64,000 nt of DNA from Anthoceros angustus (Eukaryota; Plantae; Anthocerotophyta): assembly GCA_010909165.1 (NCBI GenBank), contig VJWM01000116.1, positions 186,001 through 250,000 of the forward strand. The letters are read 5' to 3'. The notes under the pieces were generated by a model. It was not told where the DNA came from, made no database searches, and saw nothing but the letters and a program-made list of their open reading frames with translations. The position numbers and the translations under genes are program-made. This document shows, one piece after another, positions 1-64,000 of this stretch; the first letter of the stretch is position 1; the number at the start of each line of letters is the position of its first letter.

Positions 1-998
1 GCCCCTCTCCAATGACAGGAGTGGGCAGAAAGACGTCTTAATGCTTCTTGCCCGAGGGCCCAGGTGGAGGGAGAAGATCAGGAGCAGGGTGCCCTTCAAG
101 GTCAGGGAGACACTGTCACAAATCAAGCCTTGGTTGTGTTAAGGAGGATGGCATGCATCATGATGGGAGGCAGACGTTTGCGGAGAGAGCATCCAACCTG
201 AAGAATCTCATGCTTCCATCACGATTGGAGGTGAGCAGTACAGGCTTGCCGGCGAGGTGTGAGAAGGTCTTGAATTGAACAGTTGTTGTTGCTGATTTGT
301 GCCGCAGGCCAGCTCCATTTCGGTGAGCATGGGCCAGTGCAGCTGTGCGTTTCTCCACCGTAATGCTGTGAATTGTACCCTTCCAGAACACGATATCCTC
401 TTCAGGGATGCTTCAAATGAGGAAAAGATTAGGACAGCTCGTGCATGCAGGTAGCAAGGTACCTGAGAGTCGCCAGCAAAAATGATGTTGCCAGTGCTAT
501 CAGCGTCCAGCGCTGTCACGTTGTTGTCTACAGAAAGCTTGTGCAACACCCGGCCTGTGCTGAAATTGAACACCTGTACGGTCATATGCATAGGAATTCA
601 GAAGTCAGGGGCCGGCCACAAATGGTGTGGCGAAGCTTACTGTACACTGATGTGCAAATCACAGACTTACTGAGACGTTCTTACTTGAGTTGCCCACGAG
701 GAGGAGGTTGTTATTCACCTGCGTTAACACCACTCAGGAGGGATGAGAAGCTCGAGAAGATGGTTGAACGTTAATGTGATGGGCACGAAACAGAGTCAAG
801 GAGTTACAGGATGAAACCGTATACAGAGCTGCGCAGTCTTTTCGTATATGATCCGCACACATTGTCCCCCCTTGACGTCCCAGATTCTTACTCTCTTGTC
901 CACAGACGAGGAGCATATGTACCGATCATTCAACGACAAATCCAAATCTGCAACAATGGAAAAAGAAGGGGTTCGATAATAAGGATAGATACACTAAA
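1..998 (-). pseudogene. WDR13: Partial duplicate of the WDR13-like WD40 gene (3' exons only; runs off the window start)
   Basis: Positions 1-998 align without gaps to 26289-27286 (constant offset 26288, e.g. ORFs 48/26336, 208/26496, 811/27099). About 20 substitutions counted by eye (~98% identity). Homology stops abruptly at 998, inside a WDR13 intron, where PPR coding sequence begins. Confidence 0.9.
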
Positions 999-3043
999 TC
1001 TGCTGGCCCCCGTCCAGAATCTGGGAGTGAAGCCCTTTTCCCTGATCAAGAGCTCCAATGCTGGCGCAAGCTTTCAAAAGGCAGGCGACTGTAATGGGAT
1101 CGACTGGTTTCATGCCCTCCTGCTCCATCCTCCCATACAGAGCAAGAGCTTCTTGCCCCAAAGCATGGTTCGCATATCCAGCAATCATGACAGTCCATGT
1201 TACTACGTCTTTTGAGATCAATCCATCAAAAACTTTGCGAGCATCTTGCAAACTACCACATTTAGCATACATATCCACCAGGCAGTTGCCAATAACTACA
1301 TCAGCATCTAATGCTTGCCGCTGAATCTCACAATGGAGTTCCTTTCCTGCTGCAAAACACCAAGGCTGGCACATGCTTTCAAAAGCGTGGCAAATGTGAC
1401 GTGATCAGCCAGACTGATGCCTCCTGTTGCATCATTTGGTAGAGGTGAGAGCTTCCTGGCCAAGTCCGTGCTCAGCATAGCCAGATATCATGGCAGTCCA
1501 TGTCACCACATCTCTTCGAGATAACCTGTCAAACACTCTGCGAGCATCCCCTAAGCTGCCACATTTAGCATACATGTCCACCAAAGAGTTCCCGATGGTC
1601 AAATCTGTTTCGAGTCCTCTCTGCTGGATCTCAAAATGTAGCTCCTTGCCCTGATGTAAAGCACCAACACAGCCACAAGCTTTCAGCAGGCACACAAATG
1701 TAACACGGTTGGCTGGAGAAATACCTCCTGTTGCATACTCTCATACAGCATCAGAGACTCTTGACCAAGCCCTTGCTGAGCATAAGCTGCGATCATGGCA
1801 GTCCATGCCACCACGTCCCTGCTGGGCAATCTGTCAAACACTGCACGTGCATCCTCTAAGCTGCCACATTTGGAATTCATGTCCACTAAGCTGCTGCCAA
1901 CTATCAATTCACCCTCCAACCCTTGGCTCTGAATCTGACAGTGGATCTGCTTTCCTGATGTAAAGCTCACACTGCCACATGCTTTCAAAAGGCAGGCAAA
2001 CGTAATCTGGTCTGCTAGTGATGCGCTCTTGCTGCATACTTGCGTAAAGCATCAGTGATTCCTGACCCAATCCGCTTTGAGCATAACCTGCAATGAGAGA
2101 AGTCCATGCGACCACATCTTTTCTACGAAGTTTGTCAAATACCTGACGGGCATCCTCTAAGTTCCCACATTTTGCATACATGTCAACGAGACTGTTCCCG
2201 AGAACCCCATCAGCTTCAAGACCTCGTTCCTGCATCTGGCAATGAAGCTCTTTCCTCACGCAAAGCTCCAGCAGTAGCACATGCCTTCAGAAGGCAGACA
2301 TATGTAACATCATCGGCTGGAGTGATGCCTTCCTGTTGCATCCTCTTATACACAGAAAGGGCTTCTTCACCAAGCCCATGCTCAGCATGTCCAGCCATCA
2401 TGGCAGTCCATGTCACCACATCTTTTGCGGGCAGACTATCAAACACGCTGCAAGCATCTTCTAAGCTGCCACATTTGGTATACATGTCCACCAGGCTGCT
2501 GCCCACAAACACGTTGACCTCTCCCATGCTATTCAGAACATCAGCATGGACCTGCTTGCCTGATGCCAAATCTCCTACGCTGGCACATGCTCTAAGAACT
2601 GCCACAAATACATAATTGTCAGGCTTGACATTGGACTCCCGCATCTGTTCATACAGTTTGATAGCTTGGGCAGGCTTTTGACAGTTCAAAATGGGCCAGA
2701 ATTATAGACAACCACACGAAAGCGTTTGGTGCATGCAAGTTGGTAAAGACATGCATTGCTTCGTCCAACCTCCCATGAGATGCATACATCCGGATAAGAT
2801 GATTGGCCAAGAATGTGTTTGACTCATAGCCACCTCCAAAGATAAGACAATGAAGACGCATGCCAAGATCGAGATCCACTGTTGTATGCACCTTTTCAGC
2901 ACAAGATAGAACACAGATGCCGAAACATAGGATCCAAGCTCCACGAGAGGGACCAGAGCTTCAACGGCTTCAGTGAGCCGTACCTCCTCCTCCATTTTGA
3001 CCCACGTTGCACCCAAAGGTTGTGCTTCATGGAAATCTAAACC
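994..3043 (-). pseudogene. PLS-class pentatricopeptide repeat gene, frameshifted and 3'-truncated (no E/DYW domain)
   Basis: Seven consecutive ORF pieces (3016 down to 994) contain six MYAKCG-like P-L-S units (VDMYAKCGSLxDARxVFD, DVVTWTAMIAGY, TxxCLLKAC). The frame ends at ILDGGQQI-stop at the WDR13 junction. A splice acceptor near 3044 suggests an unresolved upstream exon. Confidence 0.85.
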
Positions 3044-3266
3044 TGGAAGACTCGTGGGCTGCTGAACAAGGAACTTCTCTACTGAGCTTTAAGATTCGAC
3101 ACAATTGAACTTACAAAGCCAGTCACAGCCGGCTCCAGCCTCAAATCCAGGCTACAGCAACGCTGGCACAGATTACCTTGCTCCTGTTTCCTGTACTGCC
3201 AGGTATCCGCTTAGCCAAGCTGATAACCAGATTGAATGTCTTCCAAGGCCAAATACAGAAAACAAC

Positions 3267-5984
3267 ATGGTAGCTCTCGGCACCGATCAACCCCGGTGCT
3301 GCATGGGCCGCGTTGCTTCAGGCGCGTCACACAAAGAGTTGGGTGCTAACCGGACGCACCATTCCCATGCCCCCGTTTCAGTCTGGCATGCAAGCAGGCT
3401 GGAAGCAATTGCGACTGGCAGGAAGACTTGGGGTTCTTCTACACTGCCCATCAAGGGACAGCTTGGCCGAAAAATCTACATTCTTCTCCAGGTGCGGCAG
3501 AAGACAGCGGACCCATGGTATCTAGCACAGCCTATGCTTTTCTACTGACCGTCGGCTCGACCTTGCAGGGTGGCCGAGGAAGGAGAAGATTTCAAGGTTG
3601 GACCGTGGATCAAATTGTGTGAGAATGGACTGCTCCGCGAGGGAGTCGAAGCCCTGGGCGTGCTCGTGGAGCACGGAAAAGGAAAACCATACCTCTCTCC
3701 TTCCCTCGTACAACGGTTTCTCAGAAGGTGCATTCAACAGAAGGATCTGGTGCTTGGGAAGAGAGTGCACAATCTTGCTGTGAAAAATGGCTTCGAGTCA
3801 GACACATTCCTGGCAACCCAGTTCATCCAGATGTATGCTGGTCATGGAAGGCTGCAGGAAGCAACAAAGGTGTTCACTGATGTTCCTGTACCGGACATTT
3901 TCATGTGGGAGTCAATAATTTTGGCACATGGAAGGCGTGGACAGCCTAAGCATGCCATAAGATTGTACAAACGGATGCGACATTCGCGCTTGAAGCCGAA
4001 CAGTTATATCTTTGTGACAGTTCTTAAAGCTTGTGCCATTACAGCAGATTTGGCAGCAGGCAAAGAGATCCATGCTGATATTCTGCACACCTTCAGCAAG
4101 ATCAATGAAATTATGGGCACCTGCTTGATGGAGATGTATGCAAAGTGTGGTAGGCTGGAGGATGCTCGCAGAGTGTTTGACACTCTGGAGGCAAAGGATG
4201 TGATTTCATGGACTGCCATGATTTCGGCATATGCACAGCGTGGGCTCGGTCAAGAAGCCCTCGATTTGTATGCAAGTATGGTACAGCAGGACATGACTCC
4301 AGCTGATCATTTCACATTTGCTTGTCTTTTAAAAGCATGTGCCAGCATTGGGGCTTTACATGAGGGCAAGGCACTTCATGGTCAGATACAGGACAGAGGT
4401 CTGCAGAATGATATGATCATTGGTGCCTGCCTTGTGGACATGTATGCCAAGTGTGGGAGCCTACAGGATGCCCGTAAAGTGTTTGAAAGTTTGTCCAAGA
4501 AGGACGTAGTTACTTGGACTGCAATGATCACAGGATATGCTCAGCGCGGACTTGGCAAAGAGTCTTTGTCTCTTTATGCAAGGATGCAACAGGAGGGTTT
4601 AAGTCCAGTCAATCATGTTACATTTGTGTCTCTTCTAAACGCGTGTGCCAGTACTGGAGCTTTTCATGACAAGAAGCTTCATTCCCAAATACAGAAAAGG
4701 GGTTTGGAAGCTGATTTAGTTATTGGGAACTGCCTAGTGGACATGTACGCAAAATGTGGCTGCCTCGAGGATGCCCGCAAGGTGTTTGACAGTTTGCCCA
4801 AAAAGATATAGTGACATGGAACACAATGCTTGCAGGATATAGCCGGGAAGGGCTTGGTCAAGAATCCCTCGATCTCTTTGCCACTATGCCAGGAAACGAG
4901 AGACTCTCAGCTGATTCTGTTACGTATGTGTGCCTCTTGAAAGCATGTGTTGGCATTGGAGCTTTACATGTGGGGAGGCATCTTCATTTCCACGTTCAGG
5001 AACAAGATTTGGAATCGCAGGTAGCTGTAGGCAGCAGCCTGGTGGACATGTATGCTAAATGCGGTGAGTTAGTGGATGCTCACAGATTGTTTGACAGGCT
5101 GCCTATCAAAGACGTGGTGACATGGACAGCATTGATTGCTGGATATGTGGAACATGGGCGTGGCGAGGAAGCCCTTACGCTCTATTCCAGGATGCAACAG
5201 GTTGGAATCATGCCAGCTGACCATGTCACATTTTCCTTCCTTTTGAAAGCCTGTGCTGCTGTTGGGGCTCTCGATCGGGGAAGCAGCTTCATGTCCAGAT
5301 TCAGAGCCGTGGTCTGGAAGGTGATGTGGCTGGGGCCCTGGTGAACATGTATGCAAAATGCGGACACCTAGAGGATGCATGCAGTGTTTGCCAAAGTGCA
5401 TGGACGAGATGTGGTGACATGGAATGCCATGATCTCTGGGTTTGGACAGCATGGGTTAGTTGATGCAGCTGTGGTATGTTATGAGAAAATGCGGGTGGCG
5501 GAATCCGCCTGATGAAGTCACCTTTCTTTCACTCATATCTGCCTGCAGTCATGCTGGACTGGTTGACAGAGGCATTCAGTACTTCGAATCCATGAGCATC
5601 GATTACGGCCTAACTCCAGATATTGAGCATTATGTCAGTCTGCTGGATCTGTTTGGACGTGCAGGATGTATGATCAAGGCCGCAGAGTTGTTATCAACAA
5701 TTCCCATGCAGCCTAATCTGGCTGTGTGGTTGTGTTTGCTGGGTGCCTGCCGGAAACATGGAAATGTAGAGTTGGGAGAAGAGGCATTTAATCGTGCAGT
5801 AGGTCTAGAGCCCAAGCATCCTGCTGCGTATGTATTGATGGCACATATATACTCTGATGCTGGCCTCTTGGACCAGGCAATAAGGGTTCAAGGGTTGAGA
5901 GAGAGAGAAGGTGCATGGAAGAATCCTGGGCAGACCTGGATTGAGCTTGAGCACGAGATACACACATTTGTCGTGGGTGAGTGA
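3267..5984 (+). CDS. PLS-E class PPR protein (organellar C-to-U RNA-editing factor type), with several apparent frameshifts
   Basis: ORFs 3570-4811, 4811-5344 and 5460-5984 carry six PLS units, then E1/E2 (TFLSLISACSHAGLVDRG, EHYVSLLDLFGRAG, VWLCLLGACRKHGN, AYVLMAHIY) and a PG-box (KNPGQTWIE). The frame stops at HTFVVGE with no DYW. A GT-AG intron at 3518-3568 joins the 3105 ORF frame (ATG 3267) in frame to 3569. The start codon is inferred. Confidence 0.85.
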
Positions 5985-6994
5985 CAACGGTTGCGGTTGT
6001 CGCCGAATGGCTGCTCCTCTGGGCATGCCCGGCTGCATGGAAGGTCTCTCTGCTGGACAGACCAGCATGCAGTTGTTTGCAAGCCCAAAAGCTGGACCTG
6101 ATTGCCCAGCTGATTGCATTAGCAGGAGTTGGAAGAGAGAGATCCTTCACTGCGAATTTAGGCGAACAGCTTCTCTGTGCATCTGCTCGGCCTTCCGTGG
6201 ACTAGCTTGGAATACATTTCGTGCAATCTACGCACATCATTCCTCTTCAGTAGAAATTCTGGGGAGCCAACTTCATGACGCTCACTACACTTCTAGCCTC
6301 CAGTATCGTTTTGCAGCCTGATAGTCCTCCAGATATCTTCAGGGAGTAGGTACATGATAAGCTCCTGCATAAACGCATAAACTCTGCAAGAACTTTGAGA
6401 GGAAAAGAGGAAAGTCTCCAAACCTCCACAATTACCTACAAAGCTATTTTGTCCGATTCTTGGATGGAGAATAGTCTGTATCACACCAGCGAATACGTAG
6501 CCGGAAGAGGTCCCCAGCAGTATACTTGCTGATGGAGAGGTCGCCAGAACTGTAGGAAAGACAAAGCCTTCCTGTAAAAGCTTCAGGATATCGTGCCATG
6601 GTACCAGCAAAAGCTTCGATACGTTCTTTCCGACATATGCATGGGGCAAGTTGCAAGCCGCACCTCGTGGACCTGGACAAGCTGTCAAGCATGTAAGAAG
6701 AAAACAGCTGTAAAAAGGAGTTCGTGTCCAGACCACGGATCTTTGATTCCTCCTCCCAACCTGCGGCTGCGGCCGATGCATTACAGTCTGCAACGGAACA
6801 GTCGAAAGTGTGCCGGATCCCAGCAGTACCCTGGCAGTCGCAAACGCCTCAGCTGGTGGGTCAGCTGGGGGTAGTGCGGCCTCTGAAGAGCCGCCTGCTC
6901 CCTCCGTCCAAGGTGCGGGATCAGCACGGTCCCAACTCCCAAGTGGCTGAAGAGAGGTTCTGCCCTGGTGGGCTCAGCAGGCGAGTATTGGGGG

Positions 6995-7430
6995 ATGGCG
7001 GGAAGAGGAAAGCTGCTTCCTGTTGCGGAGGCCAATGGGCGGAGCGTGGAGGATTCTGGGCAACTGTTGCGACCTTCGGAGAGGTATCAGGTGACGGATG
7101 TCGAGCGGGATGAGATGGCAGCGATCCTGCATAAAGCAAGCCTCCGCCAGAGCTCATTGGTGCGGGATTCATTTTCCGTGAAGATAGCATTGCTCACTGT
7201 CCTGTATGCCCCGTTGTGTGTGTAGGGACTGGTACATAGGATGCTGGGATGTCGATAGGTGGCATTACTTGGCACTGCAGGGAGCGTCGGGGTCGGCAAT
7301 ACTTTGAAGGGAGACCTGCTAGAACTGTTTGGAGAGATCGGGACCTACGGTTTGCTCTGCAAGCTGGCTATTCATCGAAAGCCGAGCGGAGATGATGCAG
7401 AATGTGGAGGAGCGGGCCCACCCTGTAGGG
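6995..7430 (+). pseudogene. 5' fragment of a paralog of the NLR at 21067 (exon 1 plus start of the four-helix domain)
   Basis: MAGRGKLLPVAEANGRSVEDSGQLLRPSERY...MAAILHKA aligns with MADGTRLRPVAEENGRSVEDSRRPVPPSERY...MAEILDKA. LLELFGEIGTYGLLCKLA aligns with LLDLFGDIGTYGLVFKLA. After a frameshift it reads FIESRAEMMQNVEERA, then homology is lost. No NB-ARC follows. Confidence 0.8.
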
Positions 7431-8978
7431 CCAACAGAGGACTGTGTTGTTGTGTGTTCCACTTGCTGTCATGTCGCCATATCTGGAGTCTCTGATAGGG
7501 TGTGTCATCTCGGACAGGACAGGCACACAACATCCTATGAGAGATGTCCTACAGGACAGATCCTGCAGGTTTAATAGGACAGATTTTTTTAGTCTGATGA
7601 AGAACAGTGTGATTCTGCGCCACAAGAGGAGAAGCTAGCCCCAGGTATCTTAATTTCAAGTGGAGATGGGAAGTGACTTGCTATAATGAGGACAATTCGA
7701 TCACAGAAGAAGAATTTTATTTAAGTCCACTAAGGACGAATTTCCATCATGGGACTTGGTACTTAACAACTTGTGCCTAAGCTACTTGCACCAAGGGCAT
7801 CCACTCCCTTCAGGCACCCCATCTAAGCACCCCATCTAAGTATCAATCTAAGCTCAGGATGCTTAATCACTACGTTCTTATAAATATGTGTCCATTTGGA
7901 CACACATTCCAAGCTCCATCATCCTTGGCAATGGCACCCCCTCTTGGCTGATGCGCGGACTTCTTCAGACGATGGCAAGGACATGCTAAACAGGAGTGAA
8001 CTTCTATAAATGTGTCAGTACTCCAGCCAAACATTAAAAGCTTGCTGGCAAGAAGACTGCCTGCTTTGATGAGCTTTGGCAAGTTAGAACTCCCTGACAT
8101 TTGTATACTATTGCAGGTAGCAAGTTCCAAGTGGCCTTAGGGTTCTGGTTCTAAATGGGCTTACGGTTATGCTCCTCCATTTACTGTACACTCGTAGCGC
8201 CCTTGACCTCACGCTTCTTGCACACTCAGTAGCCCAGTCAATCTAAAGCCGATTTGCATTTTGATTTTGATTTGGGAGGGTGGGGTGCGCCAGGCGATGG
8301 AAATAGTGCAATACCAATGCAACGCTCGAGGAACCGTGGTAGCAAACAACAACATGACCACATGAGACTCCTCCCCAGGCATTAGACTAACATCATGTGG
8401 ATCAATAACCCACGCATGAGGTATAAAACTAATAGGAACAGATACTACACTTAATCTTAACCAAGAGGTCGAGGGAGGAGATGTACAAAGATAGTCTCTT
8501 CTCTCGCCGAGGCCTTTTGGCCAAGATGAAGTGGGTTATCGAAAGTAAACCTCTCCAATCTCAGGTCAAGTTGTAAATATCATAGAGGCATCACGGTCTG
8601 TTCCTCAAACGATATGGGATAATATGTTGGGGTTAGCGTTTCATCCGAAGGTAGCAGGTATCGTGGTCTCTACGTCCAAGGAACTCTATAACGGATGCAA
8701 TCGATGGCGTTTGAAATCACTCAGGATTACCAAGCTGTCTCGAGGTCTAATTAATTACAGGAGCATACTAATAGTGACGGATGGCCTGTGAAAGCTGCTT
8801 CATGCACTACTAGATTCCAAAGGGAAAGTTACTCTAGGTGGTACTCGATTGTGATGGTCACTATTTGCAATTATATAGCTGCTCATGCACTTGTTGTGGA
8901 ACTTAGAATAACCACGCTTGCATGGATTGTTAGTTAAGGTAAGTTTACCACCCAAGAAGCACTTCAATGAACAGCTAA

Positions 8979-9610
8979 CACTACAAGAATCGCACATGTT
9001 TTACAACGTATTTTACAACGTAATTCACAACCTCACGTTATCAAAACGAACATTTATATGTTTGTAAAATGACAGCTTAACTAGGATGTAAAATTGCTCA
9101 TATGGCATGGAAGATTGCCACGTCATCGAGTTTGCTGATGTGGCAGCCACGTTAGCAAACAGGATAAGGTATCCGGATAGCCGGTTTACAATGCCATTTA
9201 TAACGTTGGGCTTGTTTACAATCAAGGTGACAACGCCATTTACAACACGGTTGCCTTGTAATCTAGGTTGTAAATCTTGACATGTATCTACTTAAATGCC
9301 ACAAAGGGTAATGTACTAGAGCGTCCGCTGCCACCTTTTTCTCTCTCCAGACCAGATTTTTTATAAGGGTTGGGATTAATGGAGTGCGTGTTGCCGAGTG
9401 ACATTCCACTGAGAAAAAGGCTTTTACTACGTACTCTACAACAAGAGAGCCATGTCAACAATTTGTTATTCTAAATTAGCACTCAAAAGATTGTCAAAAG
9501 ATTGTCACGTTATCCAACTAGAAACCCCTGTTGTAAAGAGCATCTTCAAACTTGTCATATCAACGAAACTTAAACCAATTTACAACGGAGTTTTTAGATG
9601 TTGTAAAGAT
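8979..9610 (+). mobile_element. CACTA (En/Spm) transposon terminus with subterminal repeats; matching other end not found
   Basis: CACTACAAGAAT at 8979 is followed by multiple direct TTTACAAC/TTTACAAT copies (about 9000, 9012, 9185, 9215, 9239, 9579) and inverted GTTGTAAA copies (about 9267, 9530, 9600). This layout is typical of CACTA ends. Confidence 0.55.
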
Positions 9611-12479
9611 TGGGACACTTACAAAACGTGTACTTGGAGCCATGCTTTTGTACGAGCCTTGTTTCTTTCATCATCAGTCTCACTTTTGTACATCAAGTGT
9701 ACGATTCCCAAGTTACAACTTGCTAGGCACCAAAGGGCACTGTCACTGAGAGCCCTTCAATCCTTATCTCATGTCTCATAGGTTGGGAGGTGCTCTTCCC
9801 AATGTGGCCTCTTCAGCTATGCCCAAAGTGCTCTTCTCACACGAATTCACTTATCGGCTTAATAGGCCATATCGAACTCTACAATTTGGGTGCTAAATTT
9901 TATAGCTTTTGAATTTAATTTTCTTTAACCCACTACATTGGTTTGGATATACTGGCGAGTCATTAGTTTGGTCAATGAGTATCCCGTTCTCCCAACTGGT
10001 TGCAACTTGCAATGTGCTAAAACCTAAATTGTAACCCTACCATCTTTCTTGAGCTCCATTGTTGTGCCTACAATTTCCCTCCACTTCGTATAACATTTGT
10101 AGAACAGAGCACCAAAAACTAAAGTCTGTACAAAGGGAGTATTTTAGATATCCATAAGCCAAAGGATAAGAAATCTTTTTCATGTGTATGTAATTTGAAA
10201 GTGTTTCTAAAACTTACTACTCCAAGCCATTGACAGTTTGTGAGAGGGTGAGCAAACATGATCCATGATAAGATGAAGCTCAACGGCTGGAAAAGGAAGA
10301 ATGTTATAAACAAGTCACAAAGGACATCTAGCCATAACAAACAACAACTAGCATAACATACAATTTTAATGACAAAACTTCATACTAACTTGTCTTATGG
10401 TGGAAGCGAAAGTAGAGGTGAGCGCTCCAAAATTCCGAATCATATGCAAAACGGTAAATTGGCTTAAAGTAGCCAGCTGTACATATTGAGAAACTATCTT
10501 GAATGAGCTTTGAGAAGTACTCATCGGTCCACATCAAAACTCGTACAAAGTCTTACCATAGAATTCATAAGGACGCAAAATGACGATCGCGATGATGTAT
10601 TACAAAGTTCAAGGCCAAAGTTACGTGCCTTCGTAAAATAAGTACTACAATTAAACTACTCGATGGATCGCCTCCTACACCAATGTGAAGCGGCGTTGAA
10701 ACCAGTGGTTGCATTGGATATCATCTAACAAGATGATGTTAAATAGGGTGTTCCTCGCCATATGTCGCCAACTTGAACGCCTTCATGCTTGTGCAAGCCT
10801 AACGCACATTCTTCAACAACAATGCCAGCGGTGCTCTTTTGCATTCTTTGCAGCTTCTTGTAGATCTTCAACAATGGAACTAACATCTCTAGAATGTCTT
10901 TCCGGCCTGGCACGTATATGAACTTGTAAGGTCAAGGAATTGGTGGGCTAAGTTGCGAGCCACATCCCTGCTTCCAGCGCGCGTGCATTCGAACACCAAC
11001 ATTTGCAGGTGGCGCTCCGATGCCTACTCACTCTGACGGTTGATGTCTTCACACGCATTTTGTGGCATGGCGGAGCGGAAAATGCCCTCTGCTCATTTTC
11101 TGCCGCTTGAGGCTCCTCCGATCCTACGCTCGTGGCATTTGCGGATGGATTGCTACTCTCCTCCCTTGGGACTCAGAACTTGCTTGGTGTGCAGCATTTT
11201 GTAGGGCAAGTGCTTGCCGTTCTCTGGCCATTTATTGCCCCACCGACTCCAGGATCATGATGGTGGCCGAGCCATATGAACCTTCAAAACCATGAAACCT
11301 CCACATACGGCTATAAGGTGTCGCCCCAAATAAAGAGCGGCAAAAAGAACACCCTTTACCCAAGACTCCACAGATCTGATGTGGAAGACCCCCAACAGCA
11401 TGCATGCACGACCCGTCCATGAATCCTCCTGCGCTCTCAATTGACCTCACCCTGTAGCGCTCGCAACCACACCATCATTTGACTACCAAGTCAGCCGAGG
11501 AGTAGGACCAGGCCCAGAGGGGCATTCGGCAATGGAAGGCACTATGCAAACCCTCACTCTGCGATCTATCCTCGAGAGAATAGAAGCCCTTGGTAGTGGT
11601 GCCTATCTCATATGCCTCGAATGCCGATTTCGCTGGATGTTGGGCTCCTCACTTTCGTGGCATCACGAACCAAGTGCGCTTCCTCAAGGTAGGCGGTGTA
11701 CCACAAGAATTTGGATCATTGAATTAAACGGTGCTGACCCCGTTACCCATGTTAAAAGTCCAAAAAGCTTTTGAACTTGAGCGCGCTTTCCCCAGTTCGT
11801 AAATCAACGTGACAAATGGTTGCTTAGTGAGACAATGCCCGTCCCCAAAAGTCACCAAATTCATAACTTAATTTCTCAATATTTTAATGATTATTTTAAC
11901 TCCAAAATTTAACCTTAGATGAAAGTAATCTATTTTGTCACCTGTAAATAAATCATATAGTATGGACAAGAAATAAATTAGGTAAAATTATTAACGAATG
12001 ATGACAAAATAACAACGCTTCGTTTTCTCACTAATGTGTGCACCAAACCGCAATGGTCATATCTTCGAATACAACTCGGAAAGGTTGATCAAGGTAGATA
12101 TCACTCTACCACTAGTACAACCCATCCTGGTGGGAGGAGTTTTCGAGTTCATCCCATAGTTCGCGAATGAGCGTGTATGCGGATGGTTCACTGAGTGTCG
12201 GAGGGGTGGCGCCACCTATGATGGATGTGAAGTTGCCTGAGTACCATGTTTGAAACTCGCAGTCCTGTTCATGGATGGCCCCTGGTTGTAGGTTTGATTG
12301 GTCGAGTTTGTGGGCCGGGCCGGGCGCCCGGCTGCCGGCGCCACACCATCAAACTCGCCAACCATAATATATGACCTAGAAGGTGGACGTTTTGTAGATT
12401 TTAGATTGGGAAGATGGTAAATGTATGTGTGAAGAGGTGATAGTCCACGACATCGGTTTGTTGTATGCAATGGGTTTCA

Positions 12480-14100
12480 TGGATTACATCTTCGCTTGTG
12501 GTGTGGAAGAAGCGTGTTTGTATGTGTGAAATTGGGAGCGTGAAACTTGGAAGGATGTGAAACTTGGAGCGTGTTTGGTAGCGGAAAAATATCGGGCGTT
12601 GGAGGCACACCGCGTCTGTTGCAGGAGGAGCGGGAAAAATGGCAAAACACCGTGAAAAGAGTTCTGAGGAACCGGATAAGTACATGCTCCTCGCTATAGG
12701 AATGGACGAGAAGAGGCGAGATTCCACACTTTGCGTTGGCCAAAGAATCTTGATGAGGACCGTGTGTATGCCGTAGTGGGTTGCATGATCCACAATTATC
12801 GTCTGTGCAAGAGTGTTTTGCACTATGCCAATTTGAGGAACGATGCGAATCGACAATCGGGGATTATTCAAGATGTTATTCTTAATTATAAAGGAGTGCT
12901 ACCCAAAGTGCTCTATTTGACTTGACAACACTTGCGGAAAACAAGAACCATTTGTTGTTTGCGTGTTTGAACATGCTAGTTGATATGGGAACTTTTCAAG
13001 GTGAAGGTTGGGTTCCTCCTTGTTGGGCACACTCACGACCAAATCGACCGATGTTCTCTTGCTTTTCCAAAAGCTTGAAGCACAAGGAGGCACACACTCT
13101 TCCCGCGTTGGCCGACATCTTGGTTCGTTCATGCATACACGCCTACACCGGAGATCAAAGTTTTGCGGAGGTCCGGACTTGTCATATGTATGGCCGATTA
13201 GACAAGCGATGGTCGCCAGCATATTCATCATCGGTGAGAAAATTGAACAACTTATCTTTCCGGCACGGTTTAAAATCACGGAGAAGACAAACGGGGTAGG
13301 TGGTGTGATGATAGGAGCAAGCAATATTCGACATCGATGTATTGGGAAAGCGAAGCCGGGTTGGAGTTTTTGAAATTTGTCCCTCCAACGACACCACTGC
13401 GGTTTGTCGGCCCTCGCTCGAGACAAGAAAGGGCGTCGGCGGGGTTATCTCCGACGGAGTGGCACATTTGAGGCGGATGCAGCCGGCTGCGGCCATATGT
13501 GGACGAGAATATGGATGGTGGGAAGCATTGGGTGGACCAAGAAGAAATCGCAATAATCGTGGAGAACAATATTGGGCTCGCACTAGAAGTGCCGTGGAAA
13601 TGGTTCTCTCGGGCGGAATCGGAAGAAAGCAGCAACCACTCCAAGTTCCGATGAAGCTATCCTAGAGGCGTTGCTAAGAGAACTCCCCAGCAGGATATGT
13701 ACTTGGGGCCTTACAGTTGGGAAGCGGGAAATAACGCGTTGCATGGAGATGTAAAAGACATAAAGGAAGGATGTTCATCGCAGACCTTGTACCAAATACG
13801 CATAATCGGCCTTCGGATTGGGAAAGTTAATCGGTGAGGTTGGATGTGGAAGAGCCTCATTTCACTGTTCACAGTGGGTGAGCACACAGATGCATATGAA
13901 GGCGGTCGTGGAAGAATATGTGATTCAGGACCATCCACTTGAGACATTTGGGATTGGAAGGAAAAAGGGTGGGAAGGCAAATTTCGAAGAATGTTCAAGA
14001 AGTCTTCATCAATAAAACGTCATCATATTATGGGTTCGGTTTGAATTCCGTAAACATCTCTATTCCATTGACAAAAAGCGATCGGGGATAAGTTGAATGA
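12480..14100 (+). mobile_element. Degenerate DDD-type DNA transposase, Sola-like / DUF7869-type
   Basis: Joining frames across single-base indels gives HREKSSEEPDKYMLLAI(D)GMD (about 12650-12710), LPKVLYL-x-LDNTC-x-ENKNHLLFACLNMLVDMG (12898-12990) and VKVGFLLVGHTHDQIDRMFSCFSK (13001-13070). These match the DGMD / LDN..ENKN / GHTHxxID.FS motif series I recall for this family. The superfamily label needs HMM confirmation. Confidence 0.65.
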
Positions 14101-16906
14101 ATTGCGGGGCTTCATCGAGCCACCCAAAGTGCAAGAGTAGCGAAGGCGGTGAGGACATCGGGCCCTTGGACATGGAAGGTGTCAATTCGGGAGATGAGTG
14201 AAAAGATGTATGAAGTGGAGGCAAACATCGGTGGACATCGGTGGACAAGAGGGTTTACTCTCTGACTGTCGAAGTGTGCTGACCGCCAAGTGTTAGGGTC
14301 AAAGTGGGGAGCTCGCGTTAGTGATAGGGAATGACCTGTTGGTGCTATCATTCGGTGATTGGAAGTTGAAGAAGTAGGAGTCACTTCCCCTGGCCGTAGG
14401 TTGCGATGTCGACATGGACAAATGGCGAGGCGGCCGGTGGGCGCCGCCATTTTCACCATCCTCTAGTAGCATGGAAACCGTTTTCCGCACCGATCTGTAT
14501 TGTACATTTTGTCGAGACTATATATAACCCATCCACGCGCATGCCTAAATCCTACATCGTGGAAACCCGATAGTTGGGCACGACCTTCTTGCCAAAAACA
14601 AGACTATGGGTTACGGGCGGGGTTCGGAAAGAAGCACCATTCTTTACCAATGATGATGGTGAAGATTGCGCAATGTCTTCAAAAGACCTTGTTTATTTAG
14701 GCATGCCTCATCAACCCGTTCCCTTTTAGTCCTTAGGGTACTTATGGTAAGCAAGCATGGGTCGTATTATGCCAAATTCGATGGCGAACTCGCTAACCCT
14801 TTGTGTGATGGAACCTTTGCTCGGGCGTCAATTTCATCCTTATCGACCCTTATTTTCAGGCCTTTTGGAGCGATGTTGCCCAAAGGAGCGGAATCGACCC
14901 ATCCCAAACCCCTTCCGACGATATTTGGATGAAAACCCCCAGATATATTAACCCCTTCCAAGATTATCACCACCGTGGTGGCTTGCTTTGCTTGCGGACG
15001 ATCCAGTTGTCATAGGGCACAAGTGAAAGCTATCTGATGTGACAGGAGAGCTATGTGGTCGGGACCACTCCCTTGAGGTTGAGGCTTTGGGAGTTGCATG
15101 CGGACCTGTTGTGGCGTTGTATTTCCAAGCCTCCGATTTTTTAAAGAGGTGTAGTGGAGAAGGACCTCGCTCGCCATGCTTTCGGTGAACAGGGGCATCG
15201 ATCGAGACATTACGGATGTATGTCTCTTGTATGGAAGCTTGCAAGGTGCGATCCACATTGTCGGATGTATTTACAGTGGTGGCTAAAGCAGATGCCTTCA
15301 CGTGGTGCCATAATCTCCGCTTATGTTAAGCTTACAACTCTATGATCATACATCTGCTATGCAAGTACGCATAATCGGCCTTCGGATTGGGAAAGTTAAT
15401 CGTGAGGTTGGATGTGGAAGAGCCTCATTTCGTTCATCGTACAGATCGAGCATGATGCATATGAAGGCGATACGTGGAAGAATATGTGATTCCCCATCCA
15501 CCGAGACAATTGGGATTGGAAGGAAAAAGGGTGGGAAGGCAAATTTCAAGAATGTTCAAGAAGTCTTCATCAATAAAACCGCTATCTTGTATTATGGGTT
15601 CGGTTTGAATTCGTAAACATCTCTATTCCATTGACAAAAAGCGATCGTGATAAGTTGAATGAATTGCGGGGCTTCATCGAGCCACCCAAAGTGCACAGAA
15701 GATAGTGAAAAGACGGTGAGGACATCGGGCCCTTGGACATGGAAGGTGTCAATTCGGGAGATGAGTGAAAAGATGTATGAAGTGGAGGCAAACAGGTGGA
15801 CATCGGTAGACAAGAGGGTTTACTCGACCGTCAAGTGTGCGACCGCCAAGTGTTAGGCTCAAAGTGGGAGCTCGTTAGTGATAGGGAATCACCGTTGGTG
15901 CTATCATTCGTGATCGGAAGTTGAAGAAGTTGGAGTCACCGGCCGTAGGTTGCGCGGCGACATGGACAAATGGCGGGCGGTGGGCGGCGCCCGCCATTTT
16001 CACCATCCTTAGTAGCATGGAAACCGCCCGCACTGTATTGTACATTTTGTTCGCATATATAACCCATCCGTGACGCATGCCTAAATCCTAAATCGTGGAA
16101 ACCTGAGCACGCCCGAGCCCTTCTTGCCAAAAACAAAAGACTATGGGTTCGACGACTGGAAAGAAGCACCATTCTTTACCAATGATGAGTGAAGATTGCC
16201 GCAATGTCTTCAAAAGACCTTGTTTATTTAGATCGGCCTCATCAACCCGTTCCCTTTTAGTCCTTCCGGTACTTATGGTAAGCAAGCATGGGTCGTATTA
16301 TGCCAAATTCGATGGCGAACTCGCTAACCCTTTGTGTGATGGAACCTTTGCTCGGGCGTCAATTTCATCCTTATCGACCCTTATTTTCAGGCCTTTTGGA
16401 GCGATGTTGCCCAAAGGAGCGGAATCGACCCATCCCAAACCCCTTCCGACGATATTTGGATGAAAACCCCATCAGATATTAACCCCTTCCAAGATTATCA
16501 CCACCGTGGTGGCTTGCTTTGCTTGCGGACGATCCAGTTGTCATAGGGCACAAGTGAAAGCTATCTGATGTGACAGGAGAGCTATGTGGTCGGGACCACT
16601 CCCTTGAGGTTGAGGCTTTGGGAGTTGCATGCGGACCTGTTGTGGCGTTGTATTTCCAAGCCTCCGATTTTTTAAAGAGGTGTAGTGGAGAAGGACCTCG
16701 CTCGCCATGCTTTCGGTGAACAGGGGCATCGATCGAGACATTACGGATGTATGTCTCTTGTATGGAAGCTTGCAAGGTGCGATCCACATTGTCGGATGTA
16801 TTTACGGTGGTGGCTAAAGCAGATGCCTTCACGTGGTGCCATAATCTCCGCTTATGTTAAGCTTACAACTCTATGATCATACATCTGCTATGCAAGTACG
16901 CATAAT
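13797..16906. repeat. Tandem duplication of a ~1.55-kb TE-derived unit (13797-15365 and 15366-16896)
   Basis: Near-identical ORFs recur at offset 1531 (14948/16479, 15010/16541, 15154/16685). The 10-mer TACGCATAAT marks all three boundaries (13797, 15366, 16897). The copies differ mostly by small indels; the offset drifts from 1569 to 1531. Confidence 0.9.
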
Positions 16907-17544
16907 TGCATGCGAAGTGTGGGTTGGAAGACACTCAGTGTCTAATGTGCTATGCAAGGAAAGGGCATGGTTTTCCTCATATTGTGATGTTTGTTTGTCT
17001 CCTGTAGGCCTGTACAATTCTGGGCCCTTCACCTTGGAGATGGGGAAGCTAGCTCGATTTGCAAATAGGAGAACGGTTTCAGTGCATAGCTCACCTCGAT
17101 GAGATATTATGGGTTTAAAGCTATGAGGGATTGCCAATTGCAACCGCGGATATGGAGAGTTGTTTGTAGGCTAGCAATTTCATTTTTGTACCGTGGGGAC
17201 CAGTCCTCAATGAAGATTGAGCATGTCATGCAGCGATGGGTACTCAACCAACGAGCTCTCCTTCAAACATTAATGATGAACCCTCTGAATGCATCTTCCC
17301 GAGGAAGCCCATCGACCACTCTGAGAATGCACTTCTCATAGATGATGCGAAGGTCTAGTTAGTCGAGCCTCAACACAATCCAATAATATTTTATCTAAAG
17401 TTTCAACAATTGCCATTGTTTTTCAAACAAAAAATTGATCAGATTGTATTCGATAAATCATGTATTCTTGTTGTGAGATTTGTGTGTACCAACTTTATCA
17501 AACTACAATTCATACAATCTTAGGAGATACTAGGTGTACAAGTT

Positions 17545-19086
17545 TTAGGACCAAACACAAGACGATTTGGTAAACCCTAGTCGATTGTTATGAATATCAT
17601 ATTCGATAAAGAAATTCTGTTGTTGCAAATTTCCGAGTATGCTAAAACTTCCTATAGTACTGTCGATGATTGCAAGACAATATGTACTACTTCCATATTC
17701 ATAGAATAGGTTTTCTTTGGGAAGCTTCATTTCGACCTCAGAAACATTATCATTCCAATTTTGAAAGTGAAAACTCACGGTGGGAAACTGAGTTGAATAA
17801 AAAGTGTCTCTTGTGATATTATAGCATAATCTAAACTCGTCGTTGTCCACAACAGGTAAGTCTATTAACTCATCAAAGACTTCAGCTAAGACAAGAGCTG
17901 CCGGGAAAGCCAATTGTGTGAATGTGGTGCCGGAGTCAATTATTGTGCCAGTATAGTCAATGGTTGTAAGTTCAAATAAGGATGAGTAGATGTTCAATCG
18001 ACTTCCTCCTACGGAAATTCCTCTGAGGTTGATAAAATAATATGAAGGTTCCCAAGAGCCTAATAGAATTGGAGTGTAGAAAATATGATATTTAGATCCA
18101 TTCTGCCAATTATTTTTATCTCCAAATGATAAATAGCTAATAGCATTCTTTTGAGTCATTCTATCCGGAAAGCGCACTAATAGGACATAAATACCTCAGG
18201 TTAAAAAATAATAGTCACTAAAGAAAAATAAGATTTTAATACATCAAAAGTATCATCTTTCATTAAAAACAATTCTACCTGAACTTGACAAAATTTGGGG
18301 CTTTTGTGCGAGCAGCTAGTTGCATTCCAAGAGAATTTTTATCTCTACCTAAACCCAAAATACCCGTGTCCATATTTGGAGCTTCATGTGGACGACAATA
18401 GAAATTTGTCACACATCCAAATTGGATGCCTATAATTTTTTTATTATAATGCAATTCTTTTTCATTTATCACAGTCAAAGTGTCTATAGCAAGATATCCT
18501 TCAACTGAGGTTCCATCTCCATATTTATTTTAAAGGTTTGTTGTCTTCCATTGCCAAGCTTAAGTTGCTTATATGTACTTGACTTTAAAGGATTGAATGA
18601 ACCTTGATCATGTTCACAACCTCGACCTTCACATATTTCACATCGAATCCACAATTGATGACTGCCTGTATCTAAAATAAGTTGTGTATCTTGTGGTGGT
18701 GTTCCCATTTTAAGCTTGACATAGTATTCATCTTGCCAAAAGTTACTTGGAGATATAAGGGGGTTTTTTAAATTCAATTTCCTTGATTCGTTCTGCCTTG
18801 GATATTTTAAACTTACTTTTGTTGGGCCTTCGAAGAGACCTTCATGTCGTTTTGGAATGTAGTAATCTCTAATTAGAGTACTATTCAGAAAGTGTGCATG
18901 AAAGAGAGGAAAAGTATGTTCAGGATTCTCTCCCAAAATATCTTGTAAGGACGGTAGGATATTCTTAGTCTCAGTCATCAAGTAATTACAACTTGCAAAA
19001 CTTGAAAAAGTTCCCAAAAAGATGTACAACTGAATAAATATTTTCAGTATTATTTTAAAATTATATACAAATATAATATTATCCAT
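17545..19086 (-). CDS. Secreted A1-family aspartic protease (nepenthesin/CDR1-like, TAXi_N + TAXi_C), AT-rich, at least one apparent frameshift
   Basis: Hydrophobic N-terminus from ATG 19086, then YYVKLKMGTPPQ and LILDTGS (first catalytic Asp, about 18661-18684). Adding one A at about 18525 restores YGDGTSVEGYLAIDTLT. FGC and GILGLGR follow, then IIDSGTT (second Asp, 17926-17940) and ILGNLQQQNFFIEYD. A probable short intron lies near 18180-18280. Confidence 0.85.
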
Positions 19087-21066
19087 TTTGCGATGAAAGA
19101 TTGAAATCAAATGATGTCAGAAATACAATGTTGAAGTAGTGTTATCTTGTGAGATGCACAAATTTCAAATTGTCACCCAACAGTTTCCTTCTCTAAAATA
19201 AATTAAAAAAAGTCATAAGTTGGAACAGTCTTTAAGAAAAGGCTATCAAACATTTTTCACTTCTCACCATCTGGTGTACACATAAAACTTTGAAAGTTGA
19301 TATTATAAGTGGATGAGTTAACCTTTGAATGCCAATATTTTTCTAGTGAACATATTTTATATGAGATTGTGTAATCTATTTTAGAAGCTTTTCATATTTT
19401 TTTTGTATAAATAAACTTCCATAAAAGGATTGCCTAGTCCCAGAATGACAATCAAGCTAGCTGGAAACGAATGATTTGAAAATCCCTATTTAGATTCTCA
19501 AAATTTAGGGTTCTCCACATAGTTCTCCACAAAATTGGGGTTGTCCCTAGCATGATTCGTTTGTCCAAGCCGTGCGAAGTTCCTTGCTTCGCAATGAATA
19601 CCTGCACATGAAACTTTTGTGGAGGATTTTTTTGTATACTCGAATTTCCAAGCTTTTTAGAAAGACACTAAATTGATGAACTTATTTCAGTAGGTCCCTA
19701 TTCTTTTGTTCGTATAAATAAATTTCTATTCAAGTTTTGAATTAAGATGTAAATGAATTGGTTGGTTTCTTTTGCAGATGTGATTGTGACAGACCCTACT
19801 TCGGGACAGTATTTGTGAGCATATTATCATCAACTCTCCGGGTTGGGTGGCGGAGGGATGTAGAGTAGTGAAGGTTGGCAGGTACATCCATGCAGGAAGA
19901 CCACACATTGATTGCCCCTACCATCGAGACCTACAGGGCCATGCCAAAGATTTCTTCGGGTTCATTTGGCTGCCCAAAATGGGCAATTACGGCGACTCAG
20001 GGCTATTTGCCTTTTTTCGGGGTAGATGAATTTCCATTTTTTTCCTACGTAAAGTCTATGTTTTATTTTGTTCTTGTTGTAGTTAGATATTAGGATGGAA
20101 GTTCTAAAAAGACCGTGTTAACTCATACTTTTGCCGCTCGTTGAAGTAAGGTTTAGTCAGTCGTTTCAGTCATGATTGTCCCTCTTTCCGAGCAAAAGAG
20201 TTCTAAAGTAATGGAGACTTTATTAAAAAAAAGAGATCACCATCTACCCCGAACCTAGGGGACCACCCAGTAAGTAATGGGACATGAGAATTTGGATCTT
20301 TCTAAAGGCAGGCCCCGAGTCGAAGGCATTGCTTGTTGCTCTCTCCCTCCCTTCATTGTCGTAATTTCATTGACACTGTTAATTAATTGATTGAAGATTA
20401 TTTATCTTGTTTGAATTTTACCTTTACATTCGTCCATACCATTGTACCGCAATCTACGTAGTTATCATATTTCAATCCCATGAGGGAAATCCGTCCTTAG
20501 TGAACTTCAATAAACTTCTTCTTCTTCTTCCTCCCTCCCTTCCTTCCTTTCTTCAAACCTTCAAATCTTCAAACCGCGTTGATTTTGGTGACGTTGTGGT
20601 CCCAAGACTTCGTCGTGCTGCATGGTGGTAGGATTACTTTACTCACAGAGTCAGTGATCGGCTGTCCATTGTACAGGGTAGGGTGGTTCCTGGAAGGTGT
20701 GGGAGCTCGCGTGCCTCCTGCAGGCTGCTTTATCTGGTCCAATGGCAGCCGGATGTAGATACACGAGAGTCCAAAAGAGAAGAACGACGTCCCGTCAACA
20801 CCATGAAAGCACAGTCACGACTACGCCAAATCATGCTCGTCTTGTGAGTCTGGAGTAGCTAAGAAGCAAGCACATGGCTTGATTCGTATCTCAAGGCCGG
20901 GTCCCCCCCGTCTTTGATGCGTTGGTGCTTCCGCGAAGCTGCGACGGTGGGGGATGCGAATGCAGCCCAGTCTGCCATTGTACACTCACACTCGCCTCAG
21001 GTGGTGGGTGAGCTGGGCTGGTGCGGCCTCTGAGCTCTGGTGGGCTTAGTATGCGAGGATTGGGCC

Positions 21067-24000
21067 ATGGCGGACGGAACGAGGCTGCGTCCTGTTGCGG
21101 AGGAGAATGGGCGGAGTGTGGAGGATTCTCGGCGGCCGGTGCCTCCCTCCGAGAGGTATTGGGCGACGGCTGACGAGTGGGATAAGATGGCAGAGATCCT
21201 GGATAAAGCTGGCAACCTCCAGACCCCGAGCCTTGCGGTGGGTGACTCGACTTCGGGGTGTGGGTGATGGGTACGGTGGTAGGAAGGATGGTGGGATGCT
21301 GATGCTTGGCATTGCTAACATTGTTGGAACTTGGCACTGCACAGGGCTCGAATGAGGAAGGTTCGAGCAAGGGGGTGGGCGTTAGTGTGGAGGGGGTGAT
21401 GTCCGAGCTGCTGGATCTGTTTGGGGATATCGGGACCTACGGTTTGGTCTTCAAGCTGGCTGCATTCATCCGAAACCGAGTGGAGACGATGCAGGATGTG
21501 GAGGAGCGGAGCAAGCAGGTGGCAGAGCAGACTGAGTTCATTTGGAAGAGCTTCGAGAAGGTGGAGATACAGTTCACACTTTCCGATGTGTCCATCCTGG
21601 AGCAGGCGGCCGAGACCTTGTGTTTCTGTGCCGTTGTGTTGCAGAGGTTGCGCGTAAGGAGTTCGGGGTGAGTGAGTGGGAGTCTTCCCTGACGGTTCGG
21701 ATGGAATTAAGGGGTTTGTTGATGTCTGCTGCAGGGAATGAGCTGATGGATGGAACAACTGTGGTGTGGCAGGCCTTGTGCTTGCCTGCTCATCAAATTA
21801 TGCAGCTTCCTGTCTGCACCTGCGAATCAAGCGGCGTTGGTGACATCCGCAGAGAAGCTCAGGAGCTGGGAGAATCTGTCTCTTGCCCCACAGACTCGCC
21901 ATCCCGTTTCCGATCTGCCGGATCTTCAGTGGCCCCCGGCGGTCGGGATCGATGACCAGATTGATGAGGTGCTCGAGTTTCTGGGTCAGACTAACTCTGA
22001 CCAGGGCGTGTCGTGCGTGGTCTGCTTCCACGGGGTGAAGGGTGTGGGTAAGAGCCGGCTCATGTTCGAGGTGCAGAACAGGTTCCCAGCCAAGTCCATC
22101 ATCGACAAATTCTACACCATGGACTTCGCCTCAGCATCCGATCTCCAAAGCCTCCTGTACTTGCAACAGGGGCTCGTGGAGCATCTCCAGGGCATAGAAC
22201 GGCCACTGCACTGAGAAGTACGGATTCGGGCAGGACGACTATCAGGAGGTGCCTGGCTTTCCTGAAGGCGAAGAAGCAGCGGGTGCTGTTTGCCTTCGAC
22301 AACGTTGGGAAGGCGGAACACTTGACTTCCATCTTGCCACTGAACCTAGCTGAGAAGCTGCCCGCTGGGAGCTGCATTCTGGTGTCACTGGCCCACAACG
22401 ATCAGATTCTGAGAGCCATCGAACAGGTGTTTCCACGCAGCAGGACATGCCAGCACAAAACACACTCGGTGACTGCTCTGAAAGAAGAGGATGCCAAGAA
22501 GCTCCTCAGCCTGCACGCAGTCAACCTGCCGAAGGACGAGTCGGTGGTGGAAAAACTCGTTGCCCGCTGTGAAGGGCTCCCTTTGCTGCTCAAGGCCGTG
22601 GGTCAAGAGCAGTGGGCAGACTGGCAAGCTGTGCTGGACGCTCTGACCAAAGCTGAAGACGGTGCTCAGGTGCCTGATGAGCTTACCGGGGTGATGACGC
22701 ATCCCAACGCCGTGCCACCAGAAAAACCTTCACCCGCTGGCAGGTTAACAGATTATGTGCCATACTCTCTTGTGGAACCGATTGACAGCAAATTGGAGAA
22801 CGCGGCCCTGAACAAGCGCCTGGACAGCAAGTTGAAGGTTGTGTTCGGAGCCCTGGATGAAGAGCTGCAGAATGCGCTGAATGACATCCGAAGCTTGCTC
22901 GCTGGTTGGGACTGGAAGACAGTGGAGGCCATCCTTGGGACAGATCTTGATCATGGGAAGGACTTGATGAAGAAGCTGGCTGATCGGTCTCTCATATCCC
23001 CAAGGTGAGCAGGGGCCGAGACCTTGTGTTTCTGTGCCGTTGTGTTGCAGAGGTTGCGCGTCAGGAGTTCAGGGGGTGAGTGAGTGGGAGTCTTCCTGAC
23101 GGTTCGGATGGAATTAAGGGGTTTGTTGATGTCTGCTGCAGGGAATGAGCTGATGGATGGAACAACTGTGGTGTGGCAGGCCTTGTGCTTGCCTGCTCAT
23201 CAAATTATGCAGCTTCCTGTCTGCACCTGCGAATCAAGCGGCGTTGGTGACATCCGCAGAGAAGCTCAGGAGCTTTCGGGAGAATCTGTCTCTTGCCCTA
23301 CAGACTCGCCATCCCGTTTCCGATCTGCCGGATCTTCAGTGGCCCCCGGCGGTCGGGATCGATGACCAGATTGATGAGGTGCTCGAGTTTCTGGGTCAGA
23401 CTAACTCTGACCAGGGCGTGTCGTGCGTGGTCTGCTTCCACGGGGTGAAGGGTGTGGGTAAGAGCCGGCTCATGTTCGAGGTGCAGAACAGGTTCCCAGC
23501 CAAGTCCATCATCGACAAATTCTACACCATGGACTTCGCCTCAGCATCCGATCTCCAAAGCCTCCTGTACTTGCAACAGGGGCTCGTGGAGCATCTCCAG
23601 GGCATAGGCACGGCCACTGCACTGAGAAGTACGGATTCGGGCAGGACGACTATCAGGAGGTGCCTGGCTTTCCTGAAGGCGAAGAAGCAGCGGGTGCTGT
23701 TTGCCTTCGACAACGTTGGGAAGGCGGAACACTTGACTTCCATCTTGCCACTGAACCTAGCTGAGAAGCTGCCCGCTGGGAGCTGCATTCTGGTGTCACT
23801 GGCCCACAACGATCAGATTCTGAGAGCCATCGAACAGGTGTTTCCACGCAGCAGGACATGCCAGCACAAAACACACTCGGTGACTGCTCTGAAAGAAGAG
23901 GATGCCAAGAAGCTCCTCAGCCTGCACGCACCTGCCGAAGGACGAGTCGGTGGTGGAAAACTCGTTGCCCGCTGTGAAGGGCTCCCTTTGCTGCTCAAGG

Positions 24001-25904
24001 CCGTGGGTCAAGAGCAGTGGGCAGACTGGCAAGCTGTGCTGGACGCTCTGACCAAAGCTGAAGACGGTGCTCAGGTGCCTGATGAGCTTACCGGGGTGAT
24101 GACGCATCCCAACGCCGTGCCACCAGAAAAACCTTCACCCGCTGGCAGGTTAACAGATTATGCCATACTCTCTTGTGGAACCGATTGACAGCAAATTGGA
24201 GAACGCGGCCCTGAACAAGCGCCTGGACAGCAAGTTGAAGGTTGTGTTCGGAGCCCTGGATGAAGAGCTGCAGAATGCGCTGAATGACATCCGAAGCTTG
24301 CTCGCTGGTTGGGACTGGAAGACAGTGGAGGCCATCCTTGGGACAGATCTTGATCATGGGAAGGACTTGATGAAGAAGCTGGCTGATCGGTCTCTCATAT
24401 CCCCCAAGGTGAGCAAGGGGGGGCGCTTGGCTCCGGTAGCCAACCTTACCAGGTACTCGGGGCCAGGTCCTTGGAAGACTAATGTGGTGGCTGTGGATGA
24501 GCGCGTCCTGCAGCCGTCCAATACCGTGGCCAGTCTGGTGGAGCTGGATCATCCTGAGGCTGTCACGCTGGACAGAATCCAGGGCGTGAAGTATCTGGTG
24601 GTGCACAACAGTTCACTGGACGCGACGTGGTCCCGTCACCTTGCTGATTTGAAGTTCTTGTACTGGAGTGTGAGCAGAGTTGGTGCGTCGACATCCTTCA
24701 CATTCCCTTTCCAGGGACCTCATGTTCTACCACAGTTGAAACTGCTGATCATTTATGGCAATCTCAATGTCCATCAGTTCACGGTGGGTTCCTCCTTCCT
24801 CCTCCTTCACATCATGGAGTCCATGGCAGGTTCTGAGCTGATTCTTACGGACTTGCTGTTGATGTCGTTCAGATACCTTCAGAGCTGCCCCGGCTCATCC
24901 TTGTCAACTGTGGTGCAACACAAGAGCTACCGGAGGCCATGTTCGTCTCAAGGAAGCTGGAAGAGCTCCGCCTGAGAGACTGTCGTAACCTGGCACGCCT
25001 CCGTCTGCCTCAAAGGAACAATCACCTGCAAACCCTCTGCCTGGACAGATGCCCCGCTCTGAAAACCTTGCCCAAAGCCATTTCCGGTTTGAGAGCTCTG
25101 CGAACCCTGGAGCTGCTCTCATGCGACGGCTTGGAGGAGCTGGAAGCAGCGGGCGTAGGGCGTCTGGAGAATCTACGAGCTCTCTCTGTCGTCGGCTGCA
25201 ACAAGCTTACGGCACTGCCTGACGACCTCGGAAATGTGTCCACACTCGAGTCCTTGAACCTATCCTTCTGCAGCAACCTCGGGGAGGTGCTGCAGATCGG
25301 TGATGGTTTGGGACAGCTGGAAGATCTCGACCTGACAGGTTGCTCATCGATCCGCAAGCTCTCACCGGACATCAAGATGCTCAAATCTCTGAGTAGACTG
25401 AGTCTGGTGGCTTGCTCCAACCTGGTGTCTCTCCCGGACGAGATCGGGGAGTTGCGGAACTTGCAGGACCTGGAGATGGGTTTTTGCATCCGAGTGCGAA
25501 ACCTGCCAGTGAGTCTCCTCAACCTGGCGTCTCTCCGCAGGCTGACGCTCACCAGGTGTTCCAGACTGAAGGAACTGCCGGAAGGTCTGGACGCGTTGAG
25601 CAGCCTGGAGTACCTCAATCTTCTGGGCTGCCAGGCACTGGACGTGTCCAAGTATTCGGAGGTGATCCAAAAGCTGCGGAACAACACGGCCGTGGTGCAC
25701 GCAGAGCCATCCGACTTGCGGACCCTTTACACCGGCCAGCAGCAGGGGAGCAGAACCGGATCGGCGGCCTACTGGTCCAACCCGACTGCTAACGTGTCGA
25801 GCCCTGTCGACAGAACGAGATTCCTCTCTGCTCCTTCTGCGTCTAGTCGTCCCATGGAACCTAGGACTGCGGGGGATAGACACAGCAGTATCGATGAAGA
25901 ATAG
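21067..25904 (+). CDS. Atypical NLR immune receptor: MLKL/Cbl-N-like four-helix N-terminus, degenerate NB-ARC (present twice because of a tandem duplication), C-terminal LRRs
   Basis: P-loop GVKGVGKS (22032 and 23442), Walker B VLFAFDNV, RNBS-B-like GSCILVSL, CEGLPLLLKAVG, WHD-like KLADRSLI, and about ten LxxLxLxxCxxLxxLP repeats (24939-25700). Inferred introns 21238-21344 (with CTAAC branch point), 21668-21772 and 24784-24872 restore the frame. Confidence 0.85.
21608..24415. repeat. Tandem duplication of a ~1.4-kb internal NLR segment (21608-23013 and 23014-24415)
   Basis: The sequence from GGCCGAGACCTTGTG to CCCAAGGTGAGCA occurs twice (offset about 1406). An imperfect GAGCA(G/A)GG microhomology marks the boundaries. 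The copies differ by complementary 1-5 nt indels. Confidence 0.9.
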
Positions 25905-25921
25905 TTGGCTAAGATTTGTCC

Positions 25922-28473
25922 TTACAAGGCAACTTTGCCTCGTATCCAAATGATCACCACACCTTCGCAGTCGGAGGTTGCAAGTAGGTTCTCTCCGTGG
26001 TTCCAAGCAACACCCACAACAGGAACGCTGTGCCCCTGAGCAGTAAAGAATGGACAGGATTTCAGCACAGTCCAGAGGATGATGTTGCAGGATAGAAGGA
26101 CGCTACGGAGCAGAAACCTGCAGCTTGTTGACGCATGGGGCCTTGGGCCGGGTCAGATCGTAGAACCCCACGGTGCCCTCCTCGCTCCCAGACACTGTCA
26201 CGGAGATCACAGGTGTCAGTGGCATGGAAGAGAAGGGAGGTGCTGAAGCGAGAGGGGCGGGGGTTGCTTCTCGGGAACCTATGAACTCGCCCCTCTCCAA
26301 TGACAGGAGTGGGCAGAAAGACGTCTTAATGCTTCTTGCCCGAGGGCCCAGGTGGAGGGAGAAGATCAGGAGCAGGGTGCCCTTCAAGGTCAGGGAGACA
26401 CTGTCACAAATCAAGCCTTGGTTGTGTTAAGGAGGATGGCATGTATCATGATGGGAGGCAGACGTTTGCGGAGAGAGCATCCAACCTGAAGAATCTCATG
26501 CTTCCATCACGATTGGAGGTGAGCAGTACAGGCTTGCCGGCGAGGTGTGAGAAGGTCTTGAATTGAACAGTTGTTGTTGCTGATTTGTGCCGCAGGCCAG
26601 CTCCATTTCGGTGAGCATGGGCCAGTGCAGCTGTGCGTTTCTCCACCGTAATGCTGTGAATTGTACCCTTCCAGAACACGATATCCTCTTCAGCGATGCT
26701 TCAAATGAGGAAAAGATTAGGACAGCTCGTCCATGCAGGTAGCAAGGTACCTGAGAGTCGCCAGCAAAAATGATGTTGCCAGTGCTATCAGTGTCCAGCG
26801 CTGTTATGTTGTTATCTACAGAAAGCTTGTGCAACACCCGGCCTGTGCTGAAATTGAACACCTGTGCGGTCACATGCATAGGAATTCAGAAGTCAGGGGC
26901 CGGCCACAAATGGTGTGGCGAAGCTTACTGTACACTGATGTGCAAATCACAGACTTACTGAGACGTTCTTACTTGAGTTGCCCACGAGGAGGAGGTTGTT
27001 ATTCACCTGCGTTAACACCACTCAGGAGAGATGAGAAGCTCGCGAAGATGGCTGAACGTTAATGTGATGGGCACTAAACAGAGTCAAGGACTTACAGGAT
27101 GAAACCGTATACAGAGCTGCGCACTCTTTTCGTATATGATCCGCACACATTGTCCCCCCTTGACGTCCCAGATTCTTACACTCTTGTCCACAGACGAGGA
27201 GCATATGTACCGATCATTCAACGACCAATCCAAATCTGCAACAATGGGAAAAGAAGGGGTTTGATAATAAGGATAGACACACTAAAACTATGCAGGAACA
27301 AACCCAGGCCACTGTGATAACTAGGCAGAGGGCTACAAACTATGCGGAACCGCAACAGTTGCAAACCAAAGTCATGCATAAATTGCAGGTAAAAGGGGCT
27401 GAATGTACCTGTGATTTCTTTGGTATGCCCATTGAGCTTGTGAAGAATGTGAGGAGGGTCGACCACTGTACAAACAGCCAGACTACCATCTGCTGCACCG
27501 TAAGCCAGCAGAGTCGAGCTGATGTGTGCAAATCGTACCACATTCACTGGACAGGGACATGGGACAAATGTTAAACCAAACCTAAATAAATGACAGGCAC
27601 TGCATGCATGTTCCTACTTGCATCAACTACTTGCTCAAATCATAGAGAAACAAACAACCTGAAGCCTTGGTTTCGTCAAACACGTGATGCATCCCGGCGA
27701 ATGAATAACCAGGTTCAGTGACAGCAGATCGTGGGTACAGTGACAAGCCAGTTGCACTAGACTCAAAGCTACCACGTGACACAAAGCTCGACGTCCTGCT
27801 AAGCCCATCCTGAGGAAGTGCACCATATGCTCAATAGTGAGAAGGCAAGGCGGAGGTTGCTTGAAACGCAACTGCATGGCTCCTGGACGGACACGACTCC
27901 ATCAAGCAAGCAAAGTTTTGACCTTAGGTGACCTCATATTGCTGCTGATGCTGCGTGGAGACCAAGAAAGCTGGAACGACTGCTGTCCATATCTGCTAGC
28001 AGAAGCATCAGACAACAGTGTCGCAATCCACAGCAGCTGTCACCACGTTTCTGCATGCTCAGCACCGGAGGCAACACTCACCTGTCTATCGGTAGAATGT
28101 CAGACACACTTGCTCTGCTCGACATCTCAGACACACTTGCCCTGCTCGACATCTCACATCGCTTGAGATACAGTAGGAACTCCCGGTATGCAACATAGCC
28201 CTTACCATTGCACTGCCATGTCTGCGCAACAGACTCCATACTCTCAACTCGACCACTTCTGTGCTAGAAGGAAATGCATATCCACACACAAGAGAGTGAC
28301 GACTTCACCCACAATCTTACATAGCGCTGCAGCCTGCCAGCGGACCGCTTCTTCTGCTCCAGGATGAACCTCCGAATGGCCGAATGAGCCGGGTCCTGGT
28401 CCAGTGCGACGGGAGCTGCAGGTGCTCCCGGAAGCTCGGCCGGATCAACTCCAGGTTTCACCTCGGCTTCCAT
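25922..28473 (-). CDS. WDR13: WD40-repeat protein, WDR13-like (multi-exon)
   Basis: N-terminus MEAEVKPGVD...DQDPAHSAIRRFILEQK, then VRFAHISSTLLAYGAADGSL, DLDWSLNDRYICSSSVDKSVRIWD, QVFNFSTGR, SFCPLLSLERGEFI and GSEEGTVGFYDLTRPKAPCVNKLQ. The last exon reads GHSVPVVGVAWNHGENLLATSDCEGVVIIW, stop at 25922-25924. Canonical short GT-AG introns. Confidence 0.85.
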
Positions 28474-29379
28474 CTTCCCAGCAGTTCCAGCCCTGGACAT
28501 CAGCCTGTCAAGTCCGCCATCCTGGACCCACTGCCGGCACAGATCCGCAAGACCTGCATCCTGCTCACACGGTTCGGTTCATCTTCCGAGGCCGCAGACA
28601 CACGAAGTGGAGAGATTCCTGGAGTAACGGTTGTGCGGTCTGGTATTCCCACTGCCCAGCATGCGAGCTTGGCACAGTGTTTGGTTTTGGGCTGGCAAAA
28701 TCGCAACGCTCTTGGCTGGGCTGCAAGGTGGGAGTCAGGACTCGGTTTAGCGCACCCGAGGTTGGGTCAGCGGGGTGGGTGGTGGTCAGGAGTCCCGGGA
28801 GGACCGTTCCGGCTCCTCAACATGCTCCGCCTCTCTCGCTCTCCATCTTCCCCCTCACCGCGCTGGCCATTCTGATGAGACCTGTGGCATCGCGGAGCGG
28901 GTGTACCGTTCCGCCGCGGGCTCCGCCTTTCTCGCTCCCGATTCCTGCTCTTCGCTCGTCTCCGATTGCTCCTGGTCCAGCACGCCTTGCTGCTGCCTAC
29001 TTCCCGATTGCCAATTCCGGATTCCAGTGCGCGTTTGCGTTGATCTGCATCTGCCGAGCTCGCCGTCTATGCGCTCTGCTTGCGCGCCAGTCTCGGAGTG
29101 CCTGCGCACCGGAGGCGCTGTAATCGTCTGCAACCGCTTTGGCAGGGGAGCTCTCACCAGGATGGGCTGGTCGCGGCTTTGGAGAGCCGGAATTCCGTAG
29201 TTCTGGCTTGTCTGCTGTGCAATTGCGCAATTGCGGCTGCACCTTTGGTCGGAGGAGATGGGCTGATGTGAAGCTGGGCGCTGCGGGGGAATCGGAGGTT
29301 TAAAGCTGCTGGTTTCGCAGCTACATTGTGCTGGAAGTTGGGTTGCGGCAACAGCGGAGGAGAATCAGGTGGCTGGAGG

Positions 29380-32300
29380 ATGGACCGCTCCCTCTTCGCC
29401 AATGGGTGCATTGTGGATGCCAAGCCTACCGACCTGCGTGCGTCCATGGTGACCAATGCCGTGGTGGGCGAGAGAGCAGTACCGGAGTCTTGTGCCAAGA
29501 ATGTGGCGTTTTCTGTGGTTTCTTGCTCGAGCCAGGTACACGGCCAAGCTGGTCAGGGCACAAGGCTTGTGTTGAATTGGGGGATGCGGAAACAGCAGTT
29601 GTGTGATGCCGAAGCTGACAATTTTGGTGGTGGGCGTTTGTCCAGGATGACGATTTTCCTGCTAGTGAACTGAACAAAGGAGTAGTTGGTAGAGGTTGGC
29701 AAAGCGCCAGGTGGGTTTTCAGCAGATTTGAGCTGCGGATGTGTTGCTGCGAACAGTCCGATGGATTTTTTGCCAGCTCTGAGACGGGTTGTGTACTTCA
29801 GGTTTTGTTACTACCCGCAGGAGCTAGTTGTAAATTTGCAGTTTCCCACTCGGGTTATCAACATGCAGCTCTTGTGTCATGAATTCAAGGTGCGTGCCTG
29901 GTCTACAGCTTGTTCCTGGGTCGATACAGTCTGGTCAAGCTTTCTGACATGAAGAAGTTAGGAAGATTCAGGTTTTCTCATCTAGCAAATGAAAACGATT
30001 TAATGATGGAATAACCATCTCAGATTCCTTCAAAGGTGGAGATCTATGTGGGGTTAGCACCATATTCTGAGCAGACCGCTGGTCAAATGAAGCGGCTTGG
30101 GTATTAAGTGCTGAACTTCACTGACATCCCTTAAGGGACTCAGCTTCTCGCTGTTTCTTGATTCACCCATGAATGTTCCCGTGAAGCTCACGCTCACAGG
30201 GGGATATATTGAGCAGGTACTTTTCCCTCGATCCTAATGATCGCAGTGGACACCAGGCCAGAGAGCTTAAAAGCATCCATGTCGATTCTGCAGCGTCAAG
30301 TGTGCGGCTTGTGCTGCATAGTTGCTACACAAATAAGCTCAATGCGCATAATCAGGTTTTAACCTTGCAGGCAATTGTTTTCTTTGACTGGCCTTAGCTC
30401 AAGCTGCAATTAGGCGACAGAGTGGTTTGTAGGTTGTGATCATCTACGTTCTGCCTCTCAAACTCAAATGTAGGACTGTGCCAGTATGATTTGAACTACG
30501 TGTTTGTTTTCTGTGGATGCTGTTTACTAAAGAAAGGAATCTGCGAATCACAAAGTACTCAGTAACTAAGAATTAAATTCTGATTAGGTGGGAATAGTTG
30601 CTCTTATAATAACTGGAGATCCTTCAAACGAGCAGCAGCTAGTGCAACATCAGAACGGACTAACTTCCCTTGTGCAGACTCCAAGGTACAGCTAACAATC
30701 ATGATTGCGTGTGGTTACACATGTTGTCTTGGGCTTACGAGCAGTGCGTAATGAGTGGTTCAGAGTTGCTTGGAATGAGCAGTTCTCAAGGTTGTTGATA
30801 CAATGGTGTTAGTAGTACAGGTTTTGAAGGCATGAGTCATTCTGAATTCTCGCAGTTTTTAAAAGCTGTCTCCTACATCCACTGCAATGGGTTTGGTCTG
30901 GCTGGAACTGGGTCAATCTGGTGATCTTGGGGGCCTCAGAACGGTATTGTGATGCACACAGTGTCTATGAAGCTACTTCTCAAGAATCAGACAGCTCGTC
31001 AATTTCCATGTCAAGATCGCAGGAGAGCTTTGGTACCGTTCCTTTCAGGTTGACCCTCTGTCTTCTGATTACCATGAAGTTGGTGGTAGACTGCCCTTTT
31101 GCTTGCTCATTTTGCCATAGATCTTTCTGCTTACTACAGGCCAGTTATGTGGGTTCAGGAAGCAGCTGACAGCATCCCGTGTCACGGATGGGACTTTGGG
31201 CTCAGTTGACACACTTACTGCATCTCGCATTCGGAAAGTATGCCCTCATCCTTATGCGTGTACTTCCATCATGATTTTTTTAGAGTTGGTTCTACTTTGT
31301 TGTTCATGTGTGAGAGACTTTCTGATTTGGCAGCTGCTTCAAGAGAAGACAACTGCTGTTCTAGAGGAAGACTATGATGAAGCCAAACGACTCAAGGTCT
31401 GTTCGTAGATTTATTTAAATACTTTCGTTTTTGAAATGACATCCAAAGACCTCTGCCAGAGCTTCACCTTTTTTTGCATAGACGGGCATTGATCTATCGT
31501 CTACGTCATACCTGTCCAGCCAGTGGGATTCATGAGTCAAGCCCTAAGTGAGGCAATAAAGTCTAGGTTGGAAGGAGGAAGGCTATGTTGAGCTTCATCT
31601 GTCAACTGAAATTGGTTGTTTCTGCTTTAGCGGAATGGCACCCTACATTGCTCTAACGTTCTCTGCATCTTGACGCTCTTGATGTGGGAGCAGGCTCTGA
31701 TTGAGAGGCTTAACGTGTTGGGGGAGAAAATCAAGGACCTTGAAGTGCAGAAACAATCAGCTGTTGAGGAGGAAGACTATGATACTGCAAAAGTGCTCAA
31801 GGCATGTAGTTTTCCAGGAGTTCATGTTGACCCAAATGCCAAACCGAATATAGCCTTGTGGGATTGCTGAACGTTTATCTGATTTTGGTGTTTGTTGCAG
31901 CTGGAGGTCCAGAAGCTGCGGCATGCAAGCGGTTTGTCCCATAATGGTACACACAATCCTAAAGCTGGGGCTGAAAGGTATGCAGTCAGTGACAGGTCTG
32001 GGGATGCTATCAGCGAGTGTGCAAGATGAGGGGATCTTGTTTAATTACATGTCCTTCTGATGTCCAGTGAACACGATGAAAGGGGTCATTCCAAATTCAA
32101 AGATGAAATAGCCACACCGTCACACCCAGTCTCAGAGGTACTTCGAAAATTCTTCATGGGAATCGAAGTTCAGAGTTGAAGGATTGCCTCTTCTAACGGT
32201 TGCCCTAATGATACTCAGGAAAGTTTGGAGCTCGTACAGTTTCCTGAGAACAGGAAGGAGAACATAAGGCAGAGCTTTGATGGGAGAATGGAGCTTGTAC

Positions 32301-35300
32301 AGTTTGCTGGAGATAGGAAAGAGAATGTGAGGCAGAGCTTCGATGGGAGGCCCGAGCTTGTACAGTTTGCTGGAGACAGGAAGGAGAATGTGAGGCAAAG
32401 CTTGGATGGGAGGACTTCACTTGATTCATCTGATGTTTCTGGAATTCGAAAGGATAACTTAAGGCACAGCTTTGAGGAGCGGAAGTCATTTGATCAAGCT
32501 GGGGCTGCTCAAAATGCTGATAATGGTCACATATCTGTGCTCAAGCAGGAGATCCCTACGCAGTTGAAGTCCATTGAACGAAGTGAGGATAAATTTGAGG
32601 AGATGTAGATGCCTGGTCTCTTGTTTACCTTTGGCGCATAAAAACGATAGGTTGTCCGTCCTTGCACTTTGTCAGTGCAGCAGATGATTGAATCAACCCA
32701 TCTTCATCTCAACCTTGCAGCTGCCAGTGATGTTGTGTTGATGGCTGAAAGGCCACCTCCTGAACTGCTGAAAGGTGGACCTGGAGTGGAGGATCTGCTG
32801 GTACCTGAGCCTCTTCCGGACTCTGTTCTGAAGGAGCTTGGTCCAGCTGTGGGTGTCATAGGCCAGCATCGCTTCGAGTGTTTATATAGCAAGCAGTGGC
32901 AGCTGCGAGATAGGACATTGCAAGAGTTGGAGAAGGACATGCTACGAAATAAATTAAAAGGGGATTCTCTCACAGCTTTCAGGTATTCTTGGCCTTCAGC
33001 GGTTTGAAACATGTGTGCCAAGCTTCCCATGGGAAATCACTGTTGTACAAGATTGTACGGGGCCGTTGACTTTAGAGTGAGAAACTTTTTCCCTATCAGC
33101 TTTTCTTAGGCATGTATCTCAATCATTTGCAGGGCAGTAAACAAGGTGCTTCTGAGAGCACTTGGTGATAAGGTGTCCAATGTGTTTCATACCTCTCTTC
33201 AGGTCTGATGCCCTCATTCAAATTGCAACTTCCAGTTTATTCATGCATGAGAAAACGTGTATGAAGGATTTTGTGAAAGTAGGCAGCATGAGCATGATGA
33301 CTACGAGTTCTAAAGGCTTAGCTCTCTACTTGCAGCTTCTGCGGTCACTTGTGACAAAGTATGCAGAAGAAGTGCCAACCAGGGACCTTCAAACGTGCGT
33401 GGCTGACCTGGCTGTTATCCTGATTGAAAAGATGGGTGACTCGAATGCAAGGATTAAGGAGGATGCTAGCAAAACTGTGATGTTTATTACATCTAAGAAG
33501 GAGATTGGGCTCCCTGTTATGGCTCCCCTTCTTCTGAAGCCAGCAAAATCTCTGGTGATCGCCCATTTGTGTTCAGTGTTGTGTGAACTCACAGAGTAAT
33601 TGGTGTACAAAGTATGACTTGAGGACAAGTGTTTAGTGTGCTAGTCTCCACCATGTGTGACAACAGAAGGCTCGTTGTCTTAGAGCTAATGCATTTATCT
33701 TTCCCAGGCTATATGGAAGCCAATACTGGGGCGACTGCAGCTGCTTCTATGTGCAATACCAATGTTTGGATTACTACCTCAAAGTAGAATAGGATTCAAT
33801 GCAGATGCCCTGATGGCTTTTGTTGTGCAAGGATTCAGCAGCCCAAATGGGGATGTTAGAAATGCAGCAGTAAAGGTGACCACTGAGGTTTATAAGCTGA
33901 TGGGGCCCCAGGTAGAAAAGTTTTTGAAAGGGATCAAGTCTGCCATCCGTGAGGTATTTATGCCTGTATTGTTACCAGGACTGCAAAAGTGTTGTTGCTC
34001 CCTTCACAAAACAGCCTTTCCCAAATTCTTCTTGCATTAGCTTATTACTTTGTGCCCCTACATGCAGGTCTTGACAGCAAACTTCGACAAAGTGGGGAAC
34101 AATGCGGGTGCGAGAAATGGCGCTCAGCCAGAAGTTTCTCCGAGAGGGAAGCGTCCTAGCTTGAAGTCCTTGATCAAAGCAGATAGTTTTGTGGACACAA
34201 AACAGGCAAGAGACGGGGAGCATTTCGTTGTTGCCGGTCATGGCAAGGTTAGGAACAGCCATGAAGACATGCAGGCGACAACTAGTTTCAGCAGAATGCC
34301 GGAAGACATGACCAAATCCATGAGCAAAATTCCTAGCCAGCTAACCAGTCAGGTATGTGAGCATATGCCTTGCACCCGACATGAGATTGATTTCATGTAG
34401 GCTCTTTGCTGTCCCTTTCTCATGAAGTCCACATTTTAGCAATGCATGCGAAGACTAACAAGATGTTTCTCGCTAGGACTCTTATGCTGAGATGATGCAG
34501 CTGTCTCATTCGATAAGCCCCTCAAAAGTGAGGGGACCTAAACCAAGACCAGCCCAACAAAATGGGGTGGATGTGTTTCCACAGGATCAGGTATCTCTTG
34601 CTTTACTTTGTAACTTTGGCTGAAGTAGCCGAAAGTTGTAACTTCATATCTTGCAGCTTTGGCAAGGGTGTATGTTGTGTGCTTATGGTGAAATTTTGCA
34701 GGCTGTACATGAAACCAGCCCCTCGAAAGGGAGAGGGCAAAATGGTCGTCAGAAGGGGATCGACATGGCCGAGTCTGGCTATCAGCAGGCTCAGGTGCTA
34801 CGTGCATGCTTGCTTGACGTTTGCGTCAGTGCAGGTTTCAAATAACTTGGAGACTGTCTCTGCATGGAGGATTGATGGGATGTTAATTGGCAGGATTATT
34901 ATGGTGAAATGATGCAGGCTGGTCAGCAAACAAGCCCAACAAAAGGGAGGGGGTCGAATGCACGGACTTCGCAGCAAAATGGGGTGGACCAGTCACAGTC
35001 TGGGTTCCAGCAGGCTCAGGTATGCATGCCTTCTCTCGCCTGACAAGGGTTGAAAGTTTACTCATTCATCACAGGCCAGAAGGTGCATAGTACTGGTCAA
35101 ATTCTACGTGCCCCCTTAGAGCTTACAGGTTACGCGTATAGAATCTGCATCATATGATGTCTAGGAGAAGATCGGGGCAAAATATGATGGGGGCAAAATA
35201 TAGTGCTGGATGATCCCCAGTCCATTACCTCCAAAGCATGGCTGCTGACAATCTATTTCCAATATCAGTGGCGTCTTTGAATGGTGAACTTGCTGGGAAC

Positions 35301-36269
35301 CGAACCTGGCTTGCACTATGGCCGGGTAATGCTCTATCCCAGGATGCCAGGGTGCAGAACACTCGGTAGGTGACGTTTTCAGCTTGATTGGAAAATCCTC
35401 TGTGTCCACCAGGTTAGGCTAAGGTGCACTTTCAGAGAGGAGCCACTTCCTGTCCACCATTTGCTGTCTGGGAGAGGAATGTCCGCTAGCGCTGGAAGAA
35501 GTGGATGTGATTTGAATGTGAGCATTCACACTTCCAACTATCAACCAGCAGTCACCTAGTCTTTGAAACTAGTCCAGGCCCTAGCTCTTAGCCTGTGAAA
35601 TCTGGATAGGCCGACTCGTTTTGACTATCCTTGTGTATAGCCAGCCTGTGGCACCGTCTCTTGTTCTCATCTAGCGTCCTGTTTCAGGCCGAGGAAACGG
35701 GAAGGGACGACGGCCAGGATTCGTGCTTGTTCTGCGGTATGCAAGACACAAGGTTCGTGGACGGCGACATGTTGGACTTGCATTTCTGCCAGACGTGTCC
35801 GATGCTGACGAGCTGCACAAACTGTCGGCAAATTGTGGAGATCGCTACCTTGAAGGAGCATTTTCTGTACGAATGTACAGCAGGCAAGAGGTATGTTTCC
35901 GTTAGTTCGATCTCGCCAGCTTGCGCTAGATGTCATTCTTCGCTACATCGATCTCTACAGTTTCTGTCAGACCTCATTCTTCCCTTCAGCGATCTCCACA
36001 GTTTCCGCTATTCTCATTCTATTCCGCATCGATCTTGTCTTTCAAGCAGATACCTGGAATGCCAGAGGTGCTTACAGGCAATCCCGGAAGCGCGCGTTGC
36101 GCTTCACATGAAGGGAAAAGAGTGCCGGCGCTCCAAGCACCCCAGGACAACGCGCTGTCCCCTGTGTCAACACACGGTCCAGCCAGGGGATGTAGGTTGG
36201 AGAGATCATCTCCTGAGGCCTCCAGGCTGTGCCAAAAACGCCAGAACTGCTCCACAATTGCCAAAGTGA
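29380..36269 (+). CDS. CEP104: Centrosomal/ciliary-tip protein CEP104 homolog (multi-exon)
   Basis: N-terminal jelly-roll motifs (VAFSVVSCSSQ, GWQSAR|FCYYPQELVV, IPSKVEIYVG, RLG|YFSLDPNDRSGHQARELKSIHV), EEDYDxAKxLK coiled coils, a TOG-like region (CLYSKQWQLRD, LIEKMGDSNARIK) and C-terminal zinc fingers (CLFCG...HFCQTCPMLTSC, RCPLCQ...WRDHL). Start is ATG 29380 or 29446. Confidence 0.85.
32225..32420 (+). repeat. Coding tandem repeat, 63 bp (21 aa) x3, in CEP104
   Basis: ELVQFPENRKENIRQSFDGRM / ELVQFAGDRKENVRQSFDGRP / ELVQFAGDRKENVRQSLDGRT in ORF 32225-32608. Confidence 0.9.
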
Positions 36270-36669
36270 TACTGCTCTGTTCTCTTCTCTTCTCTATGTA
36301 ACAGCTCCCTTGCAACGCGCTGTGCATGTGATCTGATCGTACGCAGAGGAGAGGAAGATTCCGATCCAGATCCGCAGCGACAGGAAGACCATGGTCGCTA
36401 AAACGCGCTTGAAACGGGCATTTCGTTTAACGAAAACGGGGTTGCGGAGCTTGTGGTTGTGGTTACAGGGACGAAGGGAGCGGCTTCTGTGCGCCGCAGA
36501 AAATTGCGTAATTCTGTGAGCGAGGCGAGGGAAGCGAGCTTATTCCGTGCGCCAATGGCAGCTCAGATGGAGTGGCACGGCAGCTAGAAGGGGGGGTTCC
36601 GGAGACTGGGCCTGGCCTCGTCACCGGCCGCAGTGCGATATAGAGGAGCTCCATGTGCAGGCCGCAGCC

Positions 36670-38904
36670 ATGGCTGCCTCCGCGTCTCCTGCTCTGCTGA
36701 ATGCGCACGCTCTGGGCTGGGCTGCGAGTAATGGCGTGGTGGCGCGGCCAGCCCAGCCGGATTTCGTGCGCTGGAAGGGCCGGGGGAGGCTGCCTCGGCT
36801 GCGGCTGCGAATGGAGGCCCAGATGACCGCAACCGAGGAGGCGCAGGCCCCGGAGGAGGAGCGGGCTCGCAGCAATGGCGCGGCTAACGGGGCTGCGAAT
36901 GCCGTGCAGGTGCGGGGGGAGAGCAATGGGGCAGCCCTGCTAAACGGGAGAGGGAGGGGGAGCGGGTACGGGAACGGGAACGGGGCGGCGAACGGGGTGG
37001 TGCTGGAGGCGGAGGTGGTGGATGCGGTGGAGGGGAACAAGGTGGAGGCCATCGGGCAGGAGGATCCATGGTTCAAGAAGGCCGGGAGCGGGGCCAGGGT
37101 GTCGGTGGTGGCTGGGGGGCGGTGGAATAAATTCAAGACGTATTCTACGGTGCAGCGGACGCTGGAGATCTGGGGGTTCGTGTTCTCCTTTATCTTCAAG
37201 GCGTGGCTGAACAACCGGAAGTTCATGTACCGCGGGGGAATGACGGAGGAGAAGAAGAAGGCCAAGAGGAAGGTGCTGGCGAAGTGGTTGAAGGAGGGGC
37301 TGTTGAGGCTGGGCCCGACGTTTATCAAGATCGGGCAGCAGTTCTCTACCCGGGTGGATATCCTGGCTCCAGAGTATGTGGAGCAGTTGGCGGAGCTGCA
37401 GGACCAGGTGCCGCCGTTTGAGTCTGCCACGGCCGTCAAAATTGTGGAGGAGGAGCTGGGTAAGCCGGTGGAGGAGGTGTTTGAGAGGTTCGATCGGGAT
37501 CCCATCGCGGCGGCCAGTTTGGGGCAGGTGCACCGGGCGAGGCTGAATGGGGAGGAAGTGGTGATCAAGGTGCAGCGCCCGGGGCTGAAGGAGCTCTTCG
37601 ACATCGATCTTAAGAACCTGCGGGTGATTGCGGAGAATTTGCAGAAGCTGGACCCCAAGTCGGATGGTGCTAAGAGGGACTGGGTGGCTATTTATGATGA
37701 ATGCGCTAATGTGCTGTACGAGGAGATCAATTACTGCACGGAGGCAGCCAATTCGGAGCTGTTCGCCAAGAATTTCAAGGACTTGGAGTATGTGAAGGTG
37801 CCCAAGGTGTATTGGGAACTTACCACTCCGCAGGTGCTGACTATGGAGTATGTTCCCGGGATCAAGATCAATAGGATAGAGGCTCTGGATCAGCTGGGAG
37901 TGGACAGGCAGAAGCTGGCCAGGTATGCAGTGGAGTCTTATTTGGAACAGATTCTGCGGCACGGCTTCTTCCACGCCGACCCACATCCTGGGAATATCGC
38001 TGTGGACGATGCCAACGGCGGGAGGTTGATCTTCTACGACTTCGGGATGATGGGGAGCATCAGCTCCAACATCAGAGAGGGGTTGCTCGAGGCGTTCTAC
38101 GGGGTGTACGAGAAGGACCCCAACAAGGTGCTGGCTGCCATGGTGCAGATGGGCGTGCTGGTGCCCACTGGGGACATGACTGCCATCCGCCGGACAGCCG
38201 TCTTCTTCCTCAACAGCTTTGAGGAGCGTCTGGCTGCGCAGAGGTTGGAGAAGGAGCAGGCAACCGCCGAGTTGGGCTTCAAGAAGCCCCTCACGAGGGA
38301 GGAGGCGGTGGAGAAGAAGAAGCTGAGGCTTGCTGCCATCGGGGAGGATCTGTTGTCCATCGCCGTGGACCAGCCGTTCCGTTTCCCGGCCACCTTCACC
38401 TTCGTGGTGCGTGCCTTCTCTGTGCTGGACGGCATCGGCAAGGGCCTGGACCCGCGCTTCGACATCACAGAGATCGCCAAGCCTTACGCGCTAGAGCTTC
38501 TGCAGTTCCGGGAGGTGGGCATCAGCGTGTTCTTCAAGGAGGTGAAGAAGGGGTGGGAGAGGCAGGCCCGCGCCGTTGCCAATCTTGTCCGCCAGCCGGA
38601 GCGGGTGGAGAAGCTGGCAGAAGTCATCCAGCGGCTGGAGCAAGGTGATCTGAAGCTGCGGGTACGCACGCTCGAATCGGAGCGTGCCTTCAAGCGGGTG
38701 GCAGCAGTGCAGCAGGCCACAGGTCAGGCCATTCTGGCTGCAACCTGCCTCAACCTGGCCACCATGCTCTACCTTCATAGTGTCAGGGTTCCAGCCATAG
38801 CCGGCTTCAGCGCCAGTGCCCTGCTGGGCCTCCAGGTCCTTGTGGGCCTGTTCAAGATAAGGAGACTGGACAATCAAGAGAAGCTCGTGACCGGCACTAC
38901 CTAG
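36670..38904 (+). CDS. ABC1K8: Chloroplast ABC1 atypical kinase ABC1K8/OSA1-like, intronless CDS
   Basis: One uninterrupted ORF with [67 protein letters not shown] and FYDFGMMG. The Ala/Arg-rich transit-peptide-like start is ATG 36670. Confidence 0.9.
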
Positions 38905-40348
38905 CCTCCGCAATTTTCATGCTCGTCCTCTCCATTTATCTAAGATCACTGAGGGTTGACACCTCAGAATGTACCATATGATCCATCAATAGAAACCTTG
39001 GCTACCTTGCCTACAAACTCACACGATGCGCGATGCTGTGAACAAACATACATACAGGATGTCGTGCACAGGATGGTGCGGACAGGCATGCACGCGCAAC
39101 TCGACTCTGGCTTCGCTTGCTAAGCAGGCGCGTGAAGATAAACAAGGGCTCCGGTAGATTTGTTTGGTTTCATTCCCCGAGGCATTGTATTAATCTGCTG
39201 GCAAATAACAGCTGCCCAGTGTTGCACCGGACAATCCCAGCAGCTTCAAAGCGGAACAATGGATACAACATTCAGTTTCCGGGCTCCAACAATTATCCGT
39301 GGTCTACGAGCTTCACCTTGGTAAAGATAAGCTTCCACGAGTCGCAGCAAGTACCAGATGCATGCATTGTTCCACCAGTATCTGGTCTGGCAGGGACGTC
39401 TTTTTGCACCCTTCTCCCTAAGCTGAGATATCCTGCAAATTTCTCCAGACCATTTCGTCAACTTTCCTGCGCACCAAACGAGTGGCAAACATGTCTCAGC
39501 AAAGTCTGCGGAGCTTGAATGCCGGCCAGCAACTATGACGAGGGGAAACAAGCTTACCTGCATTGTTTAACAGAACCACAACCAGGCTGCAGACATTGCT
39601 TCATTGCGAATAATTGGCAAAAGGCTATTCCTTCCAGCATAGATGCACGGGGTGGATCTGAGGCATCCAGTTCAGTTGTAGCAATTCTGGACAGGTATAA
39701 CCTGAAACAAAACGAGGGCAGTCAGGACCAGGAACACTCCAGCGGTTCAAACACTCTTCAGAACATCAGCCCCATGACACAAGTGGCGTTTCCTTCAGAA
39801 GGAACCACAGACGTCCTACTAGCACCTGATGTACAACACCGGACATACACCTGACAATATCGCATCTCCCATTCTAAACTGAACAATGAAAAGACATGCA
39901 AAAAACGGATGTATGCCATGTCTCACCGAAAGCTCAACTCAGCGTGCCCAGTTGATTTTCGCCATCCTCTCTGCCACATAAATAATTTGGCTGCATTTTC
40001 TTGATATACGTAGACACACGCATAGGGTCATGCTATAACCTAATGTCCATACCCGTCCTGTCCACCCACAGCATGTTTTGATTTTCCAATTTGTCCTGTA
40101 TTTTGAAGAGCCCTCCAAGAACTGTCCTTTGCTGCTCAGGCTCCTCCTTGACATCATGCCATGCCCTGCCATCCGCCATAACGAGATGAAGCCAATTGTA
40201 CAGCACACAAGCAATGGTGCATGCACGAGGCGCTGTAAAACCAGCGAGGTACGTCTGTAACAATCAGAAATAGCTGAACGTAAACATCGAAGCTACCTTG
40301 GAAGACATGAGACAGCAGTTCGGGGGACATGAAACCTGCTGCACAGCT

Positions 40349-43243
40349 CTAAATCTCATCAAGAGACGTGCTGAGATCATGTGCAGCTTTTGCTAATTGA
40401 CCTCCTCTCCTGGTCAGCGGAACTAGGCTCTGCCTTATTGACTGCAGCTTTTCATAGCACACTTTGCAGCACTCCTGCCGTCTCTCTGCTTCAAGGTCAA
40501 CACCTACTGCAGGAGGAGCAACCCGTGTAGAGTGAATAGTAGTGCCAAAGTTTGTAACTAACATGGATAGTAGTGCAACTCCCGTCAACAGATACTTTTC
40601 ATGTTCACTGGTAAGCAGCTGATTAATAGAAGGAAGCAGCATGGAACATATTTCCAACGTGAAAGAATCGCACTTTGCCATGAGCACATTTACAACATCA
40701 ATGAGAACAGATGGGTCCGCAACTTTAGCCAGGGCCTCCACAGCACCCCTCAAATCATCCCTGGCCAGGAATCTCTGCACAACTTGCATATTTGTGAGAC
40801 GGGACAGCAGAATGCTAGATACAGTCTGGTGCTGTTGCATCAACTCCTTGATAAGATCAACATCATTCACTGATGAGTCAGATCGATCAGTTAAGCTCCC
40901 CTTTGGAGCAAAGGCATTCATATCCAGCCCGAGTGGCTTCAGTCCATTCTCACCAAAAGAATTTGTCCTCTCTAATCGGCCGCCTTTGCTCCCAAAGGCA
41001 TCGGCATCAGCACCAAACCCTTTGCCTCCATTTTGAAATGCACTGACTTTCGATAAGGCAGATCTTGCTCCTCCAATCAAAAAACTGTGATCCTCCACTT
41101 TCACAATGCCTCTTGTCGGTGTAGCAGGCTTAAAGGAGTCCATCTGCGAGACACGAGGAGATGAATTCATAACCTCAAATGCTACAGGCCGTTTCACAAC
41201 AACATCACTGGGCTTCCTGGCATCACCAGTTCCCAGATGTCGAGGAAGATGGTCCCTGTTGTTCAGTCTGTTCCCTGAGTCAGGAAACAGGCTCTCCCTG
41301 ATGCTGCTCACTTTAACGCCACCATCACTTGCTTGCTGGCCAACATGATCCCTGCTGTTGTTTGGTCGCTCAGGAAACAGTAATTCTTTGATGCTGCTCA
41401 CTCTGTTGCCACTTCCATTGGCTGGCTGAGTCTGGTGGTCCCTGCCGATACTTAATCTTGCCCCAGATTCATGAAAGAGCTGTTCCCTGATGCTAATCAC
41501 TTTACTGCCACCATCATTTGCTTGTTCTGTAGAATTATCCTTGCTACTGCTTAGTCTGGTGCTTGGTTCAGGGAATAGCTGTTCTCGTATACTGGCAACT
41601 TTACCACCACCATCATTTCCCTGCTGGACAGTGCAATCCCTACCTGTGACTGGATGTTTTTCATCATCGGTAGTGTGCTGGTGAGCAACATCCTTCAAAG
41701 CTTCCTGATTTACCTGCACAGTGGCTTGCTGTGTTACATGAACAACCTTGGCATCCTCACCCGGCTGAGGATGGTGACTCCTACCCTTACTGAACGCTTC
41801 ATCATCTGGTTGTTGAGTACTCTGCTCTCTACTGCCGGGCATTATTTTCTCTCTGTCACTCACTTGTTGCAAAATGAACTCATTGCTAGTATACACAATA
41901 TTACCCCCATTAGCCAACAACTTCGTTGAGCTGTCTCTACTACTGCTTAGCTTCTCTGCCCCATTCCTCACCTGCTGAACAGGAAACTCTTCACTAGCAC
42001 TCCGCTTGCTAGTATCATCCGGCTCTTGCTGAACTAGAAGGTCTCTTGTCTTCGTCTCCTTGCTGATGCTCAATCTGATTCCTCCATCATCCGCTTGTTG
42101 GGACCTACTTGCAAAATTCTGCCTCGTCAGTCCATCAGCCGCATGGTAACTAAGAAGATCTCTACCTGTGGTCACCTTGGTAACCTCCTTTACTTGTTCA
42201 GAAGGTTGTTCTCGGTCAACACTCATCCTGGTGATCCCTTCGCCAACTTGCTGGAGATCTCTACTGGTTAGCAGTTTGGGACTACGAAAAGAAAAACTGC
42301 TCCTAGGACTACCAAACCCACGGGCGACCCCTGCCCCATGGGGAGCAACATGTGCCAGGTCCACCACCCAGACACCGACACAGCTTTGATTATAAGAGCA
42401 CCCAAGAAGTTTGCCTTCAGAGATGGATAAGTCGGCAAGTTTGGACCAGCCCACCTCAACAACATCATGACACCTCAGGGGCTCCCAGGAGTAAACCTTC
42501 AAGGTCTCATGTAAACCATAAAGCACAGTTTGGCCATCAGGATGGAAAACAAGTGAGCGCACACCAGTTGGCTCAGGTCCAGCACACCCGATAGTGGCAA
42601 ACGTTTCCAGGTCCACAAACTTAACAGTCCTGTCCGCAGAGCCAGTGGCAAGCAGAAATTCCTGGGGATGAAAATCAAGACACTGCACCTGGCCATCATG
42701 ATGCTTGAACTCATGGATGAGCTTTCCAGCAGTCAAGTCCCACAGCTTCACCACGTTGTCTTCCCCACCTGAGACAACCCATCGACCATCGGGACTAAAC
42801 CTCACGGAATTCACACCCTTGGTATGTCCTTTGTAAGTGTGGATGCATCCCTTCCTCCTGACATCCCACACTTTAAGGTTGGTGTCAAGAGACCCCGAGG
42901 CAAAAAACTCACCAAACGGATGGAAATCCAGTGCTGTGCAATTGGAGCGATGGCCTGTGAGTGTGCGCACAATCCTTGCCTCCTCAAGGTCCCACAGCTT
43001 GATAGTCCCGCTAGCAGCACCAGCCACAACGAGAGACTCAGTTACATCAAACGTGACTGATTCCACGGCACTGGAATGGCCCGACAGGCTCAAGATGGGG
43101 TTGGGCTTCCCCACGGCCCACATGTTCACCTTGCTGTCCTCCCCTCCAGTGACCAGCACCCTGGACGTCTTCTTCCCGATCTTGACACAGTTGACATTCC
43201 CCGTGTGTGCCACAAACTCCTGTATCTTGTAAGCACGCTTCAT
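40349..43243 (-). CDS. KTN80: Katanin p80 WD40 regulatory subunit (KATNB1-like), intronless CDS
   Basis: [13 protein letters not shown] start (ATG 43243), WD40 repeats ([51 protein letters not shown]), a long linker and a C-terminal con80 domain ([11 protein letters not shown]...[13 protein letters not shown]). Confidence 0.92.
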
Positions 43244-44475
43244 GTCGACTTGCTTCCAAGAGCTACAAAATGGGGACCCGCCCAAAACCTCCGCAACCAC
43301 TCTAGGGTTGCCCGTCCCTGCCCCTGCCCCTGCTCCTGCCCCGTCCTGCTAACACTGTTCACCGAGTCCCCCTGTCCTGCGATAACCTACCCACCTGATG
43401 CCACCATGCCAATCCAATCCCCGCTGATCTAATCTCCGGCTCAGTACAAGGGGCCGAGACACAAAAGCAGCCAGCAACCAATCCTCCACCAAGGCAGCTC
43501 TCACCATCCACGGCTTCCTCATGGAATGCAGAGGAGATGGCACCGGAAACCCGCACAACCACGAGGTGATTCTCCCTCTCCGCCCTCCATCAATGCATCT
43601 GCATCGCCCGGGGATGAGAATTCTGCGGGACAGCACAAGCAAGAAAATCCCTTCATCACAAACCGGCAAGCAGGCGAAACCCACAATTCAGTCCCACGGC
43701 AAGCGACGGCAGCGCCATGAGCAGCAAGCACCCACCACCCACAGCCGCAGCACCCTAGGAATTGCATCACACTCACCAGCCCGCCAAGACTCCGATCGGC
43801 GCAATGCCGCATCTAGCATCCCCATGGCACGCCATCCGCGCACGCCCGGATCGGCCAAGAAGACAGCATCTCCGCGCGCGCCACAAGAAGGCGCAGCAAG
43901 CGCGCTTGGTGGGCGGCAGGCAGATCGCGGCCGGATGCAGGCCACAATGCAGGCGCGCACGGATTCAAACGGGCTGCGGAGTGCGTAAACGGAATCCCTG
44001 CCCCTGCCTTCACAAAGAGGGTGGGATGGGCTGGATCCGCAGGCTCCGAGCCGCTCCCGAGTGGCGCGCACCAGGAGGAGAAGAGGCGGCAGACAGGCAG
44101 ACAGCAGGGAGGAAAGGAAGGTGGTGTCTGGACAACCGGGATGGCCGGACAACGCACTCCGCGCGATCCAGCAGGGAGATACAGCCGCTCCCGCCCAACA
44201 AGGTTCCAAGGCGACACATCCCCCGCCCAGGATCCCCCTAAAATTAGCTGGGAATTCCCTTCCTCCAGCAATTCAAACTCCGCGTGCCGTTTGCCAAACC
44301 AAGAAACCAAATCCCACTTACGACTTCCATCAACAGTTGTTCTTCTCCCGCTGTTTAAAATATTCATGTGGCATCGGATGTCATTGTACCCCACAAGCAT
44401 TGAAGGCACGTTCACGCAATCTCTGGCCTGCAAGACGGGGCCCGCTGGAGCTTTAAAGCCGTCAGCTGCTACATA

Positions 44476-45017
44476 CAGTCCACCCCCCCTAATTGGGACT
44501 GGTTCGGAGTGCCTTTAGAGGTCCCATTAAGGGAAGTGTCCCGATTGTATTTTCCCTATTTAAAAATAATAAAAATATTATAAACTTAAAAAAAAATCAA
44601 AAAATACCTAAAAAAAGAAAATTTAAATTTGGATTGATAGGTTTCACTAAAAATAACTTTTAACAGTTCTTTATATAGTTGTTTGAAAGCTAGCACTCTC
44701 TCTAAGCAGCATCAAAAAACCTCTATCTATCATTAAGGAAAAAGCTTAGCTTAAGAGTCTTCAATCACACCTAAAAGTCTATTGTGCTCTCAAATAATAG
44801 ATTCTTTTTTCTTTCTTTTTTTAAATTTTTTTAGTAAAAAAATTAAAAATCCCATTTAGGGAGGTGAAACTAACATGAATGTATGTTTCAAAAGGTCCCA
44901 ATTATCATTTAGGGAAAAGTCCCATTTATTACATTGTAAACTAAAGGGAGTAGGATGGGAGGTCCCATTTAGAGAGGAATCCCATTTATAGAATTCCCAA
45001 TTAGGGGGGGCCGACTG
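44476..45017. mobile_element. 542-bp MITE of the Tc1/mariner-pogo type
   Basis: 23-bp terminal inverted repeats match at 21/23 (CAGTCCACCCCCCCTAATTGGGA vs reverse complement CAGTCGGCCCCCCCTAATTGGGA). TA target-site duplication at 44474-44475 and 45018-45019, AT-rich non-coding core, multiple internal (G)TCCCATTT subrepeats. Confidence 0.88.
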
Positions 45018-45105
45018 TATGTATGGATCTAGGTGATACGTAAGGTAAGTACCTTGATTACAAAACAGCTGCACAGCCAGCGTATCTACCTACATACACT
45101 GCAGC

Positions 45106-46530
45106 CTAGAGGTAGAGTTGGATGAGCTCGTCGCTTACAGCCGAGGGCGTTAACACCCCGAGGTCGGTGAACAGGAGAGTGAGGAACTGGGGTGGCGTGT
45201 AGTCCCTGGCAGAGTTCTCCAAAATCACTGACTCGGGCAGAGGTACAGGGAAGTCGACGTGCCTGGGAGCCGGGGACAGGTCCCTTTGATCCAAGGGGTA
45301 CAGCCGTGCAAACTGCATGCAGATGAAGGAAAACGATGAGCCGTTATGGGGGTCATGGTTTTACGAATAGGGTGCCGTGTGTGGATGTACATACCTTGAA
45401 GCTCTCGGCTGCCACGTACACAGGCTTGTTCATGCTTCTGGCCACCAGGGCGGTCTGGTAGGTGCCGAGCATGTTGATGATGCCCCCGCTCTCCACCACT
45501 CCCTCAGCACCTACGAGGACCATGTCCACCTTCTCCATCATGTAAGCCACTCCTGCATCCAGGATAAGTGTGACGGGGATTCCTACGGAAGCCAGCTCCT
45601 TGGCCATCTCGATGCCAGTGTTATCTGCACGTCCTTCTGCAGGTCATGGCATTCGGTCAGAAGGAAGGCCTGGGAGAAGTGCACCGCAGAGTTTAGGGTT
45701 TGGGATGTTGGCAAGAAGGCTCACCAGTGGAGACAACACTGAAATGCTTTCCGTTCGAGGCTGCGAGCTTGAGCAATGATACTACCACTCTGGAGTAACC
45801 ATGGGTTAAGATGGTGGATCCATCCCGCACAAAGTCTTGGCCGAGCATGGCAATGGTCTGTCGTGCCTGCCAAACATGCAACAAATCGTCATAACCTGTT
45901 TCCTGAGCAGCACAGCCTCAAGAAAACAGATCACAAAGTCCTCCCCCATACCTTAAGCGATATCTCTGCAAACCTTTCCCCACGCTCCATGAGCCGAGCC
46001 TTGCCAGCATCAATATCTTCATACTCCAACGCTGAAGTCCGGGTAACATAGCGCATGAACAGATCGCAGCCTGCAGACAGCGATATGGACGTTTTATCCC
46101 ATGCCTGGTGAGGACGAGACAGCGGCATCCGATCAGAGATAAGAGCAGCATCGCAGGCCTTATCCCTAACACCAATGCAGGCCCTGTCAGAAACCACCTG
46201 GCATCAGGTCCAGGATGTAGGACAGCTCAGGATACTTGCCTTCAAAGCCTCCGCCGCCTTCCGCAGCTCAATTTCGAGCCCCATCATAGTGGAAGCCCGG
46301 GTGCGCTTGATGACAGCGGTGAGAGCCTTGATGGCAGCCACAGCTTCCGCAAACTCAGGCTTGCTGCGCCACAGATTGAATTCATCGATCACGCTGATGG
46401 GACCGCCATTGCCGTCTTCTTCCATGTCCAGAGACCGTGCTTCTGGCTTGGACACACTACGCATGCGGGCATCCTCTGCTTGCCTCAGCCACTCCGAAGT
46501 CACCGGGCCCAAGTTGTCTTTGTACCCCAT
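45106..46530 (-). CDS. EIF2B1: Translation initiation factor eIF2B subunit alpha
   Basis: Five exons (46530-46240, 46104-45952, 45866-45725, 45636-45395, 45312-45106) give AEAVAAIKAL, TSISLSAGCDLFMRYVTRTS, ILTHGYSRVV, VLVGAEGVVESGGIIN, DYTPPQFLTLLFTDLG and AVSDELIQLYL-stop. The first intron has a GC donor. Confidence 0.9.
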
Positions 46531-47161
46531 CTATATCGGGCTCAAGGTCCCAATTCCAGGAGCTGAAGACCTCGATCCTTTTGTCTCCAATATCCTTCCA
46601 ACACGATTGAAAACGTCTCCACAGCAACAATACCCGCAAGTATCGCCTGCAACAATATCGATGCCCAGGTTGCAACCCTCGAAAAACAACTCCCCAGTGT
46701 TGGACTGTGAATCTCAACTTGCCACCAGCTCAACAGCAGTTCTTTTATCTCCTCTTCTTTATCCTGAAACGAAGGTGATGTGCTGATTTGCAAGACCATC
46801 TCTCAGGAGACTCTTGCAGCATTCAGCAAGACATCTCTTTACTCTGCCTGACGGCATCCCATCGCATTAGCTGGGAGCCCACCATGGCCAATCTCCTCAC
46901 CAAAAACCTACACTTGTAATGTTGTCTCGTGGTTCCGTTCCGTTGGACGGCCTATAGCCCCGTGCCGTTATATTTTTTTGTATTTCCATTGTTGATTTTA
47001 CTGCACGTACATACTATATATTTGTCTATGTGTTCTTGTCTTTTCGCGGGGCACAAGGTTTAAGGCGTTTGCTGTTTTGCGGCGACGGGGAAGAAAAACC
47101 TTGAATCACTGCTCGTGGGCTGGGCACAGGATCGCACTAGAAGGCTGATTGTGTCGGCAAG

Positions 47162-48884
47162 ATGCAGCACGACGAGGTTATCTGGCAGGTCATCAACCAC
47201 GGCCAGTGCAGTTACAGATCAAAGTAAGTTTGCTTTCCTCGACTCGGAGGCGTGCGTTTTTGTTGTGTTCATCACCCATGGTGACTGATTGTGTGTGTGG
47301 TCTTGTAGGACCCAGACCCAGAATTTTTGTAGAAATGAATACAACGTCACGGGACTGTGCAATCGCAGCTCCTGCCCTCTTGCCAACAGTCGATATGCGA
47401 CGATTAGGGAGCATGAGGGTAACTGGGGATTTTCAGCTTTGCGATTCTCTGCTGTCAGTTCTGGGTTAGGTTTGTGACGTGATTGTTTTTTTTTTTATTC
47501 AGGGGTGTTGTATCTGTACATGAAGAGCATCGAGAGATCGTTTATGCCCAGTAAGTTGTGGGAGAGGGTGAAGCTGCCGAGGAATTATGGGAAAGCCCTA
47601 GAGACGATTGACAAGTTTCTGGTACTCTTTTGTGCGTATTGCCTGTGTTGTGATTTTCTCGCAGGGTTCACGCAATCTTCTGGTCCGAGCTGGAGGTTTC
47701 TGTGCTGACTTACTTCTTTGGGTGGTTAGGAACACTGGCCAAAGTTTCTTGTTCACAAGAATAAGCAACGTCTGACGAAAATGACCCAGTACTTGATAAG
47801 GATGCGCAAGTTGGCACTGCAAGCAAGGTGTGTGATTGCTGGATGTCTGCCGTGTTAGAAGGAGGGTTATCATGGTGAGCCAGTTGTCAGGTCGGTCCTT
47901 GTTCCATTTTCGACCTACTAACTAGCGAGAATACCGGTTGAGTAGGCCAAAGCTTGTAACAATGCCTGCAAAGCAAGTTCAACGAGAAGCAAGAAGGGAG
48001 GCCAAAGCAGAAGTTGCTGCTGTCCTCGAAAGGGTAGGGTCCAATGTGATAGCCATGAAGCAGTCTGATACAGAATCACGAGCCTGTATCCTGTGCATGC
48101 TTAGGACTTGCTATCTGGTCCAAGTGCTGTTCTCTGATGTGTCGCTCACATCTGTTCAGGCTATCGAAAAGGAGTTGTTGCAACGGTTGCAGAGTGGTAC
48201 TTATGGTGATATCTATAATTTTCCTGTAAAAGAGTATGAGAAAGTACTTGAGATGGAGGAGGTGGGAGCTGAGAATGAAGGTGCAGAGATGGAAGAGGAG
48301 GAGGAAGATGAAGAGGTTGGCATTTAAAGTTTTCCAGTCTTCCATACACGAATCAGCTGTATGTGTACATTGGGCTGGTAGATAACCTTTTTTTCTGTTT
48401 CATGTCCAGGAGGAAGAGCCACAAGTAGAATATGTGGAAGGTGACGATGAAGAGGAAGACGACCTTGAGGATTTTGGAGCGGGTTTTTTTGACAAAGAGC
48501 TCGACTCCGCTGAGGGTCAGTGGCCTTCTTCCCTTTGGTCTAACATGGTAGAATTAGCATACTGAAGTGACATCAGCGTATGGCTGCAGATTTAAAACTT
48601 GATGAAGCATTAGATGAGGAGGTGGCCCGTACGGAGACCAAGAAACGACCCCTCAAGGTATTCCGTGGTGTACCCCTTGCCAAGGCGAAGGGGCTTCCTC
48701 CTGTAGATGAACCCGGGGTCAAGAAGAAAAAGAGACGACCTCACGTGGAGGTATAGCTGCTTACCCTTTGACTGACGTTTTCTAGCCCCATATTGTGGTT
48801 GCAGCAGGCCTTAATGTAACTCTATCTTGAAACTGTGTGCAGATCGAGTATGAGCATGAACCGCATCGAACCACCCAGTTTTAG
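47162..48884 (+). CDS. MAK16: 60S ribosome biogenesis protein MAK16
   Basis: [80 protein letters not shown]...YGDIYNFP, an acidic region and a C-terminal IEYEHE. Canonical short introns. Confidence 0.92.
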
Positions 48885-49310
48885 TAGGTGGGGAGCTGTT
48901 GGAAATCCTAAGGCCAGCTATCGCTACCTCAGACGGTACGCGTTCCTCAAATCTGCAAGCACGGAAGGCACTGTCTACTGTGTAGTACTCTTGGATGCCA
49001 CTTGGAACTTCCCGTGAAGGCCATGCAGTCGGTGGGCGTTGAGGAGGTTCTGTTGTCGGGCTTGATCGCAGGTTCTGGAGTGTCCGGGTGTCGCGTGAAT
49101 GATGAGATGGTGCTGATTGAAAAATGCTGCTTGGAAATTGGAGAGACTGGGCCCGAGCTGGCCTAATTGCCGTTGTGCCCGCCATCACCTGATAAGGATT
49201 CCTTGCAGCGTTTCAAGGTTTAGAAACATGTCTCATCTTAGCAGGCAGTAATTAATGTCTATGGTACAGATGCTACAGATGTTTAGAGCAACCTCCGCTA
49301 CGTATAGGCT

Positions 49311-52300
49311 TCAGAGGCTTTCTCCTTCATGGTTCCTATCCGTGTTAATGTCGTCTAGTTGATCAGAAGAAGGAGCTGCTGCATCTCCACCTGATACCTG
49401 AGCACCCTTTGTGCCAGCTTGACTTGCTCCCTTCCTCTTTGTGTTCTGACCAAAGAGAGCGTTCCTCATCTCCACACACAGGGTATCTAGCTGACGGAGA
49501 CTCTTCCTCAGCCGAAGTCCTGCAGACTTGTTTCCTGTGTACGTTTGGACGGCTTCCGGGTGGTTCTCGATCATCAGCTCACACATCCCATTGTAAAGTT
49601 GAGCCACACAGAGTCTACTGGGGCTTTCATCGAACACCGACGTCGAGATCTCTTCAGGTGTCAATGCAGAGATGGTGGCGTTCACTCGGCTAGTAGAGCT
49701 CTTGGAATGAGGTTGTACGTGTGCCTGCCCTGCTGCAGTATTGTCATGCCCATTACTCTTGTGGTACTCCGCATTCAGGACTTTCTCCAAGGCCAGGAGT
49801 CGCTTCTTCAGAAACTCCACCATCCTCTTCTGCACCTGTGCCTCAGACGTTTCCTTCAGAGAAGCAGAGAGGGGTTCTGATTCCGAGCTCATCTCGGTCT
49901 CGGCCTGCACGTGTTTTTGATCCTTACTAGCCATGCTGTCAGTTCGCACGCTGAGTTCCAACCGGAGAGCTGGCTGCAGCAGAAGCTCCATATCCTCTAT
50001 GATTGGCTGCCATCTTCCATACCCATGTTTTACAATACCCAGAAGCAGCATCCTGTCATGGTCTTCCTTCCATACCTTGGTGTTCCTGTACGCGGAGCTC
50101 TTGAGATGCCGCACGCTTGCTGAAAACAAGGGTGCTTGCGGATTATCCACTACTGACTTTACCTTGCTTCGAATGAGATGCAGAATGGCCAGGCGGACAA
50201 GAACATCTTGAATGCGCAGACCCTCTTTCGGAACTCCATCTGAGAATGTGGGTGAATCAGTCACACGCTCAGCAATATGGCTCAGAAACAGTGTGCCGTA
50301 GTTCCTTATCTCCTCTGCACTCTTTGGCTTCAACCTTGGAACAAATTCTATCCAGCTGAAGTCACCAAGTCCAAACCTCATGAGAAGCTGGACAAACACA
50401 GATCTCTGCTTCTGATTAAAGCCCAGAATCCTCAAGGATCTTCCGTCTCCGGCCATCAGAGGGGGAGGACCGGGTATTGTTCGTCGGACTCTCTTCCTGG
50501 ACGCTGGAGGCTTCTTTGGGGTGGTAGCGACAGCTCCTGCCTCTACTACTGGCCTCTGGGCGGCTTCAGGAGCTACTGGGGTAACACGAGATATTGGAAC
50601 AGGTCTGGGTGCTGGTGCTGGTGCTGGACAGGCTTTTGCAGAAGACACAGGTCTGGATGCTGGCCTGTCTTCCTCGTCCGAGCTAGTGGTAGCCATCCCC
50701 GACAAGAAATCATCGGTTGTATACATTGACAGCTGCATCACCTGCTTCCTGCTTCTCTTTCCCTTCCCAAGCTCCTCAACCCCCTTTAGCTCTTGCTCAT
50801 CGACCCGACCCTTGAGCAGATTCTCCCAGTAGGCAGCTCTCGCTAACTCTTCACTCCCCGGATGCAACTTCTCGGTTTCCTTGGGTGGTGACTCTACAGT
50901 GTCGTTGTCATTCAGATACTCAAAATTGGCTACCTTGAATGCATCCAGCAAATGACTGTCATCTTCCTCGCCAATGCGTGGTTCACCACCGTCCACCTGA
51001 GAACGGTCTAGCAATCTGTCTATGGCAGCATCGTCATAGTGGATTCTGCGTGCGTGCTGGGCCTCGTCGGTGTCTTCTGCAAAAACCTCTGCTGCCCCGT
51101 ACCGAAGGATGTCATCCAACTCTTCTTGGTTCAACACTTGTGTTTTCATCCTTCCAACCACCAGATGCTCAAGCACCATCTTCTTCTTGGTCATCTGCAT
51201 CATCCTCTCCTCTATAGTCCCCCTTGTCACAAGCCTGAATATCATCACCTTGCTTGTCTGCCCTAGACGGTGAGCACGTGCCATCGCCTGCAAATCTGCA
51301 TGCGGGTTCCAGTCACTGTCATAGATAACCACAGTGTCCGCAGAAGCAAGGTTGATCCCCAAACCTCCAGCCCGAGTAGACAGCAGGAAACAGAAACGCT
51401 GCGAATTCGCGGCATTGAACCTGTCAATCCGGATCTGCCTTTCCAGCCCATTCACCTTCCCATCAATCCGCTCGTACCCCCATCTCCTGTAAGCCAGCCA
51501 GTCCTCTAGAACATCCAGCATCTTCGTAAACTGCGAGTAGATGAGCACCCTATGTCCCCCGGCCTTCAGCTTTCCCATCATCTTGTCCAACAATAGCAGC
51601 TTCCCAGATGCCTCCACCATCAGCTGCAAAGCATCAGGACTACTTCTGGATGCCGGCTGCCCTGCTTCCAGAAGGTAAGGATGCCCGCACACCTTCCGAA
51701 GCTCCATAACCACATTGTTGAGGGAGATCTGAGGACCGCAACGGCGGGACAGGACTTGATAGTTTCTGGCCAATACAGCCCTGTAGAACTCCTTCTGCGT
51801 AGCACTCAACTCCACTCTCAGAATGAGCTCCTTCTTGGGAGGCAGCTCCTTCAGCACATCCTTCTTCACCCTCCGCAGCAAGTGAGGCGCCAGCATTTGG
51901 TGCAGCCTTGCCACCTGCTCCTCCTGGTTGATGTTGCTGAACTCCTGCTGGAAGGCTTCCAGACTGGAAAACTTGCCTGCATCGAGGAAATGCATCAACA
52001 TGAAGAGCTCATCCAGATTGTTCTGCAACGGGGTGCCCGTCAGCAGAACCCGGTGCTGGGTAGTGAACAGCTGTAGAGTCTGGAACAGTTTGGAGTCCTT
52101 GTTCTTCAGACGATGGCCCTCGTCCACAATCAGGCACCCCCATTTGAAGTTCTTCAAGATGGGAGTGTCCGAGTTGATCATCTCGTAGGATGTGAGAAGC
52201 ACATCGAACTTGACCTGCAGCAGCCTGCTCTGCTTCGCATTCGGCCGCTTCTCCTTCTTCCGTGGGCGATAGAAGTCGTACTTCCTGATGATCGCACGAG

Positions 52301-53468
52301 CCTGCGTCGTCCCTACGTACAGCACAACGTTCATCTGCGGAGCCCAGAGCGAGAATTCACGCTCCCAGTTTCGCAGCGTGGACAGGGGAGCCACAACCAG
52401 ATGCGGAGACACGCAATCCTCTTCGAACAAGGATGTGAGAAAGGAGATGCTCTGAACCGTCTTCCCCAGCCCCATCTCATCTGCGAGGATAACATGCTTC
52501 CCCTGCTGCCATGCGAATCTGAGGAAGTTGAGGCCCTCCAGCTGGTAAGGATGCAGCACACCTCCAGGCAGGAACCCAGGTGTGGATTCGAACGGGGTGA
52601 AGATCTTTCTCCGCTTCCGCCCATCTTTGGCAGCATCCAAGGCAGGCCCCTTCCTTTTCTTCGATCCTGCCCGGTCTCTGATGGAAACGTACCTGTCGAT
52701 CTGGGCCTGGAAAGGGGCAATGTCGGATGCAACCTCCCAAGTCGACTCCTCGTATCCCAGCTCCTTCCACTTCACCAAGTACTCCTCCACCTCCCCGTTT
52801 GTCCGGTAGTGCAGAATCCGATCCACGCTGGTCCACTCCGCCCGCACGGGATTCCGTTCCTCGTCACTCACATTCTGCAGCCTCAAGGCTTCCTGCTGCC
52901 GGTGGAAATGGCTGAGCTTCATCCTGATCCCGTGAAACATCTTGGCAGCCTTGTCGAGCCTGTCCTCCGGCAGCCAGGTGCAGTGCAGATAGGACCTGGA
53001 TTTCCACTTCACCAAATAGTGCTTCCCGGGGGGAGGCATGATCTCCACATCTTCCCCTGACTCCAGCTTCACCGGCCTCATTTGGCAATCCAGAATCTTA
53101 TCCATCTCTGCCATGGGGTCTACACATTTGGGGCAGCTCCAGGACCCCCTGGGTACTGTCTTGAGAGGAGGATCCAGGCATCCCAGGTGGTACACAGCCG
53201 TGCAGGTATCACAGCACAGAAGCTCCCCTTCCTGCCCGCAGAAGCTGCAGAAGTCCTCACTCTGCTCCATCTTCAGCACCTCGTCGTACTCATCTCCGAC
53301 AGCCATCCCACCTTCCCCAATTTCCTCCTCCTCATCCTCCTCCCAATCTTCATGTGTCCAATTCCCGTCATCATACCGAAACGGCTTCTTCTGTGACCTC
53401 TGCCTCAGCCTTTCGGCCAGGCAGTGGGACTCCTCCTCCACCTCCCCGTCATTGCACCCTTCCTCCAT
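49311..53468 (-). CDS. PKL: CHD3/Mi-2 chromatin remodeler PICKLE-like, intronless CDS (1385 aa)
   Basis: N-terminal [12 protein letters not shown] finger ([16 protein letters not shown]...HLGC...WSCPKC), two chromodomains, SNF2 ATPase ([41 protein letters not shown]) and a C-terminal DUF1087/DUF1086-like region. Confidence 0.93.
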
Positions 53469-54102
53469 GGCTCTTCTCTTCTGGCTGTTCTCTCAGCCAA
53501 GCTTCAGCAGTAGCAGCAGCAGCAGCAGGAGTAGATCAAGGTGCAAATGCTGCACACATCCCACCCATCTCAGCACCTGCCAGCCGTTGGCTCTGACAAT
53601 CTCATCACACCCTTCTGTCTGCTGGCAGCCCGGCATTCCCCTTCCCGTGCAACAGCCAGGCTGCACAGAAACAGCTAGCTGTGTACAGCGTAAGTGCAGA
53701 AAGGTCATGGCAAAAAAATCCGCTAAACAAATCATTTGAGTCGTATGTTCATGCGGTCCTTCCCCCAGCCGCCTATCAACGCAAGTCTGATGGATTAAGC
53801 TTCACCGCTTTGTCAGACTTTGCCTGTATCCTATTTGCTTTATCCACATATGGCTTCCTCATCGGCAATCCAATCCACAGTGCTCAATGTGGACACTGAC
53901 AAACCTCGCAATTGAATGACAGCCACTGATTTCCGCGGGCCCAGCTCCAGCCTTGCAGTCTCCCAGCCATCGCCTGGCATGACATCCAGAATCTCGTGGG
54001 TCAACTGAGAGCTTGCCTTGCCGTCTTCATTGGGCTGGGCAGGCTCATTCTGAAGAACTGACAAGTCGAGACATGGTGTTCTTTTAGTCATCAGTGTGAG
54101 CG

Positions 54103-57100
54103 ATGTTGCAGTTTCACAGCGTGCCCTTTCTGCCAAATTCTGGGAAGACGTGTGCATCCTGTGCAGAATCTGCATCGGGATTGAGTCCGTTGCCTCTCGG
54201 GGGGAGAACACTCAGGATCAGCAGGAGCCAGACGCAAGGGGACTATTGGGTTGTTAGGATTCAGCAGGGTGGCCACGGATGGATTGCTCCATGCAGGTCT
54301 GAGAGGCCTGTGGGGTGGAAGTGGAGAACGCCACAAGTTCGAGCTGGGTGGGCCGGGGAAGAGGATGAGGACGACGCTGCGGAAGCAGGGGATGTCAAGA
54401 CAGCTGCTGAGGAGACGCTGGAAATGTTGGAGTGGCCTCGTCTGTGTGAGGCAGTTGCGATGTTCACGGCCACTGAATTGGGAAAGGAGAGGATGCGATC
54501 GGGTTCCATTTCCAATGTAAGATAGTCATGGGTTGCAGCATTCTGTGAATGTGAGGTCCGTGCCAGGAGAGAGCTCACATTTGTCAGCATCGTGGAAATG
54601 CCCAGCTGTTAACCCTGCCTCCGAACAAGGAGGAGAGCGAAACTCTGCTTTCGGAGACTCGAGCAGGGTACGAGATCGATGGTTTATGTGGGGGGTCCTT
54701 CGAGCTGCAAGTGCTCAAGACATCGGCGGTAAGCAAGTTCTGTGACTGCACTGATGTTCTGAAAGACGGGCCGGGGCACTGATCCTGGTGAGATGTGGTG
54801 TGTGCATGGCATGCTGAATTCAGGTCAAGCTTTGTGTGGAACGAGTGAGGAAGGGGGTGGTTGTCACAGGCCTGGAGGCTGTAGCTGTTGCTGGCTTGCT
54901 ACAGTGTGCACAGCAGCTGCGGAAATCAGTTCTCACTGCTGTCCAGGACAACAAGGAACGTCTTGCTGTGTTGCAACCAGTAATTGACCTGGTACAAGAA
55001 CGAAGGTCGTGGCTGTATCCGTTGGGCTTTCATGTTCTGGACATGGTCTGACTGGGAGCTAAATCTGCAGGTGACTCCCTTAGTGAGCCGCCCAGATGTT
55101 GTGAAAGCCATTTGGAATGTGGTGGATGAGGAGGGCATAGTAAAGGATTCGGCGGTAAACAATTCTTTGCCTGGAAGATCATTATAGTTTTGTGCATGTT
55201 AGCCCGCTGTTTTCTTGCTTGCAGGAGCCCTCATTGTTCACGTTCGTTGAATTGCTAGAGTCCAGAGCTGAGGAAAGCCCGAATTCAAGAACGTACCGTG
55301 GAGCAAAGGGTAACGTCATGCTCCATTCAGGGCCTGCATTTCAAGGGGAAGATTAGCAGCGCAATCAATTTTTTCTGTTTGTCTCATGCAGCTGAAGGAG
55401 CTGCTGAACAGGATCAGTCGGGAGAAACTCGGAGCTGACAGTGGACAGGTAAAGGTTGGTGCAAGCCTGCAGACGGTTTAGGGTCTTGGTACACTGTCTT
55501 GCACTGACTTCTTTCTGTCGGACAAAATAATAGGAGCTGGCAAACATAGATGGAAGGTTGTGCATTGTAGTTGGGAGCAGCAACGTGAGTTCAGTATCTG
55601 GCCTTGTTCTTCGCAGGTAACCATGTCTTATGTGCTCTTCGAATTCTCTCCACCCTAGGAACCACCAGCTTAAGGTAAATGATGTCTTTGTGGTGCAGTG
55701 ACGCTGGAGGCTATGCCTCATATGTCGAGCCCGCGGGGGCTGTTCAGCTGAATGATAAGCTAGCGGAGGCTCGGGCTGAGGTGTTGAAGGCAGAAAACAG
55801 TGTGCTTTCCTCCCTTACCAACAAGGTATACGCAGCAGGATGGTGTGAAGTCTCATCAAGCAGTGGAATACATTCCTAGATCATTTAGGTGTAAACTGGA
55901 TTTAACGTTTGTTGTGCTTTGTTTCGGTGGGTGACCAGATCAGACCATATGTGGACGACATCAGATTTGACCTTGAAGTCATAGTCTACTTTGATATTGT
56001 ATGTGATGTTTCCGCTGAGTGTGGATCTGCCACTCTCTTGTACGTGCTTGTGCTGGGATGCTGTAAAAGATATTGAAGCATCTGTGACGAGTTCTCACAG
56101 CACCCATGACATGTATTAAACACTTCCCAAGCGGCACAACCATCCTTTCTGACGAGATGTCTCTGTTGCAGATCCTGGCTCGTGCAAAGTACAGCTCATG
56201 GATAGGAGGGACGCGGCCTGAGTTTGTACAAGACACATCAATCCCGAGAACTGACCATTTGGCAGATAACTTAGATCCCTTTGACGGGTTGTTACAGCTC
56301 AGGAAAGCACGACACCCGCTGCTGCTACAGCAGCATCGAAAACAACTTCAAGATGCAAAGCTCAGGGTGAAATCTAACTCACGGGTAAGAAAATGTTGTC
56401 CCTTTTGAGATTTCAGAGGTTTCCTTCAGCGGGAACTGAACAGGGAGAAGAAAGTTTTGAATCCAGATTATCTGGCATGGCAGATGGTGAGCAGGATGAG
56501 GACCAGATCACTAGTTGCAGCCGTTGGGTTGGCTGACATGGAAGCGGCACTGGCTCAAGCAGAAGCTGAGGTATCCAAGAACGTTCATATGTGTCACATT
56601 CTGCCAATGGGATCCATAACCTAAGGAGTGATTCACATTTTTTTACCAGGTAGCTGCACTGGAGGCAGCCGCTCCTGTTCCCATAGATGTACAGGTAGAT
56701 TCAAAAACAAAGGTGGTGGCAATTACAGGTCCCAACACAGGAGGGAAAACAGCAGCCATCAAAACTGTAGGCCTTGCGGCGTTGATGGCCAAAGCTGGTA
56801 TGACAAACATATCTCTGAGTTCTAGCATAGGTGATACTGGGATGTTGTCCAATGACCACACTTCTGCACACAGGCCTTTATGTCCTGGGAGCAGAGCCCG
56901 TATACCTGCCATGGTTTGATCAAGTACTGGCCGACATAGGAGATGAGCAGTCCTTGAGCCAATCACTTTCCACCTTCTCGGGGCATCTTAAACGCATACA
57001 GGTGGATTCTCGACTCCTGCATTAGATTGTTCTTCTCAGAGGACTTGGTTTCGTGCAGCTAGTGGTTTGCCATGAACTTATGATGATCTCCACCTGAATT

Positions 57101-58567
57101 TTGCAGCGGATCAAATTGGAATCTACCGGCAGATCCTTGGTGTTGTTGGATGAGGTTAGTTCTCAACAGACCTAGGACGTTTGTGAGAGCCTCAGATCAG
57201 CATCATTAAGCCGTCGTTTAATGTTGTTGGCTTTATCTGAATAATTTGCAGATTGGTGCAGGAACCGACCCAACAGAAGGTTCAGCATTGGGCATGGCGC
57301 TGTTGGAATCGTTTGCGACCGATGGTCTAGGAGGGTCCCTGTTGACGCTTGCAACAACCCATCACGGAGAGCTCAAGACACTGAAATACAAGTACGTAAT
57401 GCATCTACATGAATGATGTCATGGGTTTGCTCTAACCAGTTTTTTGACTGTACAACAGCGTGGTAACAGCCTCTGACTTTTGTCTATGTCTGTGCTGTTA
57501 GCAATGAGAAATTTGAAAATGCATCTGTGGAGTTTGACGAAGAGAGGCTGAGACCAACATACAGGCTCATTTGGGGAATACCAGGTCTGCCACTCTTGGA
57601 ATGTTCTTCGCGCCTGACAGACCCACTCAATCTCAACTGTCCTAGTTAATAATCGTAACGCTGTATGTCTCACGCTGCTCAGGAAGGTCCAACGCCATCA
57701 ACATCGCAGAAAGGCTGGGGCTACCAGCGTCCATCATCCAGGAGGCCCGGAACTTGCATGGAGCTGCAAGTGCAGAGGTGAACGAGGTAAGGCACTTCCA
57801 CCTTCACCATCACCTAACTCAACACGACCCCTTTGAGTCAACCATCAACCACCCATGAACTTGTGTGAGAGCAGGTGATCATGGATCTGGAGAAGACCAG
57901 GCGGGACTACGATCACTGCACAGCAGAACTGGAGAAACTAAGAGTGTAAGCCCTCCTTAGACCCGTCCTAGCTTCACAAGCAAGCTCACTTCCTCCTGTC
58001 GAAGTCGCTTACCTTGCCATCCATCCACACCCATGTTCCACAGAGACACAGAACGACTGCATAACGAGCTGCAGCAGGCATCAGAGCGCGTCCAAGAACA
58101 ATCCATCTCCCTTCAGATGGAAGCCAAGGAGCAGGTGGCCAGCATTGCAGCTGCGGCACGCTCAGCCCTGAGCGCAGCATCCCGCAACTCTCCTCGCAAG
58201 CAGGTCAAGCCCGTGGGCATCCGCAGCATGTCTTCACCATCTCCCACTCCAGCCACCTCCTCCCAGACAAAACCAGGTAATCACATTCACAAACCTCACC
58301 CATCAACCAACATACATACATTCTCCCTCTCTCCAGAACCATGACACAGCCTAACCATCCTCTGCCCCTGCCCCTGCAGCTCCATCAGCAGTGGCCCAGG
58401 TCCAGGCACCCCTCCCCAGAGTAGGCCAGCTGGTCCAAGTCCCCAAGCTGGGGAGAAAAGTCCAGGTAGTGAAGGTGAACGAGGCCAAGAGGGAGGTGAC
58501 TGTCCAGGTAGGCCCCCTCAAGATGAAGATAAAAGCTACTGACATAGCGGCTGCCAAAGCCAGGTAA
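54103..58567 (+). CDS. MUTS2: Plastid-type MutS2 family protein (multi-exon); no Smr domain visible
   Basis: [54 protein letters not shown] (56728), [65 protein letters not shown] and a C-terminal KOW-like [10 protein letters not shown]. The exact start is inferred. Confidence 0.88.
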
Positions 58568-59641
58568 CAGTAAAGCTGCAAGCAAAGCAACATCGGAACA
58601 GCATTTCTTTATCCACCTCTCCATCGAGGAGGCATCCAAACAGTGTGTTCAGACTGTCGCACATGCATCCCGGCTTTTGCTTTCCGCTGTCAGCACGCGG
58701 AGAGCAGCCAGATTGTAGGGCGTGGAAATATCTCACAGGATACATACCTACATATCTGCACGCAAAAGCGAATCATGCAACCAGCGAAACCCTGGTCGCA
58801 CGGTGCAACCACATGTAACACACCAGGCCCCGGCGCGCGTAAATGCCACCAGCAATCGCACCGCCCGAAACAGGACTGCCTTCCTCCCTGCTGCAGCTCC
58901 AGCAGCATCTCATCGGCGGCCATGCATCATCCGCATTGTGCATCAGCATCACCCGCAACCCTCACATCCCGAGGCGAAAAACGACCTCCGGTCAGCCCGG
59001 TAGTGACGGCCTTTCGAGACGCGTAACGCGACGTAATGCGTTACGCTTAACCCGCGTTCCCATACGCGGGTGGGGCTCATAATGGCGGCCATTACTGTTT
59101 ACCCGAGGCCCCGGGCGTGAGGGGAACGGAACGGGACGGGGTCGCGTGTGGCGGCCACCAAGTGCGGCGCGAGGCGTGGACCTCCGCCACTATCCACTGT
59201 CGTTTGAATACGTCAGGCGCGGGATTCGCCGGACTGAGCAGGGTTACTCAGGGTTGCGCCGGTTACGCCCCGTTTCGCCCGCTGCCGCGAAGCGGGAACA
59301 CGCCCAGCGGGGCTCGCGGCAATCGCCCACCTTCCGAGCGTGCCCTCTTCTTCTTCTTCTTCCTCATCTCCCTCGCCTTCCACCTTCTCGCTCGCTTGCC
59401 TGCTGGCCCGCTGGCCCGCCTGCCGGGTTTGGCTCTTGCGCTTCCAAGAAGAGGCGACGACGCCATCCCATCTTACGTATCGCCCACCAATTCTGCGCCC
59501 ACCAATTTCCGCGCACCAATTCCGCAATGCCAATGCAGGGCAGCCCGTGAGGAGAATGGAGGTGGAGCTCCCGGCGCCGGATTCCCCCTGATGGGCGCTT
59601 CCCCTGCCGCGCCCGAGACCTGGTGCCGCCGGCGGGGAGCG

Positions 59642-62600
59642 ATGGCGATGTCGGGCGGCTCCCTTCCCCGCCTCCTCCTCCTCCTCCTCGCAGTGCTGGG
59701 TTTCCTGCAGCTCGCGCTGGGCTGCGTGGTCGGGGACAGGGACGCGCTGCTGGGGTTCAAGGCGGGGCTGGCGGACCGAGCCGGGATCCTGCGCTCCTGG
59801 GACGCCGCCCTCTCCTGCTGCAGGTGGGCGGGGGTGCGATGCGGTGCAGGCGGGAGGGTGGTGGAGCTCGACCTCGACGGCACAGCAGCCTCTGCCGTCC
59901 CCGCGCGCATCGCTCCGCCTCCGGGGCCTCGGAATTTTCTCCACCGGCTGGAGGGCGTGCGGGAGCCGGACCTGCTGGGGCGGACGCTGGGGAACCTCAC
60001 TGCGCTGCGGGCGCTGCGGCTCTCCGGCATCGACCTCGGCCCGGACGTGTTCCCGACGTCCGGCTTCTTCTCCCGGCCGGGGCCCCGCCCGCAGCTCCGA
60101 ATTCTGTCTCTCCCGGGGCTGAATCTGGGGGGCTCCATCCCGGGGGCCTGGGGCGGGCTCCGCGACCTCCGCTACCTCAACCTCAGCGGGAACGCGTTCC
60201 GGGGCGGCATCCCATCTCAGCTCTGCGGGGCCTCGCTCCTGGAGGTGCTGGACGTGAGCGCGCCGGACCACTCTCCGACGACCGCGATTCTGTCGGGCCC
60301 CGTCCCGGCCTGCGCCGCCCAATGGTCGGCCCTCCGCGCCCTGGTCGCGTCCTGGAACGCCCTGTCCGGGCCCATCCCATCCTTTCTCCATCTCTTCCGC
60401 AACCTCCAGGTGCTCAAGCTCGACCACAATAGCCTCGTGGGCGCCATTCCCACCTCTCTCGGCAGCCTCGTCAAACTCAAGGTTTGTGTTTCGTTTTGCT
60501 TCCTCTCTTCCTTCCTGCTCTGTATTTTGGGGATTCTCTTCCTCCGCTGTTTTGTTCTTCCACATGATTAACAAGCCAGCAGAAAGATCGACGTGATCAG
60601 AATGTTGTTGTTTTTGTCAGGTTTTGCATCTGCAAGGCAATGCAGGTCTGTCCGGGGCGATTCCCAGCACCCTCGGCCTGCTGCGGGCTCTGGAGGAGCT
60701 CCGGCTCGGGGGCTCGGGGGACGAACTGGAGGAAGATTCCGAGAAGCTGGAGTCGGAGGCGCGGGGGCTGGGAGGGCTTCTACCGGGGCTGGAGCTCTGG
60801 CGGTTGACGCGGCTCAAGCTGCTGCACATTCGAGGCACATCGTTGCGAGGTAAACTGAAGTCCGTGTGCAACAGAGTTGCAGGCTTCAAGGATTGATTCC
60901 ATATGCTGGAATAAAAGGAGTTGCGTCATAAAATATAACAGGTGAGATTCGGTCGTGATTCCGCAACGTCGGTGGCAGGTAGCATTCCGGCGGCCCTCGG
61001 GAATTTGTCCCTACTGGAGGATTTGCGGCTGGATTTCAATCTGCTGTCTGGCGTCATCCCGGCATCGCTGGGGAAGCTGGGGAGTTTGGAGCACCTGTGT
61101 CTGAGGTACAATCGGTTGGGCGGGGGACTTCCTTCCTCGCTCGGGGGACTGGCCAAGCTGCAGGATCTTTACCTGAACCATAATCTGTTGGGCGGTAAGT
61201 TTCTCGATGCCAGTGATGGATGGATGGGCTGGAGTGAAGGAGGAAGAGCATACTGACTTGTGGTGTGAGACGACATTGCAGGGGCGATTCCGGATTCGTT
61301 TGTGAACCTGACTTTGAGGACCATCAACCTGTCCAGCAATAGGCTTAACGGGAGCATTCCATCTGGGCTGGGCTCGGTAGGGAGCTTCGAAAGCTATGAC
61401 AGCCGCATTCTGGACCTGTCGTGGAATAGGCTCACTGGCCAGCTTCCGGCTTCCCTGCTCGCCTCCGGGCTCTCCCAAATCTACCTGTCCCACAATCTGC
61501 TGAGCAGCCTTCCCCCGGGCCCGGTTGCCTTCTCCGAGCAGCCTGAGTTGGAGCTCGCGGTGCTGAATGTGGACTTCAACAGGCTAGCAGGTCAGTTCGG
61601 CAGCAAGCATTTTCATCGTGGAAATTCCCTTGCTTCACAGTCTTGACTCACAGACTTGGATCTTTTCTGGCAGGTTTGCTGCCTCCGTGGGTGTTCCAGC
61701 TGCCGAGTCTCCTTACCCTGGACCTCTCCCACAATCTGCTCGTCTCACCCTTCCCTGTCTTCGCAGCAGAATCGTTTAGCATTGTCAACCTGAACCTCTC
61801 CAGCAACCGGTTCTCTGGCCACTTGCCAGACTTCCTCACCCAGCTCCTGGGAGTCGCGCTGCTGGACTTCAGCAACAACCGGTTTGATGGCCCCATTCCT
61901 CCCAACATCGGTGGCACCCTTACAGGTACGCGCGTTTCTGGATCAACCCAACTAAGCTCCTGCTCTGGTGGCACTGCTTATTACTCCATCTGACTTGCGT
62001 TCCACGCCTGCAGCCCCAGGAGAGGAGTCTGGACTGGAGATTCTGGATCTTTCCAGAAACCGCCTCTCAGGCCAACTGCCTCCTGGGATCTTCAACGTCT
62101 TACAGGGGTTGAGGCTGGCGCACAACTATCTCAGCGGACCCATCCTCGCCAGCGAGAACGGCACCATTGTAACCTTCGACTTGGAGTTCCTGGACCTTTC
62201 GTACAACAACTTCATCGGGCCCATTCCTCCCCTGCTCGCCACTTCACGAATCCAGAAGGTGCATACACATCCTCCACCTCCTCCTTTGCACACGTTGACC
62301 CACTCTCCACAATTTCTCACAGTGCCAGAGTGACTCCTCAGGTAGTGTTGGCAGGCAACAAGCTGAGCGGGACCATTCCAGACTTCAGCCCAATCTGCCC
62401 CGGGCTGCGGGCTGTGTCCTTCGCCCACAATCTTCTCACCGGTGACCCCTTTCCTGGCGGGGTAAAGAACTGCACAAACCTTGTGTTCTACGACGTGTCG
62501 TGGAACTCTCTCACCGGCTCCCTACCACGGGAGCTGGCATCATGGCAGGTAAAATCACCCACCCACCTCCTCTGCTTCACATCACACTGCTGCTTCACAT

Positions 62601-63331
62601 CACACTGCTGCTCCCTACTCCTGCTTACTTCCATTGAACTCCTCTGCCCATCCATGCAGGCCCTCCGCGTCCTGGACGTCAGCCACAACCGTCTGGGCGG
62701 AATCTTCCCCGACTTCATCGCCACCCTGCGGGCCCTGGAGTACTTGGACGTGTCTCACAACACCTTCGCAGGCCCGCTCCCGGTGGCCAGATTCAACGCC
62801 TTCCCAGCTATACAAAACGCCACCCAGGACCAAGGCTCCTCATTTGGGCTAGGAGCTGTGTCTCTCTACCTGTACCAAAACGTGGTACTGCTGATTGTAC
62901 AGCCCACCCTCGATTTCTCAGGTACGCAACTCCACAACTTCCGGCATCTTCTCCTTCTCCACCCACCGCCACTCACCGTCTCATGCCTTCCTTGTACAGG
63001 AAACCTCTTTACCGGCGACATTTCCCCCAACATCGGCTCCCTCCGGCACCTCACCTACTTCAATATCTCCAGAAACCGAGTACAAGGCATCATCCCCGAC
63101 TCCCTGGCGAGAACCAGCGCATTGCAGGTTTTGGACGTGTCCAGGAACCATCTGACGGGCAGAATTCCCTTCAACCTCACCCACCTCAACTTCCTGCGTC
63201 TGGTCGACTTCTCCTACAACAACCTCAGCGGGCCCATCCCTCAATCCCCGATCTGGAGCAAATTCCCCGCCTCCAGCTTCACAGGAAACCATCTGTGCGG
63301 TCCCCCTATCTCCGACAGTTGTCTCGCCTGA
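59642..63331 (+). CDS. Secreted extracellular LRR protein with receptor-like-protein architecture but no transmembrane segment
   Basis: Signal peptide (LLLLLLAVLGFLQLALG), LRRNT_2 cap (DRDALLGFK...W...CCRWAGVRC) and many plant-type LxxLxLSxNxLxGxIP repeats over about 10 exons. A non-LRR island precedes four terminal LRRs, then the C-cap FPASSFTGNHLCGPP and a stop at 63331. Confidence 0.85.
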
Positions 63332-63692
63332 AGACGTGACAAGTGGGCTGTGAGATATTTTCACATACAAAACACCAGAGTCAAACACGGCGTTCTTTAC
63401 GTGCCTGTGTCGGACACTCGCCCAATTCATTGATTGACCGGATCGACATCCTGACACTGTTGCCAACATGCCTGGAGATGACCCAATCGAATGCGATCAG
63501 ACGAACTGCCTGTCACAAGGACGCTGTCATAGCCTCAACTGCAGGCACCAAGTATGGCTACCGACACATCGGACAACTGCACGCGGCCCGCCATGGCCGC
63601 TGCCACTTGGATTCGTCCGAGAGACATACAACGACACACCTAAACTCAGTTCTCCAGTAAACGCAAAGCGTGCTCAGATACAACTGCCCGCC

Positions 63693-63858
63693 TGCTGGTT
63701 GGTACCTATCTTTCAGCAGCTTCAGCTAACAAGAGATGGCAGAAAATTACGGCTGGTTGGTAGCCCTCTTTCAGCAGCTTCAGCTAACAAGGGGAGATGG
63801 AAGACATTACTGCTGGTTGGTAACTCTCTTTCAGCAGCTTCAACTAATTAGGAGATGG
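63693..63858. repeat. Tandem repeat, ~58-60 bp x3
   Basis: Core GCTGGTTGGTA...CTTTCAGCAGCTTCA(G/A)CTAA...GAGATGG starts at about 63693, 63751 and 63811. Confidence 0.85.
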
Positions 63859-64000
63859 GCAAAAATGAGCACCTTTTATTGGATTCAACCAGATCACGAC
63901 CTTTGGCAGTGTCGACATTCAAGGCGGCCAGAAGGCGGGGCCATGTCTCCGGGATGCCTCCAACAATGTCGAAGTCCAGCAGCTTGCCCTGGCGGCGGTA
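63848..64000 (-). CDS. Possible 3' end of an unidentified gene running off the window end
   Basis: An open frame reads YRRQGKLLDFDIVGGIPETWPRLLAALNVDTAKGRDLVESNKR... to TAA at 63848-63850. It looks protein-like but I do not recognise the family. Confidence 0.3.
   Translation of the reverse strand, partial: YRRQGKLLDFDIVGGIPETWPRLLAALNVDTAKGRDLVESNKRCSFLPIS

Follow-up and report, generated by a model that had tools for sequence, protein, structure and literature searches.

Gene organisation and transcript support

The locus at 21067-25904 (+) of the window, the 64,000-nucleotide stretch of DNA analysed here, is a real, transcribed NLR-type gene with four exons, whose product of ~1045 aa comprises a 57-aa leader, a helical N-domain, an NB-ARC and ~11 LRRs. 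Exon 1 (21067..21237) encodes the N-terminal leader, 57 codons counted from the ATG, and is separated from exon 2 (21345..21667) by intron 1 (21238..21344), which is 107 nt long and has GT..AG borders. The joining of 21237 to 21345 is found, with 0 mismatches, in one X1 RNA-like contig, thus confirming the ~57-aa first exon that the earlier note on this DNA had proposed. Exon 2 encodes the first three helices of the N-domain four-helix bundle; it can be aligned to P0001, P0002 and P0008 and matches the N-domain of the NLR P0067 (BLASTP E 1e-8). Exon 3, given in the coordinates of the second of two duplicated copies (23180..24783), encodes the last N-domain helix (23211-23306), the NB-ARC and the winged helix. 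The acceptor of intron 2 defined by the RNA-like contigs lies at 21773 in copy A and at 23180 in copy B, and adds the residues GPCACLLIKLC upstream of the 'SFLSAP...' with which the exon had previously been started. Intron 3 (24784..24872; 89 nt, GT..AG) sits within an apparently open frame, and its joint is present in X1 and X3 contigs. Exon 4 (24873..25904), which is matched by X1 contigs with 0-3 mismatches, encodes ~11 LRR units built on LxxLxLxxC as well as a tail rich in Ser and Pro, and ends with the stop codon.

The GT..AG joints of all three introns (3/3) are found in RNA-like contigs, some of them identical to the window sequence. The exon 3-4 junction is bridged by contigs that match the window with 0-3 mismatches. 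In a related organism the exon 2-3 and exon 3-4 joints are identical, the exon 1-2 joint being found in X1 only, and 7 of the 10 listed differences from the window are synonymous. X1 also contains a second transcript type, ~3% divergent from the window, so that part of the RNA support may derive from a paralogue or another strain. One X1 contig shows an unexplained 23-nt break at 22747-22771, across the site of a 2-nt indel.

A degenerate relic of a paralogue's exons 1-2 was observed at 6968..7600 (+). By tblastn it is 57% identical to exon 1 and 59% identical to part of exon 2; its ORFs are broken and it has no NB-ARC downstream.

Tandem duplication and frameshifts in the assembly

As assembled, the gene contains a near-identical 1.4-kb tandem duplication (21608-23001 and 23014-24404; 98.5% identity), which TRF missed because its period exceeds 500. 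Copy A (21608..23001, +) carries the tail of exon 2, intron 2 (21668-21772) and the greater part of the NB-ARC exon, and copy B (23014..24404, +) carries the corresponding intron at 23076-23179, followed by the exon that starts at 23180. The duplication junction (23002..23013, +) displays a 7-nt microhomology, GAGCAGG. Eight small indels and 3 substitutions distinguish the two copies. Relative to copy B, copy A lacks 2 nt after 21664, 3 nt after 21867, 1 nt after 22198 and 1 nt after 22997; relative to copy A, copy B lacks 1 nt after 23094 (within the intron), 5 nt after 23929, 1 nt after 23956 and 2 nt after 24160. In the assembly the frame is broken in both copies, at sites that differ between them; thus the continuous protein described earlier mixes pieces of copy A and copy B. 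The gene model in that description was right in placing a gene at this locus and missed the duplication, the frameshifts and the third intron.

At all six indel sites in coding exons (6/6) the RNA-like contigs were placed on the undeleted copy, from which we infer an intact mRNA frame. Copy A is devoid of placed RNA-like contigs at 21805-22317 and 22831-23001, and contigs matching the stretch of the copy B deletions were placed on copy A, at 22489-22830. The 5 nt missing from copy B are present as AGTTA in both X1 and X2, and adding the 8 nt that copy B lacks brings exon 3 to 1612 nt, after which, by arithmetic, the frame closes on exon 4. No RNA-like contig was seen across the duplication junction, where X1 depth is 0 in both flanking bins and X2 depth is 0 in the left bin (22831-23001). 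The DNA contigs of X2 lie 2-5% off the window with many gaps and, as a result, cannot settle the duplication. The excess of indels over substitutions, with several indels in homopolymer or dinucleotide runs, is a signature of consensus error and not of mutation. The frame breaks thus look like errors of the assembly, or are at any rate absent from the mRNA, and the duplication is probably an assembly artefact as well.

A pseudogene, with a genuine duplication, genuine frameshifts and RNA-like contigs that originate in another strain or in a close paralogue, would agree with the broken frames of both copies and with the junction microhomology, which is typical of real duplications. Other real-looking duplications occur in the window (13793-16906, 92%; 1-998 = 26289-27286, 98%), and the divergent second transcript type of X1 and the relic of the gene's 5' end at ~7 kb point in the same direction. 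The consensus-error signature, the contigs that span exons 1-2 and 3-4 with so few mismatches, their constant placement on the undeleted copy and the lack of a junction contig argue against it, making a pseudogene unlikely. As a practical warning, local duplications and small deletions in this assembly break real genes.

The N-terminal four-helix bundle

Modelling supports the assignment of the N-domain, as the earlier note had anticipated, to the MLKL/Cbl-N type of four-helix bundle. The domain of the window protein is split by an intron, and the N-domain of the closest relative, at 34% identity (P0001:1-215), was therefore modelled in its place with AF2, giving a moderately confident model (pLDDT 66). 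Its four helices, at residues 61-79, 85-111, 113-144 and 160-189, have pLDDT values of 70-86. The model superposes on the Cbl TKBD (6xar residues 52-176) with Z 9.6, on MLKL with Z 9.4 (rmsd 2.6 across 100 residues) and on the NRG1.1 CC-R with Z 8.8, values to be read in the light of Z scores below ~13 being common among helical bundles and generic designed bundles scoring similarly. In a Foldseek comparison of the N-domain with the PDB, none of the matches reached E <= 0.001; MLKL 2msv ranked 11th (E 0.62, prob 0.94) and NRG1.1 13th, and a shape search of the Atlas reached TM <= 0.48, its most telling match being a fungal 'N-terminal domain' cluster (TM 0.45).

Sequence profiles give a tentative link to MLKL. 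A profile including the heads of related NLRs matches the MLKL N-terminal domain with E 2e-5, over positions 27-144 and with the whole domain in register; the family-only profile gives E 0.07. The clusters nearest to exon 2 by ESM Atlas features carry MLKL_N. The MLKL N-terminal bundle (human and mouse; PDB 4btf, 2msv, 6ux8) has the same four-helix topology, and the last helix conserves the pattern 'F..A....L......L', where the weak Pfam MLKL_N match also falls (PF22215; E 0.14, 12 bits against a cut-off of 27, last helix only). The domains differ in context, since that of the window protein precedes an NB-ARC-LRR and that of MLKL a pseudokinase. On exon 2 and the N-domain every Pfam family stays below its threshold; RPW8 (PF05659) has no match at E <= 10, and Cbl-N (PF02262) has no sequence match, its likeness being structural only.

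With Cbl matching as well as MLKL, designed bundles scoring alike and the Pfam families all under their cut-offs, the protein might instead be a conserved, low-copy STAND scaffold of non-immune or non-lytic function, whose bundle, like that of Cbl, would only mediate protein interactions. Sensor NLRs evolve fast, in contrast to this family, which has few members and keeps its collinearity between hornwort and liverworts, and the neighbouring genes are housekeeping genes and do not form an NLR cluster. This reading is nevertheless quite unlikely, because the profile matches MLKL specifically, the same N-domain is found on canonical MHD-bearing NLRs such as P0067, and the best solved matches of the NB-ARC profile are the helpers NRG1.1, ADR1 and ADR1-L2, which bear MLKL-like CC-R heads (weak matches, E 0.0045-0.1). 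For an NLR-type receptor with such a head, a role of the N-domain as membrane executioner may be proposed.

NB-ARC motifs and LRR domain

The NB-ARC is recognised by Pfam PF00931 at 23157-24185 (E 1.6e-10; 41 bits against a cut-off of 23.5), and a model of the family's NB-ARC matches WRR4A, Roq1, RPP1, Sr35, CED-4 and Apaf-1 with E 1e-7 to 1e-6; no PDB entry was recovered by single-sequence phmmer with the NB-ARC. All the motif strings quoted in the earlier note are present in the window. The P-loop GVKGVGKS (23442-23465, +) keeps its Lys and Ser, and Walker B (FAFDNV, 23697-23717, +) keeps its Asp. The FDN of Walker B had been counted as a loss, and a dead Walker B was rejected since DN is the norm in related MHD-bearing NLRs. 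RNBS-B (ILVSLAH, 23784-23807, +) is devoid of the sensor-I Arg, having VSLAH at this site, and a family-specific insertion separates GLPL (23973-23996, +) from the winged helix. The string LNDIRSL lies at 24280-24300 (+), and VAVDERV (24487-24507, +) presents VDE at the MHD position, without the His. Thus, both residues of the ADP-lock, the sensor-I Arg of the RNBS-B 'TTR' and the MHD His, are missing in the window protein, and the family alignment bears out both absences as well as the insertion. The LRR domain matches Pfam LRR_14 (PF23598; E 2e-18), together with PF25019 and PF23247.

Relatives in liverworts

Mapa_006722 and Mapa_006723 of Marchantia paleacea and Mp2g17050 (MARPO_0109s0046) of M. 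polymorpha are full-length, collinear relatives of 1054-1107 aa, with the same order of leader, four-helix N-domain, NB-ARC and LRR and with 33-35% identity to the window protein over the NB-ARC piece. Their comparable N-terminal leader aligns with that of exon 1, and the earlier view of this exon as 'extra' is not supported. All three share with the window protein the GKSR P-loop, the Walker-B DN, the SC[VI][IL]VS RNBS-B, the PWKT motif, the insertion after GLPL and the loss of the MHD His. The insertion itself differs in sequence, being Pro-rich in the window protein and charged and helical in Marchantia. Homologue searches with the P0008 N-domain recovered P0008 itself only, those with the NB-ARC piece of copy A nothing within its length range, and those with the P0067 N-domain no match.

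The MHD His is missing in all four family members (VDE in the window protein; VPD, PPE and DPE in Marchantia) and the sensor-I Arg in three of the four (VSLAH in the window protein; VSIQG and VSVEG in Marchantia), Mp2g17050 retaining, unlike the window protein, an Arg at RNBS-B (VSMR). The alignment indicates that the atypical nucleotide switch is a conserved family trait and not decay. The switch had been described as 'eroded', with a check of the FDN/no-MHD pattern in orthologues proposed; both states are common to the three Marchantia proteins in spite of their low identity, and a decaying allele is rejected on the same pattern.

The recurrent losses, low or absent Pfam NB-ARC scores for the Marchantia members and the NLRtracker label of a liverwort member, 'degenerate NLR (PLOOP)(LRR)' (PMC11218826), would also suit a pseudo-ATPase, the alternative raised in the earlier note, acting as a sensor or decoy that does not cycle nucleotide and signals only via a partner NLR. 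This is very unlikely: all members (4/4) retain the P-loop GxxGxGKS and the Walker-B Asp unchanged across a very deep split, which would be unexpected if nucleotide binding were dispensable, and the window holds no head-to-head partner gene. We favour an NLR-type receptor, which would still engage nucleotide.

Relation to known NLRs

The gene had been put forward as an undescribed system. Mp2g17050 is already catalogued as a "degenerate NLR" by Chia et al. 2024 (PMC11218826), and Cbl-N-type (CC-Cbl-N) and RPW8-type (CC-R) NLRs of non-flowering plants have been described (PMC11218826). The family forms a subfamily, so far uncharacterised, within a known kind of NLR, and its standing as an undescribed system is not supported. 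Cbl-N-type and CC-R NLRs and the Arabidopsis helpers ADR1 and NRG1 likewise place an MLKL/HeLo-type four-helix head before the NB-ARC-LRR. The window protein differs from canonical Cbl-N-type and CC-R members, which keep GKT(T), the TTR-type Arg and the (M/Q)HD histidine, and has no Pfam RPW8 or Cbl-N match. P0067, a Logan transcript protein (SRR33208242) whose N-domain is homologous to that of the window protein, and the fern and gymnosperm NLRs P0006, P0018 and P0068 share with the window family the Walker-B DN, 'LLP..L...LP..S', GWDW and 'TRYS..PWK'. In contrast to that family, these four proteins keep GKTT, the RNBS-B Arg and MHD/VHD and are without the post-GLPL insertion; they represent the canonical state from which the window family departs.

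Proposed mode of action

The locus is likely to encode an expressed, four-exon NLR-type receptor of ~1045 aa belonging to a small, old lineage shared with liverworts, with the frameshifts, and probably the duplication, introduced by the assembly. RNL and CC-type NLRs and MLKL oligomerise and expose a four-helix bundle upon activation. In the window protein the intact P-loop would still bind nucleotide, the ADP-locked 'off' state would rely on a restraint different from the MHD contact, and activation would lead to oligomerisation and exposure of the four-helix bundle. Models of NLR activation depend on an ADP-lock formed by the MHD and sensor-I residues, and mutation of these residues in flowering-plant NLRs usually results in autoactivity. 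It is conceivable, if somewhat speculative, that a bryophyte-wide NLR lineage has functioned over hundreds of millions of years while lacking the MHD histidine and, mostly, the sensor-I arginine, its MLKL-type head being restrained either by a partner or by the family-specific insertion that separates ARC1 from the winged helix; such a lineage might be an early NLR of helper-like character, in parallel to ADR1/NRG1. As a low-copy family that has kept the P-loop and an MLKL-like head, with the lock residues absent since before the hornwort/liverwort split, it would offer a natural test of alternative ways to hold an NLR off. The family is experimentally tractable since Marchantia polymorpha has one orthologue-like gene, Mp2g17050.

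Gene structure and transcripts

The NLR-type gene at 21067-25904 of the plus strand encodes an NB-ARC (E 1.6e-10) and an LRR_14 domain (E 2e-18) in Pfam, and every motif string quoted in the earlier note was found at its position. The continuous protein proposed there does not hold as a single frame, as its pieces had been taken unmarked from both copies of a tandem duplication; that duplication had been overlooked, as had the frameshifts and one intron. A 1.4-kb block, which begins with the final 60 nt of exon 2, includes intron 2 and stops where the winged-helix region ends, is present as copy A (21608-23001) and copy B (23014-24404), with 98.5% identity, 3 mismatches and 18 gap positions by self-BLAST. 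Besides three substitutions, eight small indels separate the copies. Missing from copy A are 2 nt after 21664, 3 nt after 21867 and single nucleotides after 22198 and 22997; missing from copy B are single nucleotides after 23094 (within the intron) and 23956, 5 nt after 23929 and 2 nt after 24160. With these indels, several of them in homopolymer or dinucleotide runs, the frame is broken in both copies. A pseudogene at this locus is a less likely rival reading.

Contigs of four sequencing runs were placed on the window: X1, RNA-like by its spliced joints; X2, DNA-like and with the same sample label; and X3 and X22, from a related organism B. The X1 contigs define three plus-strand introns, 21238-21344, 21668 to 23179 and 24784-24872, all confirmed as GT..AG on the window sequence, and the second and third joints are also present in X3. 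Thus the 57-codon first exon described in the earlier note is real, intron 2 divides the N-domain, and the apparent ORF 24160-24975 holds an intron. Intron 2 would measure 105 nt in a single copy, with its acceptor at 21772 (copy A) or 23179 (copy B). By arithmetic from joints and indels, counting the eight nucleotides missing from copy B gives an exon 3 of 1612 nt and a frame of ~1045 codons that opens with the ATG at 21067 and closes with the stop at 25904.

X1 contigs fall on copy B at 23173-23856, the region of copy A deletions, on copy A at about 22480-22830, the region of copy B deletions, and again on copy B at 24202-24421, where copy A is short of one C. The five nucleotides missing from copy B are present as AGTTA in the X1 contig at 22522, and X2 has the identical letters inserted at 23929. 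Judged from contig placement, the simplest reading is an mRNA with a single NB-ARC and without the deletions. If this is right, the frameshifts would be consensus errors, and the duplication is most simply read as an artefact or else as removed by splicing. The junction is unbridged, since X1 has no contigs over 22831-23172 and X2 none left of 23002. A 23-nt break at 22747-22771 in one X1 contig is unexplained.

Two X1 transcript types cover the gene (21633-25412), one identical to the window and the other ~3% different. The divergent type has variants in common with X2 and organism B; over 23376-23605 it differs at 13 sites, of which nine change an amino acid. Its source is a paralogue, a second strain or a mixed sample. 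X2 itself is 2-5% different from the window with many gaps, and therefore represents another genotype or noisy data.

Relatives

All searches used single-exon pieces of the gene or database relatives. With the 335-aa exon-3 piece as query, an exhaustive HMMER search across 1.84 billion representatives yielded only 60 proteins at E <= 1e-3. The top three, each full-length and collinear with the window gene over its whole span from the leader to the C-terminus, are Mapa_006722 of Marchantia paleacea (34% identity), the adjoining gene Mapa_006723 (33%) and Mp2g17050 of M. polymorpha (35%). Mp2g17050 is listed as 'degenerate NLR (PLOOP)(LRR)', its N-domain unannotated, in Supplementary Data Set 1 of Chia et al. 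2024 (PMC11218826); a text search of a literature library found no mention of it in the running text of the papers there. According to the same study, non-flowering plants are enriched in Cbl-N-type four-helix NLRs, and its tables contain Marchantia (CblN)(NBARC)(LRR) genes. The window gene is assigned to an uncharacterised, conserved subfamily of a receptor kind already known. Its nearest 'canonical' cousin is P0067, a 1026-aa NLR encoded at 325-3405 of Logan contig L001 (SRR33208242), which has the same N-domain type but keeps canonical GKTT, TSR, GLPL and MHD.

Nucleotide switch

The family (window gene and three Marchantia relatives) was aligned with P0067 (a Logan transcript), the fern proteins P0006 and P0018 and the gymnosperm proteins P0068, P0070 and P0028. 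The P-loop is GxxGxGKSR in all four family members, in contrast to GKTT in the next-nearest NLRs (GKTI in P0028). RNBS-B reads SC[VI][IL]VS without the Arg in three of the four (VSMR in Mp2g17050), against TSR, TCR, SSR or TTR. GLPL is present throughout; it is followed, in the family only, by a 30-60-aa insertion conserved in position and not in sequence, modelled by AF2 as two long helices in the Marchantia protein. The MHD position is occupied by VDE in the window gene and by VPD, PPE and DPE in Marchantia, whereas the next-nearest NLRs have MHD or VHD.

The Walker B motif is hhhhDN in both sets, so the FDN that the earlier note counted as a loss is none. Nor is the switch 'eroded', as had been suggested: the same unusual state is found across the family. 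Canonical motifs in orthologues, by which the earlier note would have counted itself refuted, are not what the Marchantia relatives show. On these alignments, an old lineage has conserved the unusual switch, and the decay of a single allele is rejected. That the P-loop and the Walker-B Asp are invariant speaks for a continuing importance of nucleotide binding in the family, the rival being a pseudo-ATPase sensor. In the AF2 model of the family NB-ARC, pLDDT is 65-92 across the nucleotide-binding domain and the first helical domain; with E values of 1e-7 to 1e-6 the model matches WRR4A, Roq1, RPP1, Sr35, ZAR1, CED-4 and Apaf-1. By sequence, the family NB-ARC profile has its best matches among solved structures in the helper NLRs NRG1.1, ADR1 and ADR1-L2, though weakly (E 0.0045-0.1).

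N-terminal domain and proposed mechanism

Pfam gave no significant match to the N-domain, its sole hint being MLKL_N on the last helix (E 0.14). BLASTP shows exon 2 and the P0067 N-domain to be homologous (E 1e-8). When the profile combines the family with these related NLR heads, it aligns in register with the full length of the MLKL N-terminal domain of human and mouse (E 2e-5); the family-only profile finds the same register at E 0.07. An ESM Atlas feature search places exon 2 beside MLKL_N, MCAfunc and RPW8 clusters (score 0.90, a lead only).

Since an intron splits the window domain, residues 1-215 of the closest relative, P0001, were folded instead, with the exon-2 piece as an alignment row. 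In the AF2 model (mean pLDDT 66; helices 70-86), three short leader helices precede a bundle of four helices at 61-189. Foldseek found no significant match in the PDB. An independent structure search retrieved the Cbl TKBD four-helix domain (Z 9.6), MLKL (Z 9.4 and 8.6), NRG1.1 CC-R (Z 8.8), MLA13 CC (Z 7.8) and Rx CC (Z 7.7), although designed bundles reach the same level and Z below ~13 is common for helical bundles. Fold, insufficient alone, and sequence profile jointly support a putative MLKL/HeLo-type head. The four-helix head proposed in the earlier note is supported, unlike its reading of the switch as eroded.

By analogy with RNL/CC-type NLRs and MLKL, P-loop-dependent oligomerisation would expose the four-helix executioner head; a non-lytic scaffold is the rival for the product. 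The 'off' state presumably could not depend on an MHD-ADP contact, and restraint may come from the insertion, the LRR or a partner. A helper-like role would fit better than that of a fast-evolving sensor, as the family is low-copy and deeply conserved.

Surroundings

The gene lies outside any NLR cluster, among ordinary nuclear plant genes at 3570-4811, 17545-19110 (-), 36547-38904, 40349-43300 (-), 49311-53468 (-) and 59117-63331; the neighbours include a PPR protein, a TAXi-type aspartyl protease, an ABC1 kinase, katanin p80, a CHD3-type remodeller and LRR receptor-like protein(s). Exons 1-2 of a paralogue survive as a degenerate, frameshifted relic at 6968-7600 (+), with 57% amino-acid identity to exon 1 and 59% to part of exon 2, and no NB-ARC or LRR behind it. 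A second tandem duplication, 13793-15375 / 15362-16906 (~1.55 kb, 92% identity, 56 mismatches, 72 gap positions), looks older and real.

The end of a WD40-repeat ORF at 25922-26068 (-) lies 18 nt away from the NLR stop codon, and the 3' ends of these two convergent genes probably overlap. An X1 contig at 25872-26038 runs on into letters matching the sequence from about 26112, which suggests an intron in the WD40 gene. A dispersed duplicate, 1-998 / 26289-27286 (98% identity, 20 mismatches, zero gaps), differs by substitutions only, unlike the NLR duplication; its second copy falls among minus-strand ORFs that follow closely downstream of the NLR. The ORF closest to the NLR, at 25925-26068, is WD40-like and lies outside the duplicate.
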